Part shown: positions 1 to 64,000 of the stretch, piece by piece
How positions within the stretch are numbered: the first letter of the stretch is position 1
How the letters are laid out: every line of letters starts with the position of its first letter
Origin: an uncultured Planctomycetia bacterium
GTDB lineage: Bacteria > Planctomycetota > MHYJ01 > WSZJ01
Reading direction: 5' to 3'
Assembly (NCBI GenBank): GCA_963706735.1
Contig: CAVPNQ010000116.1
Location: forward strand, 2,704-66,703
Length of the DNA stretch: 64,000 nt
Translations under genes and position numbers: made by a program
Notes under the pieces: generated by a model
Told to the model about the DNA's origin: nothing
Seen by the model: the letters and a program-made list of their open reading frames with translations, nothing else
The model's database searches: none

Positions 1-568
1 TCGAATCCCCGCCCGTCGCGTTCCGGATGATGTTCACCAGCGATTCCGGGTCGTCGAACGGATGGGCGCTGTCTTCCGGCTCGATGATCCCCGTCGTCGG
101 GCCGGCTTCGCCTTCGCCGGCGGCGAGTTCGAGGCTGGGACCCGGGAAGTCGCGGATCTTCATGAGCAGGTCCTTCACGTCGTAGAGCTGCATGTCCATC
201 TCCGACCCGCGCTCTTCCTTCGTCTCCACCATCAGGACGCCCTTCTTGTACACGAGCGTCAGGTCCTGGAGGTTCAGGAGCAGCTTGAGGGCCGTGCGCA
301 GCGGCAGGTCTTCGAGCTTGATATCGACCTTGAGCTCGCCGCTCCGCGCCTTTTCCTGCACGGACTTGGACAGCACGAAATTGATACCCGTCACTTCGTG
401 GAGAAAGTCGATCACCTCGCTCAGGTTGGTGTCCTTGAAATCGAGCGAGATTTTCGTCGTCTCCAGCTTGTTCATGATCTCGCGCTTCTTTTCGTCCACC
501 TCGTCGGCGCGGACGGGAAGCGCGAGTGCCACGAACAGAGCGGCGGTCGCGACCAGGCAGCGGATCAT
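1..568 (-). CDS. secretin N-domain-like periplasmic protein, paralog 1 (C-terminus outside the window)
   Basis: ATG at 568-566. The translation MIRCLVATAALFVALALPVRADE... has a signal peptide and KISLDFKDTNLSEVIDFLHEVTGINFVLSK, about 70 percent similar to the 782-1471 protein. The ORF is open to the window edge. Confidence 0.7.
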   Translation of the reverse strand, partial: MIRCLVATAALFVALALPVRADEVDEKKREIMNKLETTKISLDFKDTNLSEVIDFLHEVTGINFVLSKSVQEKARSGELKVDIKLEDLPLRTALKLLLNLQDLTLVYKKGVLMVETKEERGSEMDMQLYDVKDLLMKIRDFPGPSLELAAGEGEAGPTTGIIEPEDSAHPFDDPESLVNIIRNATGGDS

Positions 569-781
569 CGGTCTCCTCCTACGGGCCCCCCCGTGGTCCG
601 GGATTGTACCGGAATGCGGATGGGGCGAACCAACGACAAAATGAACACAGGCGGTGGCGGGATCGGCCGGGCCCGGCGCGACCCTTCATGCACGGACTTC
701 TCGAGAACGGGACGGGACCTGCAGGGACGGGCCTTGCGGCCCGGCCGGGCCCCCCGCGGGAGGAACGGCCGGGCTCGACGG

Positions 782-1471
782 CTATTTGAACTGGCGCAGC
801 GAGACGATCAGCTGCTCGACTTCCTTCTGTATCTCGGGATTGTTCGCGACGATCAGCAGGCCGTTCTGGATGTCGATCGAGACGCCGTCCTTGCCCCAGA
901 CCGTGTCGCCGCCCGTCGCGTTCCGGATGATCTCGACGAGCTGGTCCTTCGACTCGAACGGGTGCGCCATCTCCTCGGGCCCGACCACGATGCCGATCGG
1001 GAACGCCCCGTCCCCGCCTTCGGACGTCGCCAGCTCGATCGTCGGCGCCGGGAAGTCCTCGATCTTCATCATCAGGTCCTTCACGTCGTAGATCTTCATC
1101 TCCACTTCCTTGCCGCGCTCTTCCTTCGTCTCCACCACCAGCACGCCGTTCTTGTAGACCGCCGTCAGGTCGTGCATCTCCAGCATCAGCTTCAGCGCCG
1201 CCTTGAGCTGCATGTCCGACAGCTTCACGTCCACCTTCAGGTCGCCTCCGTCCGCCTTCTCGCGGACTTCCTTCGACAGCACGAAGTTGATGTCCGTCAC
1301 CTCGTGGAGGAAATCGATCACCTCCGCGAGATTCGTGTCCTTGAAGTCCAGGCTGATCTTCGTGTTCTCCAGCCGGTTCACGATCTTCGACTTCACGTCG
1401 TCCACGTCCTCGGCCCACGCCGGCAACGCCAGCGCCCCGGCCAGCAACATCGCACCGATTCTCCCGATCAT
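782..1471 (-). CDS. secretin N-domain-like (STN/N0 plus N1-like) periplasmic protein, paralog 2
   Basis: 229-aa ORF with a signal peptide (MIGRIGAMLLAGALALPAWA). It carries an N0/STN-like block (ISLDFKDTNLAEVIDFLHEVTDINFVL...ALKLMLEMHDLTAVYKNGVLVV), a second secretin-N-like block, and ends in LRQFK. Confidence 0.8.
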   Translation of the reverse strand: MIGRIGAMLLAGALALPAWAEDVDDVKSKIVNRLENTKISLDFKDTNLAEVIDFLHEVTDINFVLSKEVREKADGGDLKVDVKLSDMQLKAALKLMLEMHDLTAVYKNGVLVVETKEERGKEVEMKIYDVKDLMMKIEDFPAPTIELATSEGGDGAFPIGIVVGPEEMAHPFESKDQLVEIIRNATGGDTVWGKDGVSIDIQNGLLIVANNPEIQKEVEQLIVSLRQFK

Positions 1472-1538
1472 GACAACCTCCAGGCCCCCCCGGGTCTGCG
1501 GAAAGCGCGCGCGGCACCGGCCGCATGCGCGGTGAGGA

Positions 1539-2264
1539 CTATTTGAACTGGCGGAATTCGTTGAGAAGCGTGCGCACCTTGTTCTGGAGCTTCCACGGCG
1601 CCTTCACGTACAGCACGCCGTTCACCAGGTCCATGCTCGTTCCCTCGCCCCACGCGTCGTCGCCGCCCGACCCGTTCTTCAACAGCTCCTTCAGCTTCTC
1701 CGGGTCCTCGATCGGCTTCTTCGGGCGCGACTTCTCCCGCTCCTCCTCAGGCACCTCCTCGAACGCGTGCCCGCCCGGCGACGACCCGTTCGCCTTCTCC
1801 TTGTCACCCTTCTTCACCAGCGCACTCTCCGGCCCCGCGAAATCCGTGATCGTGTTCAGCAGCTCACGCACGTCGTACAGCTCCAGCACCGCATCCTTCA
1901 CGTACTCCTCGCTCGACATGATCTTGATCTGCCCCTTCACCTTCTCCGCCCACGCCAGCCCCAGCTGCGCCAGCGCCATGTCCAAAACCTCCCGCGCCGT
2001 CTTGTCCTTCGCCATCACCTTCACCTTCTCCAGCCCCCTCTTCGACAGGTTCTGGGCCGCCTTCGTCAGGTCGTACTCAAACCCCGCTTCCCGAGTCAGC
2101 CACGACAGTAGGTCCGCCAGCGGCGCTTCGTCGAACTCCGGAGACAGCAGCTTCTCTTTCTCCTTCTTCTCGACCTTCTTGTCCTTGTCCGCCGGCTTAG
2201 CGTCCTCCGCGAACACCGGAAGACTCAGAAGGGCCAGGGCGAGGACAGAAGCGGTGAAGCGCAT
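1539..2264 (-). CDS. secretin N-domain-like periplasmic protein, paralog 3
   Basis: The likely start is the internal ATG at 2264 (MRFTASVLALALLSLPVFA signal peptide). It has the same two-block architecture, a Lys/Glu-rich linker, and ends in FRQFK. Confidence 0.7.
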   Translation of the reverse strand: MRFTASVLALALLSLPVFAEDAKPADKDKKVEKKEKEKLLSPEFDEAPLADLLSWLTREAGFEYDLTKAAQNLSKRGLEKVKVMAKDKTAREVLDMALAQLGLAWAEKVKGQIKIMSSEEYVKDAVLELYDVRELLNTITDFAGPESALVKKGDKEKANGSSPGGHAFEEVPEEEREKSRPKKPIEDPEKLKELLKNGSGGDDAWGEGTSMDLVNGVLYVKAPWKLQNKVRTLLNEFRQFK

Positions 2265-2447
2265 GTCAGGTCTCCGTTTTCGGGTTGGGAGGATGAAAAG
2301 CAACGCCCGTGCCGTCTGGAAGGGTCATTTTCGGGGGTTTGGGGAGCAGAACAGCCAATTCCGTTTACAGAACCGGCGAGATTGCACGAAAGGGGCGTTC
2401 CTTTTACACGAAGGGTCCTGACACACGCCGCGATCCGAGCTTCCCCT

Positions 2448-2577
2448 CAGAGCGCGCGAAGAATTCGGTTGCCGTCGGCGGTCGGACCTCGCTGCGCGAC
2501 GCCGCCGAACGGCTGGCGGCATCGCTTCGCTCGCCCCGACCGCTCGCCGTCACCCGAATTCTTCACGCGCTCTCGTA
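2448..2577. repeat. long imperfect hairpin (GAGCGCGCGAAGAATTCGG family)
   Basis: AGAGCGCGCGAAGAATTCGGTTGCCGTCGGCGGTCGGACCTC (2450-2490) pairs imperfectly with ...CCGACCGCTCGCCGTCACCCGAATTCTTCACGCGCTCT (to 2573). Confidence 0.6.
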
Positions 2578-2658
2578 ACGGCTTTCCTTCCAGGGGCACT
2601 GCCCGACGGACTCACGAGGTCGAGGCAAAGAGCTTGAGGATTCCAGTTCGGCCTTGAG

Positions 2659-2765
2659 GCGAGCGACGGCGAGCGGTCGGGACTCGCGACCCGGCGTCGA
2701 TCCGTTCCGACGCCGGGTCGAGAGGTCCGACCGCCGACGGCGCTCGATTTTTTCGCGCGCTCTCC
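2659..2765. repeat. second long hairpin, an inverted homolog of the 2448-2577 element
   Basis: The apical pair is CGACCCGGCGTCG / CGACGCCGGGTCG (2686-2720). The 3-prime arm GAGGTCCGACCGCCGACGGCGCTCGATTTTTTCGCGCGCTCT is the reverse complement of the 2450-2490 arm, with differences only in the central roughly 10-nt segment (GAATTCGGTT versus AAAATCGAGC). Confidence 0.6.
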
Positions 2766-2805
2766 CCGCTGGAACTCGTTACGCTGCTTCACCCTACACC
2801 CTCCC

Positions 2806-3804
2806 ATGCCCCCCCTTCACACCCTGCTGGACGCCAATTTCAACCGAGCCCGGGAAGCGGCCCGGGTGCTGGAGGATCAGGCGCGCTTCCTTCACCGCAG
2901 CGCCGACCTGTCGAAGCGCTGGCAGGCGCTTCGCCGCGGTCTGGGGGCGCTGGAAGCCTCGCTGGGGCCGCTGACGGCCTCCCGCGATGTGGCGGCGGAC
3001 CCGGGTGCCCGAGACCAGGCCGCGCCGCGGCGTTCGCCGGACGAGATTGGCGCGGCGAACGCCAAGCGCCTGGAAGAAGCGCTGCGGTCGATCGAAGAGC
3101 ATCTCAAGGCGGTGAAGCCCGCGTCGTGCCGCGAAGCCGCCCGCCTGCGCTTCGACGCCTATGAGGCCGAGCAGGCGGCGATTTACGGCCCCGCGCGCCG
3201 GCTTGCGGGAGTGAGGCTGATGGCGCTGTTGACCGAATCGATCTGCCGCCGGCCGTGGCTGGAGACGGCGAAGGAGTGGGTGAAGGGCGGAGTGGACACG
3301 ATCCAGCTGCGGGAGAAGGAGTTGGGGGACCGCGAGTTCCTGAAGCGCGCGCGGGCGCTTCGGAAAATCGTGCCGGTGCTGATCCTGAACGACCGTGCGG
3401 GGCTGGTCTCGCTGTGCGAAGCGGACGGGGTGCACGTCGGCGAGGACGACCTGGGGATCGCGGACGCGAGGGCGCTGATCGGGCCAGCGCGGATTCTAGG
3501 CGTGACGGTGCATTCGCCGCGGGACCCGGTGGCGGGAGCGGACTACGTTTCCGCGGGCCCGGTCTTCGGTTCACCGCAGAAGCCGGGGTTGAAACCGGCA
3601 GGGCTGGAAGCGGTGCGGCGCGCGGCGAAGCGCGGGATTCCGTTTGTCGCGATCGGGGGAATCACGGCGGAGAACCTGCCACAGGTCCTGCGGGCGGGGG
3701 CGACGCGCGTGGCGGTGGGGACGGCGCTGGCGGGGGCGAAGGATCCGCGGGCGGAGGCGAGGAGGTTTGTGAGGGGGATGAAATCCGCGGCGAGGGTGAG
3801 GTGA
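2806..3804 (+). CDS. thiE: thiamine-phosphate synthase with an N-terminal extension of about 130 aa
   Basis: The C-terminal 200 aa match the ThiE TIM-barrel pattern (VDTIQLREKEL, ILNDR, ADGVHVGEDDL, GVTVHS, ADYVSAGPVFGSPQKPG, IPFVAIGGI). Confidence 0.85.
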   Translation: MPPLHTLLDANFNRAREAARVLEDQARFLHRSADLSKRWQALRRGLGALEASLGPLTASRDVAADPGARDQAAPRRSPDEIGAANAKRLEEALRSIEEHLKAVKPASCREAARLRFDAYEAEQAAIYGPARRLAGVRLMALLTESICRRPWLETAKEWVKGGVDTIQLREKELGDREFLKRARALRKIVPVLILNDRAGLVSLCEADGVHVGEDDLGIADARALIGPARILGVTVHSPRDPVAGADYVSAGPVFGSPQKPGLKPAGLEAVRRAAKRGIPFVAIGGITAENLPQVLRAGATRVAVGTALAGAKDPRAEARRFVRGMKSAARVR

Positions 3805-3822
3805 CGCCGTCGATCTGCCGTT

Positions 3823-3921
3823 CCCTTAACCTCAACCTTTCCCTTTTCCTATCCCTGGTTCCCGAGCAGGCCCATGGGCCCGGAGAGGGGAAAGGAAAAG
3901 GGGAAGGTTAAGGTTAAGGGG
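3823..3921. repeat. long hairpin with low-complexity arms (CCCTTAACC family, copy 1)
   Basis: CCCTTAACCTCAACCTTTCCCTTTTCCTATCCC pairs with GGGAAAGGAAAAGGGGAAGGTTAAGGTTAAGGGG. The loop contains GGCCCATGGGCC. A second copy lies at 29620-29736. Confidence 0.8.
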
Positions 3922-3961
3922 AGGGGACGCGTAGCTGCGGAGTTGATGTGCATCAAGTCGG

Positions 3962-3991
3962 TGACTTAATAAAGCATTGTCTTTATATAAT
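3962..3991 (+). promoter_or_regulatory. candidate sigma70-like promoter giving a leaderless or very short-leader mRNA
   Basis: TGACTT (3962-3967), an 18-nt spacer, then TATAAT (3986-3991), in an AT-rich patch. The ATG at 3998 lies 6 nt after the -10 box and has no SD. Confidence 0.3.
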
Positions 3992-3997
3992 AACTCC

Positions 3998-4852
3998 ATG
4001 GCCACCCGAACCCGATCCCACCCCAAAAACGCCCCCGGTCCCTGGTTCGTCGATACGACCTGCATCGACTGCGACGTCTGCCGCGAGCACGTCCCCGAAG
4101 TCTTCGGCCGCGCGGACGACTCGACCTTCGTCATCCGCCCCCCCTCCACCCCCGACGAGACCCGCCGCGCCTGGCTCGCCCTCCAGGCCTGCCCCGTCGC
4201 CTGCATCGGCGCAGATGCCGGCAAGCGCCCCGCTGAAGCGCACTTCCCGATCCGCGTGGACGGCGACGTCTGGCTCTGCGGCATGACGCTGCGAGAGACG
4301 TACGGCGGGCAGTCGTACTTCGTGAAGCGCCCCGGTGGCAACCTCCTCATCGACTCCCCGCGCCCCGCCGCGGCGCTTCACCGATGGTTCGAGCAGCAGG
4401 GCGGCATCGCCGACATTCTCCTCACGCACCAGGACGACGTCGCCAAGGCGGACGAGACCGGCCGCAAGTTCGGCGCGCGCATCTGGATCCACGAGGACGA
4501 CGCCGTCGGGTTCGCGACGGATCTCTGGAAGGGTCCCGGCGAGGTCGAGGTGCGGCCCGGCGTGGTGATGCTGCCGGTGCCGGGGCACACTGCGGGAAGC
4601 GTCGTGTTCCTGGTGGACGACACGTACCTGTTCAGCGGCGACTCGCTCGCGTGGGACGAGGACACCGGGGAGCTGTACGCGTTCCGCGACTACTGCTGGC
4701 ATTCGTGGCCGGAGCAACTCGACTCGCTCGAGCGGCTCGCTCGCCGGAAGTTCGGCTGGGTCCTGCCCGGCCACGGCCGACGGACACCCGCGGCAGCGGA
4801 AGGGCTGCCTGCAGAGTTAGCGAGGTACGTGGCGCGCATGCGCCGTGGATAG
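3998..4852 (+). CDS. ferredoxin-domain / metallo-beta-lactamase-fold fusion protein
   Basis: The N-terminus has CIDCDVCRE...ACPVACI (a single 4Fe-4S ferredoxin pattern). The C-terminus has an MBL-like fold (LLIDSP, LLTHQDDV, PVPGHTAGS, LPGHG). The ATG at 3998 is preferred over the TTG at 3977. Confidence 0.75.
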   Translation: MATRTRSHPKNAPGPWFVDTTCIDCDVCREHVPEVFGRADDSTFVIRPPSTPDETRRAWLALQACPVACIGADAGKRPAEAHFPIRVDGDVWLCGMTLRETYGGQSYFVKRPGGNLLIDSPRPAAALHRWFEQQGGIADILLTHQDDVAKADETGRKFGARIWIHEDDAVGFATDLWKGPGEVEVRPGVVMLPVPGHTAGSVVFLVDDTYLFSGDSLAWDEDTGELYAFRDYCWHSWPEQLDSLERLARRKFGWVLPGHGRRTPAAAEGLPAELARYVARMRRG

Positions 4853-4865
4853 GTAACATCCCGCC

Positions 4866-5303
4866 ATGGATCTCACCCGCCGCGAATTCGTCGCCGGACT
4901 CACCGCTTCCTGCTTCCTCTGCGGCTGCGCGTCGGAGGAAAAGAAGCCCGCGGACTCCCCGAAGCCCGCGGAACCGCCGCCCGCGAACGCGAAACCAGGC
5001 GAACTCGTGGACATCCCTTCCGCCCTCCGCGCGCCGGGCGACCAGGCCAAGGTCACGCTCGCGGCCGGAACCATCGTCCTCCTCTGGAAGGACGAAATCG
5101 GATTTCACGCCACCGCGGGACGCTGCACGCACCGCGGTTCGGAGATCTACTACGATCCGGATCGCAAGGACATCGCCTGCCCCGAGCACAAGTCGCGCTT
5201 CTATACGGATGGCTCGGTGGAAAAGGGACCGGCGAAGGTCGCGCTCGAGACGTTCGCGGTCACGGAAGAAGACGGGAAGCTGCGGATCGCGCCGAAGTCG
5301 TAG
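4866..5303 (+). CDS. Rieske 2Fe-2S domain protein, exported (Tat-like/lipoprotein N-terminus)
   Basis: MDLTRREFVAGLTASCFLCGC leader. The Rieske motifs CTHRG and CPEHKS are present. Confidence 0.8.
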   Translation: MDLTRREFVAGLTASCFLCGCASEEKKPADSPKPAEPPPANAKPGELVDIPSALRAPGDQAKVTLAAGTIVLLWKDEIGFHATAGRCTHRGSEIYYDPDRKDIACPEHKSRFYTDGSVEKGPAKVALETFAVTEEDGKLRIAPKS

Positions 5304-5305
5304 GG

Positions 5306-6205
5306 CTACTTCCGCGGGTTCGCCTTGAAGAACTCCCAGACGTCCTTCGTCGCGTCGAAGTCCTCGCAGACGGGGCCGATCCACGCTGCGGGCAGGTACT
5401 GGCTCCCGCTCGGCCACGTGTGTCCCATGCCGAAGACGGTCCGCAGCTCGACCGGCGCTTCCCCGCCGCTCCACGCGCGCCGCGTCGGGCGGCAGCCGTC
5501 GTCGGGGTCGGTGTCGGGCATGTCGGTGTCGCCGGAGTCCGCGGTGCAGCCGTTGCGCGCCGCCCAGAGTTTCGCGGCGGCGACGGTGTCGATGAGTTCG
5601 CCGCGGTTTTTCGCGACGACGCCGCCGGCGTAGGGTACGAGCGGGTCCTCGGTTCCCTGGATGATCAGCACGGCCACGGCGCCCGGGCCGAACGCGTCGC
5701 GGACCGCGGGCGAAATTCCGCCGATCACGGGTGCGATCGCCGCGAAGCGGTCGGGGAAGCGGCTCCCGAGCGTGTGGGACATGAACCCGCCGTTGGAGAT
5801 GCCGGTGGCGAACACGCGCTTCGGGTCGATCGCGTGTCGCGCCGAAATCTCATCGAGCATCGCGACGATGAACGCGCCGTCATCGATCCCCTTCCGATCC
5901 TCGTCGATGCCTTCGCCGACGCGTCCGTCGTTCCAGCTGCGGTTGAGCCCGTCGGGGTAGGCGACGAGAAAGCCTTCCGCCTGCGCGAGCTCGTCGAATC
6001 CGCCGAAGCGCTCCATCTGCCGCCCCGTGCCGCCGCCGCCGTGCAGCACGACGACCAGCGGTCGGGGGCCTGCGGGCAGGTTCTCGGGGACGAACAGCCG
6101 GTACTCCCGTTCGCGCCCGTCCGCCATGCGCATCGAGAGCCGCTCCGACGGCACGCCGCACCCGGCCAGCGCCACGACCAGCCCGCACATCCATCGGGTC
6201 TTCAT
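5306..6205 (-). CDS. PHB-depolymerase-family esterase (alpha/beta hydrolase lipoprotein)
   Basis: Internal start MKTRWMCGLVVALAGCG. It contains VVVLHGGGGTG, the nucleophile elbow GISNGG, and QGTEDPLVPY. The upstream part of the 522-aa ORF is treated as non-coding. Confidence 0.75.
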   Translation of the reverse strand: MKTRWMCGLVVALAGCGVPSERLSMRMADGREREYRLFVPENLPAGPRPLVVVLHGGGGTGRQMERFGGFDELAQAEGFLVAYPDGLNRSWNDGRVGEGIDEDRKGIDDGAFIVAMLDEISARHAIDPKRVFATGISNGGFMSHTLGSRFPDRFAAIAPVIGGISPAVRDAFGPGAVAVLIIQGTEDPLVPYAGGVVAKNRGELIDTVAAAKLWAARNGCTADSGDTDMPDTDPDDGCRPTRRAWSGGEAPVELRTVFGMGHTWPSGSQYLPAAWIGPVCEDFDATKDVWEFFKANPRK

Positions 6206-6317
6206 GCCGGGACTATACAACCGCCCGCCGGCCCCGCTTCCCTTCGCCCTTGATTCCATGTTCCCAATTCTCCGTGAATCCGTTTCCATCACGCCCTTCT
6301 CCCACCCGAGGCCCCCC

Positions 6318-7562
6318 ATGCTGACCCTTCTCCTCACCACCCTTCTCGCCTGCCCTCCCCTCGGCGATACCCTCGACGACGTCGCCGCCAAAGTCGCCGC
6401 CCTCGTCTGCGAAGACCCGCAGGACTTCGAAGACCTCTTCTCGGAGGCCTTCCTCGAGGCCGTCCCCGCCGACCAGATCCACGCCCTGTTCGCCCAGGGA
6501 TTCAAGGACCACGGGAAAGTCGCCGAAGTCCGCCCCCTCGACCGCAACGGCGACTTCCAGGGCCGCTTCGATTTCGCCTTCGGCGACCGCTCCGTCGTCA
6601 CCGTCACCCTGACCGTCGAGGAGGAAGACCCGCACCGCATCACGGGCCTCTTCCTCAGCCCCGCCCGCATCCCGCTCGAATCCCTCGAGGACGTCGTCGC
6701 CGCGCTCAAGAAATTCCCCGGGACCGTCTCGTTCCAGGCCGTCCGCCTCGGCGACGAAGCGGAAACCCTCGCCGAACTCGAACCCGACAAGTCCCTGGCG
6801 ATCGGAAGCGCCTTCAAGCTGTACGTCCTCGGCGCGCTGATGGAGGACAAGCGCAAGTGGGACGAAGTCGTCACGCTGCGGGACGAATGGAAGAGCCTTC
6901 CGTCGGGGATCCTGCAGAACTGGCCGGCCGGCTCGCCGCTGACGCTTCATACGCTCGCCGTCGAGATGATCTCGATCAGCGACAACACGGCGGCCGACCA
7001 CCTGCTGTTCACGGCGGGGCGCGAGCGCGTGGAGGCCGCGATGCAGGCGATGGGGAACAAGGACGCCGCGCGTTCGAAGCCGTTCCTGTCCACGGGCGAG
7101 CTGTTCAAGCTGCGCACGAACAAGAACCTGCGCAAGGTGTACCTCAAGGCCGACAAGGCCGGCCGGCGCGCGCTTCTCGACAAGGACGTCAAGGCCGCGC
7201 CGCGGCCGATCCTGGCCGCGTGGCCGAAGGTCGGCTCGATCTCCAGGATCGAGTGGTTCGCGTCGGCGGCCGACCTGTGCCGCGCGATGGACTGGTTCCG
7301 CGCGAAAGGCGACGAGACGGCGCTGGGCGTGATGGGCGTGAACCGCGGGCTGAACATCCGCAAGGACGTCTGGCCGTACTGCGGCTTCAAGGGCGGCTCC
7401 GAGCCCGGCGTGCTCAACATGACGTGGCTGCTGAAGCGCGACGACGGCGCGTGGTTCGCGGTTTCGATCGGGTGGAACGATAAGGACGACCCGCTTCAGG
7501 AGAACCGCCTGTTCGGTCTGGCGCAGGCGGCGATCGACCTGCTGGCGTCCAGCGGGAGATAG
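6318..7562 (+). CDS. class A beta-lactamase-related serine hydrolase with an N-terminal accessory domain
   Basis: SAFK (SxxK), SISDN (SDN) and KGG triads occur in the correct order. The signal-like start MLTLLLTTLLACPP is at 6318. Confidence 0.7.
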   Translation: MLTLLLTTLLACPPLGDTLDDVAAKVAALVCEDPQDFEDLFSEAFLEAVPADQIHALFAQGFKDHGKVAEVRPLDRNGDFQGRFDFAFGDRSVVTVTLTVEEEDPHRITGLFLSPARIPLESLEDVVAALKKFPGTVSFQAVRLGDEAETLAELEPDKSLAIGSAFKLYVLGALMEDKRKWDEVVTLRDEWKSLPSGILQNWPAGSPLTLHTLAVEMISISDNTAADHLLFTAGRERVEAAMQAMGNKDAARSKPFLSTGELFKLRTNKNLRKVYLKADKAGRRALLDKDVKAAPRPILAAWPKVGSISRIEWFASAADLCRAMDWFRAKGDETALGVMGVNRGLNIRKDVWPYCGFKGGSEPGVLNMTWLLKRDDGAWFAVSIGWNDKDDPLQENRLFGLAQAAIDLLASSGR

Positions 7563-7568
7563 CGGGCG

Positions 7569-8924
7569 CTACTTCGGCCGCTTCCACTCCAGCACGACGT
7601 CCCCACGGGTCTGCGGGATCGCCTTCCACTCGCCGGACGCCCCATCGTCGCCGTCCGCCCATTCGGTCCAGTAGTGGACGATCCCGGGTCCTTCGCGGCG
7701 ATGAAGGGGTGCGCACGAAAAGGGATCTTCCAGCGGAGGCGGCACGGTCCCGCCCGCCGAGCGCTCCATCAGCAGCATGCGCAGGAGTCGGTAGCGCGCG
7801 AGCGTCAGGCGCCGGCTCTTCTCGAAGGGGTCGGGGACCGGCAGCGTCACGGTCGCGAGCGGATCGCTCTCGAAGGGCTTCAGGAACGCCGCAAACGCGG
7901 GCGCGGCCTCGGACCATTTCCGCCCCTCGAACTCGCGCACGAGCACCCGTTCGCGGGACAGCGCGTCATTGAGGTTCGCGGCGGCGATCCGCCATGAGAA
8001 TCCGTGGCGAAACCCGAGGACGCGCGCGACTTTCGAAGAGGTCCCCATCAGCGAGATGCTCAGGCCGCCGGGGGCGGCACCGGGTTTCCCCGTGGCCAGG
8101 TCCTCCATCACCTGGTTCAGGATCAACTGCTCCGCCTCGATCGCCGCTTCCAGGCTCGGGGCACCGGCCTCCGCGCGACGGAGCAGGTCCTCGAACGAAG
8201 CGGCTTCTTCCGGCGTGAGCGCCGGGTCGGTGGCCAGCGCTGCCGCTTCTTGGAATGCCGTCCCGCGGATATCGATTCCGAACAGGAAGCAGACGAGCGG
8301 TCCGGAGCGGGATTGGTCCGACCCGAGCTGAAAGGCGGCGCCGAGATCCGCGATCGCGCCCGGCCGATCTCCCGCGAGGCGGCGGTGGCGGGCGGAGGCC
8401 GTCAGCAACCGGCCCCCCATGCGGAATCCCGTGAGCCAGGGCATTTCCATGTCGGCGCCGCGCGCCCAGTCGAACGGGACCGCGTACGAGTCGAACCGGG
8501 CGGCCGCCCGCAATTTCTCCAGCGCCGGAGCCTGCTCTACCAGGAGCACCGCAATCCGCGCCTCCTCCTCAGGCTTCGCTTTCGCGAGGGCGGTGTTATA
8601 GATGGCATCGCGATCGCTCGCACTCAGGAGCGGGAGCCCGCGAGTGGCATCGTCGTAGCCCTCCCAGGCGTTGCCGGCGACGGCCGGGCCGGCGAAGGGC
8701 ATGCGCGCGGAAGTGCCGGCCATCACGCGCGACCTCAGCGCCCCGTTGCTGGCGACGAAATCCTTCCAGCGGGACTTCGCCCGGGCGGAAAACACCGCCG
8801 CGAAAATCAGCACGACTACCGCCAGCACTCCCAGGCACCCGACCGGCCCCCACACCCACTTGCTCTTCAACCACGGGCGCCCGGACCTATCCGGCGGCTT
8901 CGCCGGTTCCGCTTCATTTTCCAT
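7569..8924 (-). CDS. membrane-anchored protein of unknown function (paralog B)
   Basis: Start MENEAEPAK at 8924, with one TM helix (WGPVGCLGVLAVVVLIFAAVF). It is collinear with the 8914-10242 protein and ends in VVLEWKRPK. Confidence 0.7.
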   Translation of the reverse strand: MENEAEPAKPPDRSGRPWLKSKWVWGPVGCLGVLAVVVLIFAAVFSARAKSRWKDFVASNGALRSRVMAGTSARMPFAGPAVAGNAWEGYDDATRGLPLLSASDRDAIYNTALAKAKPEEEARIAVLLVEQAPALEKLRAAARFDSYAVPFDWARGADMEMPWLTGFRMGGRLLTASARHRRLAGDRPGAIADLGAAFQLGSDQSRSGPLVCFLFGIDIRGTAFQEAAALATDPALTPEEAASFEDLLRRAEAGAPSLEAAIEAEQLILNQVMEDLATGKPGAAPGGLSISLMGTSSKVARVLGFRHGFSWRIAAANLNDALSRERVLVREFEGRKWSEAAPAFAAFLKPFESDPLATVTLPVPDPFEKSRRLTLARYRLLRMLLMERSAGGTVPPPLEDPFSCAPLHRREGPGIVHYWTEWADGDDGASGEWKAIPQTRGDVVLEWKRPK

Positions 8925-10242
8925 GCTTCCACTCCACCACGATGTCCCCGGAGCCGGAAGAAGGGTCGTCCTGGAAACCGCCCATGCCGCTTTGGTCGCC
9001 GTCGGTCCACTCGGACCAGAGGCGGAGGGTGCCGGCGTCGTCGAGGCGGTGGAGGGGCGCGCGCGTGAAGGGGTCCTCCGGGATGGGGGACAGCGGGGTG
9101 CCGGTGGCGCGCTCGTGGGCGAGGGCCCGGAGCAGCCGGAGGCGGGCGCGGACACCGCGGTCGGCGCGGTCGAGCGCGAGCGAAGAGGTGAAGACGAGGC
9201 CGAGGATCGGGTCGCCCGACACGCGCTGCTCGATGCGGTCGTGTCCCAGTTGCGCTTCGCTCCACGGCCGGGCGGACAGCACGCGGCATTCGTCGGTGGC
9301 GCGCGCGCACGCGTCGTCGATGTCGGCGGCCACGATGCGCCAGGAGAAACCGTGTCGCCAGGCGAGGAGGCGTGCGGCGGCGGGAAAGCCGAGATCCGTG
9401 AAGTCGCCGCGTCCCTCGGCGAGCGCGGTCATCGTTTCGTTCATGAGCAGGTGATCGGCGTCGAGCTGCTGGTCGAGCGGGCGGAGGGCGGCCTCGGCGC
9501 GTTCGAACAGCCGCTCGATCCGCGCGGCCTGCCCGGGGGTCAGCGCGGGATCGGCCAGGAGCACGGCGGCCTCGGTGGCGGAGATGCGCAGGATCGCGTG
9601 ACCGACCAGGGCGCAGATCGCCGGCCCGGTCGAGGCGGTATCGACGCCCATCTGCGCCGCGGCCGCGACGTCGTCGATCGCGCCGGTGAGGTCGCCCGCG
9701 CCGCGGCGGCGCCGCGCCGACAGTTCGAGCATGCGCGCCGACATCCGGAACGGTCCCAGCCAATCGAGCGGCGCGGCCCACCCGAGATCCCAGTCGACCC
9801 CGTCGCGCCAGGAACCCGCATGGGCGGCCTTCCGAAGCGCTTCCAGGTCGGCGGCGTGCGCGTCGAGCGCGTCATACGCCTTCTTCTGTTTCTCAGGAGT
9901 GAACTTTCCCGACCGCACTTCATCGATCGCGTTCCGCTCCTCGTCCGACATCTTCGCAAGTGCCGAGGACGCCGCGACGTACTGATCCCAGGCGTTCCCT
10001 TCGACCGCCGGCGGCTCCAGCGGCTCGCGGTCGTACGGATTCGACTGGACGCGCGCGCGCAGCTCCGCGTTCTTGATGCCGAATTCCTTCCAGCGCGAAC
10101 TTGCGCGCCCCGAAACGACGAGGCTGCCGAGCAGGAACAGGAGCACGAGGAATCCCAGGCACCCGGCCGGCAGCCAGAGCCACCACCGGCGCCGCGGCGG
10201 GCCTGGCGGCGTGTCGGGCCGGTCGTCGGATTCCTGGCTCAC
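8914..10242 (-). CDS. membrane-anchored protein of unknown function (paralog A)
   Basis: One TM helix (WWLWLPAGCLGFLVLLFLLGSLVV). It shares motifs with paralog B (SRWKEF/SRWKDF, GNAW, HGFSWRI, EDPF) and ends in IVVEWKHGK. The start is uncertain; GTG at 10242 is proposed. Confidence 0.6.
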   Translation of the reverse strand: MSQESDDRPDTPPGPPRRRWWLWLPAGCLGFLVLLFLLGSLVVSGRASSRWKEFGIKNAELRARVQSNPYDREPLEPPAVEGNAWDQYVAASSALAKMSDEERNAIDEVRSGKFTPEKQKKAYDALDAHAADLEALRKAAHAGSWRDGVDWDLGWAAPLDWLGPFRMSARMLELSARRRRGAGDLTGAIDDVAAAAQMGVDTASTGPAICALVGHAILRISATEAAVLLADPALTPGQAARIERLFERAEAALRPLDQQLDADHLLMNETMTALAEGRGDFTDLGFPAAARLLAWRHGFSWRIVAADIDDACARATDECRVLSARPWSEAQLGHDRIEQRVSGDPILGLVFTSSLALDRADRGVRARLRLLRALAHERATGTPLSPIPEDPFTRAPLHRLDDAGTLRLWSEWTDGDQSGMGGFQDDPSSGSGDIVVEWKHGK

Positions 10243-10312
10243 AGGGCGCGATCTCCGCTGGGTTGGATGCCCCTTGGATGCCGCCGCGGGCCCGGCGTCA
10301 CGCACACCTCGT

Positions 10313-10510
10313 TCAATCGCGCCGCCGGCGGTGCAGGTGCTTCTTCCGCAGCCCCGACTCCGCAGCGTGGTCGTTCGGGGCACCCACGGGCGCCTCCGAG
10401 CCCCCGGAAGCCCCGTCGAAGCGCAGCTTCACCCGCCCGATCTTCACGACATCCGGGGCGAATTCGCGCGACTTCTCCCATTCCCCTTCGAAGAGCGTGA
10501 TGCGGATCAT
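10313..10510 (-). pseudogene. possible remnant of a duplicated FHA gene (65-aa ORF lacking the FHA core)
   Basis: MIRITLFEGEWEKSREFAPDVVKIGR-VKLRFDGASGG aligns to both ends of the neighbouring FHA domain (MMKISVIEGAPAETFDFDEDVVSIGR...RVALKFEGGDGA). About 60 central residues are missing. Confidence 0.35.
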
Positions 10511-10602
10511 GGTGCGTTCATTCTAGAGGGGGGGCCGGGCGATCCCGGCCGGAAAACAAACGGGCCGTCCGCGAGGACGGCCCGGGAGTGGTTCGTGAAG
10601 CG

Positions 10603-11049
10603 CTACTTGAGAATGACGTAGACCAGGGCGGACATCGCCAGCCCCGCGACGTAGGCCACGCCGTACAGCACCGGGTCCTTGCCTTCCACGGCCCCGATCA
10701 GCCCGCGCTTGCGCATCCCGCTCGCGCTGCTCTTGCCGGAAAGCTTCTGGCTGTCCGCCGCCCCGTCGCCGCCCTCGAACTTCAGCGCGACCCGCCCGAC
10801 CAGGATCGTGTCCCCGGCCTTCAGGAACGCTTCGCCGACCGGCCGGCCGTTGACGCACGTGCCGTTCGTCTTCGCGTGGTTCACGAGCAGGTACCGCCCG
10901 TTGACCGAGGCGATCTCGCAGTGCTTCCGCGACAGCGTCGAGTCGTCGAGCATGAGCGCGTTCCGCCGCGACCGCCCGATCGACACCACGTCCTCGTCGA
11001 AGTCGAACGTCTCCGCCGGGGCCCCTTCGATCACGCTGATTTTCATCAT
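10603..11049 (-). CDS. FHA domain protein with a C-terminal TM anchor
   Basis: FHA pattern VVSIGRSRRNALMLDDSTLSRKHCEI...NGTCVNGRPV...GDTILVGRVALKF. The C-terminal hydrophobic helix is VAYVAGLAMSALVYVIL. Confidence 0.8.
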   Translation of the reverse strand: MMKISVIEGAPAETFDFDEDVVSIGRSRRNALMLDDSTLSRKHCEIASVNGRYLLVNHAKTNGTCVNGRPVGEAFLKAGDTILVGRVALKFEGGDGAADSQKLSGKSSASGMRKRGLIGAVEGKDPVLYGVAYVAGLAMSALVYVILK

Positions 11050-11065
11050 GGTTGCCTCGCTTCGT

Positions 11066-12775
11066 TTACTTGAGCATCTTGCCTTCGCCGCCGTTCTCGC
11101 TCGCAAGGCGGGCGAGGAAGACCGGGTCCGGGGGATCCACGCCGACTCCCGGCTGCCCCACACCGACCGTGTTGATGATCGCGCGGTCGTCCTTGTTGAT
11201 CTTCCGGATCTCCTTCAGGAACTCCTCGGGGTCCGGGAAGCGGCCCGTGTTATGGCGGCCGTCCGTGACCAGGAAGATCGCGTAATCCGGCCGGCCCTTG
11301 GCCGCCGAACCCGGCGCGGGCGCAGGCTTCTTCAGCGTCTTGATGTGGTCGTCGATGATCCCGAACGCGCTGTCCAGGGCGTCGAAGATGTTCGTGCCGC
11401 CCCACGCCGACGTCGTCTTGATCCGCTTGATCGCGTCGATCTTGTTCTTGTCGCTCGCGGGCACCAGGCGCTTCTGCCACGGCGTCGGCGAGAACGAGTA
11501 GAAGATGACCGTGAATTCCACGTCGGCGTGCAGGTAAGCGATCGAGTGCGTCAGCTCGTACTTCGCCGCGTCGAGCTTCGTCTTCACGTCCTTGCGGCTG
11601 AACTTCTCCAGCTGGCGCTTCAGTTCGGCCCCGATCTTGATCTCGGGCGGGCCCGAGAACTCGGCGGGCGTCACCGTCGCGGGATCTTCCATCGAGCCCG
11701 TCACGTCCATCACGAACACGACGCGCTTGAGCATCGTCTTGAGGCCCATGAACTGCGTCGGCGGGCGCGAAGGATCGTCGGGAGGCTCGACCGTCGTGCC
11801 GCCGTCGGCGGGCGGGGTCGGCTTCGGGTCCACGGGCTTGACGGAAACGGGATCGTCGGCGACGGGCGGATCTTCGCTCGCCACGGGCGGCGGCGGCACC
11901 GGGTCCTTCTTGGCGACCACGGGCTCTTCCTTCGGCGTTTCCTTCGGCGCTACCACCGGCACCTCGACGGGCTTCGGCGCCACGGCGACCGGCTCTTCCT
12001 TCTTCGGTTCTTCCTTCGGGGCCACCGCGACGGGCTCCTCCTTCGGCGCCACCGCGACCGGCTCTTCCTTCGGGGCCGGATCGACCCCCGCGGTCTTCGG
12101 GTCCTGCGCCTTCACCGGAATCTCCGGCCCGGGCTGCTCGAGCTTCGCCGCCGCCGGCTTCGCGGGCTTCTTGTCGTCCCGGTTGTCCATCACCGAAAGC
12201 GCCGTCACGCCGGACAGCAGCCCCGCAACGAAGAAACAGGCGATCGCGAACGCCGACACGCCCTTGCTTCCACGCTCCACCCTCACCGCGGGACGCACGC
12301 CGCTCGACTTCTTCGGCGCACGAGCCTCCGGCGCGGGAGCAGGGACGGAAGCGGCCACCGGCGCCGGCACCGGCGTCGAAAGCGCCGCCGCAATCGCTTC
12401 CCCGGCCTTCTCGTTCGCCGACGGCTGCTTCGTCATCAGCTTCTCGGCTTCCTTTGGGTCCATCGCCGTCGGAACGCCGACCCGGAACGTCACCGCCGTC
12501 TCGCCGATCTTGAACGAGTCCCCGTGCTTCAGGGCCGACACCGAAACCGCCGACCCGTTCAGGAACGTCTTGTTCTTGCTCCCGCAGTCGATCAGCATCC
12601 AGGATTCCTTCTGGCGCACCACCTGGCAGTGCTCCGCGGAAACCTTGGCGTCGTCGCGAAGCGGCACGGTGTTCTTGCGCGACCGCCCGAACGTCACCAC
12701 CTTGTCGTCCAGGGCGATGGTCCGGGACTTGCCGTCGGTCACGACTTCCAGGATGCAGGCGTTGGTGTCAGACAT
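11066..12775 (-). CDS. FHA - TM - Pro/Glu-rich repeat - vWA domain protein
   Basis: N-terminal FHA (VVTFGRSRKNTVPLRDDAKVSAEHCQV...NKTFLNGS), a TM helix, KEEPVAVAP repeats, and a vWA MIDAS motif VVFVMDVTGSM with downstream WGGTNIFDAL and FLVTDG. Confidence 0.85.
   Translation of the reverse strand: MSDTNACILEVVTDGKSRTIALDDKVVTFGRSRKNTVPLRDDAKVSAEHCQVVRQKESWMLIDCGSKNKTFLNGSAVSVSALKHGDSFKIGETAVTFRVGVPTAMDPKEAEKLMTKQPSANEKAGEAIAAALSTPVPAPVAASVPAPAPEARAPKKSSGVRPAVRVERGSKGVSAFAIACFFVAGLLSGVTALSVMDNRDDKKPAKPAAAKLEQPGPEIPVKAQDPKTAGVDPAPKEEPVAVAPKEEPVAVAPKEEPKKEEPVAVAPKPVEVPVVAPKETPKEEPVVAKKDPVPPPPVASEDPPVADDPVSVKPVDPKPTPPADGGTTVEPPDDPSRPPTQFMGLKTMLKRVVFVMDVTGSMEDPATVTPAEFSGPPEIKIGAELKRQLEKFSRKDVKTKLDAAKYELTHSIAYLHADVEFTVIFYSFSPTPWQKRLVPASDKNKIDAIKRIKTTSAWGGTNIFDALDSAFGIIDDHIKTLKKPAPAPGSAAKGRPDYAIFLVTDGRHNTGRFPDPEEFLKEIRKINKDDRAIINTVGVGQPGVGVDPPDPVFLARLASENGGEGKMLK
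11975..12076. repeat. in-frame 27-bp tandem repeat inside the FHA-vWA gene
   Basis: Repeated GGCGCCACCGCGACCGGCTCTTCCTTC units on the plus strand encode the KEEPVAVAP repeats on the minus strand. Confidence 0.7.
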
Positions 12776-13007
12776 GGGAGTCTCCGAAAGTTGAGGAGCA
12801 CTTATGCAATCGGTGTGCCGGGGGTTCCTGCAGGACATTAGGACTCAACTCCATTGCATACAAGGCTTTACGATTGAGTTGTGGAGCCAGCCCGGGCCTG
12901 CCAAAGGCCCCGGATGTAAAGAAAAGTGCCTTTACTGCATTCCGGCCACCCATCCGGGCACCGATGCACGACCTGTAACGAGAAGCGCCATCAGCCAAGT
13001 CAGGTTC

Positions 13008-13067
13008 TCGAAAGGGCAAACTCAAAACCGCGAAACGCAAAACCAAACGCCAAAAGCAAAAGGGAGA
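13008..13067. repeat. CAAA-rich 60-bp dispersed repeat (copy 1)
   Basis: CGAAAGGGCAAACTCAAAACCGCGAAACGCAAAACCAAACGCCAAAAGCAAAAGGGAGAAA is about 90 percent identical to the reverse complement of 27955-28015. Confidence 0.8.
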
Positions 13068-13200
13068 AACAAGATCCACGGACGACGCCACGCGGCAAAC
13101 CACCCGCCGACGCTGACCGGCTTGTCGTTTGCGGTTTGTCGTTTCCTTGAGGGTTCTCCATTTTGCCTTTGCCATTTCCCCTCCCGCCCTCCCCTTCCCA

Positions 13201-13230
13201 TTGACGCCACCATTCCGCATACCGTATACA
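13201..13230 (+). promoter_or_regulatory. candidate promoter for tRNA-Ala
   Basis: TTGACG (13201-13206), an 18-nt spacer, then TATACA (13225-13230). The mature tRNA 5-prime end is 16 nt downstream. Confidence 0.4.
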
Positions 13231-13246
13231 TCACCCCCGTAACCCC

Positions 13247-13319
13247 GGGGGTGTAGCTCAGCTGGGAGAGCGCGTGAATGGCATTCACGAGGTCGAGGGT
13301 TCGATCCCCTTCACCTCCA
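13247..13319 (+). tRNA. tRNA-Ala (anticodon GGC), CCA not encoded
   Basis: A manual cloverleaf fold fits. The acceptor stem is GGGGGTG/CACCTCC with the G3:U70 alanine identity pair, and the D arm is GCTC-AGCTGGGA-GAGC. The anticodon stem is CGTGA/TCACG with loop ATGGCAT, and the T arm is GAGGG-TTCGATC-CCCTT. Confidence 0.9.
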
Positions 13320-13448
13320 CTGGATGTTCGCCGGACGGGGTCAACACTTCGGGCCGAAGCGAAATAAAAAGCGCTTCGGCCCTTCGTGTTGGCGGCCGCC
13401 GGTCGAAGTCGTGGCGATCCCGGATCGAGGTGGTTGAGGAGGCCTGCG

Positions 13449-14642
13449 GTGCGAAATAAAAACATCGACGTTTCGAGCGACGTCGCGCGGATCCGGAAGG
13501 ACATGGTCGAGTGCCGGCGGGATCTGCACGCGCACCCGGAGATGGCGTTCCGGGAGGTGAGGACTGCTCGCGTCGTCGCTTCGCGACTCCGCTCGCTTGG
13601 GGTGGCGGTGCGGGAAGGCGTCGCGAAAACGGGAGTTGTGGGAGTCATCAAGGGCGGGCTGCCCGGACCCGTCGTGGCTTTGCGCGCGGACATGGATGCG
13701 CTTCCGATCATCGAGAAGGAAAAGAAGAGCTACCGGTCGGGGACGCCGGGCGTGATGCACGCTTGCGGGCATGACGGGCACGTCGCGATCCTGCTCGGCG
13801 TGGCGGACGTGCTTTCGAAGCGGAAGGCGAACCTGCGCGGGTCGGTGAAGCTGATTTTCCAGCCGGCCGAGGAATCGCCGGGCGGAGCGGAGCCGATGAT
13901 CAAGGCGGGCGCGCTGAAGAATCCCGACGTGGACGCGATCTTCGGCCTGCACATGTGGAACGACTTCCCCGTCGGCCGGCTCGGGGTGCGCCCGGGCCCG
14001 CTTCTCGCGGCGGCGGACAAGTTCGAGATCACGATCACCGCGAAGGGCGGCCACGGCGCCGCGCCGCACCAGACCGCCGACCCGATCCTCGCAGCGGTGC
14101 ACGCGATCCAGGCGCTTCAGGCCATCTCCAGCCGCCTCGTCGATCCGTTGCAGCCCGTCGTCTGCTCCGTCGGGCGCATCAAGGGCGGCGACGCGTTCAA
14201 CGTGATCCCGAACAAGGTCGAGTTCGCCGGGACGATCCGGAGTTTCGACCCCAAGCTGCGGCCGCGCCTGCCGAAGATGGTGCGCGAACTGGTCGGCAAC
14301 GCGGTGCACGGGCTGGGGGCGGAGTTCGAGATGACCTACACGATGTACTACCCCGCGACGATCAACGACCCGGAGATGACCAAGGTCGTGGACGGAGTGG
14401 CGGAAGGGCTGGTAGGCGCGGAGCGGGTGGACCGGAACGTGCAGACGCTGGGCGGCGAGGACATGTCCTATTTCCTCAACGAGGTGCCGGGCTCGTTCTT
14501 CTTTCTGGGTTGCCGGAACGAGAAAAAGGGGCTTTGCGCGCCGCATCATTCCGACTTGTTCGATTTCGACGAGGAAGCTCTCCCGATCGGCGCAGAGATG
14601 CTCATCCGCACCGTCGAGCAATACTTCTCCCCCCCGAAGTAG
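13449..14642 (+). CDS. M20D-family amidohydrolase (N-acyl-amino-acid/hippurate hydrolase-like)
   Basis: DLHAHPE, ALRADMDALP, MHACGHDGH, IFQPAEE and GGEDMSYF motifs are present. The GTG at 13449 is preceded by GGAGG. Confidence 0.85.
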   Translation: MRNKNIDVSSDVARIRKDMVECRRDLHAHPEMAFREVRTARVVASRLRSLGVAVREGVAKTGVVGVIKGGLPGPVVALRADMDALPIIEKEKKSYRSGTPGVMHACGHDGHVAILLGVADVLSKRKANLRGSVKLIFQPAEESPGGAEPMIKAGALKNPDVDAIFGLHMWNDFPVGRLGVRPGPLLAAADKFEITITAKGGHGAAPHQTADPILAAVHAIQALQAISSRLVDPLQPVVCSVGRIKGGDAFNVIPNKVEFAGTIRSFDPKLRPRLPKMVRELVGNAVHGLGAEFEMTYTMYYPATINDPEMTKVVDGVAEGLVGAERVDRNVQTLGGEDMSYFLNEVPGSFFFLGCRNEKKGLCAPHHSDLFDFDEEALPIGAEMLIRTVEQYFSPPK

Positions 14643-14644
14643 CC

Positions 14645-14764
14645 GCGCCGGCAAAGCCGGCGCCCCGTACCCGTGCGCGTGCCCGTGCCCCTGCCCGGCA
14701 TTGCCGTTTTTCGCCGTACACCGCAACGGCCGGGCACGGGCACGGGCACGCGCACGGGAACGGG
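14645..14764. repeat. 19-nt GC hairpin plus a long hairpin with CCCGTGC-type arms
   Basis: GCGCCGGCAAAGCCGGCGC is followed by CCCGTACCCGTGCGCGTGCCCGTGCCCCTGCCCGG, which pairs with CCGGGCACGGGCACGGGCACGCGCACGGGAACGGG. Confidence 0.8.
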
Positions 14765-14845
14765 AGGGGCAAATATTTCAAACTTCCCCCTGTAAGATCC
14801 CTGCCTCCCAGCGTCTCTACTCCGTACGCCACCTAAAGGACGCCG

Positions 14846-15415
14846 ATGACCGAACAGGAACTCGTGGACCGGCTGGCCGCCGGCGACCGCACCGCGGTCG
14901 CTCCGCTCCTCGCCGCCCACGAAGCCCCCCTGCTCCGCTTCTCGGCCGCCCTTCTCGGCGACGCCGCCCTCGCCCAGGACGCCGTGCAGGAGACCTTCCT
15001 GCGCGTCATCCGCGAAGGCGGACGGTTGCGCGAAGTGAAGGCGCTCTTTCCCTGGCTCCTTCAGGTCACCCGCAACATCTGCCACGACCTGCGACGCAAG
15101 GAGACGCGGATGGAACGGAAACACGAGGCCGCCGCGGTGCTGGAGCCGCGTCCAGCGGAAGCGGCCGCCGACACCCGCGCGCTCGACGGCGAGCTGCGCG
15201 ACCGCGTCCAGGCCGCCGTCGCCGGCCTCCCCGAGAAACAGCGCGAAGTCCTGCGCCTCAAGCTCTGGGAAGGGCTGACCTACCGCGAGATCGCCGAACG
15301 GCTGGAAATGACGCTGACAAACGTGAGCTACCACCTCGGGCAGGCGGTCAAGGCCGTCGGGGGCCGGCTTCGGGAGGCGGGGCTCGTCGGGGATGAACAT
15401 AGGAGGGCGCTGTGA
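14846..15415 (+). CDS. ECF-type RNA polymerase sigma factor
   Basis: Region 2 (DAVQETFLRV...WLLQVTRNICHD) and region 4 (LPEKQREVLRLKLWEGLTYREIAERLEMTLTNVSYHL) are recognisable. Confidence 0.85.
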   Translation: MTEQELVDRLAAGDRTAVAPLLAAHEAPLLRFSAALLGDAALAQDAVQETFLRVIREGGRLREVKALFPWLLQVTRNICHDLRRKETRMERKHEAAAVLEPRPAEAAADTRALDGELRDRVQAAVAGLPEKQREVLRLKLWEGLTYREIAERLEMTLTNVSYHLGQAVKAVGGRLREAGLVGDEHRRAL

Positions 15416-17925
15416 TGACGCGGGAAGAGATGCGGGACAAGTTGACGGACTACGCGGTGGGCGAGCTTTCGCCGGAAGAGCGCGCGGAAATCGAACGGAC
15501 GCTGGAAGTGGACGCCGAGCTGCGGGCGGAGCTGGACGCGATCCGGGAAACGGTGGCGTTGGTGTCGGCGTGCCCGGCGCCGAGCGCGGTGGTGAAGGAC
15601 GAGCGGCTCTCGACCGATCGGGTGGATTCGATCCTCTCGCGGATCGTGACAACGCCGATTGCGCGGAAGCGCTGGTGGGTCGGGCCGGCGATGCTGGCGG
15701 CAAGCGTGGCCGTTGCTTTCGGATTGTCCGTCTACAGCAATTTCGCCGTTCGCAAGAACCTGGATCGGCTGAGTGCGAAATTCTCCCAGTCGGAAATGGA
15801 GCGGGAACAGGCCGAGAGGTCCTTCGGCCGCGCTCTCATCGAGTCCGTGAACCGGGCCAGCGAACTGAAGGCGTCTGTCGCGACGCTGACCGACCACCTT
15901 TCGACCGCCAGCAACTCTCTCGCGTCCGCTGAGGCCAGGCACAAGCAACTGACCGAGAATTTCAGACTTCTCGTCGAGCAGCGAAAGACCCTCCAGGCAT
16001 CGAACGGCTCTCTCGAAACCGAGATTGAGTCGGTAAAGGCCCAGCTTGCCGAGACGAGCAAGCTTCGCGAAGACGCGCAGCGCCAGCGCGATACCGTCCA
16101 GGCCGAGTTGCTGGCTTCCAATGACCGGCTTGAGAAGGCTTACAAGGATGTGGCAGAGATGGAAAAGCAACTCGTGAACGTAGCTCGCGCCAAGAACGAT
16201 ATCGAACAACAGCAGGCCTATCTCCGCGAACGCGTCCCGAATATCGGGGACCTCACGGTGGGCGACCCCGCAGCAGCTGAACTTCGGGAGCGACTCAAGG
16301 AGGATCTGGGGCGAGAGAATTCTGTGTTGGTCCTCCAAGCTGGAGAAACCACACCGAGGAGGGCGCTCGAAGCACTCCGCAAAATCCGGAAGGAGCTGAT
16401 CGGTGGGAAGCGCGTGGAGCAGGACGGACAACTCGGACCCGAATCTGGTTACTACGGCACCTTCGGTCCCGGGTCCAACACCGAGGAATACAACCCCCTC
16501 GTAGACAACCCCTTCACACGCCCCTTCGACGCCCCGCTCTCGACCTTCTCGATCGACGTGGACACGGCCGCCTACGCCAACGTCCGCCGCTTCCTGACGG
16601 ACGGCCAGCTCCCGCCGCCTGACGCGGTGCGGCTGGAGGAGCTGGTGAACTACTTCCACTATGCGTACGTGCCGCCGGCCGGGGCGGAGCCGTTCTCGGT
16701 GGCGCTGGAGGCGCATGCGGCGCCGTGGGAACCGAAGCACCAGCTGGTGCGGATCGGGCTGCAGGGGAAGGAGATTGACGTGCGGGAAGCGCCCGCCGCG
16801 AACCTGGTGTTCCTGGTGGACGTGTCCGGGTCGATGGACGAGGCGGACAAGCTGCCGCTGGTGCAGTCGTCGCTCGGGCTGCTGCTGGAGAACCTGCGCG
16901 AGCAGGACAAGGTGGGGATGGTCGTCTACGCCGGAGCCGCGGGCGTCGTTCTCCCGCCGACGTCGGGCTCGCGCAAGGACGAGATCGCTTCCGCCATCCA
17001 GCGCCTCAAGGCCGGCGGCTCGACGAACGGCGCGCAGGGAATCGAGCTGGCGTACAAGCTCGCGGCGGACAACTTCGTGAAGGAGGGCGTGAACCGCGTG
17101 ATCCTCTGCACCGACGGCGACTTCAACGTCGGCGTCACGAGCGAGGGCGACCTCGACCGGCTGATCGAGGAGAAGCGCAAGTCGGGCGTGTTCCTCTCGG
17201 TGCTCGGGTTCGGCCGCGGGAACTACGCCGACGCGCGGATGCAGTCGCTCGCGGACAAGGGTAATGGGAACGCTTCGTACATCGACTCTCTCAAGGAAGC
17301 GCGAAAGGTGCTGGTCGAGCAGGCGACGGGGACGCTGATCACGATCGCCAAGGACGTGAAGATCCAGGTGGAGTTCAACCCGGCGAAGGTCGCGGCGTAC
17401 CGGCTGATCGGGTACGAGAACCGGCTGCTGGCGGCGCAGGACTTCAACGACGACAAGAAGGACGCGGGCGAAATCGGCGCGGGGCACCAGGTGACGGCGC
17501 TGTACGAGGTGATCCCGGCAGGGCAGGACGTGCCGGCGGCGGGCGTGGACGAGCTCAAGTACCAGAAGCCGGCGACGGCGGTGGCCGAGGGCGCGGCGGC
17601 CGGAGAACTGTGCACGGTCAAACTGCGCTTCAAGGCGCCGGACGGGGATACGAGCAAGAAGATCGAGTTCGCGCTCGCGGACCCCGGGCTGAACGCGGCC
17701 GGGGCGAGCACGGACTTCGAGTTTGCAGCGAGCGTCGCGGCGTTCGCGATGTGCCTGAGGGACAGCGAGTACAAGGGGCAGGCGAACTTCGGGCTCGTCA
17801 AGGAGCTGGCGATGGCAGGGCTGGGCGATGACGCGAAGGGGTACCGCAAGGAGTTCATTGAGCTTGTTAAGAAGGCCGGAGAGCTCGCGGAGGCGAAGAA
17901 GAAGGCTGCAGAGGAGAAGAAGTAG
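15412..17925 (+). CDS. anti-sigma-like N-terminus - TM - coiled coil - YfbK-type vWA protein
   Basis: The start overlaps the sigma-factor stop (GTGATG). The N-terminus LTDYAVGELSPEERAEIERTL resembles an anti-sigma factor. It is followed by a TM helix, a heptad-rich segment of about 200 aa, VDTAAYANVRRFL...VNYF, and the MIDAS motif LVFLVDVSGSM. Confidence 0.8.
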   Translation: MMTREEMRDKLTDYAVGELSPEERAEIERTLEVDAELRAELDAIRETVALVSACPAPSAVVKDERLSTDRVDSILSRIVTTPIARKRWWVGPAMLAASVAVAFGLSVYSNFAVRKNLDRLSAKFSQSEMEREQAERSFGRALIESVNRASELKASVATLTDHLSTASNSLASAEARHKQLTENFRLLVEQRKTLQASNGSLETEIESVKAQLAETSKLREDAQRQRDTVQAELLASNDRLEKAYKDVAEMEKQLVNVARAKNDIEQQQAYLRERVPNIGDLTVGDPAAAELRERLKEDLGRENSVLVLQAGETTPRRALEALRKIRKELIGGKRVEQDGQLGPESGYYGTFGPGSNTEEYNPLVDNPFTRPFDAPLSTFSIDVDTAAYANVRRFLTDGQLPPPDAVRLEELVNYFHYAYVPPAGAEPFSVALEAHAAPWEPKHQLVRIGLQGKEIDVREAPAANLVFLVDVSGSMDEADKLPLVQSSLGLLLENLREQDKVGMVVYAGAAGVVLPPTSGSRKDEIASAIQRLKAGGSTNGAQGIELAYKLAADNFVKEGVNRVILCTDGDFNVGVTSEGDLDRLIEEKRKSGVFLSVLGFGRGNYADARMQSLADKGNGNASYIDSLKEARKVLVEQATGTLITIAKDVKIQVEFNPAKVAAYRLIGYENRLLAAQDFNDDKKDAGEIGAGHQVTALYEVIPAGQDVPAAGVDELKYQKPATAVAEGAAAGELCTVKLRFKAPDGDTSKKIEFALADPGLNAAGASTDFEFAASVAAFAMCLRDSEYKGQANFGLVKELAMAGLGDDAKGYRKEFIELVKKAGELAEAKKKAAEEKK

Positions 17926-17961
17926 ACGGGAGTCGGGAGGCGGGAGTTCGGAGCAAACTGC

Positions 17962-17995
17962 GCGGCCCCGGTGAAAACCGGGGCCGCGTTCGTTC
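17962..17995 (+). terminator. hairpin terminator candidate after the anti-sigma-vWA gene
   Basis: GCGGCCCCGG-TGAAAA-CCGGGGCCGC is followed by a weak T-containing tail. Confidence 0.45.
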
Positions 17996-18062
17996 GAGTT
18001 TCTGGACGAGCCGCCGGAGGACAGGCGGCCGAGGTGGTGACGGCCGGCTGTCCGCAGGGCAC

Positions 18063-18092
18063 AAAAAAAGCCCCGGCGGATTGCGCCGGGGC
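18063..18092 (-). terminator. rho-independent terminator for the 18112-20760 gene
   Basis: On the minus strand, GCCCCGGCGC-AATC-CGCCGGGGC is followed by TTTTTTT. Confidence 0.7.
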
Positions 18093-18111
18093 CTGAGGGA
18101 AGGTGGGAATC

Positions 18112-20760
18112 CTAGTTGTCGTCGTCGCGCACCCGTACCTGGAGCCGGAGATCCGCGCCCTCGGTCGGGAGCTGCTTCTTCCAGAGAACCATCGCGCCTC
18201 CCAGCGTGTCGCACGTGCAACTCCGGACCGCGAAGATGAAATTGCCGGAGATATCCTCTTCCGAGTCGTCGTCAACCAGAGCGGGGTCCGAAAGCCCGGA
18301 CGACGGGTCGTCGTCGTCGTCGCCTTCGAGCAGCCTCCAGCCCAGGTTGTCCTCTTCGGGATTGCACTCCTGGTAGTAGATGTGGCCGCTCTCGACGAAC
18401 CAGACGGCGAAGCGATTGCCGGACGTACCGGTGCCGATGAAGACCGGGGCGAACGAGAGGTCCGGATTGGTGAAAGGAAGGCTGAGCTCGAAGGGCTCGA
18501 GGGCGTCCGCGTTGACAGGAGGGACGAAGCGTTCGCCCAGGGTCGGCTCGTCGAGGTCGGTGGAATACCGGCGGGTGCGGAGGGCGTCGCCGAGGCCGTC
18601 GGACTCGTCGACGGCGTCCTCGAAGAACAGGGCCTGGACGAAATCAGGGGCGTGGGCGCGCTCGGCGTCGTCCTCGCCGGAGACGGGGTCGAACGTACCG
18701 ATGTCCTCGCCGGGCGGGGTCGGAAACAGCCTGAGAGTCTGTGAACCGACCTGGCGTGTTGTGGTATTGCTGTCGATCTCGATCTTCGCGGCGCCGGTGC
18801 CCGTCGTTTCGGCGAACAGGCGGAAGTCGTCGCTGGCGGTCAGGTCGACGTCCTGCCGGTAGACCACGAGAAGGCTTCCGTCGTCGCCGCCATCGACGGC
18901 GTTGAAATCGACGCCGAGGTAATTGACGGTGGCCGCGGAAGACAGGTCGCCCTCTTCGAATGTCTCGATCATGGTGGCGGCGGAGCCGAGGATGGGAGCC
19001 GTCGTGAGGTCGGCGGTGAGGCGGACGGTGAAGAGCTGGTCGTTCGCGACGCCGCTTTGCTCGAAGAGGAGGTTCATCACGTCCGGGTTCGACTGCGCAC
19101 CGCAGACGTACCCGAGGCCGTTCTGGAACATGAAATGGAGCACGTTCTGGCCGTCCACGTCGGCGTTGACGTTCACCGGCGGGCTCAGGGTGTCGGAGAG
19201 AGGGGGAATGACGACGGGGTCGCCGTCGTCGTCCCGGCGGGTCGTCACGTACTGCGCCGCCCAGAGGCCGATGTCGTCCGTGAGCCCGGCGTCCACGATC
19301 TCCATCCAGGCGAGCATCACGTAGTCACCGTTACGGCTGATGCGGACGTCCGCGATGAACGGGATGACCGCGTCGCTGATGTCGGGGTCGTTGACGTCGA
19401 GGAACCCGATATCGAGCAGCGTGCCGTCGGCCTCGTTGATCTCGGCGATCGCGAGCCGGGAGTTCGCAGTGAGGTCAGCATGGGAGCCCGTGAGGCTGTC
19501 CAGCAGCTGCGTCGAGAAGATCGCCACGTTGGCGAGTCCTTCGTCGCTTCCGAAGATAGCGCGGCTTCCCAGGGCGCCGTTTCCCGTCATGAAAAAAGAG
19601 CGGTTGTCGACGAGGTCGGTCGCCAGGATCGCCGTGTCGTGGAGGTGGATGGGCGGGAAGACACTGCCTGTCGCCAGGTTTACCGTCACGGCCTGGAGCA
19701 CCTCGTCCGTGTTGTTGTCCACGGATCCGCCGTACAGGATGAACGCCGGCAGGTCGTCGCCCGCCGTGTCGTTCCGCGCCGCCGTCCGGACGAAAATCGT
19801 CCCGTTGTAGCTCGACGTCAAAAGGGACTCGACGAGCGTCTCTTCGCTGCTCAGCCCGGCGTCCGAAGCGCCGAAAGCAAGGAGTGGGAGGCGCGTGTCG
19901 GAGGAGGGCGTCAGCGGAAACTCGGGGTCGAGCAATTCTGCCGGGTCGAAGTGGACCACGTGGAGCGCCTGGTCATTGTCGGTCGCGTCCGCGTCGTTGT
20001 CCTCGGACTGGACCCAGAAGACGACGGCCGAGGTCGTGTCGTCGCCGTACCGGTACGAGTTCCCCAGAGTGTCCCATCGCGCTTCTCCGCAGAGGCCGTC
20101 CGTCGCGACGCCGAACGTGAGGACGTCCTCCGTTGCTCCGTCCTCGACGCTCAGCCGCCGGGCCAGCTTCTGGAATCCGTGACGGTCCGCCGGGCTGTCC
20201 GCGAGGTCGGCGTCGAAGTACGTGGCGAACAGGCAGCGGTTGACTGCGTCGAGGGGGCCTCCGTCGAGGGAAACGTCCCGCGCCGCCCAGACGATCAGGC
20301 AGTCGCCATTCCGGCTACGCGCCTCCTCGCTGTCGTGGTTCTCCGTGTTGAGAAACACGTGGATCACCGAGCGCGCGTCCACCGCCGAAATCCCCGCATT
20401 GATCCCGTTTGCCTCCATCGCGACCGGAGGCGTCCACGCATCTCCGTCGAAGTACTGCGAGTACAGGATCGTGCTGAGGCCGGCCACCGTCGTGTAGGAG
20501 ACCATCGCCGAGCGGCGATCCCCGTTGTAGGTCACCTTGACCGCCCCGGTGATGCTCTCGTTCGAAGGGCTCATCGCGCGATTGTCGTCCGCCGTGTTGC
20601 CGGCGGACACCGGCGCGCCCGGGAAGTCGTCCGTCGTGAAGATGCCGCTTCCGTTGATATTCGTCACGATGACCCTGTCGCGGGGTTTCCGGCGACAGCC
20701 AGCGACAACGAGCGCCATGAGCACCGCGAAGAAAGTAAGCGCGGACAGTCGGGAGAGCAT
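18112..20760 (-). CDS. large acidic lipoprotein of unknown function (882 aa)
   Basis: The start MLSRLSALTFFAVLMALVVAGC (lipobox) at 20760 is preceded by GGAGG. No domain was recognised by eye. It has an Asp-rich C-terminus. Confidence 0.7.
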   Translation of the reverse strand: MLSRLSALTFFAVLMALVVAGCRRKPRDRVIVTNINGSGIFTTDDFPGAPVSAGNTADDNRAMSPSNESITGAVKVTYNGDRRSAMVSYTTVAGLSTILYSQYFDGDAWTPPVAMEANGINAGISAVDARSVIHVFLNTENHDSEEARSRNGDCLIVWAARDVSLDGGPLDAVNRCLFATYFDADLADSPADRHGFQKLARRLSVEDGATEDVLTFGVATDGLCGEARWDTLGNSYRYGDDTTSAVVFWVQSEDNDADATDNDQALHVVHFDPAELLDPEFPLTPSSDTRLPLLAFGASDAGLSSEETLVESLLTSSYNGTIFVRTAARNDTAGDDLPAFILYGGSVDNNTDEVLQAVTVNLATGSVFPPIHLHDTAILATDLVDNRSFFMTGNGALGSRAIFGSDEGLANVAIFSTQLLDSLTGSHADLTANSRLAIAEINEADGTLLDIGFLDVNDPDISDAVIPFIADVRISRNGDYVMLAWMEIVDAGLTDDIGLWAAQYVTTRRDDDGDPVVIPPLSDTLSPPVNVNADVDGQNVLHFMFQNGLGYVCGAQSNPDVMNLLFEQSGVANDQLFTVRLTADLTTAPILGSAATMIETFEEGDLSSAATVNYLGVDFNAVDGGDDGSLLVVYRQDVDLTASDDFRLFAETTGTGAAKIEIDSNTTTRQVGSQTLRLFPTPPGEDIGTFDPVSGEDDAERAHAPDFVQALFFEDAVDESDGLGDALRTRRYSTDLDEPTLGERFVPPVNADALEPFELSLPFTNPDLSFAPVFIGTGTSGNRFAVWFVESGHIYYQECNPEEDNLGWRLLEGDDDDDPSSGLSDPALVDDDSEEDISGNFIFAVRSCTCDTLGGAMVLWKKQLPTEGADLRLQVRVRDDDN

Positions 20761-21047
20761 GAGCACCTCCGAAAAAGGGGCCGGAGCCACATCCGGCCTG
20801 GGTGTACGCGGAAGTCGTATCGCCCCGGAATGAGAGCGCTTGAAGAACGCGGCGAACGCCGCCTCGGAAGGGGCGGACGGAGTGCGGCCGTGGTCGCCGG
20901 CCGTGCGGCGGATCTTCAGGAAGTAGATCGGCAGATGCCGCGCCGGAGCTTGAGTGCGGGAAGGCGCCCCAGTGCCTGGCGACGGCGGCAGGAGGGCGAA
21001 GTTCCGATGGTGAGGGTAGAGTGTGAAGGCGACACTAAGGAGTCCGC

Positions 21048-22130
21048 ATGAAATCGGCCGTATCCAGGCTTGCGCTCGCTGCCCTGCTCGCAACCGCGGC
21101 GTGCGGGACAGCGACCTCCGAAGAGCCGACGCCGCCCGCTCCCGAAGAGAAGGCGGAGCCGCGGCCCCGGCCGATCCGTCCCCTGTTCGACAAGCCGGAC
21201 GACCGCCACGCGCTTCCGCAGTGGGGGACCGGGCCGATGGACGTGCGCGACCCGTACCCGCTCGCGCTCGCCCATTTCACGATCCCGTTCGAATCGCCCG
21301 CCACTCCCCCGGCGGGGTCAGTCGAGCTCCGCGGGCCGGAGTTCGTCTGGGCCAATACTCAGATCATCGAGGAGGCCGGGGTCGTCGATGCGGAGACCGT
21401 CACCGGCTACCTCCGCTGCGGCCTCGGGCTGACCGACCGGTGGGAAATCGCGCTCGAGATCCCGTACTACTGGCTGGGCGGCGGAATCCAGGACGTCTAC
21501 ATCGACAAGTTTCACAACCGGCTGAAAATCCTCGACGCGCATCGCGAAAATCGCGAGCGCAACAGCTTCCAGATCAGCCGCAAGGACACGAGGATCCGTC
21601 GCGGCGGCCGCGTCGGCGACCTGGCCGCCGGCACGAAGTTCCGGTTCTTCGACGGTTCCTGGTGGCTGCCGGCCGTTTCGGCGTCCCTCTGGCTCAAGGC
21701 GCCGACCTCGTCTTCCGCGTCGCTGGGGCAGCAGGGGTGGGACGTGGCGGGCTCCGTGCAGGTTTCGAAGCGCCTCGGGGCGATCGTCCTGGACGCCGGA
21801 TGCGGGGCCACGATTCTCACGGATGTGCGCCTGGGCGATTTCGAATACGAGCGCATGGGGTTCATGGCCTGGGGCGGCGGAGAGATCGGGATCGTCCCGG
21901 GGCTGACCTTCGAAGCGCACACCTCCTACCGATCGCCGCATCTCAAGGACAGCGGCGACCTCTCCCGGGCGCGCCTGTACCTCGTCCTCGGGCTTCGCTA
22001 CGCCGCGCGCATTCCGGTGGACGGGCGCTTCCTGGACGTCGAGTGCGCGCTGGGGATTCTCGAGAACTACGGGCCGCTGACGACGACGGCGGACTTCGGG
22101 TTTGTGTTCTCGGTGCTGATACGGATGTAG
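21048..22130 (+). CDS. putative outer-membrane beta-barrel lipoprotein (DUF3187-like, tentative)
   Basis: AAGGAG SD, lipobox LLATAAC, alternating hydrophobic strands and a terminal aromatic-rich strand (DFGFVFSVLIRM). Confidence 0.6.
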   Translation: MKSAVSRLALAALLATAACGTATSEEPTPPAPEEKAEPRPRPIRPLFDKPDDRHALPQWGTGPMDVRDPYPLALAHFTIPFESPATPPAGSVELRGPEFVWANTQIIEEAGVVDAETVTGYLRCGLGLTDRWEIALEIPYYWLGGGIQDVYIDKFHNRLKILDAHRENRERNSFQISRKDTRIRRGGRVGDLAAGTKFRFFDGSWWLPAVSASLWLKAPTSSSASLGQQGWDVAGSVQVSKRLGAIVLDAGCGATILTDVRLGDFEYERMGFMAWGGGEIGIVPGLTFEAHTSYRSPHLKDSGDLSRARLYLVLGLRYAARIPVDGRFLDVECALGILENYGPLTTTADFGFVFSVLIRM

Positions 22131-22214
22131 GGATGAGGACGAACAGGACGGGATGGACGGCGGCGTATGCGCCGGACCCTTTAGAGACCCCCACGACCGC
22201 TTCAGGAGCCCAAC

Positions 22215-23195
22215 ATGCGCTGCGCCCATCTCGCCGGCACTTTCCTGCTCGTCCTGGCCCTCGCATCCTCTTCCGAAACCCCGCCCGACGCGACGGCCGA
22301 TGTGCGCGCCGCCGTGCAGAAGCTCGTCGATGCGCAGGAGAAGGGCGACAAGGCGGCGGCGCAGGCGGCGAGCGACGCGCTGGCCATCCCGAAGCTCAGG
22401 GAATGGTTCGAAGGGGCGTTCACGATGAAACTCCCGGAGGACGCGCAGCGGATGCTCAAGGACGACGCCGCCGCGACGTGGAGGTCGCTGGCGCTGCCGT
22501 TCCGGGTCACGAAGGGAAACACGATCCAGGACGTGAAGCGCGCGACGACGGTGGACGAGGCGCCGGAGGGATCGGCCGCGCGCGTGTTCCTGCGGCTGCT
22601 GAAGAATCCCGTCCCGATGTACACGATCACGCTGGTGCGAATGGGCGAACCGGAGCCCCTCGGCTGCTTCTTCGTCCTCGACGGCAAAGTGCGCTTCCTC
22701 GCCGACTCCTACGCCGAAATGCTCTGCGACACGCAGGCGTGCAAGAAGGTGCTCAAGCAGTTCGGCGCCGCGATCTACGACTTCGAAGAGAAGAACAAGC
22801 GCTTCCCTGTCGATCTCGCTGAAGTCCCGGTCAAGCTGGAGGGCGGCGCGGCCGCAGAGTGCCGATTTGCGCCCGCGGGCGCGAGGGCGTTCACGTACGT
22901 CTACCCCGCCGCGGGGCACGCGGCGCCTCCGGACAACATGCTGGCGTTCGACCCGGTCACGCACCCCGACGACCACCGCGTGGTCCTGTTCCAGGGCGGA
23001 CGCGTGGAACTGCTGCCGGAAGCGACGTTCCGCAGGATGCTGACGGACCAGCTCGGGCGCGACAAGGCGGTCATCGAGTTGCGGCTGAAGGAGGCGCGCG
23101 AGGGCAAGGTCGCGGCGGGCGAGGATGCGAAGAAGAAGGTGGCGGCGCTGGAGGCGGTGCTGAAGCTGGCGGCGGAGATCGCGCCCAAGAAATGA
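22215..23195 (+). CDS. secreted hypothetical protein
   Basis: AGGAG SD, a signal peptide, and GC3-rich coding throughout. Confidence 0.6.
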   Translation: MRCAHLAGTFLLVLALASSSETPPDATADVRAAVQKLVDAQEKGDKAAAQAASDALAIPKLREWFEGAFTMKLPEDAQRMLKDDAAATWRSLALPFRVTKGNTIQDVKRATTVDEAPEGSAARVFLRLLKNPVPMYTITLVRMGEPEPLGCFFVLDGKVRFLADSYAEMLCDTQACKKVLKQFGAAIYDFEEKNKRFPVDLAEVPVKLEGGAAAECRFAPAGARAFTYVYPAAGHAAPPDNMLAFDPVTHPDDHRVVLFQGGRVELLPEATFRRMLTDQLGRDKAVIELRLKEAREGKVAAGEDAKKKVAALEAVLKLAAEIAPKK

Positions 23196-23269
23196 GCGGA
23201 CGGGCGCGAGGTTTCCGATCCTCGGGCTTGAAGCGCGCCGGTGCGTCGTGTTCCATGCGGCGGGGGGCC

Positions 23270-24052
23270 ATGCTGGAGAAGGCCATGTTTCGGATTGCGT
23301 TTGTGGCGTTGATCGTGTCTTGTGCCGCCGCGATGTCCGGATGCGCTGGCGGGGAGAGAGAGCCGAAGGGCCCTCCTGCAACCGAAGCGGATCCTCGGAA
23401 ACTCGAGCAGTCCCAACTCGATGCCGCGCGAACCGTCCTTCGCGATCTCTGTCCCCTCTGGGTGAAGGTCAGCGACTTGCGACTCCGGGAACGGATCCGC
23501 CGCTCGGACGAGCTCGCGGACCTGGCGCGCCGCGCGGTGACATGGGTCGCGCCTCGGTTTCAGATTCTTCGCGGTCACTACCGCTGGGACGCGGATTTCA
23601 ATAGCTACCCGGCGGACTATGCCGACGTGCCCGGCCCGGACGAAGTCGAGCGCTGTATCCAGGAACTCGAGCACGGCGATCTCAATCCGCAGGCCCTGGA
23701 GGAACAGGGACGGTGGGCGGGCATCGTCGATGCGATCCGGGGCGGCCGCTTCCAGGAGTCCTGGCCCTGGGAGGAAGTCGCGGCGCGCGAACTGGTCAGG
23801 AAGCTCGACGAGGTCTTCATCGACCTGGACTTCACGGACTCGACGCTCTACGACATCGTGGACTACATCCAGGAGTTCGCCAGAATCAACATCGTGATTT
23901 CGGCTGAAGTTCGAAAGGCCGGGATTCCCGACCGGAAGATTGATTTCCACGCCACGTCGGAGTGCATCGGAAAGACGCTTCGGCGCCTTTGCGACGACTA
24001 CGGCCTGACATGGAAAGTCGAGAACTACGTACTTCTGATAATTGCGAAGTGA
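23270..24052 (+). CDS. lipoprotein with a C-terminal STN/secretin-N0-like domain
   Basis: FVALIVSCAAAMSGC lipobox. The C-terminus FIDLDFTDSTLYDIVDYIQEFARINIVISAEV...LRRLCDDYGLTWKVENYVLLI matches the N0-like block of the 1-2264 paralogs. Confidence 0.65.
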   Translation: MLEKAMFRIAFVALIVSCAAAMSGCAGGEREPKGPPATEADPRKLEQSQLDAARTVLRDLCPLWVKVSDLRLRERIRRSDELADLARRAVTWVAPRFQILRGHYRWDADFNSYPADYADVPGPDEVERCIQELEHGDLNPQALEEQGRWAGIVDAIRGGRFQESWPWEEVAARELVRKLDEVFIDLDFTDSTLYDIVDYIQEFARINIVISAEVRKAGIPDRKIDFHATSECIGKTLRRLCDDYGLTWKVENYVLLIIAK

Positions 24053-24123
24053 GTTCCGGTCGTCGCCAAATCCGCCGCGAGGAGCGCAATCTGAAGCTCG
24101 GGAAATTCACAATCGACCCATGG

Positions 24124-24858
24124 ATGTGGGCAGCGGCGCTCGCGACAGTCGCGGCGGCGCAGGCGCTGGATATGTCCGCACAGCCATTCCTGAAGTGGGG
24201 ACTCGAGACCCTGGACAAAGGGGCATCTCAACCAGAGCCCAAGTGGCTGCACTTCCTCAAGATTCAACTCGGGCTCCTGGGTCTCGGGATCGCAGCAGGT
24301 GTGGCAGGTGCGATCCGGGTGAGCCGTCGCACCGCGCCGGTTCCATTTTCATTTCCCCAGACGGCGGCCATCGTCTTTCTGGCGCTCGTGGCTTCGCTGA
24401 CGCAGATTCGGTGGGTGGCCCTGTCGCTGGGCAGATCGGAATTGAACGAGACGACGCTTCCCCTCGCGAGCACCGTCGCGGTCGACGAGGCCAGGCTGGA
24501 CCGGGTCCGTTTCCGGGTCAGGTCGGCGCGCGTCGGCGACGTTTACGATGCGAAAGACCCGACTCGGTCCCTGCAGAACGTCCTGGTCCTTGAGATCGAG
24601 ATTTCGTCAGACGGCAGCGGCGGCGACCTTGGCCCCCTGATCGGTCTCGGCCCAGGTCCGAATTCCCCCTACGTCGTGGCGGACGGCGGCCTCCTTCGAC
24701 GGGTCGAGTGGCCGGACGGGTTTTCCCCCGCAGGGGAAGACGGCACCACAACGCTCATTCTCGCGTTCGAGCCGCCCCCGGCGGACGCCGTGGAGCTGGA
24801 ACTTCGCATTCCCGGATCGCTGTACCGAGGTTTGAAGGTCCCTCCCCTCACCCGCTGA
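24124..24858 (+). CDS. hypothetical membrane protein (start uncertain)
   Basis: Several hydrophobic segments are followed by a soluble C-terminal domain. The ATG at 24124 was chosen inside the 23962 ORF. Confidence 0.45.
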   Translation: MWAAALATVAAAQALDMSAQPFLKWGLETLDKGASQPEPKWLHFLKIQLGLLGLGIAAGVAGAIRVSRRTAPVPFSFPQTAAIVFLALVASLTQIRWVALSLGRSELNETTLPLASTVAVDEARLDRVRFRVRSARVGDVYDAKDPTRSLQNVLVLEIEISSDGSGGDLGPLIGLGPGPNSPYVVADGGLLRRVEWPDGFSPAGEDGTTTLILAFEPPPADAVELELRIPGSLYRGLKVPPLTR

Positions 24859-24892
24859 CGGAACTCTTCCCTCCCACGGAGACTCCCACCCT

Positions 24893-25312
24893 ATGGCCCA
24901 ACTGGATGCCTTCGCTCCTCCGCCTGTGATTGCCGGCCCTTCCGCACCCCCGCTGGCCGTTCCAGCGGTCATCGCGCACCTCTCCATGTTCTTCGCGCTC
25001 GGGTGGTTCTTGATCCAGGTGCCGGCGATGAAGGTGGTTTACGTAGACCTTGGGTGCGAGTTGCCGCTTTTCACGATGTTCGTCATGAAGATCGACGACG
25101 TCTTCGCGGCGTGCGGGATTCCGATCTGGATTTGCGCCCTGGTGGGACTGGGCGTGGACTTTGGCGTGTGGCGGCTCCTGCGCCAACGCGGCCAGTACCG
25201 GGCGGCGGAGAACTGGCTCTGGCTTGTGGCGGCCGCAATCATCCCGATCACCATCTTCCTTCAGCAGATTCTGATGCTGCCGCTCATTTCGCTGATCAAC
25301 GCGCTGAAGTAG
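24893..25312 (+). CDS. small membrane protein resembling a single GspF/PilC-type domain
   Basis: VPAMKVVYVDLGCELPLFTMFVMKI... resembles the T2SS-F repeat (vPkf..f..lg.eLPl.T), followed by two TM helices. This is by-eye similarity only. Confidence 0.5.
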   Translation: MAQLDAFAPPPVIAGPSAPPLAVPAVIAHLSMFFALGWFLIQVPAMKVVYVDLGCELPLFTMFVMKIDDVFAACGIPIWICALVGLGVDFGVWRLLRQRGQYRAAENWLWLVAAAIIPITIFLQQILMLPLISLINALK

Positions 25313-25404
25313 TTCCGCACCGGAAGCCCTTCAATCACGTCGCTCGCCAAAAATCTCGGGCAGGCCACGGAAACCCTCCCGCGGCCTGCCCGGAAGTCCG
25401 CCGC

Positions 25405-26007
25405 CTACGGCTTGCGGCGCTTGTAGGTCATCTCCATCGTCTTCTTCTCGGAGCCTTCCTTGTCGCAGTACATCTCGAGAGTGAATTCGTCCGGGCTCTT
25501 TTCCTTCAGGACGCTTCGCGTGTGCAGGACCTTCTTCGACTCCGGGTCGATCGACTGCCCCTTGAACTCCACGATCTTCCCGTCGTTCTTGCCCTCGCCG
25601 ATGAGGTACATGGAGACCGTGCTGAGCGAGTCGCACCAGAAGCTGCTGTATTTCCCCGTGACGCGGTCGTAGCCGCAGATCTCGAGGCCCTTGAACTTCT
25701 GGCCGTTGAACTCGCCTTCGAACGACTGCTTCACGAAGCGGCCGTCCATGATGACCTCCAGGTCGGCGACTCCCTTGCTGTCGCTCTCGGGCCCCTGGGC
25801 GCTCGCCAGGCAATGCACCTGGACGTCGTAAGTTCCCGCGCGCGCGCCAAGGACGTCGTGCTCCGCCCCTGGCCGCATCCACTCGGGAACATCCTTTTCA
25901 TTCCGCGTGCCCGCGCCGGTGGTCTTGTCTTCCGATCGAAGCGGCATGACGATGCCGACGGTCAGCGCAACCACGGCGGCGGCGCTTAAAGCGATTCTGA
26001 GCTTCAT
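25405..26007 (-). CDS. secreted DUF1579-like protein
   Basis: Signal peptide MKLRIALSAAAVVALTV. The motifs DGRFVKQSFEGEFNGQKFKGLEICGYD..GKYSSFWCDSLST are typical of that family. Confidence 0.65.
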   Translation of the reverse strand: MKLRIALSAAAVVALTVGIVMPLRSEDKTTGAGTRNEKDVPEWMRPGAEHDVLGARAGTYDVQVHCLASAQGPESDSKGVADLEVIMDGRFVKQSFEGEFNGQKFKGLEICGYDRVTGKYSSFWCDSLSTVSMYLIGEGKNDGKIVEFKGQSIDPESKKVLHTRSVLKEKSPDEFTLEMYCDKEGSEKKTMEMTYKRRKP

Positions 26008-26178
26008 GAACATCTCCTGTTCAAACGGGTCCGGTAGGACTTGCCGGGGCCGGGTGGCGATCCGGTAGAAACGCCACGGTCCCGCGGCGAAGCGCCCCTT
26101 GTGGTGCGACTCCAGCGATTCGAGACGATGAAATCGCAAGCCTCGTGCCAGCGAGGACGAGGGCGCCGGACGATACGA

Positions 26179-26730
26179 TTACAGGGAGGGAGCGCTGCCC
26201 CACCACGGCTTATCCACGTCCACATCCGGCGCGGAAATCCGGAACACGGTGATCTCTCCCCCGTTCCTGTCCTCCCGCGTTTCCACACGCAATCCGCCGA
26301 TCTTCTCCATCGCCCGAAGCGACCGCTGGTTTTTCGAGCCGACGCAGAAGAGGACGCTCTTCACGAAGCGGAACGCATGCCCCAGCATCAGGTCCTTCAT
26401 CTCGCGGTTGTAGCGGCCGCCCCAGTGAGACCGCGCGAGAAACGTCCAGCCGATCTCGATCTCGCTCTTTCCCTCGTTGTACCCGGCAAACCGCGACGAC
26501 CCGATCACGCGGCCGTCGCGAACGTCAACCGCGAGGAACGCGCCCCCGGACTCCATCGCGACGCGGAAGAACTCCCGGAAGACCTTCTCCTTCCAACGGT
26601 CGTGCGCCGGGTGCTGCTCCCAGATCAGCGGGTCGGACGCCACGGCGAAGAGCGCTTCGAAGTCGCCGGGCTGGAGCGGCCTGAGCTCGAGGAGTTCGCC
26701 GGTCAACGTGGGCTGGAGCAGGAAGGGCAT
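26179..26730 (-). CDS. GNAT family N-acetyltransferase
   Basis: LRPLQPGDFEALF..., IGWTFLARSHWGGRYNREM and NQRSLRAMEKIG are present. Confidence 0.8.
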   Translation of the reverse strand: MPFLLQPTLTGELLELRPLQPGDFEALFAVASDPLIWEQHPAHDRWKEKVFREFFRVAMESGGAFLAVDVRDGRVIGSSRFAGYNEGKSEIEIGWTFLARSHWGGRYNREMKDLMLGHAFRFVKSVLFCVGSKNQRSLRAMEKIGGLRVETREDRNGGEITVFRISAPDVDVDKPWWGSAPSL

Positions 26731-26830
26731 GCGTTCACTCCTTCGGGGGCCGGGGCAGGCGTGCAAGTTAGAAGCTCAACTTCTAATTTGCACGCATGAT
26801 CAGAATCGCCGGCGGGCCGGATCGCGTTCG

Positions 26831-27883
26831 CTACCCCATCGCCCTCGCGCGGAGCTGCCCGCAGCCCGCGGCGATGTCGATGCCCTTCTCCATCCGCACC
26901 GTGCTCGGCACGCCGTATTCGCGCAGGATTTCCTGGAACGCATCCGACCGTGCGTCGGGCGGGCGGGCGAACGGCCCGCCGTCGGTCGGGTTGACGGGGA
27001 TCAGGTTGACGTGGCACGCGGTCCCCGCGAGCAGTTCTCCCAGCGCGCGCGCCTGCTCCGGCGCGTCGTTCTTCCCCGCCATGAGGACGTACTCGTAAAA
27101 AACCCGCCGCCCCGTGATCTCCGCGTACTGCCGGCAGGCTTCCAGAAGTTCCGCCACCGGGTACCGACGGTTGACCGGCAGGATCGCGGCGCGCGTGGCG
27201 TCGTCGGGGGCGTGAAGCGACACGGCGAGGTGGGTGGCGAGAGGTTCGCGGGCGAAGCGGAGGATTTCGGGGACGAGGCCGACGGTGGAGACGGTGATGC
27301 GGCGGGTGCCGAGGTGGAGGCCGCGGCCGTCGCAGAGGATGGCGATGGCCTTGAGGGTGCGGTCGTAGTTGGCGAAGGGTTCGCCCATCCCCATGAAGAC
27401 GGCGTTGGTGAGCTCCGAATTCTCGGCGCGGGCGATCCGCGCGGCCCAGACCGCCTGCGCGACGATCTCGCCCGCGGAGAGGTTGCGCCGGAACCCCTGC
27501 TGGCCGGTCGCGCAGAACGTGCACCCCATGGCGCACCCGGCCTGCGTGGACACGCAGACCGTGCGGCGGCTGCGGCGGTGGCCGTCGGCCTCGTAACGCA
27601 TCAGCACGGTCTCGATCAGCTCGCCGTCGGGGAGGCGGAAGAGCGCCTTGTCGGTGGATCCGTCCGCAGAAGTGCGGTGCACGACGGTCTCCAGCGGGTC
27701 GATCGAGAACCGCGCTTCCAGCCCTCCGGCCTTCCCGAACGTGGTCGCGCCTTCGCGGTGGATCGACTTGAAAAGCTGCTCCGCCGCGGGGCGCTTGAGC
27801 CCGTGCTCGGCCGCGGCCGCGACGAGTTCGTCGCGGGAGAGGTCGAGGACGGTGGGCTGTGATGCGGGCGAGCCAGTTGCCAT
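26831..27883 (-). CDS. rlmN: 23S rRNA/tRNA (adenine-C2)-methyltransferase, radical SAM
   Basis: CVSTQAGCAMGCTFCATGQQG, NAVFMGMGEPFANY, STVGL, LAVSLHA and NLIPVNP are present. The start MATGSP is at 27883. Confidence 0.9.
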   Translation of the reverse strand: MATGSPASQPTVLDLSRDELVAAAAEHGLKRPAAEQLFKSIHREGATTFGKAGGLEARFSIDPLETVVHRTSADGSTDKALFRLPDGELIETVLMRYEADGHRRSRRTVCVSTQAGCAMGCTFCATGQQGFRRNLSAGEIVAQAVWAARIARAENSELTNAVFMGMGEPFANYDRTLKAIAILCDGRGLHLGTRRITVSTVGLVPEILRFAREPLATHLAVSLHAPDDATRAAILPVNRRYPVAELLEACRQYAEITGRRVFYEYVLMAGKNDAPEQARALGELLAGTACHVNLIPVNPTDGGPFARPPDARSDAFQEILREYGVPSTVRMEKGIDIAAGCGQLRARAMG

Positions 27884-27954
27884 GTCGCCGGATTCTACAG
27901 GTTCTCGCGCGAGGGGCTCGAATGGCATGCCCGGCGCAGCTTTCCTGTCCTTTT

Positions 27955-28015
27955 TTTCTCTCTTTTGCTTTTGGCGTTTGGCTTTGTGTTTCGCCGTTTT
28001 GAGTTTGCCCTTTCG
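27955..28015. repeat. CAAA-rich 60-bp dispersed repeat (copy 2, inverted)
   Basis: Its reverse complement CGAAAGGGCAAACTCAAAACGGCGAAACACAAAGCCAAACGCCAAAAGCAAAAGAGAGAAA matches 13008-13067. Confidence 0.8.
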
Positions 28016-28142
28016 GGGCCCGGATAAACGCCAGACACAGGAACCGTACCCGGCGCCATCAATCCGCCTGAACTCGGATCGTGAATAGTCCCCGTTCCTA
28101 TCTGTTAGGGATCGCCGCCCCTTCGGGTACATTTCCCGCCCC

Positions 28143-29585
28143 ATGCGCAGGATCATTCTGGCCTACGTCGTCGCCGTGGCGCTCTTCGCGATCGGTATCA
28201 CGTTCGCCCTCCGCGCCGGTCGCGGACTCCCCTCCCCTGCCCAAGCCCCGGGCGCCTCGGCCCACGCCGCAGTACAGCCTGCGGAAGCGCCGCCGCTGTG
28301 GTCCGGGCTGCGCGAGAATGCACGCGATCCCCTCAGCCGGCTGCTGCTCCAGTTCATCGTCATCATCCTGGCCGCGCGCGGCATGGGCTGGCTCTTCACG
28401 CGCATCGGCCAGCCGTCGGTCATCGGGGAAATCGCCGCCGGGATCCTGCTCGGCCCCTCGCTTCTCGGCTGGATCTGGCCGGACGCCGTCGCGTTCGTCT
28501 TCGCGAAGGACTCGCTGGGCACGCTCCGACTCTTCAGCCAGATCGGCGTCTGCGTGTTCATGTTCGTCGTCGGCATGGAGCTCAAGGTTTCGCACCTGCG
28601 CGACAAGGCGCACACCGCGGTCGTCATCAGCCACGCGGGGATCATGGTCCCGTACCTGCTCGGGGTCACGGCGTCGATCTTCCTGTACACGCACTTCGCG
28701 GGCCGGGGCACGACGTTCCCCGAGTTCGCGCTGTTCATGGGGATCGCCATGAGCATCACGGCGTTCCCCGTGCTCGTCCGCATCCTCGAGGAACGGGGAA
28801 TGGACAAGACGTTCCTGGGGAGCACCGCGATCACCTGCGCCGCCGTCGAGGACGCAACCGCGTGGGCGGTCCTCGCCTTCGTCGTCGCCATGGTCCGCGC
28901 CACCGGGCTCTCCTCGACGTTCTTCAACCTGGCGCTCGTCGCCGTCTTCGTCGCGGTCATGCTCGGCGGCGTCCGGCCGCTGCTGCAGCGGAGGATGGAA
29001 GCGGTGCCGGAGGGGCAATCCCCGTCCCGTGGTCTCATCGCGGCGGTTCTCGTGTTTATGAGCGCGTGCGCGCTGGCGACCGAGGTCATCGGCATCCACG
29101 CGATCTTCGGCGCGTTCCTCGCCGGCGTCGTCATGCCGCGCCGGAAGGCCTTCCGCGACGACCTCACCCTCCGGCTCGGGAACTTCAGCAGCGTCTTCCT
29201 CCTGCCGCTCTTCTTCGCCTTCAGCGGCCTGCGCACGCAGATCGGCCTCCTCAACGACGCCGCGAGCTGGCTGATCGCCCTCGCCATCATCGGCGTCGCC
29301 GTCGCAGGCAAGCTCGGCGGCTGCATGCTCACCGCCCGCTTCACCGGCCTCTCCTGGCTCGACTCCTTCTCGATCGGTGCGCTCATGAACACCCGCGGCC
29401 TCGTCGAGCTCATCGCCCTCAACATCGGCTACGACCTCGGGATCCTCCCCCCGCGCATCTTCACCATGATGGTCCTCATGGCCCTCGCGACGACGTTCAT
29501 GACAGGGCCGCTGCTCAGCGTGGCGGAGAGATTGAAGCGCCGTGCGGCTGCGAATCCGCCACCGGGGACTGCGCCGGCCGCTTAA
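28143..29585 (+). CDS. monovalent cation:proton antiporter (CPA2/Kef-type membrane domain)
   Basis: A polytopic 480-aa protein with QPSVIGEIAAGILLGPS, FMFVVGMEL and NTRGLVELI motifs. Confidence 0.85.
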   Translation: MRRIILAYVVAVALFAIGITFALRAGRGLPSPAQAPGASAHAAVQPAEAPPLWSGLRENARDPLSRLLLQFIVIILAARGMGWLFTRIGQPSVIGEIAAGILLGPSLLGWIWPDAVAFVFAKDSLGTLRLFSQIGVCVFMFVVGMELKVSHLRDKAHTAVVISHAGIMVPYLLGVTASIFLYTHFAGRGTTFPEFALFMGIAMSITAFPVLVRILEERGMDKTFLGSTAITCAAVEDATAWAVLAFVVAMVRATGLSSTFFNLALVAVFVAVMLGGVRPLLQRRMEAVPEGQSPSRGLIAAVLVFMSACALATEVIGIHAIFGAFLAGVVMPRRKAFRDDLTLRLGNFSSVFLLPLFFAFSGLRTQIGLLNDAASWLIALAIIGVAVAGKLGGCMLTARFTGLSWLDSFSIGALMNTRGLVELIALNIGYDLGILPPRIFTMMVLMALATTFMTGPLLSVAERLKRRAAANPPPGTAPAA

Positions 29586-29619
29586 GTTGATACTCCGAAC
29601 GGCTCGCGAGATCGGCAGC

Positions 29620-29736
29620 GCCCTTAACCTTAACCTTTCCCTTTCCCTTTTCCTTTCCCGGCCTTTCGCCTGTGAGAAACGGCGGGTTAAGGAAAAGGGA
29701 AAGGTAAAGGTTAAGGGGCGCCGGCTTTGCCGGCGC
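29620..29736. repeat. long hairpin (CCCTTAACC family, copy 2) plus the 19-nt GC hairpin
   Basis: GCCCTTAACCTTAACCTTTCCCTTTCCCTTTTCCTTTCCC pairs with GGGTTAAGGAAAAGGGAAAGGTAAAGGTTAAGGGGC. It is followed by GCGCCGGCTTTGCCGGCGC, the exact reverse complement of 14645-14663. Confidence 0.8.
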
Positions 29737-29791
29737 GGGGACGAGAATGAGATCGTGTGGCGATTCCCTGACGTTGAGACACAATCGCGGC

Positions 29792-30340
29792 ATGCCCATC
29801 GATCCCTCCACCCCCGAACTCTGGGGCAAAGTCATTTCCGCCGCGGTCGTCCCCGTCGTCATGATCTCCGCCTGCGGGCTGCTCTGCCTGGCGCTTTACA
29901 ACCGGCTGACCGCCGTTTTCACGCGGCTGCGGGCGCTCGCGCACGAGGCCTTGGAGGACCAGGACGCTCTGGTAACCCGAGCGCGAACCGAAACGCAGCG
30001 CTGGCCGCGACAGCGAGCGCGCATCCGGTCGGACGCGCGCCAGAGGCAGGCGGACGAGCTGCTGGTCAAGGCGCGGCTGCTGCGCCGCGCGGTCGCGTTG
30101 AACCTGGTCGCGATCGCGTTCATGCTGCTGTGCTCGCTCGCGGTCGGCGCCGGAGTGCTCTTCCCTGCCGTGTTCTACGCCGCTGCGGCGCTGTTCGTCG
30201 CCGGAATCCTCTGCGCGCTCGCGGCGGTCGGGTTCGCGCTCGCCGAACTTCGCGGGGCGCTCGACTCGATCCTCATGGAACACGGCCTCGTCGTCCGCCT
30301 CGGCAAAGAACTCCCCGACGACGGCCCCGCTTCCCCCTGA
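29792..30340 (+). CDS. DUF2721-like membrane protein
   Basis: TM helices flank an Arg-rich amphipathic segment. The start MPIDPS is at 29792. Confidence 0.55.
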   Translation: MPIDPSTPELWGKVISAAVVPVVMISACGLLCLALYNRLTAVFTRLRALAHEALEDQDALVTRARTETQRWPRQRARIRSDARQRQADELLVKARLLRRAVALNLVAIAFMLLCSLAVGAGVLFPAVFYAAAALFVAGILCALAAVGFALAELRGALDSILMEHGLVVRLGKELPDDGPASP

Positions 30341-30343
30341 CCT

Positions 30344-31699
30344 TTAGCGCGCGCCGATCTCCTCGAGCTGCGCGGTGAAATGCCGAAGCGCCCTGGGCTC
30401 CTTCACGATCCGGAGGCCCTTGAGTTCCTTCGCCCTCTTGAACAGCGCGATGGCGTGGCGGGCGACGTACTCGAGATGCGTGTTGGTGTACGCGCGCCGC
30501 GGAATGGCGAGCCGCACGAGGTCCATGCGGCACGTCTCGGAGCCCTTCCCGAACATGAGCGTGCCGATTTCGCACGAGCGGACGCCGGACTCGAGGTAGA
30601 GGGCGCAGACGAGGGCCTGGCCGGGGAATTCGAGGGGGGGGATGTGGGGGAGGAAGGCGCGGGCGTCGATGAAGACGGCGTGGCCGCCGGCGGGCATGAC
30701 GACGGGGACGCCTCCGGCCTGGAGGAGTTCGGCGAGGTAGCGGACCTGGCCGGTGCGGTAGGCAAGGTAGGATTCGTCGAGGCCTTCCTCGAGACCGACG
30801 GCGATGGCGGCGAGGTCGCGGCGGGCGAGGCCGCCGTACGTCGGGAACCCCTCGACGAGGATCAGCCGCTGCTTGACGAGGTCGGACAGATCCCGGTCGC
30901 GGCAGGCGAAGAACCCGCCCGTGTTCGAAAGGCCGTCCTTCTTGCAGCTCATCGTCGCGCCGTCGGCCAGGTCGAACATCGCGCGGGCGATCTCGCGCAC
31001 CGGCCGGTGGTCCTCGTTCTGGTGGATGAACCACGCGTTCTCGGCATACCGGCACGCGTCCAGATAGAACGGGATCTTCCGCTTCCGGCACTCCGCCGAC
31101 ACCGCCTTGAGGTCGGCCAGCGACACCGGCTGCCCGCCGCCTGCGTTGTTCGTCACCGTGCACATCACGAACGGCACCCGCTCCGTGTCCAGCACGCGCC
31201 GCAGTTTCGGCAGGTAAATGTTCCCCTTCGACTCGCACGGGAACGACGCGTCGAACGCGCATTCGCACACGCAGTCCACCGGCTTCCCGCCCGCCGCTTC
31301 AATGTTGGCGCGCGTCGTGTCGAAGTGCGAGTTGCTCGGGATGACGTCGCCGGGCTTCACGATCTGCGAGAAGAGCACGTGCTCCGCGCCGCGCCCCTGG
31401 TGCGTCGGGATGACGTGCTCGTACCCCGTGATCCCCCGCACCGTCGCCTCGAACTTCGCGAACGACCGGCTCCCCGCGTACGCCTCGTCCCCCAGCATCA
31501 GCGCCGCCCACTGCGCGTCGCTCATCGCCGCCCCGCCGCTGTCCGTCAGCAGGTCCACCATCACCATGTCGCTCGACAGCCCGAACAGGTTGCGCCCCGC
31601 GGCCTCCAGCGCCCGCACCCGCTCCTCGCGCGTCGTCACGCGCACGTGCTCGATCGATTTGATGCGGAAGGGTTCCAGCGGGGGCATGGGAGTCGTCAT
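30344..31699 (-). CDS. beta-eliminating lyase (tryptophanase / tyrosine phenol-lyase family)
   Basis: EPFRIKSIE, DLLTDSGGAAMS, GDEAYAGS, PTHQGRGAE, NNAGGQPVS, the PLP-lysine region SCKKDG, FPTYGGL and LRHFTA are collinear with TnaA/TPL as remembered. Confidence 0.9.
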   Translation of the reverse strand: MTTPMPPLEPFRIKSIEHVRVTTREERVRALEAAGRNLFGLSSDMVMVDLLTDSGGAAMSDAQWAALMLGDEAYAGSRSFAKFEATVRGITGYEHVIPTHQGRGAEHVLFSQIVKPGDVIPSNSHFDTTRANIEAAGGKPVDCVCECAFDASFPCESKGNIYLPKLRRVLDTERVPFVMCTVTNNAGGGQPVSLADLKAVSAECRKRKIPFYLDACRYAENAWFIHQNEDHRPVREIARAMFDLADGATMSCKKDGLSNTGGFFACRDRDLSDLVKQRLILVEGFPTYGGLARRDLAAIAVGLEEGLDESYLAYRTGQVRYLAELLQAGGVPVVMPAGGHAVFIDARAFLPHIPPLEFPGQALVCALYLESGVRSCEIGTLMFGKGSETCRMDLVRLAIPRRAYTNTHLEYVARHAIALFKRAKELKGLRIVKEPRALRHFTAQLEEIGAR

Positions 31700-31889
31700 C
31701 GGGGTGAAACCGCCATGGAGTTTCACTTCCCGCGCGCAAGGGTCGTGCCGGGTTCGCGCAGACTTCCGCAACACGCGGTCAGCAGCCGCTGTGCCGCGCG
31801 AAATTCCGCTTCGACCGCGCACTATTGCGCATTCGTTTACTAATATGCTTAACTATCCGCCTTCCATTCCATCCACTCCCAGGAGCACC

Positions 31890-32444
31890 ATGACGCAGGA
31901 AGCCCCCGCCCGCCGCATCGCCCGCGACCTCCATATGCTCTCCGACCTCACCCGCCGCATCCTCGAGCCCGAAGTCCACGACGACAGCGGCGACGGCGCC
32001 TCCTTCACCCAGATCGTCATCCTCAAGTGGCTCGACGCCGCGGGCCCCCGCCGCGCCCAGGACGTCGCCAAGTACCTCTCCTCCTCCGCCCCCGCCGCCA
32101 CCCAGCTCATCGGCCGCCTCCGCCGCAAGGGCCTCGTCACCAGCAAGCCCAGCACCACCGACGGCCGCGCCGAGGACCTCTTCGTGACCTCCAAGGCCCG
32201 CGCCCTCGTGCGCCGGCATGAAACGCTCAAAATGAAGCGCCTCGAGCGCCTCTGGAGCGCGCTTCCCGAGTCCCGGCGCAAGCTTGTGGCGCAGGGGCTG
32301 GAAGCGGCGATCGACCTGCTGCTGGCGGACAAGCCCGTGGGTGCGGACATGTGCCTGCACTGCGGGGCGTACGATTCGCCGAACTGCGTGATGAAGAGCC
32401 ACGGGTTCAGCTGCCCGACGGAGAGCTGCCCGGCGGGCCGGTAA
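31890..32444 (+). CDS. MarR-family transcriptional regulator with a Cys-rich C-terminal tail
   Basis: AGGAG SD. The winged-helix region is SFTQIVILKWLDAAGPRRAQDVAKYLSSSAPAATQLIGRLRRKGLV. The tail is CLHCGAYDSPNCVMKSHGFSCPTESC. Confidence 0.75.
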   Translation: MTQEAPARRIARDLHMLSDLTRRILEPEVHDDSGDGASFTQIVILKWLDAAGPRRAQDVAKYLSSSAPAATQLIGRLRRKGLVTSKPSTTDGRAEDLFVTSKARALVRRHETLKMKRLERLWSALPESRRKLVAQGLEAAIDLLLADKPVGADMCLHCGAYDSPNCVMKSHGFSCPTESCPAGR

Positions 32445-32522
32445 AGCCGAAAGACGGGTCTGCGGATGCTGGCGGGAATATAGTTAATCAGCTAGCCTAC
32501 ATAAAAGACCCCGGCATCCGGC

Positions 32523-33680
32523 TTGCAGGAGAAGACGCCCGTGGAAACAGCCCCCGCCGTAGAGCAGGCACGCGCGATCCTGGCCGCCGGCCTCGCTCCC
32601 GCCCTGAAGCGCTCCGACGCCCCCGCATACGGGGTGTTCCCCGTCTACTCCCCCTACGAAATCTACCGCGCCGCGGGCCTCTTCCCCGTCGGCCTCATGG
32701 GCGCGGGCGGCCAGATCGACATCGTCCACGCCGACGCGCGCTTCCAGTCCTTCGTCTGCTCCATCGCCAAGTCCTCGCTGGAGCTGGGGTTACAGAAGAA
32801 GCTGGCGGGGATGGAGGGGGCGGTCTTCCACTCGATCTGCGACGTGGCGCGGAACCTGGCGAGCGTGTTCAAGCGCAACTTTCCCGGGATGCACATCGAG
32901 TTCATCCACCTGCCGCAGAACGCGGCGGGGCCGGAGGCCGAGGACTACCTGGTGTGCGAGTACCGGCGGGTGATGACGGGGCTGGAGCAGAAGCTGGGGC
33001 GGAAGGTGAACGACGAGGCGCTGTCGGCGGCGATCCGGGAGTACAACCGGCCGCGGCGGCTGATGCGCGAGCTGTACGCGATGCGGACGAAGGAGCCCGA
33101 GCGGATCGCGACGTCGGAGATGTTCCCGCTGGTCCGCGCCGGCACGATGCTCCCGGCGGACGAGCACGCCCGGCTCCTCGAGGCCGCGAAGGCGGAGTTC
33201 GAGGCGCGGAAGCCGCGGCGGATGGACCGCGTCAAGGTGGTAGTGGAAGGGGCGTTCTGCGAGCAGCCGCCGGTCGGGCTGATCGAGACGCTCGAGGGCG
33301 CGGGGTGTTACGTCGTGGACGACGACTTCTGCGCCGGCTGGCGGTGGTTCTCGAGGGACGTCCCGGAGGGACCCGACCCGGTCCGGCAACTGGCCCGCGC
33401 GTACCTCGAGACCGGCCGCGCCACCTCGACGCGCTTCAATCCCGGCAAACCCCGGCACAAGGACCTGGTTCGCCGAGTCCGCGAGACGGGCGCGCACGCC
33501 GTGCTCTTCATGCCGGCGAAGTTCTGCGAGCCGGCGCTGTTCGACTACGTGATTTTCCGGCGCGAGCTCGAGAAGGAGAACATCCCCCACCTCATGGTGG
33601 AGTTCGAGGAAAAGATGTGGACGTTCGAGCGCACGCGCGGCGAGGTCGAGACGTTCGTTGAATCCCTCCTGTTCGATTAG
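32523..33680 (+). CDS. benzoyl-CoA reductase / 2-hydroxyacyl-CoA dehydratase family subunit (BcrC/BzdN-like)
   Basis: Family signatures YSPYEIYRAAGLFPVGL, FVCSIAKSSLE, ICDVARN and KFCEPALFDY. The ORF-track start is a TTG, so the true start is uncertain. Confidence 0.8.
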   Translation: MQEKTPVETAPAVEQARAILAAGLAPALKRSDAPAYGVFPVYSPYEIYRAAGLFPVGLMGAGGQIDIVHADARFQSFVCSIAKSSLELGLQKKLAGMEGAVFHSICDVARNLASVFKRNFPGMHIEFIHLPQNAAGPEAEDYLVCEYRRVMTGLEQKLGRKVNDEALSAAIREYNRPRRLMRELYAMRTKEPERIATSEMFPLVRAGTMLPADEHARLLEAAKAEFEARKPRRMDRVKVVVEGAFCEQPPVGLIETLEGAGCYVVDDDFCAGWRWFSRDVPEGPDPVRQLARAYLETGRATSTRFNPGKPRHKDLVRRVRETGAHAVLFMPAKFCEPALFDYVIFRRELEKENIPHLMVEFEEKMWTFERTRGEVETFVESLLFD

Positions 33681-33689
33681 AGAGGCCCC

Positions 33690-34955
33690 ATGGCGGACTA
33701 CGGCACGGCGGTTCACGAGGCGTCCCGCAAGGCGATGGGGGCGTGGTACGACCGGCTCGCGGTCGCCGCGAAGACCGGGTCCCCGTCGGCGTACATCATG
33801 ATCGCCGGGAACTGCGTCGAGATCCTGCGCGCGTTCGACATCGAGCCCGTCTTCCCCGAGGTCAACGCCCTTCAGCTCGCCATCCGCAAGCAGTCCCTCC
33901 CCCTCATTCTCAAGGCCGAGGAAATGGGGTACTCGAGCGACAACTGCGCGTACGTGAAGGCGGACGCGGGGTTCACGTTCGGCGAGGGGGCGCCCGGGGA
34001 CGGCAAGATCCCGAAGCCGACGTTCATCGTGTGCAACTTCGTCGGCTGCAACGTGTACATCAAGTGGTTCGAGCACTGCTCCGAGTTCCTGAACGTCCCG
34101 CTGACCATGCTCGACGTCCCGTTCGTGCGCGGCGACCGCCCTTCCGACGGCGACGTGCGCTACGTGGTCGCCCAGCTCAAGAACCTCATCGCCGCGTGCG
34201 AGCAGGCGACCGGGAAGAAGTTCGACATCGACAAGCTGCGCGAGATCTGCCGGCTGTCGGCGAAGGCGGAGGAGGGGTGGCAGAAGTGCAAAGACCTCTG
34301 CAAGAACACGCCCTCCCCGATGGACGCGTACTTCGACGCCATCAATCTCATGGGGCCGATCAACGTGCTGCGCGGCACGCAGGACGCCGTGGATTTCTTC
34401 GACGTGGCCGTGCGCGAGTACGAGGCGCTGGTGAAGGACAAGAAGGGCCCGATCCCGCAGGAAAAGTTCCGGATCGTCGTCGAGGGGCCGCCGCCGTACC
34501 CGTTCTACCGCCAGTTCCGCGACCTCTTCGCGGCCTGGGGCGCCGTGGCGGTGCAGTCCACCTACTCCACCGTCGGCGGCATCTGGGAATTCGGATTCCG
34601 TCACGACCCGAAGAACCCGCTGGAGTCGATCGCCGAGCAGATGCTGATGGAGAACCTCTGCAACCGCTCGCTTCTCGACCGCTACAAGCAGATCCGCCGC
34701 TACGTCGAGGAGTGGAAGGCCGACGCGCTGGTGATTCATTCCGTGAAGAGCTGCCGTCTGTTCTCCGCGGGCCAGGGAGACATGCGCGACTACTTCGCCA
34801 ACGAGCTCGGCGTCCCCACGCTGCTGGTGGAGTCGGACCTCGAGGATCCGCGCTACTACGCGCAGGCCATGATGAAGAACCGCATCGACGCGTTCTTCGA
34901 GTCGCTGGAGCACCGCAAGCTTCTGAAGAGACCCCAGGGCCGGACGACGGCCTGA
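33690..34955 (+). CDS. benzoyl-CoA reductase / 2-hydroxyacyl-CoA dehydratase family subunit (BcrB/BzdO-like)
   Basis: [38 protein letters not shown] and [16 protein letters not shown] are present. Confidence 0.8.
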
Positions 34956-34974
34956 CGGAACAGGAGAAGACACG

Positions 34975-35826
34975 ATGATTTACGGAGCAGGCGTCGACGT
35001 CGGGTCCACGCAGACCAAGGCCGTCATCCTCGGCGACGGGCGCGAGATCGTCGCGCGCGCGCTCGCCATGACCGGCGCCAACGTGACGAAGGCTGCCGAA
35101 CGCACCTTCAACGAGGCCCTCGCCGCCTCCGGGCTCGCGCGCGAACAGGTCGGCTACATCATCGGCACCGGTTACGGCCGCTACAAGGTCACCTTCGGCG
35201 ACTCCCAGGTCACCGAGATCTCCTGCCACGCCCGCGGCGCCCACTTCATGTTCCCCGGCACCCGCACCGTCATCGACATCGGCGGCCAGGACACGAAGGC
35301 CATCCGTGTCGGCACCCAGGGCGAGGTCGTGGACTTCGCCATGAACGACAAGTGCGCCGCCGGCACCGGTCGATTCCTCTCCGCCTCCGCCGAGGTCCTC
35401 GACCTCCCCCTCGACAAAATCGGCGCCCTCTCCCTCGAGGGCAAGGACCCCGTCCGCCTCTCCACCGTCTGCACCGTTTTCGTCGAATCCGACATCATGT
35501 CCTACCTCGCGCAGAACAAGAAAGTCCCCGACATCCTCGCCGGCGTCCACCGCGCCATCGCGGCACGCACCATCTCCCTCCTCCAGCGCATCGGCATGGC
35601 CGCCGAGTACACCATGACCGGCGGCGTCGCCCGCAACGTCGGCATGGTCACCTGTCTCGAGGAAAAGCTGAAAGCCCCCCTCAACGTCAGCTCCGATTCC
35701 CACTTCATGGGCGCCATCGGCGCCGCCCTCTTCGCCCTCGAACGCGCCGAGCTCGCTTCGCGCGGCAAACGCGAGGCCGCCGTCATCGGCGGCTGGGAAG
35801 ACGGCAGCCAGGAGACGACAAAATGA
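34975..35826 (+). CDS. BcrAD/BadFG-type ATPase subunit (activase-like), copy 1
   Basis: [41 protein letters not shown] and TGGVARN are present. Confidence 0.85.
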
Positions 35827-36614
35827 TCAGCGCCGGAATCGACCTGGGAAGCGGCTTCTCGAAGGCCCTCATCTACCGCGACGACGGCAAAGTCCTGGCG
35901 CGGGCGTTCGCGAAGACCCGCGCGGACTTCGACAAGGCCGCGCGCGAAGTCCTCGACGACGCCCTCGGGCAGGCGAAACTCACTCAATCCGACATCGCCT
36001 ACGTCTGCACCACCGGCCTCGGCCGCTACGCCGTCTCCTTCCGCGACATCCAGGTCACCGAAATCACCGCCGCCGCCCGCGGCGCCTGGACGCTCTTCAA
36101 CCAGGCCCAGTTCGTCCTGGACCTCGGCGCGCAGAGCACCCGCGCGATCCGGCTCCGCGACAACGGCAAGGTGAAGGAATTCCAGACGAACGAGAAGTGC
36201 GCCGCCGGCGGCGGAGCGTTCCTCGTCCGGGCCGCCAAGTACCTCGAAGTTCCGCTCGACTCCCTGGGCAAGCTCTCGATGGACGCGAAAGCCTCCCAGG
36301 CGATCTCGAGCGTCTGCGCCGTTCTCGCCGAGACCGAGATCATCAACCACGTTTCCGAGAACATCCCGATCGGCGACATCGCGCGCGGCATGCACGAATC
36401 GATGGCCGACCGCGCGATGGGCCTCCTCAAGAAGGTCGGCCTCAACGGCCCGCTCTGCCTCGTCGGCGGCGTGGCGATCCAGACCGGCTTCGTCGAGGCC
36501 TGCCGCCGGAAGTTCGGCGTGCCCCTCCTCGTCCCGGAGAATTCGCAATACGCCGCGGCGCTGGGCGCTGCCGTGCTGGGGATGCAGCGGGCGAAGAAGA
36601 GGGTGGCTGTTTAG
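35823..36614 (+). CDS. BcrAD/BadFG-type ATPase subunit, copy 2
   Basis: The ATGA start overlaps the previous stop. [35 protein letters not shown] and VGGVAIQ are present. Confidence 0.85.
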
Positions 36615-36814
36615 GTAGGAAGGCTGGCGAAGGCTGGCGAAGGCGTGCGAAGGCTGGCGAAGGCTGGCTAAAGGCTGCCTGAGGCCAAGCTGGGCGGGCC
36701 GTAGCCCCAAAGCGTCCCGACTTGTCTTCCAGTCGACTGACTCCAGCCAAGCTTGCGAGTGTTCCTTCTGCCAGCCTTCGCACGCCTTCGCACGCCTTCG
36801 CCAGCCTTCCCTAC
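36615..36814. repeat. long hairpin whose arms are 10-nt tandem repeats
   Basis: AGGCTGGCGA-type units occur 5 times at 36621-36670. They are mirrored by GCCTTCGCAC-type units at 36774-36808. The element sits between two convergent stop codons. Confidence 0.8.
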
Positions 36815-37845
36815 TTCCCCGGTATGACCACGCTCCTCACGCTCTTCCCCGCTCTCAGCTCGTCAAACGCCTCGTTCACTTTCTCCAGCGGCCGGCGCGA
36901 CGTCACCAGCGGGCCGAGCTTGTACTGGCCGCTTGCGCACATGGCGAGGACGCGCGGGAAGTCGACGGGACGGCAGCCGAGGGAGCCGACGACGTCCTGC
37001 TCCATGAACATGATCTTGCCGGCAAGCATCTCGACCGGCTTGTCCGCGAAGCCGACGATGCAGAGGCGGCCGCCGGCGCGGATCGAGTTGTGGGCGATGG
37101 GAATGACCTTGTGGCTGCCGATGCACTCCATGGCCTTGTCCACCCCGCCGCCAGTCTTCTTCTTGATCGTCTTGGCCACCTCGGGATCCTTCCCGTCGAT
37201 CGTGTCCGCCGCGCCCAGCTGCTTTGCCAGGACCAGCTTGGCCGGATCGAGGTCCACCGCGATGACGTGCGCGCCCGCAATCGCCGCGAACTGCACCGCC
37301 GACAGGCCGACGCCGCCGCAGCCGAAGATCGCCACCGTCTCGCCCGCACGGATCTGCGCCCGGTGCACCACCGCGTGGTACGCCGTCGTCACCGCGTCCG
37401 CCACGATCGAGGCCTCCACCGGGTCGAGGCCGGCGGGAAGCGGAATCAGGTCGCGCGCCCGCACGCACACGTACTCCGCGAACGCCCCGTCAATGTGGTT
37501 CCCCAGCATCTGCATCTTCTCGCAGATGTTCGACCGCCCCGTCCGGCAGAGCGTGCACTCCCCGCACGTCAGCACCGCGGGGACCAGCACCGCCTGCCCG
37601 ATCTTCAGATTCGCAACCCCCGCCCCCAGCGCGTCGATGTGCCCCGCCGGCTCGTGCCCCAGGATGATCGGCGGCTTCTTGAACGTCGGCACCCCATGAT
37701 CCAGGTAGTGCAGGTCCGTATGGCACAGCCCGCACGCCGCCACCTTCACCCGCGCTTCCCCCGCCGCAGGCTCCGGCACCGGCACGTCCTTGATCTCCAG
37801 CCCCTTGGCCCCCGCGAAGTACACCCCCGCCTTCATCGTCGCCAT
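36811..37845 (-). CDS. Zn-dependent alcohol dehydrogenase family (6-hydroxycyclohex-1-ene-1-carbonyl-CoA dehydrogenase/Had-like by context)
   Basis: CGLCHTDLH, GHEPAG, CGECTLCRTG and GCGGVGLSAVQ are present. The start MATMKAG overlaps the upstream stop (TAATG). Confidence 0.8.
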   Translation of the reverse strand: MATMKAGVYFAGAKGLEIKDVPVPEPAAGEARVKVAACGLCHTDLHYLDHGVPTFKKPPIILGHEPAGHIDALGAGVANLKIGQAVLVPAVLTCGECTLCRTGRSNICEKMQMLGNHIDGAFAEYVCVRARDLIPLPAGLDPVEASIVADAVTTAYHAVVHRAQIRAGETVAIFGCGGVGLSAVQFAAIAGAHVIAVDLDPAKLVLAKQLGAADTIDGKDPEVAKTIKKKTGGGVDKAMECIGSHKVIPIAHNSIRAGGRLCIVGFADKPVEMLAGKIMFMEQDVVGSLGCRPVDFPRVLAMCASGQYKLGPLVTSRRPLEKVNEAFDELRAGKSVRSVVIPGK

Positions 37846-38603
37846 TACGCGTCCTCCCACTTCGGTTTCCGTTTCTCCAGGAATGCCTTCAGCCCCTCGG
37901 CGTTGTCCTTCGAGGGAAGCGTTTTTTCGAGGTACGTCCGGCACGCCGCGGCATAGGCCGCGCGGCGGTTCGGGGCGGAAGCGGCTTCCCGGAGGCCCGT
38001 CTTGGCGGCGCCGAGGGCGGCGCCGGAGAAGCCGGCCAGTTTCGCGACCAGCGCTTCGACCTTCGCGTCGAGTTCCGCGTCCGGCGCGGAGTCGTTCACG
38101 AGCCCCCAGGCCGCAGCCTCTTTGCCGCTCAGCGTGCGGCCCGTGTAGACGAGTTCGGCCGCGCGCGCGACGCCGATGCGGGCCGGCAGGTCCACCGCCG
38201 CGGCGGGCGGAAAAACGCCGAGCGTGATCTCCGGGACGCCGAGCTTCGCTTCGTCCGCCGCCAGCACGAGGTCGCACGCCGCGGCGAGTTCCAGACCCGC
38301 GCCGAGGCACGCGCCGCGCGCCACGGCAACGATCGGCACCGGCGCTTCCGCGATGGAATTGAGCAGCCCCTGCAGCGTCTCGAGCAGCCCGGGGCCCTTG
38401 TCCGGGAAGTGTTCGCTGATATCGGCGCCCGCGGAGAGGTGCTTCCCTGCCCCGCGCAGCACGGCCACGCGGTCGGCGGGCTTGAGCGACCGGAATGCGC
38501 CGGTGAGTTCCTGCATCGCCGCGCAGGTCAGGATGTTGAGCGGCGGGTTCGCGAGCGTGACGTGCGCCGCGCCGCCCTTCCGTTCGACGGTGACAAGGCT
38601 CAT
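37845..38603 (-). CDS. enoyl-CoA hydratase/crotonase (dienoyl-CoA hydratase/Dch-like by context)
   Basis: VTLANPPLN, LRGAGKHLSAGADI, ARGACLGAGLELAAACD and GVPEITLGVFP are present. The ATGA start overlaps the SDR stop. Confidence 0.75.
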   Translation of the reverse strand: MSLVTVERKGGAAHVTLANPPLNILTCAAMQELTGAFRSLKPADRVAVLRGAGKHLSAGADISEHFPDKGPGLLETLQGLLNSIAEAPVPIVAVARGACLGAGLELAAACDLVLAADEAKLGVPEITLGVFPPAAAVDLPARIGVARAAELVYTGRTLSGKEAAAWGLVNDSAPDAELDAKVEALVAKLAGFSGAALGAAKTGLREAASAPNRRAAYAAACRTYLEKTLPSKDNAEGLKAFLEKRKPKWEDA

Positions 38604-39319
38604 GCGAGCTGACCTCCATCCACGCGGATGACCTCGCCGGAAATGTGGCGCGAGCCGGGCGCGCACAGGAACGCGACGACTTCGGCGACGTCCTCGGGCG
38701 TGGCGATGCGCCCCAGGGCGGTTTCCTCCGCGAGCTTCTTCTTCGTCTCGGGCGGGACGTCCTTCGTGAGTTGCGTCTCGACCAGCCCGGGCGCGACCGC
38801 GTTCACGTTGATCCCGTCGCGGCCGAGGTCTCGCGCGGCCCCGCGCGTGAGCCCGATCAGCCCTGCCTTCGCGGCCGCGTACGCCGCCGTGCCGCGACGC
38901 GCCCGCAGCGCCAGGGTCGAAGCGATATTCACGATCCGTCCGCCGCCGGCGGCGGTCATGGCGGGGGCGACCTCGCGGATGAAGACGTACGCGCCGGTCA
39001 GGTCCACGCCGATCGTCGCGTCCCAGTGCTCCTGCGACAGGCGCGGAAGCGGCCCGCCCAGGGAGATCCCGGCGCAGTTCACGAGCGCCTTCACCGGCGC
39101 GCCGCGCGCGGTCAGCCACGCCACGGCCTTCTGCGCCGTCGCCGCTTCCCGCACGTCGCCCTTCACCGCCGCGTTTCCGGCCACGTCCACCACGCAGACG
39201 AAGTACCCGTCCCGCTCGAGACACCGCGAGATCGCCGCGCCGATCCCGGCCGCGCCGCCCGTCACGATGGCGCCGCGCGCCGACGATTTTGCCGGCCGCT
39301 TATTTCCCCGTGACGGCAT
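38600..39319 (-). CDS. short-chain dehydrogenase/reductase (FabG-like)
   Basis: TGGAAGIG, NCAG, the YAAAKAG catalytic motif, and a PG..T tail are present. Confidence 0.8.
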   Translation of the reverse strand: MPSRGNKRPAKSSARGAIVTGGAAGIGAAISRCLERDGYFVCVVDVAGNAAVKGDVREAATAQKAVAWLTARGAPVKALVNCAGISLGGPLPRLSQEHWDATIGVDLTGAYVFIREVAPAMTAAGGGRIVNIASTLALRARRGTAAYAAAKAGLIGLTRGAARDLGRDGINVNAVAPGLVETQLTKDVPPETKKKLAEETALGRIATPEDVAEVVAFLCAPGSRHISGEVIRVDGGQLA

Positions 39320-40349
39320 GGCCGCACGCTCCGCAGAACTTGAAGCCGGCCGGCATGCCCTTGGTCCCGCACTTCGGGCAGTCCGCCGACGGCGGCCCGA
39401 AGGGGTACTCGGGCGAATCGTCGTTCGCCCACTTCTCCCGCATCTTCCCCCAGTTGGTCTTGCGCTTCTCGGAGAACGCCCGCATGCCTTCCTGCGGCTC
39501 GGGCGAAGTGAAGTGCAGCGCGAGCCAGTCCTGCGCGTGGCCGACGGTCGCGTGCCAGACCGCTTCCTTGTTCTGGTTCACCTGCACCTTGGTGTAGCGC
39601 AGGCACTCGGGGAACTTGTCCTTGAGGTTGGCGACGTACTCGGCGACTTTCGCGTCGAGCTGCGAGAGGTCGATCGCCCAGCCTTCCTTCTTGTCCGCGG
39701 CCATCTTGACCTGGGTCTCGGTCGGGTTTTCGACGAACTTTCCGTCCTTCGTCACGCTGGGTGCGACCGCGTTGACGAGCCCCCACTCCAGCGCTTTCCG
39801 CGCGGGGATTTTCGGGTTCATCATGAGCATCTCGCGCGCCCGCCGGTCGCCCACGACCATCGGCAGCCACTGCGTCGCGCCGCCGCACGCCACCGACCCG
39901 ACGCTCGTCCCCACCTGCCCGACCCATGCGTGCTCCGCGATGACCGCCAGGTCGCACGCCAGCTGCGACTCGTTCCCGCCGCCGGCCGCCATCCCGTTGA
40001 TCCGCGCGATCACCGGCTTCGGGCAGTGCATGATCGCCTCGAGATACGCCCGGAACAGGCTCATGTACTTCCAGTACTCCCGCGGCTTCTTCACGTAGAT
40101 GTCCGCGTACTCCTTCACGTCCCCGCCGGTGCAGAACGCCTTCTCCCCGGCCCCCGTGTACACCACCGCCGCCACCCGGTCGTCCCACCCGGCATCCTCG
40201 AACGCCCGCGCCAGCTCCCTCAGCGCACCCGTCGAGTACGCGTTGTAGTTCTGCGGCCGGTTGATCGTGATCGTCGCCACCCCGTCCTTCTTCACGTACA
40301 GGATTTCCTTGAACGAGGCGCCGTCGCCGAGCGGTTTGAATTCGTTCAT
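39300..40349 (-). CDS. MenB/Oah-type crotonase (6-oxocyclohex-1-ene-1-carbonyl-CoA hydrolase-like by context) with a C-terminal zinc-ribbon tail
   Basis: ILYVKKDGVATITINRPQNYNAYS, YTGAGEKAFCTGGD and INGMAAGGGNESQLACD are present. The tail is CPKCGTKGMPAGFKFCGACGH. Confidence 0.7.
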   Translation of the reverse strand: MNEFKPLGDGASFKEILYVKKDGVATITINRPQNYNAYSTGALRELARAFEDAGWDDRVAAVVYTGAGEKAFCTGGDVKEYADIYVKKPREYWKYMSLFRAYLEAIMHCPKPVIARINGMAAGGGNESQLACDLAVIAEHAWVGQVGTSVGSVACGGATQWLPMVVGDRRAREMLMMNPKIPARKALEWGLVNAVAPSVTKDGKFVENPTETQVKMAADKKEGWAIDLSQLDAKVAEYVANLKDKFPECLRYTKVQVNQNKEAVWHATVGHAQDWLALHFTSPEPQEGMRAFSEKRKTNWGKMREKWANDDSPEYPFGPPSADCPKCGTKGMPAGFKFCGACGHAVTGK

Positions 40350-40524
40350 CGTATTAACCAATCCCCGAAGCGGTTGGGAAGACAGGAAGAGCCGTTCCCG
40401 GAATGGGCGCAAATTACGCGCCTGTGGGCCCCCTTGCGCAGCCTGCCCCTTCCCGCCCAACCCGCCGTTGAAGTTCACGCACTTCTGGGGCACACTCCGC
40501 ACCTCACCCTTTCCTGGAGCCCCC

Positions 40525-41427
40525 ATGCGATTCCTGCTGGCCGCCACCGCGGCCCTCTTCGCCACCGCGCTTCTCGCGCGCGCCGGCGACAGCGGCTGGA
40601 CGGAGATCGGCGTCGACGACCTCGACATCGCGATCCGTTCCGGCGAAGTCAACGTGTACGACACCAATCCAAAGCGAGTCTGGGAGAAGCGCCGCGTGAC
40701 GAGCGCGACGTGGCTCGACGCGAAGAAGTTCACCGCCGACGACCTTCCGAAGGACAAGGCGGCGATGCTCGCGTTCTACTGCATGAACGAGAACTGACAC
40801 ACGTGCCACCGGGCAGCCGACCGTGCCGTCGGCTTCGGTTACACGAACGTGCGCGTGTTCGCCGTGGGGCTTGAAGGATGGGAAAAGGCCGGCAAATCGA
40901 GCGCGCCCGACGCGGGCGTCCAGAAGGAGGAAGAAGTGCTTGGATTCACGATGAAGGGCATCGACGGCAAGGACGTGAAGCTCGCGGACTACAAGGGCAA
41001 GGTCGTGCTGCTGGTGAACGTGGCCTCGAAGTGCGGGTACACGAAGCAGTACGCGGACCTGGAGGCACAGTACGGCAAGTACAAGGAGAAGGGGTTCGTG
41101 GTGATCGGGATCCCGGCGAACGAATTCGGCGCGCAGGAGCCGGGGACGGACGAGGAGATCAAGAAGTTCTGCGAGACGACGTACTCGGTGACGTTCCCGA
41201 TGCTGTCGAAGGTGGTGGTTAAGGGCGACGGGATCTGCCCGCTGTACAAGTTCCTCACCGAGGAGAAGACGAACCCGGGATTCGCGGGCGAGATCAAGTG
41301 GAACTTCACGAAGTTCCTGGTGAGCCGCGAGGGGAAGGTCGTGAAGCGGATGGACTCGAAGGCCCGCGTGACGGACGAGGATGCGGTGAAGGCGATCGAG
41401 GCGGAGCTGGAGAAGAAGGCGAAGTAG
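40525..41427 (+). CDS. candidate selenoprotein: exported rhodanese-like domain with an in-frame TGA (40795-40797), continuing in frame into glutathione peroxidase. The alternative is a disrupted rhodanese gene.
   Basis: The same reading frame is open on both sides of the TGA. FYCMNEN-TGA-HTCHRAADRAVGFGYTNVRVFAVGLEGWEKAG completes a rhodanese fold. A GC hairpin starts 18 nt after the TGA. Confidence 0.35.
40936..41427 (+). CDS. glutathione peroxidase (Cys type), possible independent start
   Basis: AGGAGG lies 5 nt before the GTG at 40936. KGKVVLLVNVASKCGYTKQY, GFVVIGIPANEFGAQEPG and KWNFTKFLV are present. Confidence 0.8.
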   Translation: MLGFTMKGIDGKDVKLADYKGKVVLLVNVASKCGYTKQYADLEAQYGKYKEKGFVVIGIPANEFGAQEPGTDEEIKKFCETTYSVTFPMLSKVVVKGDGICPLYKFLTEEKTNPGFAGEIKWNFTKFLVSREGKVVKRMDSKARVTDEDAVKAIEAELEKKAK

Positions 41428-41453
41428 GGATTGAGGAGAAACGGACGACTCGA

Positions 41454-41485
41454 GCGGGCCCGGGAATCTCCGGGCCCGCTTTTTT
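41454..41485 (+). terminator. rho-independent terminator
   Basis: GCGGGCCCGG-GAATCT-CCGGGCCCGC is followed by TTTTTT. Confidence 0.8.
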
Positions 41486-41746
41486 GTCCTGATTGGGTCA
41501 CCGAAATGTAACGAAGGGATTCCCCGGTAACAGGATTCGGGGCATTTCCAGAACGGAACAACGCCACAAAGCCTTTGCGCTGATTTACTTATACAAAGAT
41601 TAACCTTCTTCATCTTTCGGCCCACGGCTTGCAACCTCCGGTTTTCCGTCCGCGTGTCCCGTCTGCACAAACCCCGCGACGACCCCGACCGGAGGCAATC
41701 CGGGAAGGTTCGGCGCCACCGATGTTTTTATTTCGGAGCCTCGACC

Positions 41747-44700
41747 ATGCGCATTTCCCGCCGCTTCAACAATCGCGGCTTTGTGATCCTCGTCGCGCTC
41801 GGCGTCCTGGGCATCCTCGGCCTCCTCGCCGCGGCCTTCGCCACGATGTCGCGCGTCGAGAAGTCGGCGTCCTCTTCCTACGTGGACAAGGTCCGCGCCC
41901 GCCTCCTCGCCGAATCCGGCGTCGAGCGCGCCCTGGCCTCGATCCGCGCCCGCACGCAGATCCAGGCGTGGGACGACGCGCGCAACGACTGGTACTACCG
42001 CGAAATGCTGAACGCGCCGGTCGGGACGCTCACCTACTCCCCCGCCGCGATCGCCGCGCTGGGCGGATACACGCCGAAGCGCGCCTACGGCACGCCGCCG
42101 CGGCGTCTCGAGCAGGTCTGCGACGAAGCGATACTCAGCAGCGCGGTGACCGGGCTCTCCTTCGTGGACGCCTCCCGCCCCTGGATGAGCGGCGGCATGC
42201 CGGGCACCTACGAGCTCGACGGCGACACCTACGCCGTCAAGGCCCTGGACTGCGCTTCCATGCTGTTCGTCAATGACCAGAACCCCCAGATCAAGCGCCT
42301 CCTCAACAACCTCGGCTCGATCATGAGCCTCGACGCCGGTCTCCCGACGCCGTTCAAGCTGGGCGACGAGATCGTCGCGGTCGCCAAGCTGCGGAACCGG
42401 CCGTTCGCGCACAAGGGCGAGGTCCTCGACCTCGTGTTCGTCCCGAAGCTCGGCGCCGTCGAGGCCCGCGCGCGATTCGACAAGGTCCGCGACTTCATCA
42501 CCTGCCACGGATGGGTGGACTACACGACGATGCATTTCGGCCCCAAGCCGGTCGGATTCGCCGCGTCCGCGCCTCCCACCCCGGCCGACATCATCGATCG
42601 CGGCGGCGTCGTGACGCAATTCGTCCCCGCCTCGGGCTCCGCCACCACGGCCGCCAAGTTCGGCGGCAACAACCAGTGGAAAGAGCCGCGCGCGCCGATC
42701 AACGTCAACACGGCGAGCCGCGAAGTGCTGGTCGCGATGCTCTGGGGGCTGACGGCTAAGTTCGTGGACTACGATCACGCGAGCGGCCACCTGGTGACGC
42801 GCGACATCACGATCTCCCAGGCCAACGCCGAGGCCGCGGCCGATCACATCATCGCCGCCCGGTTCTCCTTCGGCACGCCCGCCGGCGCCTGGTCCTTCAA
42901 CGACTGGATGCACTTCCGCTCCGAGGTCATCGACACGATCCCCGGCCTCGACCGCTTCCAGCGCGCCCTGATCCACGCCAACGGCAACCCGAACACGGAC
43001 ATCCGCAAGCTCAACCCGGACCTGCTTCTGGTGGACCCGAATCCGCTGACCGAATCGGTGGACCTCGTGCGCCTCGACAAGTCCGACATCACGCAGAAAT
43101 CCACCGAGTGGACGTTCTCGTCGATGGGCCTGTTCGAGATCGAGTCCCTCGGCCGCGTCACGGCGGGCGGGAAGCTCCTCGCGGAAGAGAAAGTCACGAC
43201 GGTCGTGAAAGTCTTCGACGCGCTGCGCTTCACGACGCAGGAACAGTTCGAGAAGGACCGGAGCTGGACGAACGACGACCCGGCGAAGACGGAGGGCAAC
43301 CTCTACTCGGACGGATTTCCCCCGGTCGTCTCGATGCCGGAGTACCCGTACAACAACCCGAAGCTGATTCCCAGCCCGCGGTACAAGAGCGCTTCCGGCG
43401 ACCTGGCCTGGGCGTCCGACTATGACGGCTACCTCACGCTGAACGGCCCCGCCAACGTCATGGCCGGCCAGACGCCGACCGACTTCAACACGTCCGCCGC
43501 CAAAATGTGCCGCAAGCCGCACGGGGGCTGGCCCGCCAACTGCCCGTCGTGGGCCGTGCTTCCCAACGAGTCCGGCATCGACTGCAAGGTCAGCGGCGTC
43601 TGGGGATTCAACCTCGGCAAGCTCGGGCCCAACCAGTCCCACGCCAACGTCCCTTCCAATACCCAGAAACACGTCCTCCCCGCTCCCACCAACCCGGAGT
43701 ACACCTACGCGTCCCCGAACTGCGAGGGCGTCAAGGTCACCAACTCCCCCGCCAACTCGCTGTCCTCCGATACCGAATACTCCTCGGCCTGGGGCATCGC
43801 TCCCAAGCGCCCCTACCAGATCCAGCCCGGCGGCGCCCTCAACGCCATCGCTACGGGCTTCTTCGAGGACGGCGCCGATATCCAGCCCTTCGGCCTCTAC
43901 GTGAACTACCTCAAGCGCCGCCGGTTCCACACGATCTGGGGCGATGAACTCCCCACCGCTCGCTTCACCGTCGAGTTCGCCTACAAGCCCGAGGTCGATC
44001 ACTGGGAATGGGGGAAGGGTCTCGCGCAGACTCCCGCGGCCAAGGCGGCCAACGCCGGGCCGGTCTCGAAGATGCACCTCTGGGGGCTGGGCGCCGCGAC
44101 GCACGGGACGAACTACGAGCAGTGGGTTTACGTCCAGGGATCGCGCATCTTCTACGACCTGTACTACGGCGGGCAGCACTACGTGATGTACGCCGACCAC
44201 GACTTCCGGGCGCACACCTGGCACCACATCGAGTTCAGCGTGATCGATGGCCAGTCGAAAACGCTCGCGGACGGGTCCACCGTCTTCGTGCCGCCCAACG
44301 CCATGCTCTTCGTGGACGGCAAGCCCGCTTCCGGCATCGTCGGCGCCGGTGAGGACGTGAACACCAAGCTCGGCAAGGCCGTCTTCGACGTCAAGGCGAT
44401 GGCCCTCCCCGTCCCGTTCATCGGCGTCTACCCGAACAACGACTGGGGCGTCGGCCCGCGCATGGAAATCGGAAGCAAGCTGCAGAACACGATGGACGGA
44501 TTCGGCATGAGCCAGCCCTCCACCATCGGCACCATCGATAACCTCGTCATCCACCACTGGCGCAGCCACGAGTCCGCCTTCACCCCCCGGAACCGCTTCC
44601 ACAGCATGTCCTACTACGACGGGACGACGTTCAAGAGCGGGAAGGGCTACAAGGGAGAGAAGGCGGGGGTCTACAAGAAGCGGCTGGCGGCGGTGGAGGC

Positions 44701-45064
44701 GGCTGTGGCAGCGGGGGGCGAGGTGACGATCGGGACGGTGACGTGCACGCATTACCACCCGTTCCACGTTCACCTGTACGGGCACGACGGTTCGGCGCCG
44801 ACGACGTCGTTCGGGCACATCACGCCGTCGATCCGGACGAAGACGGGCGGAAGCTACCTGGACTCTTACTACTACGACGGGTGTGCGGGGCTGCCGGTGA
44901 AGACGGCGGTGAAGGCGGGGACGGAGGTGTACTACATGGGGTGGTTCGAGGTGGCGGCGATGGTGCCGGTGACGATGTCGCCGATCCTCGACGACCTGAC
45001 GGTGACGTACTTCGCGGAGCCGAAGGTGCTGTACCGGCACAGTTCGGTGGAAGTGCGCCGGTAA
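41747..45064 (+). CDS. giant GspK-like pseudopilin-type protein with a LamG-like domain (1105 aa), paralog 1
   Basis: N-terminus RGFVILVALGVLGILGLLAAAFATMSRVE. GspK-type motif PINVNTASREVLVAMLWGL. LamG-like motifs HTWHHIEFS...NAMLFVDG...IDNLVIHHW. His-rich C-terminus CTHYHPFHVHLYGHDG. Confidence 0.85.
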   Translation: MRISRRFNNRGFVILVALGVLGILGLLAAAFATMSRVEKSASSSYVDKVRARLLAESGVERALASIRARTQIQAWDDARNDWYYREMLNAPVGTLTYSPAAIAALGGYTPKRAYGTPPRRLEQVCDEAILSSAVTGLSFVDASRPWMSGGMPGTYELDGDTYAVKALDCASMLFVNDQNPQIKRLLNNLGSIMSLDAGLPTPFKLGDEIVAVAKLRNRPFAHKGEVLDLVFVPKLGAVEARARFDKVRDFITCHGWVDYTTMHFGPKPVGFAASAPPTPADIIDRGGVVTQFVPASGSATTAAKFGGNNQWKEPRAPINVNTASREVLVAMLWGLTAKFVDYDHASGHLVTRDITISQANAEAAADHIIAARFSFGTPAGAWSFNDWMHFRSEVIDTIPGLDRFQRALIHANGNPNTDIRKLNPDLLLVDPNPLTESVDLVRLDKSDITQKSTEWTFSSMGLFEIESLGRVTAGGKLLAEEKVTTVVKVFDALRFTTQEQFEKDRSWTNDDPAKTEGNLYSDGFPPVVSMPEYPYNNPKLIPSPRYKSASGDLAWASDYDGYLTLNGPANVMAGQTPTDFNTSAAKMCRKPHGGWPANCPSWAVLPNESGIDCKVSGVWGFNLGKLGPNQSHANVPSNTQKHVLPAPTNPEYTYASPNCEGVKVTNSPANSLSSDTEYSSAWGIAPKRPYQIQPGGALNAIATGFFEDGADIQPFGLYVNYLKRRRFHTIWGDELPTARFTVEFAYKPEVDHWEWGKGLAQTPAAKAANAGPVSKMHLWGLGAATHGTNYEQWVYVQGSRIFYDLYYGGQHYVMYADHDFRAHTWHHIEFSVIDGQSKTLADGSTVFVPPNAMLFVDGKPASGIVGAGEDVNTKLGKAVFDVKAMALPVPFIGVYPNNDWGVGPRMEIGSKLQNTMDGFGMSQPSTIGTIDNLVIHHWRSHESAFTPRNRFHSMSYYDGTTFKSGKGYKGEKAGVYKKRLAAVEAAVAAGGEVTIGTVTCTHYHPFHVHLYGHDGSAPTTSFGHITPSIRTKTGGSYLDSYYYDGCAGLPVKTAVKAGTEVYYMGWFEVAAMVPVTMSPILDDLTVTYFAEPKVLYRHSSVEVRR

Positions 45065-45083
45065 AGGAGCGAGGAAAAGCGGG

Positions 45084-45114
45084 TGGCCCGGCCTCTCGGC
45101 CGGGCCATTTTTTT
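45084..45114 (+). terminator. rho-independent terminator
   Basis: TGGCCCGGCC-TCTC-GGCCGGGCCA is followed by TTTTTTT. Confidence 0.8.
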
Positions 45115-45559
45115 GGTGAAACGGGGGTCCCGGGAGGCCACGGATTTGGGCTATTTTTCCCAATCCAGTGGTTCGAGGTCATGTTTTTCGATGGGGTAAC
45201 AGGTCACCCGGGAGTAACGAAATCCGGCGCTTCCTCAAAATGAAAGAATGTCATTTACGTTGCAACTACATTCCTATACATCACTTACAAACATTAAGAA
45301 AACTAACAATGGCCCCTGTTTTGCATTAGTTCGCCTCCATACATCCTGTCCCTATCCTCCTGATGGAGAAGCGCTGCAGGTAGTACCGAGGGCCTAGACC
45401 TCCCGCCAACTCGGAACCCCGCCCGAACGTGACCTGGCCAAAAACCCGTCACCTTCCGCTGGCTTCCGAAGCGAGACGTTCCGGTCATCCTGATCCCACC
45501 GGTGGGAATCAGGTCTACCCCTCAGACTGCAACCCACTTCTTTCTTTCAAGGAGGTCAC

Positions 45560-48500
45560 GTGCTCGATCGAAGCCTTGAACGCCAGCGTGGATTCGTCCT
45601 GCTGGTTGCTCTCGGCGTCCTCGGTGTTCTGGGCCTGCTCGCAGCGACGTTCGCGACCCTGTCGCGCGTCGAACGGGCGGTCTCGAACAGCTATGTAGAC
45701 AAGGTCCGCGCAAAGATGCTCGCCCAGTCGGGAGCGGAGCGTGCGATCGCGTCCATCCGGGGTCGCGCCATGGTCCAGGCCTGGGACGATGCCAGGAATG
45801 ACTGGTACTACCGCGAAATGCTGAACGCGGAAGTCGGCGGACTGGTCTACCCCGCCGCCGTCAAAGCCAGCATCTGGAAGTACACGCCCACCAGGTCCTA
45901 CGGCATGCCGCCGCGGTCCCTGGAAGCGTCGCTGGACGACGGCGTCGTGAACGGCGTCCCGAACGGCATCTCTTTCCCCCAGGCTGCCACGCCGTCCGCC
46001 AACGAGCCCTTCAGCGGACAGTTCCCCGGCACCTACGAGAGCCGCGGCGACGTGTACGCCCTCAAGGTCCTCGACTGCGCGTCGATGATCAACGTCAACG
46101 ACGGCAGCTCGCAGGTCGTCCGCATGCTGAACAACCTCGGTTCGATCCTCAAGTGCGCCGACGGCACGCTGGTCAGCGCCGGCGGGTTCAACCTCGGCAC
46201 CAAGATCCAGACCAAGGCGATCAGCCGCGGAAAGCCCTTCAACAACAAGTCCGAGATCCTCTCCGAGGTCTTCATCGCCGACCCGCTGTTCGCGGGGAAC
46301 GCCGCCGCGGCGCGCAGGCGCTTCGACGCGGTCCGCGATTTCATCACGTGCCATGGCTGGGTGGACGGCATGACGATGAAGTTCAACAACACGTGGACCG
46401 GCGCGACCGACTACACGGGCGGGAGCTACGCTTCGGCCTCGACCGGCGGCAGTGGCGGCGGCGGTGGTGGTGGCGGCGGCGGAACGGGCGACCCGACGGA
46501 CCCGAAGGATCCGATCGGCGGGACTGACCCGATCGATTACAAGATGGCCCCGGGTCTTCCCGAGTTCGCGACCAGCCCTCTCTACTCGATCCAGTCGATC
46601 ACCCCCGGCGTTTACGCTTCGATCCCGTCCACGCGCGTCCTGGCGGCCCCCGGGCCCCAGAAGGCGAAGGACGTGAAGAAGGGCGGCGCTTTCCGTCAGT
46701 TCGTCACGGGGCAGGGCACGAATGCGGCCCTTGGCGGCGAGACGGCGGCGGGCAAGTTCGGCGGCACCTACTACCAGGGTGAGCCCCGGACGCCGATCAA
46801 CATCAACACCTGCACGAAGGAAGTCCTCGTCGCGACGCTGATGGACCTGGAAGCCAGCTTCTGGGACTACGCAGTCGTGTCCGAGTCGGCCGTTCCGAAG
46901 GAGTACACGTCGTCGCTCGGCCTCGTCACCGTGAAAATCACGAAGGCGGAGGCGGAGAGCGTCGCGGACTTCCTCATCAGCGGCCGCTTCACGAACGGCT
47001 CCCCCTCGGGCGCCTGGTCCTACAACGACTGGATGCACTTCGAGGACGACGTCCTCCTGGCCATCCCGGGGATCACGCGCTTCCAGAAGGCCCTCATCAA
47101 GGCCAACGCGAACCCGAACTCGAACATCAAGAAGATGTGCCCGGACCTGATCCTTGTGACCTCGAATCCGTCGATCAACCCTGACGAGCTGGTCCGCATG
47201 GACAAGAGCGACATCAAGGTGAACTCGACGGACTGGACGTTCAGCTCGAACGGGATTTTCGAGATCGAGAGCATCGGCCGCGTGTACAACGCCGGGAAGA
47301 TCATGGCGGAAGAGAAGCTGGAGACGGTGGTGAAGGTGTTCGACCAGGTGGTGTACACGACGCAGGAGCAGCTCGAGGACGACCGGGTCTGGACGACCGA
47401 GGACTCGAAGGAAGGCGACCTGCTGGCGGGCGGGTATCCGCCGGTGATTTCGATGCCCGAGTACGTGTACAACTCCGCGGCGAGCGCGAGCCACTATCGC
47501 AGCCAGACGGGGGACGAGACGTGGTGCGCGGACTACGAGGGGTACCTGATCCTCAACGGTCCGGCGAACGTCCAGGCCGGACAGACCCCCGGCCCCGCGA
47601 AGGACGGTGCGGCCGGGTATGGTGAAGGCAACGTGGCGGAGGCCTGCTGGGGTTCGGATCCGTACAACCTGGCGAAGGTCAGGCCGAATACCGGCGTCCA
47701 TTCCTCGGCGCTGGTCGGCGACGGTCCGCCGGCCGGCCTGAAAGCATGCGCCGTGTCGTTCGTCGCAGGATTCAACATGGGCAGCCTGTACCCGAACCAG
47801 AGCCACCGGAACAAGTATCACGATCCGGCCCAGGGCGGGACCGGCACGCCGAGGCATCCCGAGTACTCCTACTCGATGCCCCACTGCTTCGCTGACGGCG
47901 CTTACATGTCCGCTTCGCCGGCGAATTCATTCACGCAGGACACGAACTACAGCAGCTCGGGCTACTCGCCCAAGGAGCCTTACCAGATCAAGCCCACGAT
48001 GAGTGGCGCCAACTTCTGGGACGGCGGCTGCGACCTCCAGAACTTCGGCGTCTACATGAACCAGACCCGCCGCAACCGCTTCCATACGTACTGGGCGGAC
48101 GAGGTTCCGGCGCCGAACTGCACGCTCGAAATGACGGTCAAGCCGGAAATCGACCTGTGGACGTGGGCCCCGAAGAGCAAGATGCACACGGTGGACAACG
48201 GATGGGCGACCTACACGATCATGCCCTGCAAGCGGCAGTTCCTGTTCGACTGGGGAACCGGCGGGACGAAGGGCATGAACTACACGATCCGCGGATATGC
48301 CGATCTCTCCCGGGTCTACCTCGAGTTCTACCACCACAGCACGGGCGCCTTCTACGTGCTCTGGCACGACAACGTCTGGAAACCCCACACCTGGCACCAC
48401 GTGGAGTTCTCCTGGTCCAGCGCCCAGGAAATCACGAACTCGGACGGCACCAAGACGGTCGTCCCGCCGAACGCCATGCTCTTCGTGGACGGTTCGACGA

Positions 48501-49252
48501 ACTCGGCCGGAACGTCGAGCATGGCCTTCACGCTCGGCACGCCTGAAGACGTCAACACCAAGCTCGGTCTCAACATCTACGGCGGCGCGGCCATCGTGCT
48601 TCCGGAGAACGTCTGCCCGGTCAATCCGAACAACGACACCGGCACGGGCCCGCGCCTCGACATCGGGGGCATCCTGGCCGACGACGGCTCGTTCGGAATG
48701 AGCTCGCCCCGCTGGCACGGCGTCATCGACAACATCGTGATGCACCACTGGCGCAGCCACAGCGCTTCCTTCACCCCCCGCAACCGCTACCACTCGATGA
48801 CGTACTACGACGGTTCGACCTGGAAGAGCGGCGAGGGGTACAAGAAGGAGAAGGCGGGCGTGTACAAGAAGCGCCTGACGTACCTGGAGGGTCTGGCCGC
48901 GACGAAGGACATCACGATCGGCACGGTGGGCTGCACGCACTACCACCCGTTCCACGTGCACCTGTACGGGCACGACGGAAGCGCGCCGACGACGTCCTTC
49001 GGGCACATCACGCCGAGCCTCCGGATCAAGACCGGCGGGTCGTACATCGACTCGTACTACTACGACGGTTGCGTCGGCGTGCCGGTGAAGACGCAGCTGA
49101 AGGCCGGGTCGGAAGCGTACTACCTGGGCTGGTTCGAGATTGCGGCGCTGGTGCCGGTGACGATGTCGCCGATCCTGTGCGACATCCGCATCACGTACTT
49201 TGAGGAGCCGCAGACCCTGTACCGCCTGTCGAGCTCGGAAGCCAAGAAGTAA
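45560..49252 (+). CDS. giant GspK-like pseudopilin-type protein with a LamG-like domain (1230 aa), paralog 2
   Basis: GGAGG lies 4 nt before the GTG at 45560. It is collinear with paralog 1 (RGFVLLVALGVLGVLGLLAATFATLSRVE, ININTCTKEVLVATLMDL, HTWHHVEFS, LFVDG, IDNIVMHHW, CTHYHPFHVHLYGHDG). Confidence 0.85.
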   Translation: MLDRSLERQRGFVLLVALGVLGVLGLLAATFATLSRVERAVSNSYVDKVRAKMLAQSGAERAIASIRGRAMVQAWDDARNDWYYREMLNAEVGGLVYPAAVKASIWKYTPTRSYGMPPRSLEASLDDGVVNGVPNGISFPQAATPSANEPFSGQFPGTYESRGDVYALKVLDCASMINVNDGSSQVVRMLNNLGSILKCADGTLVSAGGFNLGTKIQTKAISRGKPFNNKSEILSEVFIADPLFAGNAAAARRRFDAVRDFITCHGWVDGMTMKFNNTWTGATDYTGGSYASASTGGSGGGGGGGGGGTGDPTDPKDPIGGTDPIDYKMAPGLPEFATSPLYSIQSITPGVYASIPSTRVLAAPGPQKAKDVKKGGAFRQFVTGQGTNAALGGETAAGKFGGTYYQGEPRTPININTCTKEVLVATLMDLEASFWDYAVVSESAVPKEYTSSLGLVTVKITKAEAESVADFLISGRFTNGSPSGAWSYNDWMHFEDDVLLAIPGITRFQKALIKANANPNSNIKKMCPDLILVTSNPSINPDELVRMDKSDIKVNSTDWTFSSNGIFEIESIGRVYNAGKIMAEEKLETVVKVFDQVVYTTQEQLEDDRVWTTEDSKEGDLLAGGYPPVISMPEYVYNSAASASHYRSQTGDETWCADYEGYLILNGPANVQAGQTPGPAKDGAAGYGEGNVAEACWGSDPYNLAKVRPNTGVHSSALVGDGPPAGLKACAVSFVAGFNMGSLYPNQSHRNKYHDPAQGGTGTPRHPEYSYSMPHCFADGAYMSASPANSFTQDTNYSSSGYSPKEPYQIKPTMSGANFWDGGCDLQNFGVYMNQTRRNRFHTYWADEVPAPNCTLEMTVKPEIDLWTWAPKSKMHTVDNGWATYTIMPCKRQFLFDWGTGGTKGMNYTIRGYADLSRVYLEFYHHSTGAFYVLWHDNVWKPHTWHHVEFSWSSAQEITNSDGTKTVVPPNAMLFVDGSTNSAGTSSMAFTLGTPEDVNTKLGLNIYGGAAIVLPENVCPVNPNNDTGTGPRLDIGGILADDGSFGMSSPRWHGVIDNIVMHHWRSHSASFTPRNRYHSMTYYDGSTWKSGEGYKKEKAGVYKKRLTYLEGLAATKDITIGTVGCTHYHPFHVHLYGHDGSAPTTSFGHITPSLRIKTGGSYIDSYYYDGCVGVPVKTQLKAGSEAYYLGWFEIAALVPVTMSPILCDIRITYFEEPQTLYRLSSSEAKK

Positions 49253-49268
49253 CCTGCCGGAAGATCAG

Positions 49269-49306
49269 GGCCCCGGGGAGATGCGAATCTCCCCGGGGCT
49301 TTTTTG
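49269..49306 (+). terminator. rho-independent terminator
   Basis: GCCCCGGGGAGAT-GCGA-ATCTCCCCGGGGC is followed by TTTTTT. Confidence 0.8.
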
Positions 49307-49415
49307 TAGGCACGAGGGGGACGCAATCGGCCATTCGCACGACGCGGGAATCGGGACCGGTTGGCGAGACTCGCGAGGGACCAGACCGTTCGCAGTGGAT
49401 GTCGTTTTTCCCTCT

Positions 49416-49528
49416 GAGCGCGAAAGAAATCGCCGCGGTCCGGGCGGAGTCGGCCTTCAATCGAAAAGCCTTTGAACAGCGAAAACCTGGCCGACGTAGC
49501 CTGGACCGCGGTGATTTCTTTCGCGCTC
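49416..49528. repeat. 113-bp palindromic element (GAGCGCGAAAGAAATCGCCGCGG family)
   Basis: GAGCGCGAAAGAAATCGCCGCGGTCCGGGC pairs with GCCTGGACCGCGGTGATTTCTTTCGCGCTC. An inner GTCGGCC/GGCCGAC pair is also present. Confidence 0.8.
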
Positions 49529-49615
49529 ACTACCCTTCGACTCGCCCTTCGGGCTCGCTCAGGGTACGCCGGGCCGGGAACCGCCCCGGTCAGGGAGGAG
49601 GTTAGATCGGCCCGG

Positions 49616-50836
49616 CTACCAGAGGTTCGTCAGGGGGCGCTCGCCGAACTCGCGCTCGAGGGCGCGCGGGATGACCATGATCTTCAGGACCTCGTTGGCC
49701 CCTTCGCCGATGCGCCCCAGGAGGGCGTCGCGCAGGTGCCGCTCGATCCGCGAGTCGTGGACGTAGCCGTAGCCGCCCGAGAGCTCGATGGCGCGCTCGG
49801 CGACGTGCACCGAGGACTCCGTCGCCGCCACCTTGGCGATCGCCGCCTTCGCCGCGATGTCCGCGCCGCGCGTCTTCCACCACGCCGCCTGGTAGGTCAG
49901 CGTCCGCCCGGCATTGATGCCGATCTGCATCTCCGACATCTCGCGCCGCGTGTTGTCGAGGTCGATCAGCCGCTTCCCGAACAGCTCGCGCTCGTGGGCG
50001 TACTTCACGAACTTCTCGTAGGCGCCCTGCGCGATCCCGGTCGCCCAGGCGCCGATCGTGACGCGGCCGCCGTTGAGCATGTGCATCGCGTAGTTGAAGC
50101 CCTTGCCTTCCTCGCCGACGAGCTGGTCCTTGGGCACGCGATAGTCCGCGAAGACGAGCTCCGCCGTGTTCGACCCGCGCACGCCCATCTTCCCCTCGAT
50201 CTTGTGCTGCTCGAAAGTCCCCTTCCAGCCCTTCTCCACCGCAAACGCGCTCACCTTGCCGTCGGCGCCCTTGGCCATGATGAAGAACACGTCGGCGGTC
50301 ATGGCGTTGGTGATCCAGTACTTGCCGCCGTTGAGGATGTAGTCGCCGGTCGCGTTGTCGCGCGTCCACGAGCACTTGAGGGTGCGCGCGTCCGACCCCG
50401 AAGTCGTCTCCGTGAGGCCGAAGCAGCCCGTGAGGCGCCCGTGGGCGAGTTTCTCGACGTACTTGTCCTTGAGGCGGTCGCTGGCGAAGCGATAGAGGCC
50501 GTCGGTCGCGGTGCCGTGGATGGCGACGGCGAGGGCGAAGCCGGCGTCGGCCTTCGCGAGCGTCTCGATCCCGGCGGCGAGCCAGGAGAAGCAGGCGTTC
50601 ATGCCGTCGTACTTTTCGGAATACGGGAGCGCCATGAACCCGAGCTCGCCGAGCGCGCGGAAATTGTCCGCGGCGAAGGACTCCTCGGCGTCGTTGCGGG
50701 CCGCGCGCGGCGCCACTTTCTCGGCGGCGAAGTTCGCCAGGGGCCCCGAGAGGAATTCCAGCAGGTCCTTCCACGACGGGCTGGCGTGGTGAAGCACCTC
50801 GAGGGTGTCCTGCTGGTCGCGGGTGAAGAAGGGCAT
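49616..50836 (-). CDS. acyl-CoA dehydrogenase family protein
   Basis: GLTETTSGSDA, NGGKYWITN, MGVRGSNTAEL, GGYGY and GEGANEV are present. The start MPFFTRD is preceded by AAGGAA. Confidence 0.85.
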   Translation of the reverse strand: MPFFTRDQQDTLEVLHHASPSWKDLLEFLSGPLANFAAEKVAPRAARNDAEESFAADNFRALGELGFMALPYSEKYDGMNACFSWLAAGIETLAKADAGFALAVAIHGTATDGLYRFASDRLKDKYVEKLAHGRLTGCFGLTETTSGSDARTLKCSWTRDNATGDYILNGGKYWITNAMTADVFFIMAKGADGKVSAFAVEKGWKGTFEQHKIEGKMGVRGSNTAELVFADYRVPKDQLVGEEGKGFNYAMHMLNGGRVTIGAWATGIAQGAYEKFVKYAHERELFGKRLIDLDNTRREMSEMQIGINAGRTLTYQAAWWKTRGADIAAKAAIAKVAATESSVHVAERAIELSGGYGYVHDSRIERHLRDALLGRIGEGANEVLKIMVIPRALEREFGERPLTNLW

Positions 50837-50936
50837 GGTGGATTCCTTGGAGTTCTGAATGCTGTTGGTGGCGCCGTGGCGGACCACGATACCCCAATAG
50901 TGCGGAATCCGGCCATCGGGGAATACAATCCGGGGC

Positions 50937-51173
50937 ATGAAATACCTGAAGACTTCCCAGTTCGTGCCGATGAAGGGCGAGGCGTGGATGTACTACGAGT
51001 GCGAGGACGACCTGACGGTCAACCGGGTCGTGACGCACATCCCCATGACCGGGGAATCGACGCTGACGCCCGACCCCGTGATCCGGGTGCTGTTCCGCCC
51101 GGAGATGATGCTGCCGTCGGCCCAGGCGGAGTTCGACAAGTACTGGGCGATCGGGGAAAAGAAGCCGAAGTAG
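50937..51173 (+). CDS. small hypothetical protein (78 aa)
   Basis: The ORF is divergent from the acyl-CoA dehydrogenase gene. Its GC3-rich codon pattern is consistent with coding. No motif was recognised. Confidence 0.5.
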   Translation: MKYLKTSQFVPMKGEAWMYYECEDDLTVNRVVTHIPMTGESTLTPDPVIRVLFRPEMMLPSAQAEFDKYWAIGEKKPK

Positions 51174-51176
51174 CCG

Positions 51177-53510
51177 CTACGCGCGGAACGTCACGACGAG
51201 CACTCCGCCGCCGCCTTCGTCGGGTTTCCCTGTGCGGAAATGGGAGACCTGGGGGTGACGGCGCAGGAACTCGGCGGAGACCTGCGCGAGGGCGCCGGTG
51301 CCGAAACCGTGGATGACGCGGACGGACTCGCATCCGGCGCGCAGACAGGTTTCGATTTCGCGGCCGAGAGTGCGCTGGGCCTCCTCGGCGCGGAGGCCGC
51401 GGAGATCGATTTCGCGCGGGGCGGCGGGGGTCGATTTCGGCGCCGCCGGCCCGCGGGGTTCGGGGCGCTGGACGACGCCGCGGACGATGTCCTCGAATGC
51501 CACTTCGATCTGCATGCCGCCGCAGGAGACCGTCGCGCGGTTCTTCCCGGCGCGCACGGCGACCACCGTGCCGTCCTGGCCGAGCGACCGCAGGTGCACG
51601 GCGAGCCCGGGCCGGACGTCCTCCGGCGCAAGCGGCGTCCCCGGGAGCTCCAGCGAGTGCGCCTTCGCGGCCATCGCGCGATGCGCCGTGTCGAGCCGCC
51701 GCTGCGCCTCCCTCGGTTTCACCTTCTGCGCCCGCACGTCGTCCATCGTCGCCTGCACTTCCGCACGCGCCCTTCCCACCAGCTCCGCCGCTTCTCTCGC
51801 CGCCGCCTGCATCGCGAGGCGCTTCTCCTCCACCGCGTCCTGGATCTTCTTCTTCGCACGCCCCTCGGCGACCTCGGCATCCGCTCGGGCCTGCTGCATG
51901 GCCGCCCGGTCGCGCTCCGCCTCGTCCCGCGCGGCCGTCAGGCCCCCGATCGCCTTCTCGAGAAGCAACTCCCGGCCGCCTACGAACGCCTCCGCCCGCG
52001 CCACGACGTCCTCCCGAAGCCCCTGCCGCCGCGCGATCGCAAACGCATTCGACTGGCCGGGAATGCCGATCGTCAGCGTGTACATCGGACGAAGCGACTG
52101 CACGTCAAACAGCACCGACCCGTTGACGACGCCCGGCGTCGTCGCCGCAAACGTCTTGATGTCCCCCAGGTGCGTCGTCGCCATCACCTTCGCGCCGGAG
52201 GCCTGAAGCGCTTCCAGGATCGCACAGCCGAGCGCGCCGCCCTCGGAGGGGTCGGTGCCGGCGCCGAGTTCGTCGAGGAGGACGAGCGTCGTCGCGTTGG
52301 CGGCGGGGAGAAGCTCGGTGATGCGTTTCAGGTGCGCCGAGAATGTCGAGAGCGACTGCTCGATCGACTGCTCGTCGCCGATGTCCGCGCAGACGTTCGT
52401 GAAGAAACCGACGCGAGCGCCGATTTTCGCTGGGATGTGCAGGCCGGAGAGGGCCATGACGTGCAGCAGCCCGACCGTCTTCAGCGCGACCGTCTTGCCG
52501 CCCGTGTTCGGCCCCGTGATGACGAGGATCTGGAAGTCCTCGCCCAGCCGCACGTCGATCGGCACCGCGTCGATCCCCTTGAACTGCAGCGCCGGGTGCC
52601 GCGCGCCGTCGAGCCGCACGCGGCACTTCTCGTCGATCTCCGCGCGGACGCAGTTCCAGCGTTCGGCGAAGCGCGCCCGTGCGGCGGCGAGGTCGAGGGC
52701 GGCGAGGGCGCGCTGGTTGGCCTCGATCGCGGGGAGGATCGTGCGGACGATGTCGGAGAGCGCCGTCAGGATCCGCCGGATCTCAGAGCGCTCCGTCGCG
52801 CGGCACTCCGCCAGCTGGTTTCCGTCCTCCACGACCGCCGTCGGCTCCACGTAAACCGTCACCCCCGAGTCGCTCGCGTCGTGCACTATCCCCGGCACGT
52901 TCGTCCGCGCCCCCGCCTTCACCGGGATCACGAACCGCCCGTTCCTCACCGTCATGAACGTGTCCTGCAGCCACGTCCGCGACCCGCTGATCACGTCCTC
53001 CAGCCGCCGCCGGATCCGCTCCTCCAGCTTCCCGATCTTCTTCCGCACGTCCGCCAGCTCCGGGCTCGCGTCGTCCGCCACCGCCCCCGACTCGTCGAAC
53101 GCCTTGCTGATCCGGTGCTCCGCGTCCCCCTCCGCCTTCACCGTCCCCACGATGACGTCCAGCTTGGGGTGCTCCCATGCAATCCGCCCCGACCAGGAGA
53201 GGACGGCGCGCGCCGCCCGCAATGAAGCGGCGATCGCGAGCAGCTCCTGCGGGTCCAGCGGATGCCCTTCAATCCGCGCCGCGACAAGCACCTTCGAGAG
53301 GTCCGTCAGCCCGTCAACCGGAGGCCGCCCTTCTTCCGCCGCAGCCCGCCGCATCTCCATCGTCTCGTCCTGCAGCCAGCGCACCGCGTCCGGGTCTCCG
53401 AGGGGCTGAAGCCCCAGCGCCGCCTTGCGGCCGGGGTCCGTAAAGGCCTCGTCGGCGAGTTTGCGCCGGACGACGTCGAATTCGAGGGCGGTGAGGGTGT
53501 GGGTGTCCAT
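51177..53510 (-). CDS. mutS2: endonuclease MutS2 (MutS domain V ATPase plus C-terminal Smr)
   Basis: The Walker A motif ITGPNTGGKTV, LLDELGAGTDP, a coiled-coil region, and the Smr tail IDLRGLRAEEA...VRVIHGFGTGAL are present. Confidence 0.9.
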   Translation of the reverse strand: MDTHTLTALEFDVVRRKLADEAFTDPGRKAALGLQPLGDPDAVRWLQDETMEMRRAAAEEGRPPVDGLTDLSKVLVAARIEGHPLDPQELLAIAASLRAARAVLSWSGRIAWEHPKLDVIVGTVKAEGDAEHRISKAFDESGAVADDASPELADVRKKIGKLEERIRRRLEDVISGSRTWLQDTFMTVRNGRFVIPVKAGARTNVPGIVHDASDSGVTVYVEPTAVVEDGNQLAECRATERSEIRRILTALSDIVRTILPAIEANQRALAALDLAAARARFAERWNCVRAEIDEKCRVRLDGARHPALQFKGIDAVPIDVRLGEDFQILVITGPNTGGKTVALKTVGLLHVMALSGLHIPAKIGARVGFFTNVCADIGDEQSIEQSLSTFSAHLKRITELLPAANATTLVLLDELGAGTDPSEGGALGCAILEALQASGAKVMATTHLGDIKTFAATTPGVVNGSVLFDVQSLRPMYTLTIGIPGQSNAFAIARRQGLREDVVARAEAFVGGRELLLEKAIGGLTAARDEAERDRAAMQQARADAEVAEGRAKKKIQDAVEEKRLAMQAAAREAAELVGRARAEVQATMDDVRAQKVKPREAQRRLDTAHRAMAAKAHSLELPGTPLAPEDVRPGLAVHLRSLGQDGTVVAVRAGKNRATVSCGGMQIEVAFEDIVRGVVQRPEPRGPAAPKSTPAAPREIDLRGLRAEEAQRTLGREIETCLRAGCESVRVIHGFGTGALAQVSAEFLRRHPQVSHFRTGKPDEGGGGVLVVTFRA

Positions 53511-53619
53511 GATGTGGGCTGTGGGCGGTTGGCTGTGGGCAGGACATGCTAACAACGGGGGAAGAAGTGGGGTTCACGGAGTTTCCTGGGCCCGCCCCGG
53601 ATGCGATACTCAGGCCCCG

Positions 53620-54108
53620 ATGACTCAAAGCTCAGGACACCGACCCTCCCGATTGAGACTTTCCCTCGTTCTGCTGGTGCCCGGTATTGGCTTGCTCTGG
53701 CCAGGTTGCACATGGGTATCTGAGCCTCAGGCCAATGTCCGTCCGTCCAGGACTGAATTCGGCCCACTGGAGGCAGGAGTCGGCGAAGTCTGGGACGCTC
53801 TGCGCGCCACAGTGTTGGAGATGGGATTTACGTTCTGCAAAGTGAGCCGGGAGAGGTGTTACCTCGAAACGCATTGGAATTCCTCGATGGGCGGCGATAG
53901 TCGCGCCGGCGACAGGCGCTACCGCGCGACGATGGAATTGAAGGATGCGGGTGATGGCCGCACGACTCTTTGGCTCCTTGTGGAGGCGGAACTGAACGCA
54001 GGCGCGGTCACCGGGGACGCTGCGGAGCCCGACTGGCAAGACGATGGCCAGGACTCGGATCTCGAATATGAGATCGTTTATCGGACGCGAAAGAAGCTCG
54101 GCAGGTAG
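53620..54108 (+). CDS. hypothetical lipoprotein
   Basis: LVPGIGLLWPGC lipobox-like N-terminus. The local GC content is lower than in the surrounding sequence. Confidence 0.5.
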   Translation: MTQSSGHRPSRLRLSLVLLVPGIGLLWPGCTWVSEPQANVRPSRTEFGPLEAGVGEVWDALRATVLEMGFTFCKVSRERCYLETHWNSSMGGDSRAGDRRYRATMELKDAGDGRTTLWLLVEAELNAGAVTGDAAEPDWQDDGQDSDLEYEIVYRTRKKLGR

Positions 54109-54181
54109 CGTTTCCCCGCAAGAGAGGGACAACCGGGCAGGTCGATTTGGTCCAAGGGCCTGCCGGCGCAGTGGCTCTGAC

Positions 54182-54976
54182 TCACTTCCACGTTTTCAGA
54201 TACTGCCCGACCCATTTCCGCGCTTCCCCGATCCACCGGTCCATTTCCGCGGGGTCGCGCGCGTCGCTGATCGGGGACTTGATGCCGGACTTCGTCAGAT
54301 CCTCCCACGAGACGACGAGTTCCTGGCAAACCTGGTCGCGCTTTCCCGAGGCCGGAAGGGTCCGGCATTTCTCAATCGCCTCGAGGACGACCTTCGGCAT
54401 CTGGGCGCCGCGGGTCTGGCGGCAGCGCACGGAGCCGAGCGCGATCACGTCGATGTCCGAGGAGGCAACAAGCCCGGCGATTCCAGAGGCGCCAAAAGCG
54501 CCCATGAGGGCGAGGCCGTCCGCCCAGGCCTCGAGGCGCTTCAGCCTCTCCTCCCGGCCCTTCGCGTCCTTGGGCTTCAGGTTCTCGACCTGCCTGCGCA
54601 GCGCCAGCGCCTCATCCCCCAGGAATATCGCGGCCAGCGCGTGGTCCTGCGTTTCCGCCAGCGCCGTCGCCGCTGCGGCAGAGACACCGAGGTCCGTGTC
54701 GGCCAGGTAAGCGGCAAGCACCTTGAAATACGTGTTGGGCCGGCAATTCGTGTGCGCGGCCACCTCGCGCCCGAACGCGAGAATCGCTTCCTTGCGGTTC
54801 GCCGCGTTCCCGTCCCGGGAGGCCTTCCTCAGTTCCTCCCCCGCGGCCTTGTGGGAAGGGGCGTGGAGGTCGCAGAGCTTTTCCTTTGTACAGATCGCGC
54901 AGTCGTCGGCTTGGACCAAAGCGCACGCCAGCAGGAGCCATGTGGCGATGGAGACGATGCGGAAGACTCGATTCAT
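54182..54976 (-). CDS. secreted hypothetical protein (helical repeat-like)
   Basis: Signal peptide MNRVFRIVSIATWLLLACALVQA. No motif was recognised. Confidence 0.55.
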   Translation of the reverse strand: MNRVFRIVSIATWLLLACALVQADDCAICTKEKLCDLHAPSHKAAGEELRKASRDGNAANRKEAILAFGREVAAHTNCRPNTYFKVLAAYLADTDLGVSAAAATALAETQDHALAAIFLGDEALALRRQVENLKPKDAKGREERLKRLEAWADGLALMGAFGASGIAGLVASSDIDVIALGSVRCRQTRGAQMPKVVLEAIEKCRTLPASGKRDQVCQELVVSWEDLTKSGIKSPISDARDPAEMDRWIGEARKWVGQYLKTWK

Positions 54977-55057
54977 GAAGGCAGACCTCCTGTGCTGGCC
55001 GCGGACTCGCGATCGTAGCTGAAGAGCCCGGCAGAGTTCCTTCTGGAAAGGCCTGGA

Positions 55058-55993
55058 CTACCGCGACTTTCGCTTGCCGGTGTACTTCTGGACTTTCCCC
55101 GGTTCGACCTTGCTTTCCATCGTCCATTCGTAGGATTCGTCCTGCCACTTCCACCGAAACGTCATCCCGGCGGAGGGCTTCCCCATGGGGATTGCAAGTG
55201 CCAGGACTCCATCCTTGGCGATCCCGGACAGGGACGTGCCGTTCAGTTCGGTGTTCGTAAACAGGCGGCCGCTCCAATCGTGTCCCTCGCCGGCCGGCCA
55301 TGCGAAGAAGCGCATCCGGAGCTGGCCATCTTTGCGCTTCTGGACGATCCGCAGTTCGAACACCTCCCCGCCCAGGACGGCCCGCCCGTTTTGTGAGTCT
55401 TTGACGGCGTATGCCTTGTCGCCGTCGCTGCCGGAGAACCGGCCCAGGCCCAGCTCCACGTCGGCCAGGGACGCCGCCAGCTCGTACCCCGAATCCGGGT
55501 GGTCCACACTGGACCTTTTCGCCACTCCCGACGCCTTCACGGCGTTCCCCTTTGCGTCCCTCTCCTCGTACAGGTAGTCGTACGCGTCGTCGCCCTTCCT
55601 CGTGTACGCCAGCGATGGGCCGCCGGCCTTCCGCGGCGAGAGGTCGAACCCGGTGTCGGTCTCTTTCCAGTCCAGTTCGGCCGCGTGCACCGGCGGGCGC
55701 GCGATCATCCAGGCGTGGATGCCGTCCCTGTCGGCCCAGAAGACGATGCGATCCTCGTGAAGGACGTTCTTGTCGCCGTCCGTCACGATGGCGCGCTCGA
55801 TCAGCACGTGGCCGTCGAGGTCGGGCCAGTAGCGGATATCCTCGTGGCACTTCATCCCCGCGAGGTCGCCGTCCGCCTTCCAATTCCCGAGCAGCCATGC
55901 CAGGGGACGCAGCTCCTCGACGAGGTCCCTTCCCGTGTGGACGGGGTCGGCGAACGCGATGCCGGCGAGGAGCAAGGAGGCGAGGACTCGCAT
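55058..55993 (-). CDS. secreted hypothetical protein (two lipocalin/DUF1579-like halves, tentative)
   Basis: The start MRVLASLLLAGIAFA at 55993 lies inside a longer shadow ORF. The LGNWKADGD motif is present. Confidence 0.55.
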   Translation of the reverse strand: MRVLASLLLAGIAFADPVHTGRDLVEELRPLAWLLGNWKADGDLAGMKCHEDIRYWPDLDGHVLIERAIVTDGDKNVLHEDRIVFWADRDGIHAWMIARPPVHAAELDWKETDTGFDLSPRKAGGPSLAYTRKGDDAYDYLYEERDAKGNAVKASGVAKRSSVDHPDSGYELAASLADVELGLGRFSGSDGDKAYAVKDSQNGRAVLGGEVFELRIVQKRKDGQLRMRFFAWPAGEGHDWSGRLFTNTELNGTSLSGIAKDGVLALAIPMGKPSAGMTFRWKWQDESYEWTMESKVEPGKVQKYTGKRKSR

Positions 55994-56009
55994 GGGCGCC
56001 TTCAATCTC

Positions 56010-56053
56010 GGTGCAGGTGAAAACAAAACGGGCCGAAGGCGAGGTTTCCCCCG
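56010..56053 (-). terminator. rho-independent terminator after hppA
   Basis: On the minus strand, GGGCCGAAGGCG...CGCCTTCGGCCC is followed by GTTTTGTTTT. Confidence 0.7.
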
Positions 56054-56073
56054 CCTTCGGCCCGCGTGAGAGA

Positions 56074-58584
<2,511 letters not shown>

Positions 58585-58710
58585 TACTGCTCCTTTATTG
58601 GCTGGGAGTGCGTGGATCCCGGCGCCCCAAGGCCCGATCCGGGGCGAAATCCGGTGCAAACGGGGTGGTATCTCTAGCACATGGGCGCGTGGGCGGCAAC
58701 AGTCGGAACA

Positions 58711-58824
58711 TGGGCGCGCGAAAATCCCGCGGGCTCGGGCTTCGTCGGCCTGGTGGATGGTTGGGGGGCGGTTGTTCGTTGGAGGGCCGACTCCGCCCGG
58801 GCCCGCGGGATTTTCGCGCGCCCA
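58711..58824. repeat. 114-bp palindromic element homologous to 49416-49528
   Basis: TGGGCGCGCGAAAATCCCGCGGGCTCGGGC pairs with GCCCGGGCCCGCGGGATTTTCGCGCGCCCA. An inner GTCGGCC/GGCCGAC pair is also present. Confidence 0.8.
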
Positions 58825-58931
58825 CGGGGCCGATTGAGCGGGTTTCTCACTCTGGCGGGCGGAGCCGGGCCGCATGGGCAGGGACGCGCGGGAACTTGCC
58901 CCTGTGCGGGCTCCGGCCTTATGCTCCGGGG

Positions 58932-59414
58932 ATGAAAAAGATCCTTTTCCCCGGGGTTATCCTGGCGGTGCTCCTCGCGTCCTGGATGTACGTCGTCGGG
59001 TTCACGGGCTGGTACAAGCACCCCACGATGCAGGCGATGTTCTGGTTCGTCGTCCTGATCCAGATCGTCGTCCTGACGCTGGTCATCCGGCGCGCCGCCG
59101 GCGAAGGCGCGGGGTTCGTCGGGCGGTTCCTCCGCGGCGCAGGCACTTCCCTCGTCGCCTCCCCCCTCGTCTTCCTGAACTCGCTCCTGTTCACGCAGGT
59201 CGTGTTTCCGAAGTACTTTGACGAATTGCGCGCGGCGCACGAGTCGATGCTGCGGACGAAGGGAATATCCGAGACGGAGATCGCTGAGGCGCTGAAGGCC
59301 GCGGCGGCGATGGAGAACCCGTACCTGCAGGCGATGTTCGGGGCGATCGGCACGATCGTGACGGGGATCGTGGTGTCGCTCATCGCCTCGGCGATCGTGA
59401 AGAAGCGGGCCTAG
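58932..59414 (+). CDS. DUF4199-like small membrane protein
   Basis: Four hydrophobic helices. The start MKKILFPGVILAVLL is at 58932. Confidence 0.55.
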   Translation: MKKILFPGVILAVLLASWMYVVGFTGWYKHPTMQAMFWFVVLIQIVVLTLVIRRAAGEGAGFVGRFLRGAGTSLVASPLVFLNSLLFTQVVFPKYFDELRAAHESMLRTKGISETEIAEALKAAAAMENPYLQAMFGAIGTIVTGIVVSLIASAIVKKRA

Positions 59415-60310
59415 CACACGCCCGAACGCAGGGCGCGGTAGACCTTGCCCGGCGGCTCTTTCCTGAGCGCGAGGCCGATCGCACGCGAGGCGTCGGCGAG
59501 GCGGGCGAGGTCCACGCCGGTGCTCACGCCGCATTTCTCGAACGCGTAGACGAGATCTTCCGTCGCGGCGTTCCCCGCCGCTCCCGGCGCGTACGGGCAG
59601 CCGCCGAAGCCTCCCGCGCTGGAGTCGAAGCGGGTGCATCCCATCTGGGCGGCCTGGAAGGCGTTGGCGAGGGCGGCGCCGCGGGTGTCGTGGAAGTGGA
59701 GTGCGGTGCGGCCGATCGGGAATTTCAGCAGGGCGAGCACGGCCTCGACGCCGCGCGGCACGGCGACGCCGATGGTGTCCCCGAGGGAGATTTCGTCGCA
59801 GCCGAGGTCGGCAAGGCGGTGGGACGCCTCGACGGCCTTCGCCGGGGCGACATCTCCTTCGTAGGGGCACCCGAACACCGTCGAGACGTAGCCACGCACG
59901 AAGATCCCGTTCTTCCGGGCTTCCGCGACGACCGGCCGGAACGCGTCGAGCGAGCCCTCGAACGTCATGTTGATGTTCTTCCTGCAGAAGCTCTCGCTCG
60001 CCGCGGTGAACACGGCAATCCTGCGAACGCCGCAGGCCAGCGCGCGCTCGAGGCCCTTCAGGTTCGGCACCAGCGCCGAGTACACGACGCCCGGCCGCGG
60101 CTTCAGGCGGGCGAACACCTCCGCCGCGTCGGCCAGCTGGGGCACCCATTTGGGCGAGACGAAGCTCGACACCTCGATCTCGCGCAGCCCCGCGTCGGCG
60201 AGCGCCTCGACGAACGCGACCTTCGCGTCCACGCTCACGGTCTCCCGCTCGTTCTGGAGTCCGTCGCGAGGGCCGACTTCGATGAGGGTGATGGACGGGG
60301 GGAGGTTCAT
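59411..60310 (-). CDS. liuE: hydroxymethylglutaryl-CoA lyase
   Basis: EVGPRDGLQNE, FHDTRG and GGCPYAPGAAGN are present. Confidence 0.9.
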   Translation of the reverse strand: MNLPPSITLIEVGPRDGLQNERETVSVDAKVAFVEALADAGLREIEVSSFVSPKWVPQLADAAEVFARLKPRPGVVYSALVPNLKGLERALACGVRRIAVFTAASESFCRKNINMTFEGSLDAFRPVVAEARKNGIFVRGYVSTVFGCPYEGDVAPAKAVEASHRLADLGCDEISLGDTIGVAVPRGVEAVLALLKFPIGRTALHFHDTRGAALANAFQAAQMGCTRFDSSAGGFGGCPYAPGAAGNAATEDLVYAFEKCGVSTGVDLARLADASRAIGLALRKEPPGKVYRALRSGVC

Positions 60311-60354
60311 GGCGCTTCCATTGTAGAACCGAATTCCTCTTTCAGGCCGGCGGA

Positions 60355-60774
60355 CTACTTGACCTCGTCCAGCTCCGCCAGCACCTGCCCCATCTCCACG
60401 AGCGCCCCGTCCGTCACCTTGACGGCGCTCACGACGCCCCCGTGCGGCGCCGTCACGCGGTACTCCATCTTCATCGCCTCGACGATGACCAGCACCGCGC
60501 CGGCCTCCACCTTCTGCCCCGCCTTCGCGAGCACCTGCCGCACCTTCCCCGTCATCGGGCTCACGATCCCCTCGTGACCCTTAGCTGACTTCTTCCGCGC
60601 GCCGGCCTCCGCGGCCTCGAGCCGCCACGTCCGCCCGTCGCACCACGCCTCGATCCCCATCAGCGTCCGCGCCACGCGCACCCGCTTCCCGTTCACCAGC
60701 CACGAGCCGTCCTCGAGGCGCTTCGCCCCCGCGCCGTCCGCCTCGTACTCCGTCCCGCCGCAGCGGAATTTCAC
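60355..60774 (-). CDS. biotin carboxyl carrier (biotinyl/lipoyl) subunit, separate reading frame
   Basis: GGAGG lies 5 nt before the GTG at 60774. That GTG overlaps the TGA of the biotin carboxylase ORF (GTGA). The biotinylation motif EAMKME and a hammerhead-like C-terminus are present. Confidence 0.7.
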   Translation of the reverse strand: MKFRCGGTEYEADGAGAKRLEDGSWLVNGKRVRVARTLMGIEAWCDGRTWRLEAAEAGARKKSAKGHEGIVSPMTGKVRQVLAKAGQKVEAGAVLVIVEAMKMEYRVTAPHGGVVSAVKVTDGALVEMGQVLAELDEVK

Positions 60775-62237
60775 AGGTTCCTCCAGGCGTCGCGGGCGCG
60801 CCACGGGGAGTGGGGGTCGGGGTCGGAAGAGCCGCCGGAGGCCGCGCGCGCCGAAGGTTCGGAGGCGGCGACGGCGGCGAGGACTTCGGGGGGAGGCGGG
60901 GAGGAGGGGGGCTTCCAGGAGTGGAAGTGTTTCGCGAGGAAGTCGGTGGTGGCGTGGCCGCCGGCGAAGTCGGGGTGGGCGAGGATGGCGTCGAGGTAGG
61001 CGATGTTGGTGCGGACGCCGAGGATGGCGTACTCGCGGAGAGCGCGGCGGGCGGCGGCGATGGCGTCGGCGCGCGTGCGGCCTGTGGCGATGAGCTTGGC
61101 GAGCATCGGGTCGTAGTCGGGCGGCACGGCGGACCCGCGGCGGATGCCGGTGTCGATGCGGACGCCGCGCGGCTCGTCGTAGTCGAGCACGCGCCCCGGC
61201 GACGGCATGAACTCGTGCTCGGGGTCCTCGGCGTAGATGCGGACCTCGATCGCGTGGCCGCGGAAGGTGACGTCTTCCTGCTTGATGGGAAGCGGCTTTC
61301 CGGCGGCGACGTCGAGCTGGAGGCGGACGAGGTCGAGGCCGGTGACGGCCTCGGTGACGGGGTGTTCGACCTGGAGGCGCGCGTTGACTTCGAGGAAGTA
61401 GAATTTTCCGGCCGCGTCCACGATGAACTCGCACGTTCCCGCGTTCACGTAACCCGCGGCCTTCATGAGTGCGACGGCGGCCTTCCCCATCGCCGCGCGC
61501 GTGGCCGCCGGGATCGCGGGGCTGGGCGATTCCTCGACGACCTTCTGGTGCCGGCGCTGCACGCTGCAGTCGCGTTCGCCGAGGTGAAGAACAGTTCCGT
61601 GCCGGTCGGCGATGACCTGGATTTCCACGTGCCGCACCGGCTTCAGGTATTTCTCCAGCAGCAGGCGGTCGTCCTTGAACGCCCCCGCGGCCTCGCGCCG
61701 GCACGCGCCGATCGCGGCCTCGAGGTCCGCTTCCTTCTCGACGACGCGCATCCCCTTGCCGCCGCCCGCGCCGCTCGCCTTGACGAGCACGGGGAAGCCG
61801 ATCTTGACGGCCTCGGCCTTGAGGTGCGAATCCGACTGGTCCCCGCCGCTGCAGCCGGGAACCGTGGGGACCCCCGCCGCCTCCGCGACGTCCTTCCCCG
61901 ACATCTTGTCGCCGATCTTGCGGATCGCCGCCCCCGGCGGCCCGATCCAGATGAGCCCCGCCGCGGCGACCGCATCGGCGAAAACATGGCTCTCGCTCAG
62001 GAACCCGTACCCGGGATGGATCGCGTCCGCGCCGCACGACTTAGCCGTAGCGATCAACTCCGCCGCATCGAGGTAGCTCTTGATGAACACCGTCTCGTCC
62101 GCCGCAAACGCGTGCAGTCCTTCCCGGTCCGGTTCCGTCGCAACGGCCACCGATGCAATTCCCGCCTCGCGGCAGGCGCGAGCGACCCTGCAGGAGATCT
62201 CACCCCGGTTCGCGATCAGGACCTTCTTCACCCGCAA
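60771..62237 (-). CDS. liuD: biotin carboxylase component of an acyl-CoA (methylcrotonyl-CoA-type) carboxylase
   Basis: KVLIANRGEISCRV, HPGYGFLSE, the ATP-grasp motif GGGGKGMRVV and EVNARLQVEHPVTE are present. It ends in SPWRARDAWRNL. Confidence 0.9.
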   Translation of the reverse strand: MRVKKVLIANRGEISCRVARACREAGIASVAVATEPDREGLHAFAADETVFIKSYLDAAELIATAKSCGADAIHPGYGFLSESHVFADAVAAAGLIWIGPPGAAIRKIGDKMSGKDVAEAAGVPTVPGCSGGDQSDSHLKAEAVKIGFPVLVKASGAGGGKGMRVVEKEADLEAAIGACRREAAGAFKDDRLLLEKYLKPVRHVEIQVIADRHGTVLHLGERDCSVQRRHQKVVEESPSPAIPAATRAAMGKAAVALMKAAGYVNAGTCEFIVDAAGKFYFLEVNARLQVEHPVTEAVTGLDLVRLQLDVAAGKPLPIKQEDVTFRGHAIEVRIYAEDPEHEFMPSPGRVLDYDEPRGVRIDTGIRRGSAVPPDYDPMLAKLIATGRTRADAIAAARRALREYAILGVRTNIAYLDAILAHPDFAGGHATTDFLAKHFHSWKPPSSPPPPEVLAAVAASEPSARAASGGSSDPDPHSPWRARDAWRNL

Positions 62238-62297
62238 GCTCCTCGCAACCCGCCTTCGCCCCTGCGGGGCTACGGCGGGCAGGCCCGCAACTCGGCG

Positions 62298-62843
62298 TTA
62301 CAGTTCGACCTTCTCCGTCAGCCACTTCCATCCGCACCCCGTCGCTTCCTCCAGCACCTTCAGCAGCTCAGGGTTCGTGTCCCCGCCCTTCACCCCCACG
62401 AAACACACGAACGCCGTCGCCAGCGCCGTCGGGATCGCACACTGCATCTTCGACACGTCGATCACCGCCTTGCACTTGGGGCACTTCTGCCGGTCGTCTT
62501 CCTCGTCCGACTCGTTGAAGTCGACGATCGCCTCCACCACCATCACGTCCTCGAGCGGCGCGCTGCACGAGGGACACTTGCCGCCGTACTCGCTCGTGTC
62601 GCCGTCGGGAATGAAGTACGGGTTGCCGAAGTGCGCGCGGCAGTCCTCGAACGCGGGCTCCGGCGCGCCCTTGGTCACCTGCAGGCTGCGCTTGCCCGGG
62701 GAGAACCAGATTTCCCCTTCCTCGGCGCCTTCGCCGGTGGCGCTGATGACGTTCCGCGTGACGAGAACCGAAAGCGCTTTTTTCCACGCCGCGGCGTCGG
62801 CCGTGCGCCAGGTCGGGTACAGGAATAGATTCTTGTCGGACAT
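62298..62843 (-). CDS. hypothetical protein with CxxC...CxxC zinc-ribbon-like motifs
   Basis: The start MSDKNLFLYP is at 62843. CPSCSAPLE and CPKCKAVID are present. Confidence 0.6.
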   Translation of the reverse strand: MSDKNLFLYPTWRTADAAAWKKALSVLVTRNVISATGEGAEEGEIWFSPGKRSLQVTKGAPEPAFEDCRAHFGNPYFIPDGDTSEYGGKCPSCSAPLEDVMVVEAIVDFNESDEEDDRQKCPKCKAVIDVSKMQCAIPTALATAFVCFVGVKGGDTNPELLKVLEEATGCGWKWLTEKVEL

Positions 62844-62878
62844 CCGGGGCTCCGATCGGAAACGGGTTGCGGGAAGAG

Positions 62879-63670
62879 CTAGGCTTTCGACCAGCGCGGC
62901 TTTCGTTTTTCGAGGAACGCGTGCAGTCCTTCCTGTCCTTCGACGCCGACGCGGAGGCGCGCGATGGTTTCGACGCACACCTTGTCGGCGGTTTCCGGGC
63001 GGTCGATCATTTCGCGCACGAGGGCCTTGGCCTCGCCCATCGCCTTGGGCCCGCTCGAGCGCAGGCCGTTGACGACCTCGGCGACTTTCGCGTCCAGCTG
63101 GTCCGGCGCGACCACGTAGTGAACCAGCCCGATGTGCCGGGCCTCGAGGGCGCCGAAGCGGTTCCCGAGGAGGAAATGGTGCCGGGCCTGGGATTCGCCG
63201 ATCTTGCGCACGGCGAACGGGCCGATCGCGGCGGGGACGATGCCGAGCTTGACCTCGGTGAACCCGAACTGCGCTCCCTCCGCGGCGACGGCGATGTCGC
63301 ACGCCGCCACGAGCCCGCATCCGCCGCCCAGCGCGTTCCCCTGGACCCGCGCCACCACCGGCTTCGGGCAGTCGTTCACCGCGTGCAGCATCCCCGAGAG
63401 GCGCTTCGCATCCTCCAGGTTCTGCTTCTTCGTGAACTTCACCGACTTCTGCATCCAGTTCAGGTCGCCGCCCGCGCAGAACGATTTCCCCGCGCCCGCC
63501 ACGACGACCAGCCGGACTTCCTCGTCGCGCCCGATCCGCTCGAAGCAGTCCGTGATCTCCCCGATCGCCGCTTCGTTGAACGCGTTGTGCACCTCGGGCC
63601 GGTTCAGCGTGACGGTGACCATGTCGGCCTGGACCGAGACGAGAAGGTGGTTGTACGCCATTTCAAGCAT
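62879..63670 (-). CDS. liuC: enoyl-CoA hydratase (methylglutaconyl-CoA hydratase by context)
   Basis: VTLNRPEVHNAF, GAGKSFCAGGDL, VQGNALGGGCGLVAACD and EVKLGIVPA are present. Confidence 0.8.
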   Translation of the reverse strand: MLEMAYNHLLVSVQADMVTVTLNRPEVHNAFNEAAIGEITDCFERIGRDEEVRLVVVAGAGKSFCAGGDLNWMQKSVKFTKKQNLEDAKRLSGMLHAVNDCPKPVVARVQGNALGGGCGLVAACDIAVAAEGAQFGFTEVKLGIVPAAIGPFAVRKIGESQARHHFLLGNRFGALEARHIGLVHYVVAPDQLDAKVAEVVNGLRSSGPKAMGEAKALVREMIDRPETADKVCVETIARLRVGVEGQEGLHAFLEKRKPRWSKA

Positions 63671-63696
63671 GGAAATCCCGCGCCTCGAGTTGGAGC

Positions 63697-64000
63697 CTAC
63701 ATCCGGAAGACGGGCCAGTTCGTGTCCGCCACGGGCGCGTTCAGGCTCGCCGAGATCGCCAGCCCCAGCGCCCGCCTCGTGTCCACCGGGTCGATGATCC
63801 CGTCGTCCCACAGCCGCGCCGACGAGTAGAACGGATGCCCTTCCGTCTCGTACTTCTCCAGGATGGGCTTCCTCATCGCCTCGATCTCTGCCGCCGTCAT
63901 CGCCGGCTTCTTCTCGTACACCAGCTGCTCCTGCTTCACCTGCACCAGCACGCTCGCCGCCTGCTCCCCGCCCATCACGCTGATCCGCGCGTTGGGCCAC
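63697..64000 (-). CDS. liuB: methylcrotonyl-CoA carboxylase beta (carboxyltransferase) subunit, C-terminal fragment (5-prime end outside the window)
   Basis: The C-terminus [22 protein letters not shown] is typical of the carboxyltransferase family. The ORF is open to the window edge. Confidence 0.8.

What the first reader, a model, noticed from the sequence alone, without database searches (positions are those of the whole stretch)
14645..14764. Same architecture, different arm sequence: 19-nt GC hairpin plus a CCCGTGC-periodic long hairpin
Three nt after the amidohydrolase stop lies GCGCCGGCAAAGCCGGCGC. It is followed by a hairpin with arms of about 35 bp made of GCCCGT/GCGCGT-like units (CCCGTACCCGTGCGCGTGCCCGTGCCCCTGCCCGG / CCGGGCACGGGCACGGGCACGCGCACGGGAACGGG).

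The small hairpin is identical, in inverse orientation, to the one beside the CCCTTAACC element at 29718-29736. The long arms are unrelated in sequence to that element's arms.

Conserved architecture with divergent periodic arms is unusual. It suggests either a generating mechanism (slippage plus palindromisation) or selection on structure rather than sequence.
Basis: seen in the sequence. Interest (0 to 1): 0.6.

Follow-up and report, generated by a model that had tools for sequence, protein, structure and literature searches.

The report
Cap hairpin beside swappable IVS-like palindrome
A short GC hairpin after a peptidase gene is a retained "cap" next to a long palindromic repeat that was exchanged for another family member between sister planctomycete species, giving a tractable view of how palindromes like ribosomal-RNA intervening sequences spread and turn over.

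Summary
The 19-mer GCGCCGGC-AAA/TTT-GCCGGCGC occurs only twice in this 5.3 Mb Planctomycetia genome, each time touching a ~100-nt hairpin with periodic arms.

It is not a chance pair, a terminator, or a convergent design. About 300 long hairpins exist here. Gene-bearing versions enclose the four-helix-bundle S23p/PF05635 protein of 23S rRNA intervening sequences, or GxxExxY nuclease-fold genes. In the two CCC-hexamer families, short GC caps abut the outer ends, at strict scan in 16 of 76. All 16 have a purine-rich loop on the strand running into the C-rich arm.

The arms are related: 25/40 identical in one 6-nt frame.

In two sister species the same 19-mer follows the same stop codon but is followed by the CCCTTAACC hairpin. 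So the cap stayed and the long hairpin was replaced. Of 17 assessable CCCGTG loci, 14 hold another family in the sister species.

Site 2 lies at a lineage-specific rearrangement junction.

The mechanism (copying over existing hairpins) is inferred. No transcript data could be obtained.

This scan had already noted the same repeat superfamily on this window and another piece of the genome.

The parts
13386..14642 (+). Upstream gene: M20-family peptidase/amidohydrolase, stop TAG at 14640-14642
   Evidence: ORF and translation. Pfam Peptidase_M20 1.1e-45 plus M20_dimer. Orthologues found in 6 of 7 genus members.
14645..14663 (+). Cap hairpin (the 19-mer): 8-bp GC stem, AAA loop, abutting the long hairpin with no gap
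   Evidence: An identical 19-mer sits at the orthologous position in G003 and G005.
14664..14698 (+). Left (C-rich) arm of the family-A long hairpin: hexamer units CCCGTA-CCCGTG-CGCGTG-CCCGTG-CCCCTG-CCCGG
   Evidence: About 25 family-A loci in the genome share this unit order.
14699..14729 (+). Loop, unique to this copy, containing the superfamily's apical motif GCCGTTT (14703-14709)
   Evidence: The loop has no other match in the genome. The GCCGTT/AACGGC motif is in 80 of 300 hairpin apices against about 20 in controls.
14730..14764 (+). Right (G-rich) arm of the family-A hairpin
14765..14789 (+). AT-rich 25-nt stretch AGGGGCAAATATTTCAAACTTCCCC. It replaces about 70 nt (right cap plus terminator-like hairpin) present in G003 and G005, and is part of the segment exchanged in this lineage.
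   Evidence: Spacer comparison. Unique in the genome.
14846..15415 (+). Downstream gene: ECF-type sigma factor
   Evidence: Pfam Sigma70_r2, r4_2 and ECF. Orthologous in G003, G005, G001 and G002.
29621..29717 (-). Family-B (CCCTTAACC) long hairpin of site 2. Read on the minus strand it follows the cap.
29718..29736 (-). Second copy of the 19-mer cap (AAA loop on the minus strand), 55 nt upstream of the conserved ATG (29792) of a DUF2721 gene
   Evidence: Absent from the orthologous spacers of G003, G001 and G002.
28143..29585 (+). Na+/H+ exchanger gene in a ~1.9 kb block specific to this genome. Site 2 is the block's right-hand junction.
   Evidence: Pfam Na_H_Exchanger. Relatives hold only 36-38% paralogues. 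Synteny break at window 27870-29778 against 6.3 kb in G003.
3823..3920 (.). A further family-B hairpin in the window, without a cap
   Evidence: C116:6526-6623.

Best explanation
**What it is.** The feature is a two-module palindromic repeat in the spacer after an M20 peptidase gene of an uncultured Planctomycetia bacterium.

- **Long hairpin module.** This is one copy of family A (CCCGTG hexamer arms, about 25 loci). Family A belongs to a genome-wide superfamily of about 300 foldback repeats.
- **Full-length relatives.** These carry, between the same kinds of arms, the small four-helix-bundle S23p/PF05635 gene known from 23S rRNA intervening sequences, or a GxxExxY PD-(D/E)XK-fold gene. The gene-less hairpins are best read as non-autonomous derivatives.
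- **Cap module.** The 19-mer is a short, very stable GC hairpin that sits flush against the outer end of A- and B-family hairpins. It behaves as a separable unit.

**History, shown by comparison.**
- The ancestor of this species and its sister had 19-mer + family-B hairpin after the peptidase gene.
- In this lineage the B hairpin and about 70 nt to its right were replaced by an A hairpin. The left breakpoint lies exactly at the cap/arm junction.
- A 19-mer + B composite now also lies at a lineage-specific rearrangement junction 15 kb away (site 2).
- Family A expanded in this genome mainly by overwriting hairpins of sister families at sites that were already occupied.

**How it works, inferred.**
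- These are DNA-level selfish palindromes. They are copied into or over existing hairpins by recombination or template switching at extruded single-strand hairpins.
- Caps, the shared CCC/GGG ends and the apical GCCGTT motif would provide the short homologies or recognition points.
- They persist because spacers just past stop codons tolerate them.
- When transcribed, RNase III cutting of the long stem is a likely by-product by analogy with rRNA intervening sequences. A cap would then be left as an end-protecting stem-loop.
For: **Uniqueness and abutment.**

**Family membership.**

**Cargo genes.**
- 6 of 7 PF05635 genes and 2 of 2 GxxExxY genes lie between periodic arms of the same families. 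This includes a B-armed copy with caps at both ends.

**Caps.**
- A strict scan finds 9 of 300 long hairpins with an abutting cap, against 0-3 in shifted controls. All are in families A and B at gap 0-1.
- 16 of 16 caps have a purine-rich loop on the strand reading cap to C-rich arm.
- 12 of 16 fit d(C-GNA-G), the extraordinarily stable DNA mini-hairpin (PMC13037366, PMC3201870).

**Cap kept while the long hairpin was swapped.**
- Seen at site 1 and at C97:7678 and C97:12805.
- Polarity: G000-G003 are 90% identical, and the outgroups G005 and G001 about 81%.

**Fate of A loci.** Of 17 A loci, G003 has another family at 14, A at 2, and an empty site at 1.

**Arm homology.**

**Site 2.** It is derived and lies at a synteny break.

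**Position.** Median distance is 33 nt from a facing stop codon and 102 nt from a facing start.

**IVS precedent.** A 28-bp terminal stem, the S23p ORF in the loop, a variable number of heptamer repeats, and RNase III excision (PMC4990558).
Against: - No enzyme is identified. No Y1/RAYT transposase was found, but the assembly is only 82.6% complete. PF05635 has no known catalytic role.
- No target-site duplication is evident at the two empty-versus-filled sites.
- No donor locus was found for the site-1 A copy. Its loop and right flank are unique.
- Loops differ between copies with near-identical arms, which a simple cut-and-paste or copy-paste element would not predict.
- Caps are found (strict scan) at about a fifth of A/B ends and on no other family's gene-bearing element.
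- A hairpin of some family persists at site 1 in 5 of 7 genus members. This could equally mean selection for a structure there.
- The 23S rRNA gene is missing from the assembly, so a direct link to a true IVS is untested.
- Gene calls used for the context statistics are my own crude GC3-based model.
- Repeat copies and genomes are not independent samples.
Confidence: 0.6

Rival explanations
1. Functional RNA element. The long stem is an intergenic RNase III processing or termination site that uncouples the peptidase and sigma-factor transcripts. The cap is the stem-loop that protects the new RNA end. Selection acts on structure, so the sequence can turn over.
For: - The hairpins hug 3' ends.
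- Some long hairpin occupies site 1 in 5 of 7 genus members despite family turnover.
- Cap stems change less than loops between G000 and G003.
- IVS stems are RNase III substrates (PMC4990558).
- Folding is very strong.
Against: - No U-tract follows either hairpin.
- On the sense strand of 156 tandem spacers, G.T mismatches (69) are fewer than A.C (107). This is the opposite of an RNA wobble signature.
- The cap-loop rule is two-fold symmetric (both ends, both strands), which fits DNA better than a one-directional transcript.
- At site 2 the cap faces the downstream gene's start, not a 3' end.
- Empty orthologous sites exist.
- 40 of the hairpins lie in divergent spacers.
Confidence: 0.2
2. 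The cap is a pre-existing hairpin (for example a gene's own 3' stem-loop) that serves as the insertion target of hairpin-seeking mobile palindromes. This would resemble class C group II introns or REP-targeting insertion sequences, which land next to stem-loops.
For: - The cap is conserved at site 1 and at two C97 loci while the adjacent long hairpin differs.
- The abutment is exact, at gap 0-1.
- 14 of 17 A loci are at sites already holding a structure in the sister species.
Against: - At site 2 the cap appears together with the B hairpin, where relatives have neither.
- At C161 the cap is present with A in G000 but absent with the G-rich hairpin in G003.
- A and B copies occur without caps, and at sites that are empty and cap-less in G003: C73:30668 and C125.
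- The gene-bearing B copy carries caps on both ends.
- I did not find a clear solo cap at an empty orthologous site.
Confidence: 0.12
3. Local genesis. Each long hairpin arises in place by replication slippage of a short unit, followed by palindromisation. The shared architecture would then reflect a recurring mutational process.
For: - Unit number varies between copies.
- G003's copy at the C101 locus has (CCCTTT)6 joined to CCCGTG units on one arm only.
- The A, B and CCCTTKCCC families share one hexamer frame.
- The Coxiella IVS also varies in heptamer copy number.
Against: - 20 or more dispersed A copies share the same irregular order of variant units and the same apical sequence. The same holds for B. 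This requires copying between loci.
- The identical 19-mer with its flanking cc and CCC at two loci is not a slippage product.
Confidence: 0.06
4. Coincidence. The 19-mer is an ordinary GC-rich terminator-type stem that happens to lie next to two unrelated hairpins.
For:
- The stem with any loop is no commoner in the genus than a control palindrome.
Against: - There are only two copies in this genome, both at gap 0 from a long hairpin.
- 0 of 123 copies in unrelated genomes abut a long hairpin.
- The same composite occurs at the orthologous site in two other species.
- 16 further caps obey the same geometry and loop polarity.
Confidence: 0.02

Closest known systems
23S rRNA intervening sequences (IVS) with an S23p/four-helix-bundle ORF (Coxiella, Leptospira, Salmonella; PMC4990558)
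   Same: - Long terminal inverted repeats form a near-perfect stem.
- A small PF05635 ORF sits in the loop of full-length copies.
- Short tandem repeats of variable number occur within the element.
- Behaviour looks selfish or mobile, with no known mobility enzyme.
- The stems would be good RNase III substrates.
   Different: - These copies lie between protein-coding genes, not in helix 25 or 45 of 23S rRNA.
- Most are gene-less, and there are hundreds of copies in many arm families.
- Short cap hairpins sit at the outer ends.
- GxxExxY genes are an alternative cargo.
- Excision at the RNA level is untested.
REP elements / REPINs with RAYT transposases (PMC3733652; Bertels and Rainey 2011, cited there)
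   Same: - Dispersed extragenic palindromes just past stop codons.
- They form about 100-nt hairpins from two inverted halves.
- Families are lineage-specific.
- They are linked to a small gene flanked by the same repeats.
- They probably act through single-strand DNA hairpins.
   Different: - No RAYT (PF01797) gene was found.
- No GTAG/CGTC head was seen on reading, though I ran no systematic search for one.
- Arms are low-complexity periodic arrays.
- Loops differ between copies.
- The associated genes are PF05635 and GxxExxY.
Bacterial MITEs / foldback elements (Correia, Nezha, etc.)
   Same: Short non-coding inverted-repeat elements in spacers. Related longer gene-bearing copies exist, and presence or absence varies between relatives.
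   Different: - No target-site duplication is visible at two filled-versus-empty sites.
- No transposase is present.
- Spread is mostly by replacing a resident hairpin rather than by filling empty sites (14 of 17).
Extraordinarily stable DNA mini-hairpins d(GCGNAGC) (PMC13037366, PMC3201870)
   Same: 12 of 16 caps have a GNA triloop closed by C-G inside a GC stem, on a defined strand.
   Different: The focal 19-mer has an AAA loop, so it does not itself fit the motif. The biological use of such mini-hairpins here is unknown.
Integron attC sites / class C group II intron targets (own knowledge)
   Same: Exchange or insertion of variable DNA occurs next to a conserved folded single-strand hairpin. 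A variable central part sits between conserved ends.
   Different: No integrase, reverse transcriptase or intron RNA is present. This is a resemblance by analogy only and was not tested.

Membership tests
23S rRNA intervening sequence (IVS) | Inserted in helix 25 or 45 of the 23S rRNA gene | tested here: not met
   Both sites lie between protein-coding genes. No 23S gene is in the assembly for comparison.
23S rRNA intervening sequence (IVS) | Terminal inverted repeats forming a long stem that encloses an S23p/PF05635 ORF | tested here: inconclusive
   Met by relatives: 6 of 7 PF05635 genes, including a B-armed copy at C79:20992-21444. The two window elements are gene-less, and no A-armed gene-bearing copy was found.
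23S rRNA intervening sequence (IVS) | Excision from the transcript by RNase III | not testable with these tools
REP/REPIN-RAYT | A RAYT (Y1 transposase, PF01797) gene in the genome, flanked by the repeats | tested here: not met
   No PF01797 match in G000, which is 82.6% complete. The control genomes did give matches.
REP/REPIN-RAYT | Conserved GTAG or CGTC head on a 20-40 nt palindrome | not tested
   Caps start GCG.. or GGC.. and arms start CCC, and I saw no GTAG/CGTC tag on reading. I ran no systematic search for the tag, so this row is left as not tested.
MITE | Target-site duplication flanking the element, and a related transposase-bearing IS | tested here: not met
   No duplication at C73:30668 or C125 when compared with the empty G003 sites. 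Enclosed genes are PF05635, GxxExxY and unrelated cargo, with no transposase. Only two sites were available.
Intrinsic (Rho-independent) terminator | GC-rich stem-loop followed directly by a U-tract | tested here: not met
   No T-run follows the cap or the long hairpin at either site. The only hit is a weak internal one at the loop's GCCGTTTTT.
d(GCGNAGC) DNA mini-hairpin | GNA triloop closed by a C-G pair | tested here: not met
   The focal 19-mer has GC-AAA-GC. 12 of 16 sibling caps do meet the feature.
Any Rfam RNA family | Score at or above the family's gathering threshold | tested here: not met
   Only sub-threshold generic miRNA-precursor hairpin matches.

The most novel reading that the evidence does not exclude
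The caps are functional ends of a previously undescribed hairpin-cassette exchange system. The small proteins carried by the full-length elements would act on extruded single-strand DNA hairpins. The candidates are a GxxExxY PD-(D/E)XK nuclease and/or the pentameric four-helix-bundle S23p/Avd-like protein. They would cut at the cap/arm junction and prime copying of another palindrome into the same anchor. That would be the long-sought mobility mechanism of rRNA intervening sequences, and it would explain genome-wide concerted replacement of one arm family by another between sister species.
Probability: 0.15. Interest if true: 0.85.

Novelty: new variant of a known kind. Interest (0 to 1): 0.6.

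Why it matters
**An old open question.** How rRNA intervening sequences and their S23p genes arise and move has been open since about 1990 (PMC4990558).

**What this lineage offers.** This planctomycete genus has hundreds of IVS-like palindromes outside rRNA, including:
- gene-bearing and gene-less forms;
- two alternative cargo proteins, one with a nuclease fold;
- a defined terminal cap;
- clear turnover between species that are 90% identical. Most copies of one family sit where a sister family sits in the sister species.

**Why that helps.** The mobility question becomes testable by comparative genomics and simple biochemistry.

**Practical points.**
- These elements explain why spacers in these genomes are long.
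- They mark rearrangement junctions.
- They break short-read assemblies.

**If ordinary.** Even if the elements prove to be plain selfish DNA, retention of the cap while the palindrome is exchanged is an unusual pattern for bacterial repeats.

Tried and rejected
- **Rfam on both spacers.** Only sub-threshold miRNA-type hairpin matches.
- **Canonical terminator or promoter.** None found.
- **RAYT/Y1 transposase as mobiliser.** Absent from the assembly.
- **23S rRNA gene, to look for a true IVS with such arms.** Not in the assembly.
- **The search for related loci with the peptidase.** It returned only distant phyla and left out near relatives, so it was useless for taxonomy. Taxonomy came instead from matching G003:C29 to CAZPWT010000029.1.
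- **Donor search for the site-1 A copy.** Its loop and right flank are unique. An earlier fuzzy-regex version timed out.
- **Loop kept while arms are converted.** The only significant loop matches, at two C97 loci, are the family-wide apical consensus TGTCGTTCG. I therefore rejected this as evidence.
- **Site 2 as a direct copy of the ancestral site-1 composite.** The idea is parsimonious for the identical cc + 19-mer + CCC. The loops give no support, and a GCGCCGGC-stem cap also occurs on another B copy (the C191 locus in G003). The source therefore stays open.
- **Caps on other families' gene-bearing elements.** None found.
- **Covariation statistics on caps.** Not run, because the caps were ascertained by their pairing, which would make the test circular.

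Full report
**1. The observation**

The 19-mer GCGCCGGCAAAGCCGGCGC lies at 14645-14663. That is 2 nt after the TAG stop of an M20 peptidase/amidohydrolase gene. It runs straight into a hairpin with 35-nt arms (14664-14698 and 14730-14764) and a 31-nt loop.

Its reverse-oriented twin lies at 29718-29736, flush against a CCCTTAACC-type hairpin at 29621-29717. Window shuffles expect 0.1 matches. The whole assembly has exactly these two copies. The assembly is 5.30 Mb in 203 contigs, 67.3% GC and 82.6% complete.

Both composites fold far better than shuffles, with z from -6 to -10.5. Read in the same orientation, the two share cc + 19-mer + CCC, then the arm, then an apical GCCGTTT.

**2. The long hairpins belong to a large superfamily**

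- A genome-wide scan found about 300 loci with inverted-repeat arms of 24 nt or more and spacers up to 140 nt. About a third have clearly periodic arms, and they fall into several families.
- Site 1 belongs to family A, with about 25 loci that share the irregular unit order CCCGTA-CCCGTG-CGCGTG-CCCGTG-CCCGTG-CCCGG.
- Site 2 belongs to family B, with about 18-20 loci.
- An apical GCCGTT/AACGGC motif occurs in 80 of 300 hairpins, against about 20 in flank or hairpin-free spacer controls.
- With my rough GC3-based gene model, the hairpins lie a median of 33 nt from a facing stop codon and 102 nt from a facing start. They are somewhat depleted in divergent spacers.
- Neither window hairpin is followed by a T-run. 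Rfam gives only sub-threshold miRNA-type matches.

**3. Link to intervening-sequence genes**

I tested this here.

- Six of seven PF05635/TIGR02436 four-helix-bundle genes lie between periodic arms of the same families as the gene-less hairpins. One of them (C79:20992-21444) has family-B arms.
- A scan for genes enclosed by long arms added both GxxExxY (TIGR04256/PF13366, PD-(D/E)XK fold) genes of the genome.
- No Y1/RAYT transposase was found.
- The Coxiella IVS is described as a selfish element with a 28-bp terminal stem, the S23p ORF in the loop, a variable number of heptamer repeats, and RNase III excision (PMC4990558). This is the closest known relative in design.
- No 23S gene is in this assembly, so a direct comparison was not possible.

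**4. The small hairpin is a recurrent cap module**

- Many A and B copies have a short GC hairpin flush against one or both outer ends, with different sequences at different loci. Examples are GCGCCGCC-AAA-GGCGGCGC, GCGGCGC-GGA-GCGCCGC, GGCGCGC-GAA-GCGCGCC and GTCGCCC-GGA-GGGCGAC. There is also a nested form, GCCCGCC-GAA-GCCGC-GAA-GCGGC-GAA-GGCGGGC.
- A strict scan found an abutting perfect cap at 9 of 300 long hairpins, against 0-3 in shifted controls and 2.1 at random positions. All nine are in families A and B at gap 0-1.
- A programmatic pass over the 76 outer ends of A and B elements found 16 caps. All 16 have a purine-rich loop on the strand that reads from cap into the C-rich arm: GGA x6, GCA x4, GAA x2, AAA x3 and CGAAT.
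- Twelve of the 16 fit d(C-GNA-G), the extraordinarily stable DNA mini-hairpin (PMC13037366, PMC3201870). The window's 19-mer is the AAA variant.
- The gene-bearing B copy has caps at both ends. Gene-bearing elements of other families have none.
- Outside this lineage the 19-mer is a generic palindrome.
- Within the genus, the stem with any loop is no commoner than a control palindrome. Its non-coding copies almost all sit at a long hairpin.

**5. The arms are related**

Aligned from the outer CCC to the inner GCCGTT, the A and B consensus arms have the same length and 6-nt frame, and 25 of 40 positions are identical. The 33-nt periodic core matches at 19/33, against a shuffle mean of 9.4/33; none of 20,000 shuffles reached it, and all other registers score lower. 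A CCCTTKCCC family is intermediate.

**6. Comparative genomics**

The genome belongs to a genus of uncultured Planctomycetia. G003's contig C29 is CAZPWT010000029.1, titled "uncultured Planctomycetia bacterium".

*Site 1.*
- Among 61 relatives, the 19-mer occurs only in G000, G003 and G005.
- In G003 and G005 it sits at the orthologous place, as peptidase stop + cc + 19-mer. There it is followed by a family-B hairpin, then a right-hand nested cap and further small hairpins.
- G001 and G006 carry yet other hairpin families at this site and no 19-mer.
- G000 and G003 are sisters at 90% identity. G005 and G001 lie outside at about 81%. So 19-mer + B is ancestral, and the A hairpin plus the 25 nt to its right is a replacement. 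Its left breakpoint is exactly at the cap/arm junction.

*Other loci.*
- The same pattern recurs at C97:7678 and C97:12805. Both the left cap and a right GGCTCGCTYCGCTCGC module are conserved between G000 and G003, while the long hairpin is A in G000 and B or CCCTTGCCC-type in G003.
- Of 17 assessable A loci in G000, G003 has a different family at 14 (CCCTTKCCC x6, B x3, others x5). It has A at 2, one of which is a hybrid with (CCCTTT)6 on one arm, and an empty site at 1.
- B loci are mostly conserved in both species, with their caps. One is empty in G003.
- Family A is abundant in G000 and rare in relatives.

*Site 2.*
- G003, G001 and G002 have neither the hairpin nor the 19-mer in front of the conserved DUF2721 gene.
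- The element lies at the right junction of a ~1.9 kb block with a Na+/H+ exchanger gene. Relatives hold only 36-38% paralogues of that gene. The block replaces 6.3 kb of G003.

**7. DNA level or RNA level**

- In 156 tandem spacers oriented to the sense strand, G.T mismatches in the arms (69) are fewer than A.C (107). There is thus no wobble signature of RNA-level selection.
- The cap-loop rule is two-fold symmetric, which also fits a DNA-level property better.
- Copies with near-identical arms have unrelated loops, and the site-1 loop and right flank are unique.
- Loop retention across swaps is not supported beyond the shared apical consensus.

**8. Reading**

*Shown.*
- The 19-mer is a cap module of a lineage-specific, IVS-like palindromic repeat superfamily.
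- The two window copies share it by descent or copying.
- At site 1 the cap was kept while the long palindrome was exchanged.

*Inferred.*
- The elements are selfish DNA that is copied over resident hairpins by recombination or template switching at extruded hairpins. Caps, CCC/GGG ends and the apical motif would serve as short homologies or recognition points.
- RNA-level effects, namely RNase III cutting with the cap left as an end-protecting stem, are plausible by analogy but untested.

*Caveats.*
- The assemblies are draft MAGs.
- The gene calls are crude.
- Repeat copies and genomes are not independent.
- No enzyme has been identified.

**9. Novelty**

My literature searches found no description of such elements in Planctomycetes, and none of cap-flanked IVS-like palindromes. 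I rate this a new variant of a known kind (IVS/foldback/REP-like repeats). Earlier agents of this scan had already noted the same superfamily on this window (site 2) and on another piece of the genome.

Noticed in passing
G000 contig C97:7757-9017 (outside the window): A 1.2 kb segment absent from G003 is bounded by two complete cap + family-A hairpins. It encodes a 376-aa protein with an excisionase-type HTH fused to a PilT/GspE-like secretion ATPase domain. It looks like a small insertion delimited by the palindromes.
   Followed up: partly
G000 contigs C108:2238-2876 and C60:16530-17087: Both GxxExxY (PD-(D/E)XK fold) genes of the genome sit between periodic arms (TCCGTGC-type and CATCCGCGACC-type). 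This is a second cargo class beside the four-helix-bundle genes.
   Followed up: partly
G003:C4:4946-5752 (locus L031): GAAGGCTGGCG-type arms enclose about 600 nt with a lipoprotein-like ORF, at the site where G000 has a gene-less A hairpin. Arms can therefore flank cargo other than IVS-type genes.
   Followed up: no
G003:C29:~69230-69400 (loci L263, L248): A hybrid hairpin. The left arm is (CCCTTT)6 followed by CCCGTG units, and the right arm is pure family A. This is direct evidence of unit-level slippage and mixing between arm families.
   Followed up: partly
Genome-wide, 156 tandem spacers: Arm mismatches show more A.C (107) than G.T (69) on the sense strand (p about 0.005, copies not independent). 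This is an unexplained strand asymmetry, possibly mutational.
   Followed up: no
G000 C53:27773-28339 and C133:1685-1967: Near-perfect palindromes with arms of 283 and 131 bp and almost no loop. They are unlike the periodic families and may be assembly fold-backs or a different element.
   Followed up: no
Loci L127-L206 (Rokubacteria/Methylomirabilota MAGs): The same 19-mer is embedded in a recurring context (..cctcccccc.ggat.cga.t [19-mer] tcgaa..). This suggests it is the core of a REP-like repeat in that phylum, unrelated to the planctomycete elements.
   Followed up: no
window 27870-29778: Synteny with G003 breaks here. G000 has a Na+/H+ exchanger gene (1.9 kb) where G003 has 6.3 kb of other genes. 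The cap + B hairpin marks the right junction.
   Followed up: partly
window 3823-3920: A further family-B hairpin without caps lies between two co-oriented genes.
   Followed up: no

What the first reader, a model, noticed from the sequence alone, without database searches (positions are those of the whole stretch)
29620..29736. CCCTTAACC-type long hairpin present twice, one copy flanked by a 19-nt GC hairpin shared with another element
Copies at 3823-3921 and 29620-29736 share arms built from CCTTAAC / CCTTTCC-like short units. The second copy has an extra 7-nt unit. Each folds into a hairpin of about 33-40 bp.

Copy 2 is followed by GCGCCGGCTTTGCCGGCGC. This is the exact reverse complement of the hairpin at 14645-14663, which precedes a different long hairpin.

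Both CCCTTAACC copies lie just downstream of a plus-strand stop codon and upstream of the next plus-strand gene. This looks like a REP/MITE-like family with modular parts. I do not recognise it as a described element.
Basis: seen in the sequence. Interest (0 to 1): 0.65.

Follow-up and report, generated by a model that had tools for sequence, protein, structure and literature searches.

The report
Gene-less copies of an IVS-like palindrome
The two long hairpins are real: they are gene-less copies of a palindromic repeat whose full-length relatives carry a small four-helix-bundle (Avd-like / 23S rRNA intervening-sequence) protein gene between the same arms, which ties an abundant class of hairpins after genes in these Planctomycetes to the poorly understood rRNA intervening sequences.

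Summary
Two ~97-nt hairpins (3823-3920, 29621-29717) share arms made of 6-nt CCTTNN units. The 19-mer at 29718-29736 is the exact reverse complement of 14645-14663.

The family is not REP/RAYT-like. It occurs at many non-orthologous sites in at least three related Planctomycetota MAGs, almost always 0-35 nt after a stop codon. Small GC hairpins directly abut the arms.

In relative L044 the same arms (32/33 paired, about 97% identical to the window arm) bracket a 154-aa gene. That gene is PF05635/TIGR02436, the "23S rRNA intervening sequence protein", which is Avd-like. All nine such genes I examined, from Planctomycetota, Alphaproteobacteria, Myxococcota, Bacteroidota and others, sit inside inverted repeats whose arms are short tandem repeats (period 6-9). 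One uses the CCCGTG unit of the window's 14664-14764 hairpin.

The window hairpins are therefore best read as ORF-less derivatives of IVS-like elements located outside rRNA. Gene-bearing copies keep perfect arms through fully compensated changes. ORF-less copies carry private mismatches. One orthologous site holds a different hairpin family in different genomes.

Function is inferred, not shown: a dsRNA stem at the mRNA 3' end acting as an RNase III site or a barrier. I found no published description of this arrangement.

The parts
29621..29717 (.). Long hairpin, copy 2 of the TTAACC family. Left arm 29621-29659 (6.5 units of CCTTNN, with one extra CCTTTC unit), loop 29660-29684, right arm 29685-29717. 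No ORF.
   Evidence: The right arm differs at 1 of 33-34 positions from the right arm of the gene-bearing element in L044.
29718..29736 (.). Small GC hairpin S (GCGCCGGC-TTT-GCCGGCGC) directly abutting the long hairpin. It is part of the composite unit.
   Evidence: The S-plus-arm junction is identical to that at the orthologous 14.6-kb site in L010 and L034. There is 95% identity over 64 nt to L034.
3823..3920 (.). Long hairpin, copy 1 of the TTAACC family. Arms 3823-3855 and 3888-3920, loop 32 nt. No S hairpin and no ORF.
14645..14663 (.). Second copy of the 19-nt S hairpin (GCGCCGGC-AAA-GCCGGCGC), 2 nt after the stop codon of the M20 peptidase gene.
14664..14764 (.). Long hairpin of a different family (CCCGTG units, period 6, 34/36 paired). 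It occupies the site where the closest relatives carry a TTAACC hairpin.
   Evidence: The same hexamer unit forms the 27/27 arms around a four-helix-bundle gene in L145.
36618..36810. Long hairpin of a third family (GAAGGCTGGC units, period 10; arms 41-46 nt at 91-95% complementarity by the repeat finder; the predicted RNA stem runs through both flanking stop codons). It fills the whole space between the stop codons of two convergent genes.
   Evidence: z -9.3.
28143..29585 (+). Upstream gene (Na+/H+ exchanger) whose 3' end carries copy 2. Given as context.
29747..30340 (+). Downstream gene (DUF2721). Given as context.

Best explanation
The hairpins at 3823-3920 and 29621-29717 are ORF-less, non-autonomous copies of an IVS-like palindromic element. 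The neighbouring hairpins at 14664-14764 and 36618-36810 are other families of the same class.

The full form of the element is a pair of 25-40-nt inverted repeats built from short tandem units. These bracket a small gene for a four-helix-bundle protein (PF05635/TIGR02436). That protein family is encoded inside 23S rRNA intervening sequences and includes the DGR accessory protein Avd. The short form keeps the arms, a few inner bases and the adjoining small GC hairpin, but has lost or never had the gene.

Copies sit 0-35 nt after stop codons. There they would be transcribed on the end of the upstream mRNA and would fold into a 33-40-bp double-stranded stem.

Shown here:
- The family is dispersed and conserved in relatives.
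- Its arms are those of a four-helix-bundle gene element.
- This architecture is general across phyla.
- Gene-bearing copies keep their arms perfectly paired through compensated change.
- ORF-less copies decay by private mismatches.
- Sites turn over between genomes.

Inferred, not shown:
- In RNA the stem acts as an RNase III cleavage site and/or a 3' end barrier or terminator that uncouples neighbouring genes. This is the behaviour known for rRNA IVSs and for Neisseria Correia elements.
- The short copies derive from, or are mobilised like, the gene-bearing ones. The copying mechanism is unknown.
For: 1. A genome-collection scan found the arm pattern as inverted pairs only in related Planctomycetota MAGs (JAIOPR01, CAZPWT01, JBBTCT01), on many contigs.

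2. In L044 the arms 3955-3987 and 4383-4415 (32/33 paired) bracket ORF 4006-4470. This ORF matches PF05635 at E 1.6e-19, TIGR02436 at 1.1e-19 and PDB 2GSC at 1.8e-8. Homologues at 63-84% identity end in tails such as VKEKGKVKVKG. Those tails are what these arms encode.

3. Nine of nine four-helix-bundle genes examined are bracketed by tandem-repeat-armed inverted repeats (eight independent, because L100 and L103 are related loci). They are L044, L141, L142, L100, L103, L049, L145, L146 and L147. L145 and L147 use CCGTGC-type units like the window's 14664 hairpin.

4. L044 and L141 are orthologous loci (75.8% identity over 3.2 kb). Their arms differ at 8 of 33 positions and every difference is compensated, giving 34/34 pairing in L141.

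5. Across all 19 TTAACC-family copies compared (17 of them ORF-less), deviations from one consensus are 49 single-arm changes against 18 compensated changes. The compensated changes are mostly in the gene-bearing L141 element and in the ORF-less L141 1101-1190 variant. This is the pattern of copies descending from a master sequence.

6. Position: about 24 of 27 periodic-arm hairpins lie downstream of a gene end, typically 0-35 nt from the stop.

7. Density of periodic-arm hairpins: 4 in the 64-kb window and 9.5 per 100 kb in clade loci (a biased sample), against 0.73 per 100 kb in 1.1 Mb of unrelated loci.

8. Site turnover. Downstream of the orthologous M20 peptidase gene, five genomes each carry a long periodic-arm hairpin from four different arm families. 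There is also a filled versus empty orthologous spacer, L141 11738-11923 against L044 5711-5747.

9. Literature. rRNA IVSs are terminal inverted repeats forming a ~28-bp stem around an S23p ORF, and they are excised by RNase III (PMC4990558). PF05635 is Avd-like (PMC10053308).
Against: - No four-helix-bundle gene, and none of its conserved promoter motif, lies in the window. The link therefore rests on relatives.
- The loops of the ORF-less copies show no remnant of the gene. Only 7-9 inner bases (TGCCGTT/AACGGCA) are shared.
- No target-site duplication or defined insertion chemistry is visible.
- Folding energy shows no consistent bias towards the sense strand, so there is no positive sign of selection at the RNA level.
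- No U-tract follows the stems.
- Only nine four-helix-bundle loci were examined, and six of them came from a search seeded with one protein.
- The direction of descent is not settled: the gene may have been lost from the element, or it may have inserted into pre-existing hairpins.
Confidence: 0.66

Rival explanations
1. These are host-selected 3'-end hairpins (terminators or insulators) that arise and change in place. Microsatellite-type slippage plus arm-to-arm templated correction would drive the change. Four-helix-bundle genes would be secondary invaders that insert into the loops of such hairpins, as IVSs replace rRNA tetraloops.
For: - A hairpin is kept at the same orthologous site while its sequence changes between genomes.
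- The two arms of copy 2 differ in unit number.
- CCCGTA units occur inside TTAACC arms in L010 and L021.
- The hairpins are strongly tied to stop codons.
- Ordinary gene ends in the window also carry GC hairpins.
- An IS630-like transposase gene sits inside one such inverted repeat together with the four-helix-bundle gene.
Against: - The same 33-nt order of units recurs at many non-orthologous sites in several genomes, with star-like private mutations. In-place origin does not predict this.
- The arms are AT-rich in a 67% GC genome.
- The S-L composites at different sites are 95% identical over 64 nt.
- A few copies lie in divergent (promoter-side) spacers.
Confidence: 0.2
2. This is a MITE left by a conventional DDE transposon. 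The arms are terminal inverted repeats recognised by a transposase encoded elsewhere in the genome.
For: - The structure has conserved ends and a variable interior.
- The family is dispersed at low copy number, with star-like divergence.
- One relative (L147) has an IS630-like DDE_3 gene inside such an inverted repeat.
Against: - No target-site duplication is visible in 19 aligned copies.
- The only gene repeatedly found between these arms is the four-helix-bundle gene, in 9 of 9 cases.
- The window encodes no transposase.
- Tandem-repeat arms of many unrelated sequences are not typical of a single transposase's ends.
Confidence: 0.07
3. This is a REP/REPIN family spread by a RAYT (IS200/IS605-like Y1 transposase).
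For: - The elements are extragenic palindromes at gene ends.
- The arrangement is mosaic and modular, with small GC hairpins, reminiscent of BIMEs.
- REPs are reported in the PVC superphylum (PMC3733652).
Against: - No conserved GTAG or CGTC tag lies next to the stems.
- The stems are 33-40 bp of tandem units, not a 20-40-nt imperfect palindrome.
- Copy number is low, about 7 pattern matches per MAG.
- The window has no Y1 transposase.
- The arms are associated with PF05635 genes instead.
Confidence: 0.04
4. These are chance low-complexity palindromes or an assembly artefact.
For: The arms are of low complexity, and assemblers can mis-join inverted repeats.
Against: - The expected number of pattern matches is 0.05 against 8 observed.
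- Fold z-scores are -6 to -10.
- An independent assembly has the identical sequence.
- The family is present in several genomes.
Confidence: 0.01

Closest known systems
23S rRNA intervening sequences (IVS) carrying an S23p / four-helix-bundle ORF (Coxiella, Leptospira; PMC4990558)
   Same: Terminal inverted repeats form a long stem of about 28 bp or more around a loop. In the full form that loop holds a PF05635 gene. Short ORF-less forms also exist. The origin and mobility of IVSs are unknown.
   Different: - The elements here are not in rRNA. They sit in intergenic spacers just after protein-gene stop codons.
- The arms are built from tandem 6-10-nt units.
- Small GC hairpins adjoin the arms.
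- ORF-less copies are numerous (4 in 64 kb).
- RNase III processing was not tested here.
- Whether classical IVS stems are also tandem-repeat-based could not be checked.
Neisseria Correia / NEMIS elements and similar MITEs (ERIC, RUP, BOX). This comparison rests on my own knowledge of that literature.
   Same: They are short, non-autonomous palindromic repeats near genes. Their inverted repeats fold into long RNA hairpins inside mRNAs, and for Correia elements RNase III cuts those hairpins. BOX elements are also modular.
   Different: Correia elements have defined 26-bp terminal repeats, TA target duplications and conserved interiors. Here the interior is fully variable, no duplication is seen, and the gene-bearing relatives encode a four-helix-bundle protein rather than a transposase.
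REP / BIME / REPIN elements with RAYT transposases (PMC3733652, PMC3116915)
   Same: They are extragenic palindromes concentrated at gene 3' ends. They have a mosaic arrangement and are proposed to act in termination and mRNA stabilisation.
   Different: The elements here have no GTAG/CGTC tag and no RAYT. Their stems are much longer and have tandem-repeat arms. Copy number per family is low, and there are many unrelated arm families.
Short tandemly repeated intergenic heptamers (cyanobacterial STRR; TAACTGA repeats of Beggiatoaceae, PMC4679880)
   Same: They are runs of 6-7-nt units in intergenic DNA, found across several phyla and suspected to be mobile or regulatory.
   Different: Those are direct repeats, mostly upstream of start codons. 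Here two inverted runs form a hairpin after stop codons.
Intrinsic (Rho-independent) terminators
   Same: Both are stable stem-loops shortly after a stop codon.
   Different: No U-tract follows these stems. The stems are 3-4 times longer than usual. The same sequence recurs at unrelated genes.

Membership tests
23S rRNA intervening sequence (IVS) | Inserted in a 23S rRNA helix (helix 9, 25 or 45), replacing its loop | tested here: not met
   All window copies lie between protein-coding genes. Rfam finds no rRNA in the window, only one tRNA.
23S rRNA intervening sequence (IVS) | Terminal inverted repeats forming a long stable stem | tested here: met
   Stems are 33-41 bp with z -6 to -10.
23S rRNA intervening sequence (IVS) | Loop encodes an S23p / PF05635 four-helix-bundle protein (in the long forms) | tested here: inconclusive
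   This is met for the family's relative L044 and for 8 other elements. It is not met for the window copies, whose loops are 25-32 nt.
23S rRNA intervening sequence (IVS) | Excised from the transcript by RNase III | not testable with these tools
REP / REPIN (RAYT-associated) | Conserved GTAG or CGTC tetranucleotide at one end of a 20-40-nt palindrome | tested here: not met
   The aligned flanks of 19 copies show no such tag, and the arms are 33-40 nt each. The GTAG at 14640 is just the stop codon context and reads GTAA in L034.
REP / REPIN (RAYT-associated) | A RAYT (Y1 transposase) gene in the genome, itself flanked by the repeats | tested here: inconclusive
   None was found among the roughly 50 window proteins scanned against Pfam. 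The rest of the genome is not available.
MITE (DDE transposon derivative) | Target-site duplication flanking the terminal inverted repeats | tested here: not met
   No direct repeat flanks the arms in 19 aligned copies. Instead the flanks are GC hairpins.
MITE (DDE transposon derivative) | An autonomous element with the same ends encoding a transposase | tested here: not met
   The element with the same ends (L044) encodes only a four-helix-bundle protein. L147 has a DDE_3 gene inside a different-family inverted repeat, together with the four-helix-bundle gene.
Intrinsic terminator | GC-rich stem followed by a U-tract | tested here: not met
   No terminator-like site is found in 29300-30000. 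The arms are about 45% GC and are followed by GC-rich sequence.
Integron attC site | RYYYAAC / GTTRRRY core sites in an array of gene cassettes next to intI | tested here: not met
   CCTTAAC / GTTAAGG resemble the cores. However, the copies are scattered among syntenic housekeeping genes, the other families (CCCGTG, GAAGGCTGGC) lack the cores, and no integrase is present.
Proposed class: tandem-repeat-armed inverted repeats around PF05635 genes, and their ORF-less copies | Arms made of at least 4 degenerate tandem units (period 6-10) forming a stem of at least 24 bp; the same arm family found around a PF05635 gene | tested here: met
   Arm periodicity scores are 0.70-0.87 at period 6 for the window copies. 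Arm identity to the L044 element is about 97%.

The most novel reading that the evidence does not exclude
Tandem-repeat-armed palindromes carrying an Avd-like four-helix-bundle gene could be a distinct, phylum-spanning class of mobile element. Its ORF-less copies would populate gene 3' ends, and its rRNA-resident members would be the classical IVSs.

Avd is the reverse-transcriptase cofactor of diversity-generating retroelements. The arms look like products of reiterative copying. The class may therefore spread through an RNA intermediate, with the protein recognising the periodic stem of its own transcript.
Probability: 0.2. Interest if true: 0.85.

Novelty: new variant of a known kind. Interest (0 to 1): 0.62.

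Why it matters
The origin and function of rRNA intervening sequences and of the very widespread stand-alone four-helix-bundle proteins are still open (PMC4990558).

If the link found here holds, IVSs are one niche of a much larger family of palindromic elements. That family also sits at the ends of ordinary genes. It has gene-less derivatives at a density comparable to REPs, and it turns over quickly at fixed sites.

This gives concrete material to test how the elements move, what the protein binds, and whether bacteria such as Planctomycetes use such stems to end or process mRNAs.

There is also a practical point. These repeats break metagenome assemblies: L001 ends inside one, and many four-helix-bundle contigs are under 2 kb. 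They are therefore probably under-counted.

Tried and rejected
- **Orthologues of the copy-2 site.** The Na+/H+ exchanger has no homologue above 74% identity. The two closest loci (L050, L054) are not syntenic and have no hairpin. The closest relative (L136) lacks this gene block. No empty or filled comparison was therefore possible for copies 1 and 2.
- **Metagenome scan with the M20 peptidase.** It returned only relatives at 50% identity or less. I used them as a control set.
- **Other collections.** A viral-contig scan with a four-helix-bundle alignment and a tblastn against plasmids found nothing.
- **Strand bias.** Sense and antisense RNA folding energies differ in no consistent direction.
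- **Rfam.** Only sub-threshold generic microRNA-hairpin matches were found.
- **Gene remnants.** No remnant of the four-helix-bundle gene is found in the larger loops.
- **Defence systems.** The protein has no PADLOC match.
- **Target-site duplications.** None is visible.
- **Integron attC reading.** Rejected; see the membership test.
- **Point mutation from TTAACC to CCCGTG.** I considered that the window's CCCGTG hairpin is a point-mutated TTAACC hairpin, because all differences are AT to GC when the units are aligned. This cannot be told apart from a shared 6-nt periodicity. About 13 compensated changes plus replacement of the loop and right flank, at about 10% flanking divergence, fit a replacement better.
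- **Region 13018-13175.** This A-rich/T-rich region is not a significant hairpin (z -0.09).

Full report
**1.

The window (66.6% GC) carries two hairpins with closely similar arms, at 3823-3920 and 29621-29717. The arms are runs of 6-nt units (CCTTAA, CCTTTC, CCTTTT). Each hairpin folds into 36-41 base pairs, far more stably than shuffled sequence (z -6.1 and -7.3).

A pattern common to the arms is expected 0.05 times in the window and occurs 8 times at up to 3 mismatches. Seven of those eight matches lie in the two hairpins.

Copy 2 has one extra 6-nt unit in its left arm. It is followed at once by GCGCCGGCTTTGCCGGCGC (29718-29736). This is the exact reverse complement of 14645-14663, which precedes a different long hairpin (14664-14764, CCCGTG units).

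A fourth long hairpin with 10-nt units (GAAGGCTGGC) fills the gap between two convergent stop codons at 36618-36810.

All four lie 0-35 nt downstream of a stop codon. An independent short-read assembly has the identical copy-2 sequence and ends inside it.

**2. It is a family, and it is shared with relatives**

I scanned one genome per species, 185,579 species in all, for CCCTTAACCTNNACCTTNCCC. This gave 48 loci. Matches in other phyla are single and mostly lie in coding sequence.

Inverted pairs, meaning hairpins, occur only in Planctomycetota MAGs of about 65-67% GC:
- JAIOPR01: 7 contigs.
- CAZPWT01: 6 contigs, 7 copies.
- JBBTCT01: 2 contigs.

A diverged form occurs in JACPRD01.

Two of these loci are syntenic with the window at 80-94% nucleotide identity. 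These genomes are therefore close relatives of the window's organism.

Nineteen aligned copies give the consensus arm CCCTTAACCTTAACCTTTCCCTTTTCCTTAACC. It has a short inner extension (TGCCGTT...AACGGCA) and a loop of 11-54 nt with no conservation.

**3. Modularity**

In most copies a small GC-rich hairpin (S) abuts the outer end of an arm with no spacer. S has a 6-8-bp stem and a loop of 3-4 nt, often GAA or AAA. In several copies the other side carries a ~30-nt module (M) of consensus CCGCCTCCGCSGCTKCGCSGCTCCGGCGG.

The exact 19-mer occurs only as S followed by CCC plus an arm. This happens at window 29718-29736 on the minus strand, at window 14645-14663, and at the orthologous 14.6-kb site in L010/L136/L137 and L034.

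S plus the adjoining arm is 95% identical over 64 nt between window copy 2 and L034, which is a non-orthologous site in another genome. S therefore travels with the long hairpin.

Both orientations of the S-L-M composite occur relative to the upstream gene.

Ordinary gene ends in the window carry 9-13-bp GC hairpins with tetraloops and no T-tail. S resembles the local terminator style.

**4. The key link: the same arms bracket a gene**

In L044 (JAIOPR01) the left arm (3955-3987, preceded by an S hairpin and a TTGACA/ATACTT promoter-like site) and the right arm (4383-4415) are 381 nt apart. They enclose ORF 4006-4470.

The product matches three references:
- PF05635, "23S rRNA-intervening sequence protein": E 1.6e-19.
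- TIGR02436, "four helix bundle protein": E 1.1e-19.
- Xanthomonas XCC0516 pentamer, PDB 2GSC: E 1.8e-8.

The literature treats this family as the homologue of the DGR accessory protein Avd (PMC10053308).

The right arm of window copy 2 differs from the L044 right arm at one position. The similarity runs on into the inner bases (AACGGCRGG).

Homologues of this protein at 63-84% identity from other samples end in VKEKGKVKVKG-like tails, which is what the arm encodes. The arm family and this gene lineage therefore stay together.

**5. The architecture is general**

Every four-helix-bundle gene I could inspect lies inside an inverted repeat whose arms are short tandem repeats.

| Locus | Source | Arm unit or sequence | Pairing |
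|---|---|---|---|
| L044 | JAIOPR01 | TTAACC family | 32/33 |
| L141 | JACPRD01 | CCCTTG/ACCTTG | 34/34 |
| L142 | Planctomycetota | GGGGATGGGG type | 32/36 |
| L100, L103 | soil metagenomes | CTGCCGT, period 7 | 27/29, 23/25 |
| L049 | Saprospiraceae | GATTGGAAA | 23/25 |
| L145 | Alphaproteobacteria, 72% GC | CCGTGC | 27/27 |
| L146 | Kofleriaceae | CCGAGC/CTGAGC | 21/22 |
| L147 | 46% GC organism | CGTGCC CGAGCC CGTGCC... | 24/24 |

In L147 the repeat also encloses an IS630-like transposase gene.

L145 and L147 use the same hexamer as the window's 14664-14764 hairpin.

The window itself encodes no four-helix-bundle protein, transposase, RAYT or reverse transcriptase. Its hairpins are therefore non-autonomous.

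**6. How the arms evolve**

L044 and L141 are orthologous loci (one 3.2-kb alignment at 75.8% identity, running through the element). Their proteins are 63% identical. Their arms differ at 8 of 33 positions, and all eight differences are compensated. L141 pairs 34/34. Gene-bearing elements are thus kept perfectly paired, either by selection or by copying of one arm from the other.

Across all 19 aligned copies, 49 deviations from the consensus affect one arm only and 18 are compensated. Most of the 18 are in the gene-bearing L141 element and in the ORF-less variant L141 1101-1190. The typical ORF-less copy therefore carries private single-arm changes. This is the star-like pattern of copies derived from a conserved master and then left to decay.

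Several arms in two different genomes are still identical to the 33-nt consensus, although orthologous genes of those genomes are only 80-90% identical.

**7. Sites persist, sequences turn over**

Downstream of the orthologous M20 peptidase gene (window 13386-14642), and upstream of a conserved ECF-type promoter of the next gene, five genomes each have a long periodic-arm hairpin. The arms differ.

| Genome | Arm type |
|---|---|
| CAZPWT01 (97% protein identity to the window) | TTAACC |
| JAIOPR01 | TTAACC |
| Window | CCCGTG |
| JADLHC01 | GTTGGCG/GTTAGCA |
| JACPRD01 | GTTCGGC |

The 19-nt S is retained in the first three.

A filled versus empty orthologous spacer also exists. L141 11738-11923 is a 186-nt hairpin between two co-directional genes, whereas L044 has a 37-nt spacer there.

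Periodic-arm hairpins are about ten times denser in this clade than in 1.1 Mb of unrelated loci. The few in the controls include loci that also hold four-helix-bundle elements.

**8. What it most likely does (inferred)**

The elements are placed where they would be transcribed on the end of the upstream mRNA. There they would form a 33-40-bp duplex. They lack a U-tract, match no Rfam family above threshold and show no sense-strand bias in stability.

By analogy with rRNA IVSs, which RNase III excises from the stem made by their inverted repeats (PMC4990558), and with Correia elements (my own knowledge), the most likely effect is RNase III cleavage and/or a 3' barrier. Either would define the upstream mRNA end and uncouple the downstream gene.

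The hairpin's symmetry and both orientations of S-L-M fit either an orientation-independent role or simple selfish persistence. How copies are made is unknown.

**9. Comparison with what is known, and novelty**

The nearest described entity is the 23S rRNA IVS with its S23p ORF. The window elements fail the defining feature of that family, which is residence in rRNA. They share its architecture and, through relatives, its gene.

REP/RAYT, DDE-MITE, attC and intrinsic-terminator memberships each fail a tested defining feature (see the membership table).

Seven full-text searches found no description of any of the following:
- tandem-repeat-armed inverted repeats around PF05635 genes outside rRNA;
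- their ORF-less derivatives at gene ends;
- their turnover at fixed sites.

Subscription-only literature was not searchable, so prior description cannot be excluded. I class the finding as a new variant of a known kind.

**10. Limits**

- The rest of the source genome is not available.
- Orthologues of the copy-1 and copy-2 sites were not found.
- Only nine four-helix-bundle loci were inspected.
- The direction of descent is unresolved: gene loss from the element, or gene insertion into hairpins.
- Function rests on analogy.

Noticed in passing
window 2449-2573, 49415-49529, 58711-58824; L033 5112-5252: A second, unrelated inverted-repeat family of about 115-140 nt. Its ends read (T/A)GRGCGCGCGAARAAT..., its arms are not periodic and its interiors vary. 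It occurs in convergent and also divergent spacers. It looks like a separate MITE-like element.
   Followed up: partly
window 10561-10584, 17961-17988, 18070-18092, 41453-41480, 45084-45107, 49270-49299: Perfect 9-13-bp GC-rich hairpins with GNRA-like tetraloops lie shortly after gene ends, with no T-tract. They are probably this organism's ordinary terminator or 3'-end structures.
   Followed up: partly
L044 3897-3935, L141 9886-9925, L142 178-215: A conserved promoter-like motif, ATCTTGACAAC-N(3-8)-GTTGAT-N-ATA(A/C)T, precedes four-helix-bundle genes of different arm families. It lies outside the left arm in L044 and L141 but inside it in L142. It is absent from the window.
   Followed up: partly
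L147 2903-4399: A perfect 24-bp GC-rich periodic inverted repeat in a 46% GC genome encloses an IS630-like gene pair (HTH_29 plus DDE_3) and a four-helix-bundle gene together.
   Followed up: no
window 13386-14764; L044 4006-5728; L141 10001-11720; L100 985-2773; L103: Hairpins or four-helix-bundle elements lie directly next to M20 peptidase genes in loci reached by independent routes. L100 and L103 were selected through M20, so the link may be coincidence.
   Followed up: no
L001 end (1721); protein table: Assemblies break at these repeats. The Logan contig ends inside the right arm of copy 2, most four-helix-bundle homologues sit on contigs under 2-3 kb, and L138 starts just after the site orthologous to copy 1. 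The elements are probably under-represented in MAGs.
   Followed up: no
proteins P0217-P0223, P0240, P0235, P0256: The annotated four-helix-bundle proteins carry C-terminal dipeptide-repeat tails (KGKVKVKG, GTGTGTG, GSGSEAGSG). These are read-through into the right arm and probably not functional protein sequence.
   Followed up: partly
window 13247-13402: A tRNA gene (13247-13319) is followed by a hairpin (13331-13402) that is conserved in L136, L137 and L138.
   Followed up: no
window 14789-14820: CCTGTAA...CGTCTC upstream of the ECF sigma-factor gene (14846-15415) is conserved in three genomes. It marks the right-hand limit of the variable hairpin region and is probably an ECF-type promoter.
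   Followed up: no
L002 4456-5713: In a Bacteroidales MAG a 30-nt periodic inverted repeat (CAACTGAA units, resembling the TAACTGA repeats reported in Beggiatoaceae) brackets an entire 395-aa aminotransferase-like gene.
   Followed up: no
L045 3244-3382: A Desulfobacterales genome has an ORF-less hairpin with GGGTTAAGG-type units but the G-rich arm first. Similar units therefore occur as hairpins in other phyla.
   Followed up: no
window 17992-24084 and 27870-30340 versus L136: The window and its closest relative differ by replaced gene blocks. The exchanger - hairpin - DUF2721 block carrying copy 2 is absent from the corresponding place in CAZPWT01.
   Followed up: partly

Follow-up and report, generated by a model that had tools for sequence, protein, structure and literature searches.

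The closest described relatives of the locus analysed here are ATP-dependent class I aryl-CoA reductases, a type of enzyme that dearomatises benzoyl-CoA independently of oxygen: the 3-methylbenzoyl-CoA reductase (MBR) of Thauera chlorobenzoica (MbdONQP; PDB 9g87, 9gai), a four-subunit enzyme whose alpha and delta ATPases are short (~270 aa); the benzoyl-CoA reductase (BCR) of Thauera aromatica K172 (BcrCBAD); and the BZD-type enzyme of Aromatoleum sp. CIB (BzdNOPQ; PDB 8s02), in which BzdN holds an [8Fe-9S] double cubane through six cysteines. (R)-2-hydroxyisocaproyl-CoA dehydratase (HadBC with activator HadI; PDB 3o3m, 4eht) has the same folds and type of ATP-driven electron injection, but its single homodimeric activator is used catalytically. 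Ring processing is represented by the Dch/Had/Oah enzymes (Thauera-type) and by BadK/BadH/BadI of Rhodopseudomonas palustris. The DNA studied is a 64-kb stretch (hereafter, the window) of contig CAVPNQ010000116.1, assembly GCA_963706735.1, from an uncultured Planctomycetia bacterium. We consider it likely that four of its plus-strand genes specify the gamma, beta, alpha and delta subunits of a heterotetrameric, ATP-driven class I aryl-CoA reductase of the BCR/MBR ('Thauera-type') group, belonging to a distinct lineage sister to the methylbenzoyl-CoA reductases. This family would represent a third lineage of BCR/MBR-type enzymes. A preliminary description had read the two ATPases and two B/C-type subunits as a class I BCR, and the trees, cysteine ligands and gene order presented below support that reading.

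All nine genes of that description were found where it had placed them, with a GC3 of 0.88-0.95 in the called frames. On the plus strand, a MarR regulator (31890-32444; 184 aa; Pfam MarR/MarR_2, 3e-9) is followed, in the order previously given, by two HGD-D subunits and two different BcrAD/BadFG ATPases: a BcrC/MbdN-like gamma subunit (32541-33680; PF06050, 1e-76), a BcrB/MbdO-like beta subunit (33690-34955; 421 aa; PF06050, 3e-67), an MbdQ-like alpha ATPase (34975-35826; 283 aa; PF01869, 2e-64) and an MbdP-type delta ATPase (35823-36614; 263 aa; PF01869, 3e-50). The order gamma, beta, alpha, delta is that of bcrCBAD. The alpha stop codon overlaps the delta gene in an ATGA read directly in the sequence at 35823-35826, which suggests the translational coupling claimed earlier. 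While the location of the 385-aa gamma frame holds, its start is most likely not TTG 32523 but GTG 32541 (379 aa), 8 nt past an AGGAG motif, because the 90%-identical relative in locus L006 has ATG there and a frame break upstream. Converging on these genes, as described, is a tightly overlapped minus-strand operon (overlaps of 1, 4 and 20 nt) encoding a Had-like Zn-dependent alcohol dehydrogenase (Zn-ADH; 36811-37845; ADH_N and ADH_zinc_N), a short Dch-like crotonase (37845-38603; ECH_1, 9e-47), a FabG/PhaB-like short-chain dehydrogenase (SDR; 38600-39319; adh_short_C2, 1e-50) and a long crotonase of the MenB/BadI/Oah type that ends in a zinc ribbon (39300-40349; 349 aa; ECH_1, 7e-51; Zn_Ribbon_1, weak). 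Domain and motif searches bore out the reported absence of a ferredoxin and an aromatic acid-CoA ligase: neither an AMP-binding ligase nor a classical ferredoxin motif was found within the 64-kb window, nor was a 2-oxoglutarate:ferredoxin oxidoreductase. Its sole Fer4 domain lies 28 kb off in a Fer4_13-metallo-beta-lactamase fusion (3965-4852). The locus thus differs from that of MBR, which belongs to another host phylum, in that no mbd-type ferredoxin or ligase genes are seen near the module.

Subunit phylogenies were reconstructed by neighbour-joining from crude distances, with a single sequence for each reference type and a reference set without BadDEFG, BcrA and BcrD. In the concatenated gamma+beta tree (300 bootstraps), the window's family is monophyletic (100%) and forms a clade with BcrCB and MbdNO (100%) that leaves out 2-hydroxyacyl-CoA dehydratase and BzdNO; MbdNO is its sister group (82%), and HadBC never joins it (0%). 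The gamma-only tree recovers family, BcrC and MbdN together at 100%, and the beta-only tree is poorly resolved (44% for family, BcrB and MbdO). The two ATPases are of distinct types, alpha grouping with MbdQ (100%) and delta with MbdP (60%). The window proteins all scored below the equivalog cut-offs that NCBIfam sets for BcrABCD, Had, Dch or Oah. The missed BCR cut-offs are uninformative because the characterised MBR falls further short: on the Thauera BCR models, the window outscores genuine MBR for three of four subunits (beta 327 vs 221 bits, gamma 289 vs 222, delta 173 vs 119; alpha 197 vs 221), and the BcrB and BcrC models are the best NCBIfam matches of beta and gamma.

These trees, a test that the preliminary description had itself proposed and that came out in its favour, bear directly on the alternative that the module is instead a 2-hydroxyacyl-CoA dehydratase, or some other radical enzyme of the BCR/HAD family that does not dearomatise, accompanied by two activator paralogues by chance. 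We regard this as very improbable, given that HadBC falls outside the BCR, MBR and family clade in all bootstraps, that two gamma cysteines are otherwise common only to BcrC and MbdN, that the two ATPases are distinct (alpha and delta type) and coupled, and that benzoyl-CoA pathway genes form the context. It does draw on Pfam domains common to dehydratases in all four subunits, on identities to HadBC of 31-32% for the catalytic subunits (vs 36-40% to characterised BCR/MBR) and to the Had activator of 37-41% for the ATPases, on beta Cys, Glu and Tyr residues present in HadB too, and on relatives annotated as '2-hydroxyacyl-CoA dehydratase' in metagenome-assembled genomes (MAGs). In Phycisphaerae, however, a classical single-activase set sits beside the four-gene module in one operon, which indicates that the two systems are distinct.

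The catalytic subunits show the same affinities as the trees. Among PDB proteins, gamma is closest to MbdN (263 bits; HadC 170, BzdN 104), with 40% identity to MbdN and 36% to BcrC, and beta to MbdO (297 bits; HadB 171, BzdO 103), with identities of 40% to MbdO, 39% to BcrB, 32% to HadB and 26% to BzdO. Gamma, presumably the FeS subunit for electron transfer, carries C79, C106, C246, C262 and C335 (385-aa ORF numbering) in 24 of 24 relatives; this five-cysteine pattern is common only to BcrC, MbdN and the window's family, C246 and C262 being missing in HadC, BzdN and DCCP. Beta, predicted to be catalytic and to house both the substrate site and an aqua-[4Fe-4S] cluster, has C86, C120, C355, E57, Y88 and Y292 (invariant in 22 of 22 relatives), aligning with BzdO C95, C128, C380, E65, Y97 and Y298; its three-Cys and Glu pattern equals that of MbdO. 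The alignment of catalytic Cys, Glu and Tyr with BzdNO, a member of the same superfamily, leads us to presume the same mechanism, although identity is 25-26% and scores are 105-106 bits against cut-offs of ~450. Of the six candidate cysteine positions of BzdN, three are invariant in the window's family and a fourth occurs in three of 24 members, the window included; the family has two other, extra gamma cysteines. BzdO His131 is replaced by Tyr123 in the window's beta and by Phe in BcrB and MbdO, and the insertions of MbdO are missing.

Alpha shares 67% identity with MbdQ of the structurally solved 3-methylbenzoyl-CoA reductase and matches it at 373 bits compared with 246 for the dehydratase counterpart; unlike BcrA, whose model it matches at 231-432 of 432, it is without a ~170-residue extra region. 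The best NCBIfam BCR match of delta is BcrD (173 bits). Cysteines predicted to hold the bridging cluster are C127 and C166 in alpha and C126 and C165 in delta. Across the four subunits, none of the cluster-binding cysteines is missing.

Homology to BzdNO, whose mechanism is described in PMC11971306, and to MBR, whose structure is in the PDB, suggests the following scheme. A reduced ferredoxin encoded elsewhere would pass electrons to the [4Fe-4S] cluster bridging both ATPases, where ATP hydrolysis would drive them to very low potential. They would then move through the five-cysteine FeS site of gamma to the aqua-[4Fe-4S] cluster of beta, which in turn would reduce the ring of benzoyl-CoA, or that of a close analogue, by transfer first of a hydrogen atom and next of an electron, with E57 as putative proton donor and a cyclohexa-1,5-diene-1-carbonyl-CoA as expected product. 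The convergent operon would most likely process the ring: the short crotonase would hydrate the diene, the Zn-ADH would oxidise the 6-hydroxy group, the zinc-ribbon crotonase would open the ring hydrolytically, and the SDR would oxidise the resulting 3-hydroxyacyl-CoA.

The claim that this operon is a Had/Dch/Oah-like set stands insofar as the top NCBIfam matches are to those models rather than to fatty-acid enzymes, but the scores, about half the equivalog cut-offs, lie well below them. The Zn-ADH, 89% identical to its L006 homologue at the same place, is a candidate 6-hydroxycyclohex-1-ene-1-carbonyl-CoA dehydrogenase (TIGR03201 Had, 258 bits, cut-off 339), the short crotonase a candidate dienoyl-CoA hydratase (TIGR03189 Dch, 165 bits, cut-off 292) and the long crotonase a candidate ring-cleaving hydrolase (TIGR03200 Oah, 223 bits, cut-off 464; BadI, 176 bits). 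The latter is shorter than Oah and matches solved structures only over residues 12-200 (MenB); L006 and L044 retain its terminal zinc ribbon, but the Acidobacterial Oah-like homologues, one of which passes the Oah cut-off, are without it. The SDR, additional to the Thauera set, scores 187 bits with FabG and 161 with acetoacetyl-CoA reductase and is a candidate 3-hydroxypimeloyl-CoA dehydrogenase or BadH-like enzyme; among 83 related loci, 18 also have an SDR adjoining the module.

As a qualification of the earlier assignment to a Thauera-type dienoyl-CoA route, this extra SDR leaves room for a Rhodopseudomonas-type one. Here the reductase would act as proposed, while the short crotonase, SDR and long crotonase would serve as BadK, BadH and BadI, yielding pimeloyl-CoA and leaving the Zn-ADH spare. 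The operon has one dehydrogenase beyond the need of either route, BadH is itself a FabG-like SDR, and the L044 homologue of the long crotonase scores almost equally with Oah, BadI and MenB (207, 203 and 203 bits). We nonetheless think this route improbable: three of four operon proteins match Had, Dch or Oah best, BadH is not among the 25 NCBIfam matches listed for the SDR, and Acidobacterial loci have an SDR near homologous ADH and Oah-like genes. In the single such locus scored, L049, the genes directly after the module score above both equivalog cut-offs (Had, 433 > 339 bits; Oah, 554 > 464 bits), which favours the Thauera-type route. The SDR therefore appears to add to the Thauera-type set and to replace nothing.

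The substrate is probably benzoyl-CoA. It is unlikely that the same ATP-dependent dearomatising mechanism serves a substituted aryl-CoA instead (hydroxy-, amino- or methyl-benzoyl-CoA from tyrosine or tryptophan breakdown), with the divergent Had/Dch/Oah-like enzymes and SDR handling the substituted ring. Consistent with this are the sister relationship to methylbenzoyl-CoA reductases, the low scores of those enzymes, the unusual zinc ribbon, the conserved additional SDR, and the Tyr in place of the BcrB/MbdO Phe beside the catalytic cluster. A tryptophanase/tyrosine phenol-lyase (TPL) family gene (30344-31699, minus strand; Pfam Beta_elim_lyase, 5e-65; likely start ATG 31699) also lies divergent from marR. 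It exceeds the NCBIfam 'tryptophanase' subfamily cut-off (613 > 285 bits), but PDB matches do not separate TPL (436 bits) from tryptophanase (430 bits). This family adjoins the module in L006, L020 and L022 as well, and is found beside it in two separate Planctomycete lineages with differing arrangements; the lyase may feed aromatic amino-acid breakdown, and its position suggests a possible tie to the module. Against a substituted substrate, L049 has the module directly before equivalogs of enzymes acting on unsubstituted intermediates, and no window gene indicates a particular substituent. Moreover, judging from its title, the study of Tiedt et al. (2018) presents a benzoyl-CoA reductase of denitrifiers as catalytically versatile and key to methyl-/halobenzoate degradation, in which case a separate specificity need not be invoked.

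Genome scans found the four-gene module, in the same conserved order, in MAGs of Planctomycetota, Acidobacteriota, Methylomirabilota, Binatia and Chloroflexi, and most of 600 pattern-matched stretches from species-representative genomes encode relatives. The host is therefore hardly the unexpected one that the preliminary description thought it might be; MAG studies have already reported class I BCR genes in several uncultured phyla. The window's enzyme is part of a large lineage that occurs in uncultured bacteria of soil and groundwater and for which literature searches found no biochemical study or characterised member. Locus L006 shows full synteny with the window, whereas the closest relative (L008, 92%) is without the convergent operon at the corresponding place. 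Several related loci carry 2-oxoacid:ferredoxin oxidoreductase genes, and L005 has IorA (618 bits), a Mo enzyme with 4-hydroxybenzoyl-CoA reductase as top match (621 bits) and an aminotransferase.

The MarR protein, 80% identical to that of L006, has five conserved cysteines in its C-terminal tail (CLHC...C...C...C), all kept in L006, and would probably keep the operon repressed as long as neither an aromatic acid nor an aryl-CoA is present. Alignment of the leader at 32445-32540 (plus strand) with L006 and L008 reveals an AT-rich box ATAGTTAATCA, an invariant box CGGCATCCGGCTTGCA and an AGGAG Shine-Dalgarno sequence, marking a candidate promoter/operator region. Between the convergent operons (36615-36810), a 10-nt unit (GAAGGCTGGC) repeated five times in tandem forms a long hairpin with its inverse copies. 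The 46-nt arms are 91% complementary, and the RNA fold has an energy of -132.5 kcal/mol (z = -10.4). This hairpin is probably a REP-like element or a terminator acting in both directions; within the window, the motif is confined to this region.

Ten genes lie between 30.3 and 40.4 kb of the window. The G+C content of the window is 63-71%, so that long spurious open reading frames abound, and the real frames were told apart by their GC3 of 0.88-0.95. A minus-strand lyase of the tryptophanase / tyrosine phenol-lyase family (30344-31699, ~451 aa) precedes five plus-strand genes: a MarR regulator (31890-32444, 184 aa), the HGD-D proteins B1 (gamma subunit, 32523/32541-33680, 385/379 aa) and B2 (beta subunit, 33690-34955, 421 aa), and the BcrAD/BadFG ATPases A1 (alpha subunit, 34975-35826, 283 aa) and A2 (delta subunit, 35823-36614, 263 aa), the last two joined by an ATGA overlap. 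Across a 196-bp gap the reductase operon converges with a minus-strand operon encoding a Zn-dependent alcohol dehydrogenase (Zn-ADH, 36811-37845, 344 aa), a short crotonase (37845-38603, 252 aa), an SDR (38600-39319, 239 aa) and a long crotonase (39300-40349, 349 aa), whose genes overlap one another by 1, 4 and 20 nt. The same arrangement is found in L006, a Planctomycete locus with 90% identity, whose synteny with the window is complete and reaches from the lyase and marR genes past the four convergent genes. Pfam E-values for the enzymes of the locus run from 1e-47 to 1e-77. The nine genes listed in the preliminary description (MarR, four on the plus strand and four on the minus strand) were correct, the sole correction being the start of B1, which is probably the GTG at 32541, with AGGAG in front of it, because L006 has an ATG at this exact position and a frame break upstream.

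We consider it probable that this cluster encodes a BCR/MBR-type, dearomatising aryl-CoA reductase that depends on ATP and is driven by ferredoxin (BCR, Thauera BcrCBAD; MBR, 3-methylbenzoyl-CoA reductase MbdONQP), accompanied by a modified beta-oxidation-like ring-opening set and controlled by MarR. The two B/C-type and two ATPase subunits that had been proposed as the hallmark of a class I reductase are present: Pfam and NCBIfam place two HGD-D-type catalytic subunits and two distinct BcrAD/BadFG ATPases in one operon, and the alpha and delta ATPase types separate in the tree. Among the relevant solved sets in the PDB, namely MbdO/N/Q/P (9g87, 9gai), BzdNO (8s02) and HadBC/HadI, the Mbd proteins are the best matches of every subunit: B2 scores 297 bits against MbdO, 171 against HadB and 103 against BzdO; B1 scores 263 against MbdN, 170 against HadC and 104 against BzdN; A1 scores 373 against MbdQ (67% identity) and 246 against HadI; and A2 scores 203 against MbdQ, 188 against MbdP and 174 against HadI. 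Full-length BcrB/C, MbdO/N and BzdO/N sequences were taken from the source data of Fuchs et al. 2025 (PMC11971306). Pairwise identities of B2 are 39% with BcrB, 40% with MbdO, 32% with HadB and 26% with BzdO; those of B1 are 36% with BcrC, 40% with MbdN, 31% with HadC and 25% with BzdN. Between BcrB and MbdO the identity is only 32%, compared with 36-40% for the window, and B1 and B2 are therefore short-branch members between the two characterised types.

A neighbour-joining tree was reconstructed from concatenated gamma and beta subunits of the window and 20 relatives (792 columns, 300 bootstraps). In it the window and its relatives are monophyletic (100%), the family forms a clade with Bcr and Mbd that excludes Had and Bzd (100%), and it is sister to Mbd with 82% support; a grouping of the family with Had appeared in 0% of the 300 bootstraps. 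B1 and B2 thus go with BcrCB/MbdNO and not with the dehydratases, the point on which the preliminary description had called for phylogenies. The gamma-only tree agrees (family, BcrC and MbdN, 100%), and the ATPase tree places the first-ATPase genes with MbdQ at 100% and the second-ATPase genes with MbdP at 60%. The beta-only neighbour-joining tree, rooted on a partial double-cubane cluster protein (DCCP), is weakly resolved (family, BcrB and MbdO, 44%), and no reliance was therefore placed on it. The window is a member of a well-supported, separate lineage within the BCR/MBR group.

NCBIfam models for BCR are the best or near-best matches of all four subunits, and none of the four reaches the BCR equivalog cut-offs (TIGR02259, TIGR02260, TIGR02261, TIGR02263). 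For the beta subunit the BcrB model gives 327 bits for the window and 221 for MBR (cut-off 487); the corresponding values are 289 and 222 for gamma (BcrC model, cut-off 421), 197 and 221 for alpha (BcrA model, cut-off 578) and 173 and 119 for delta (BcrD model, cut-off 313). The characterised MBR thus falls below the window on three of the four models, which indicates that these cut-offs delimit only the narrow Thauera/Rhodopseudomonas type of BCR, and missing them is uninformative on class membership. Two other assignments were rejected. The BZD type of Azoarcus (BzdNOPQ) yields 105, 106 and 182 bits against cut-offs of 454, 449 and 380 (TIGR03190, TIGR03191, TIGR03192), with 25-26% identity. 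A 2-hydroxyacyl-CoA dehydratase would carry a single homodimeric activator, whereas two distinct ATPases are encoded here; the HadB model gives 198 bits (cut-off 750) and the HadC model 207 bits (cut-off 700), and with no bootstrap grouping with Had the dehydratase reading is effectively excluded.

The residues expected of a working enzyme are retained. In B2, C86, C120 and C355 align with BzdO C95, C128 and C380, the ligands of the catalytic aqua-[4Fe-4S] cluster; E57 aligns with BzdO E65, the proposed proton donor (PMC11971306); and the thioester-binding tyrosines of BzdO map to Y88 and Y292. All six positions are invariant in 22 of 22 family members, and because they also occur in HadB they demonstrate a competent active site and do not discriminate specificity. 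Tyr123 of B2, likewise invariant in the family, aligns with BzdO His131 and is replaced by Phe in BcrB and MbdO and by Val in HadB. The gamma subunit offers a cysteine pattern that is more diagnostic than the beta residues: C79, C106, C246, C262 and C335 (numbering of the 385-aa reading frame) are invariant in 24 of 24 members and common to BcrC and MbdN, and C246 and C262, present in both of these, are absent from HadC, BzdN and DCCP. The complete six-cysteine double-cubane site of BzdN is absent, with three of its Cys positions invariant in the family and a fourth found in 3 of 24 members, the window included. Each ATPase keeps the two cysteines (A1 C127/C166 and A2 C126/C165) that align with the positions in MbdQ, MbdP and HadI bridging a [4Fe-4S] cluster, a second check for which the earlier description had called. 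One Rokubacteria beta subunit (P0099 in sequence alignment A1) has Arg in place of the second cluster-ligand Cys (YVGRNVY vs FVGCNVY) and keeps the neighbouring Cys115; either a sequencing error or a shift of the ligand could account for this substitution.

The minus-strand operon had been described as a Dch/Had/Oah-like set, in which Had denotes the Zn-ADH-type 6-hydroxycyclohex-1-ene-1-carbonyl-CoA dehydrogenase and not the dehydratase. This holds in so far as each of these models is the top curated match of its gene and the genes are linked to the reductase, but all scores lie below the equivalog cut-offs: the Zn-ADH has 258 bits on Had (TIGR03201, cut-off 339), the short crotonase 165 on Dch (TIGR03189, cut-off 292) and the long crotonase 223 on Oah (TIGR03200, cut-off 464). 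Solved MenB-type structures match the long crotonase over residues 12-200 only, and its C-terminus is a CxxC...CxxC zinc ribbon, which is kept in L006 and in a Thermofontivivens locus (L044) and absent from the Acidobacterial Oah-like homologues. The operon also holds one SDR beyond the Thauera set. Along a Dch-Had-Oah route this SDR would then oxidise 3-hydroxypimeloyl-CoA. The operon could instead encode a BadK-BadH-BadI-like route, as the long crotonase also reaches 176 bits on BadI and the scores of its L044 homologue are equal for Oah, BadI and MenB; in Acidobacterial loci, however, an SDR lies near homologous ADH and Oah-like genes, which in one locus (L049) are Had and Oah equivalogs, and for this reason we prefer the Dch-Had-Oah route.

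As the preliminary description stated for the ferredoxin and the ligase, a search of the 64-kb window by Pfam and motif found neither an aryl-CoA ligase nor a ferredoxin of the usual type, and a 2-oxoglutarate:ferredoxin oxidoreductase is likewise absent; the CxxCxxCxxxCP motif is absent from the window, an associated ferredoxin or reducing system being a usual, not obligatory, BCR feature. An acyl-CoA dehydrogenase (49616-50992), separated from the cluster by two large proteins without Pfam match, gave no diagnostic match. Given the missing ligase, ferredoxin and oxidoreductase, the cluster comprises a complete reductase and ring-processing core and not a complete pathway. The sole ferredoxin-like domain of the window, 28 kb from the reductase, is a single-cluster Fer4_13 domain fused to a metallo-beta-lactamase fold (3965-4852, plus strand), followed by a small Rieske protein (4857-5303, plus strand).

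Related modules place the reductase in a wider range of contexts. Genes in 83 related loci were called with a per-locus codon log-likelihood model, which took over from a GC3-based caller that missed genes in lower-GC loci, and were then clustered. The gamma-beta-alpha-delta order is kept almost everywhere, while neighbourhoods vary by lineage and several include genes linked to aromatic catabolism. In many Acidobacterial loci, ADH and crotonase (ECH) genes lie 3' of the module on the same strand, often with an SDR; in L049 these genes pass the equivalog cut-offs for Had (433 > 339) and Oah (554 > 464), and the gene following them has Dch as its top match (215 bits). This Acidobacterial context provides the strongest indirect evidence that the family may make dienoyl-CoA from benzoyl-CoA, which is the most likely substrate of the reductase.

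The main rival, that the substrate is a substituted benzoyl-CoA analogue, we consider improbable. Among the other neighbourhoods, that of L005 has the module followed by genes for IorA (618 bits) and IorB, for a Mo enzyme of three subunits with the 4-hydroxybenzoyl-CoA reductase alpha subunit as best match (621 bits, under the cut-off), and for an aminotransferase. Twelve Rokubacteria/Methylomirabilota loci (L025-L029, L031, L034, L037, L039, L041-L043) carry three genes inserted between beta and alpha, encoding a Mo-bisPGD oxidoreductase (912 aa), a 4Fe-4S subunit (212 aa) and a DmsC/NrfD-like membrane anchor (292 aa), with a TetR gene upstream and genes for a POR-type 2-oxoacid:ferredoxin oxidoreductase downstream. 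The best curated match of this Mo enzyme is PhsA-like (153 bits), there being no curated model for PadBCD, the phenylacetyl-CoA:acceptor oxidoreductase that it may resemble in subunit pattern and sizes. Oxidoreductases of the Ior/POR type are thus carried by related loci. In Phycisphaerae and relatives (L002, L003, L009, L010, L015, L017-L022) a conserved operon has, ahead of the four BCR-like genes, a second HGD-D gene, one activase gene and genes for a DUF2889-AMP-binding ligase of ~1140 aa, a thiolase and a FadB-like protein of ~835 aa. A single-activase HGD-D set therefore stands beside the four-subunit module within one operon, the second HGD-D gene being cut at the locus edge so that one gene is in view and a pair is not confirmed. 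This gene content points to conversion of an aryl-hydroxyacyl or aryl-propionyl compound into benzoyl-CoA, followed by ring reduction.

A more far-reaching proposal, which we also hold to be doubtful, is that the lineage differs in function from the others and forms a third type of aryl-CoA reductase driven by ATP. It would be specialised for ring-substituted breakdown products of Tyr or Trp (e.g., hydroxy- or aminobenzoyl-CoA) and would act together with a non-canonical ring-opening set, comprising a Zn-ribbon Oah/BadI-like hydrolase and an extra SDR, and with a Cys-rich, possibly redox-sensing MarR. If true, Planctomycetes and other uncultured soil and groundwater phyla could anaerobically dearomatise amino-acid-derived aromatics.

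The lineage occurs widely among uncultured soil and groundwater Planctomycetota, Acidobacteriota, Methylomirabilota, Binatia and Chloroflexi. Among the candidates scored, the beta subunit has 2825 clusters at 90% identity with E <= 1e-20, and a scan of one genome per GTDB species gave at least 526 relatives among the 600 pattern-matched stretches listed. The best 80 of these are all MAGs, with hosts in Candidatus Brocadiia (92% identity), Phycisphaerae, Rokubacteria/Methylomirabilota, Acidobacteriota, Binatia, 'Deltaproteobacteria', Chloroflexi and Thermoanaerobaculia. The closest relatives among the matches listed are Planctomycetota MAGs, in agreement with the PVC host guessed at earlier; an exact-sequence look-up with the beta subunit matched only a 1.8-kb contig. 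When clustered at 50%, the family is reduced to one or two representatives; the BCR/MBR super-group to which it belongs has ~15 such clusters, three of them BcrB-like and about seven MbdO-like.

Tested examples of class I BCRs fall into three recognised types (BCR, MBR, BZD), and the best-studied are from the denitrifying Betaproteobacteria Thauera and Aromatoleum (PMC11971306). Genes labelled 'class I BCR' have already been recorded by metagenome papers for MAGs from several uncultured phyla, and metagenome studies deduce anaerobic breakdown of aromatics from counts of such genes as 'bcrABCD', with no biochemical anchor. Our literature search found no paper characterising or singling out the lineage and no biochemical study of it, and the window is of value mainly as a representative of a large lineage that is widespread in the environment. 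Biochemical work on a single member would confirm or revise the inferred anaerobic turnover of lignin- and amino-acid-derived aromatics, and would provide a short-branch, apparently slowly evolving representative for studies of family evolution.

Several further features of the locus were observed. The C-terminus of MarR (32300-32444) is a five-cysteine tail, CLHCGAYDSPNCVMKSHGFSCPTESCP, with all five Cys kept in the L006 orthologue; the tail could hold a metal or an FeS cluster and serve as a sensor of oxygen or redox state, a property that would fit the regulation of an oxygen-sensitive reductase. The marR-bcr leader (32445-32540) contains an AT-rich box, ATAGTTAATCA, within an otherwise 67% G+C genome and a 16-nt box, CGGCATCCGGCTTGCA, invariant in L006 and in a further related locus (L008); both boxes are candidate promoter/operator elements. 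Rfam, promoter and terminator scans of the region returned nothing relevant. The 196-bp convergent gap (36615-36810) holds five tandem 10-nt units (GAAGGCTGGC) and their reverse complement, the motif having no occurrence elsewhere in the window; the repeat arms are 46 nt long and 91% complementary, with a predicted RNA hairpin of -132.5 kcal/mol (z = -10.4). The tryptophanase / tyrosine phenol-lyase family gene adjoins the module in the window, L006, L020 and L022, that is, in two separate Planctomycete lineages with differing arrangements, and the window lyase scores almost equally as a tyrosine phenol-lyase (phenol release, 436 bits) and as a tryptophanase (indole release, 430 bits), so that neither specificity can be preferred. 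Three very large open reading frames (1050-1250 aa) with coding-type GC3, at 41654-45064 (plus strand), 45494-49252 (plus strand) and 18112-21276 (minus strand), have no Pfam match, and a homologue of the first stands at the same place in L006.
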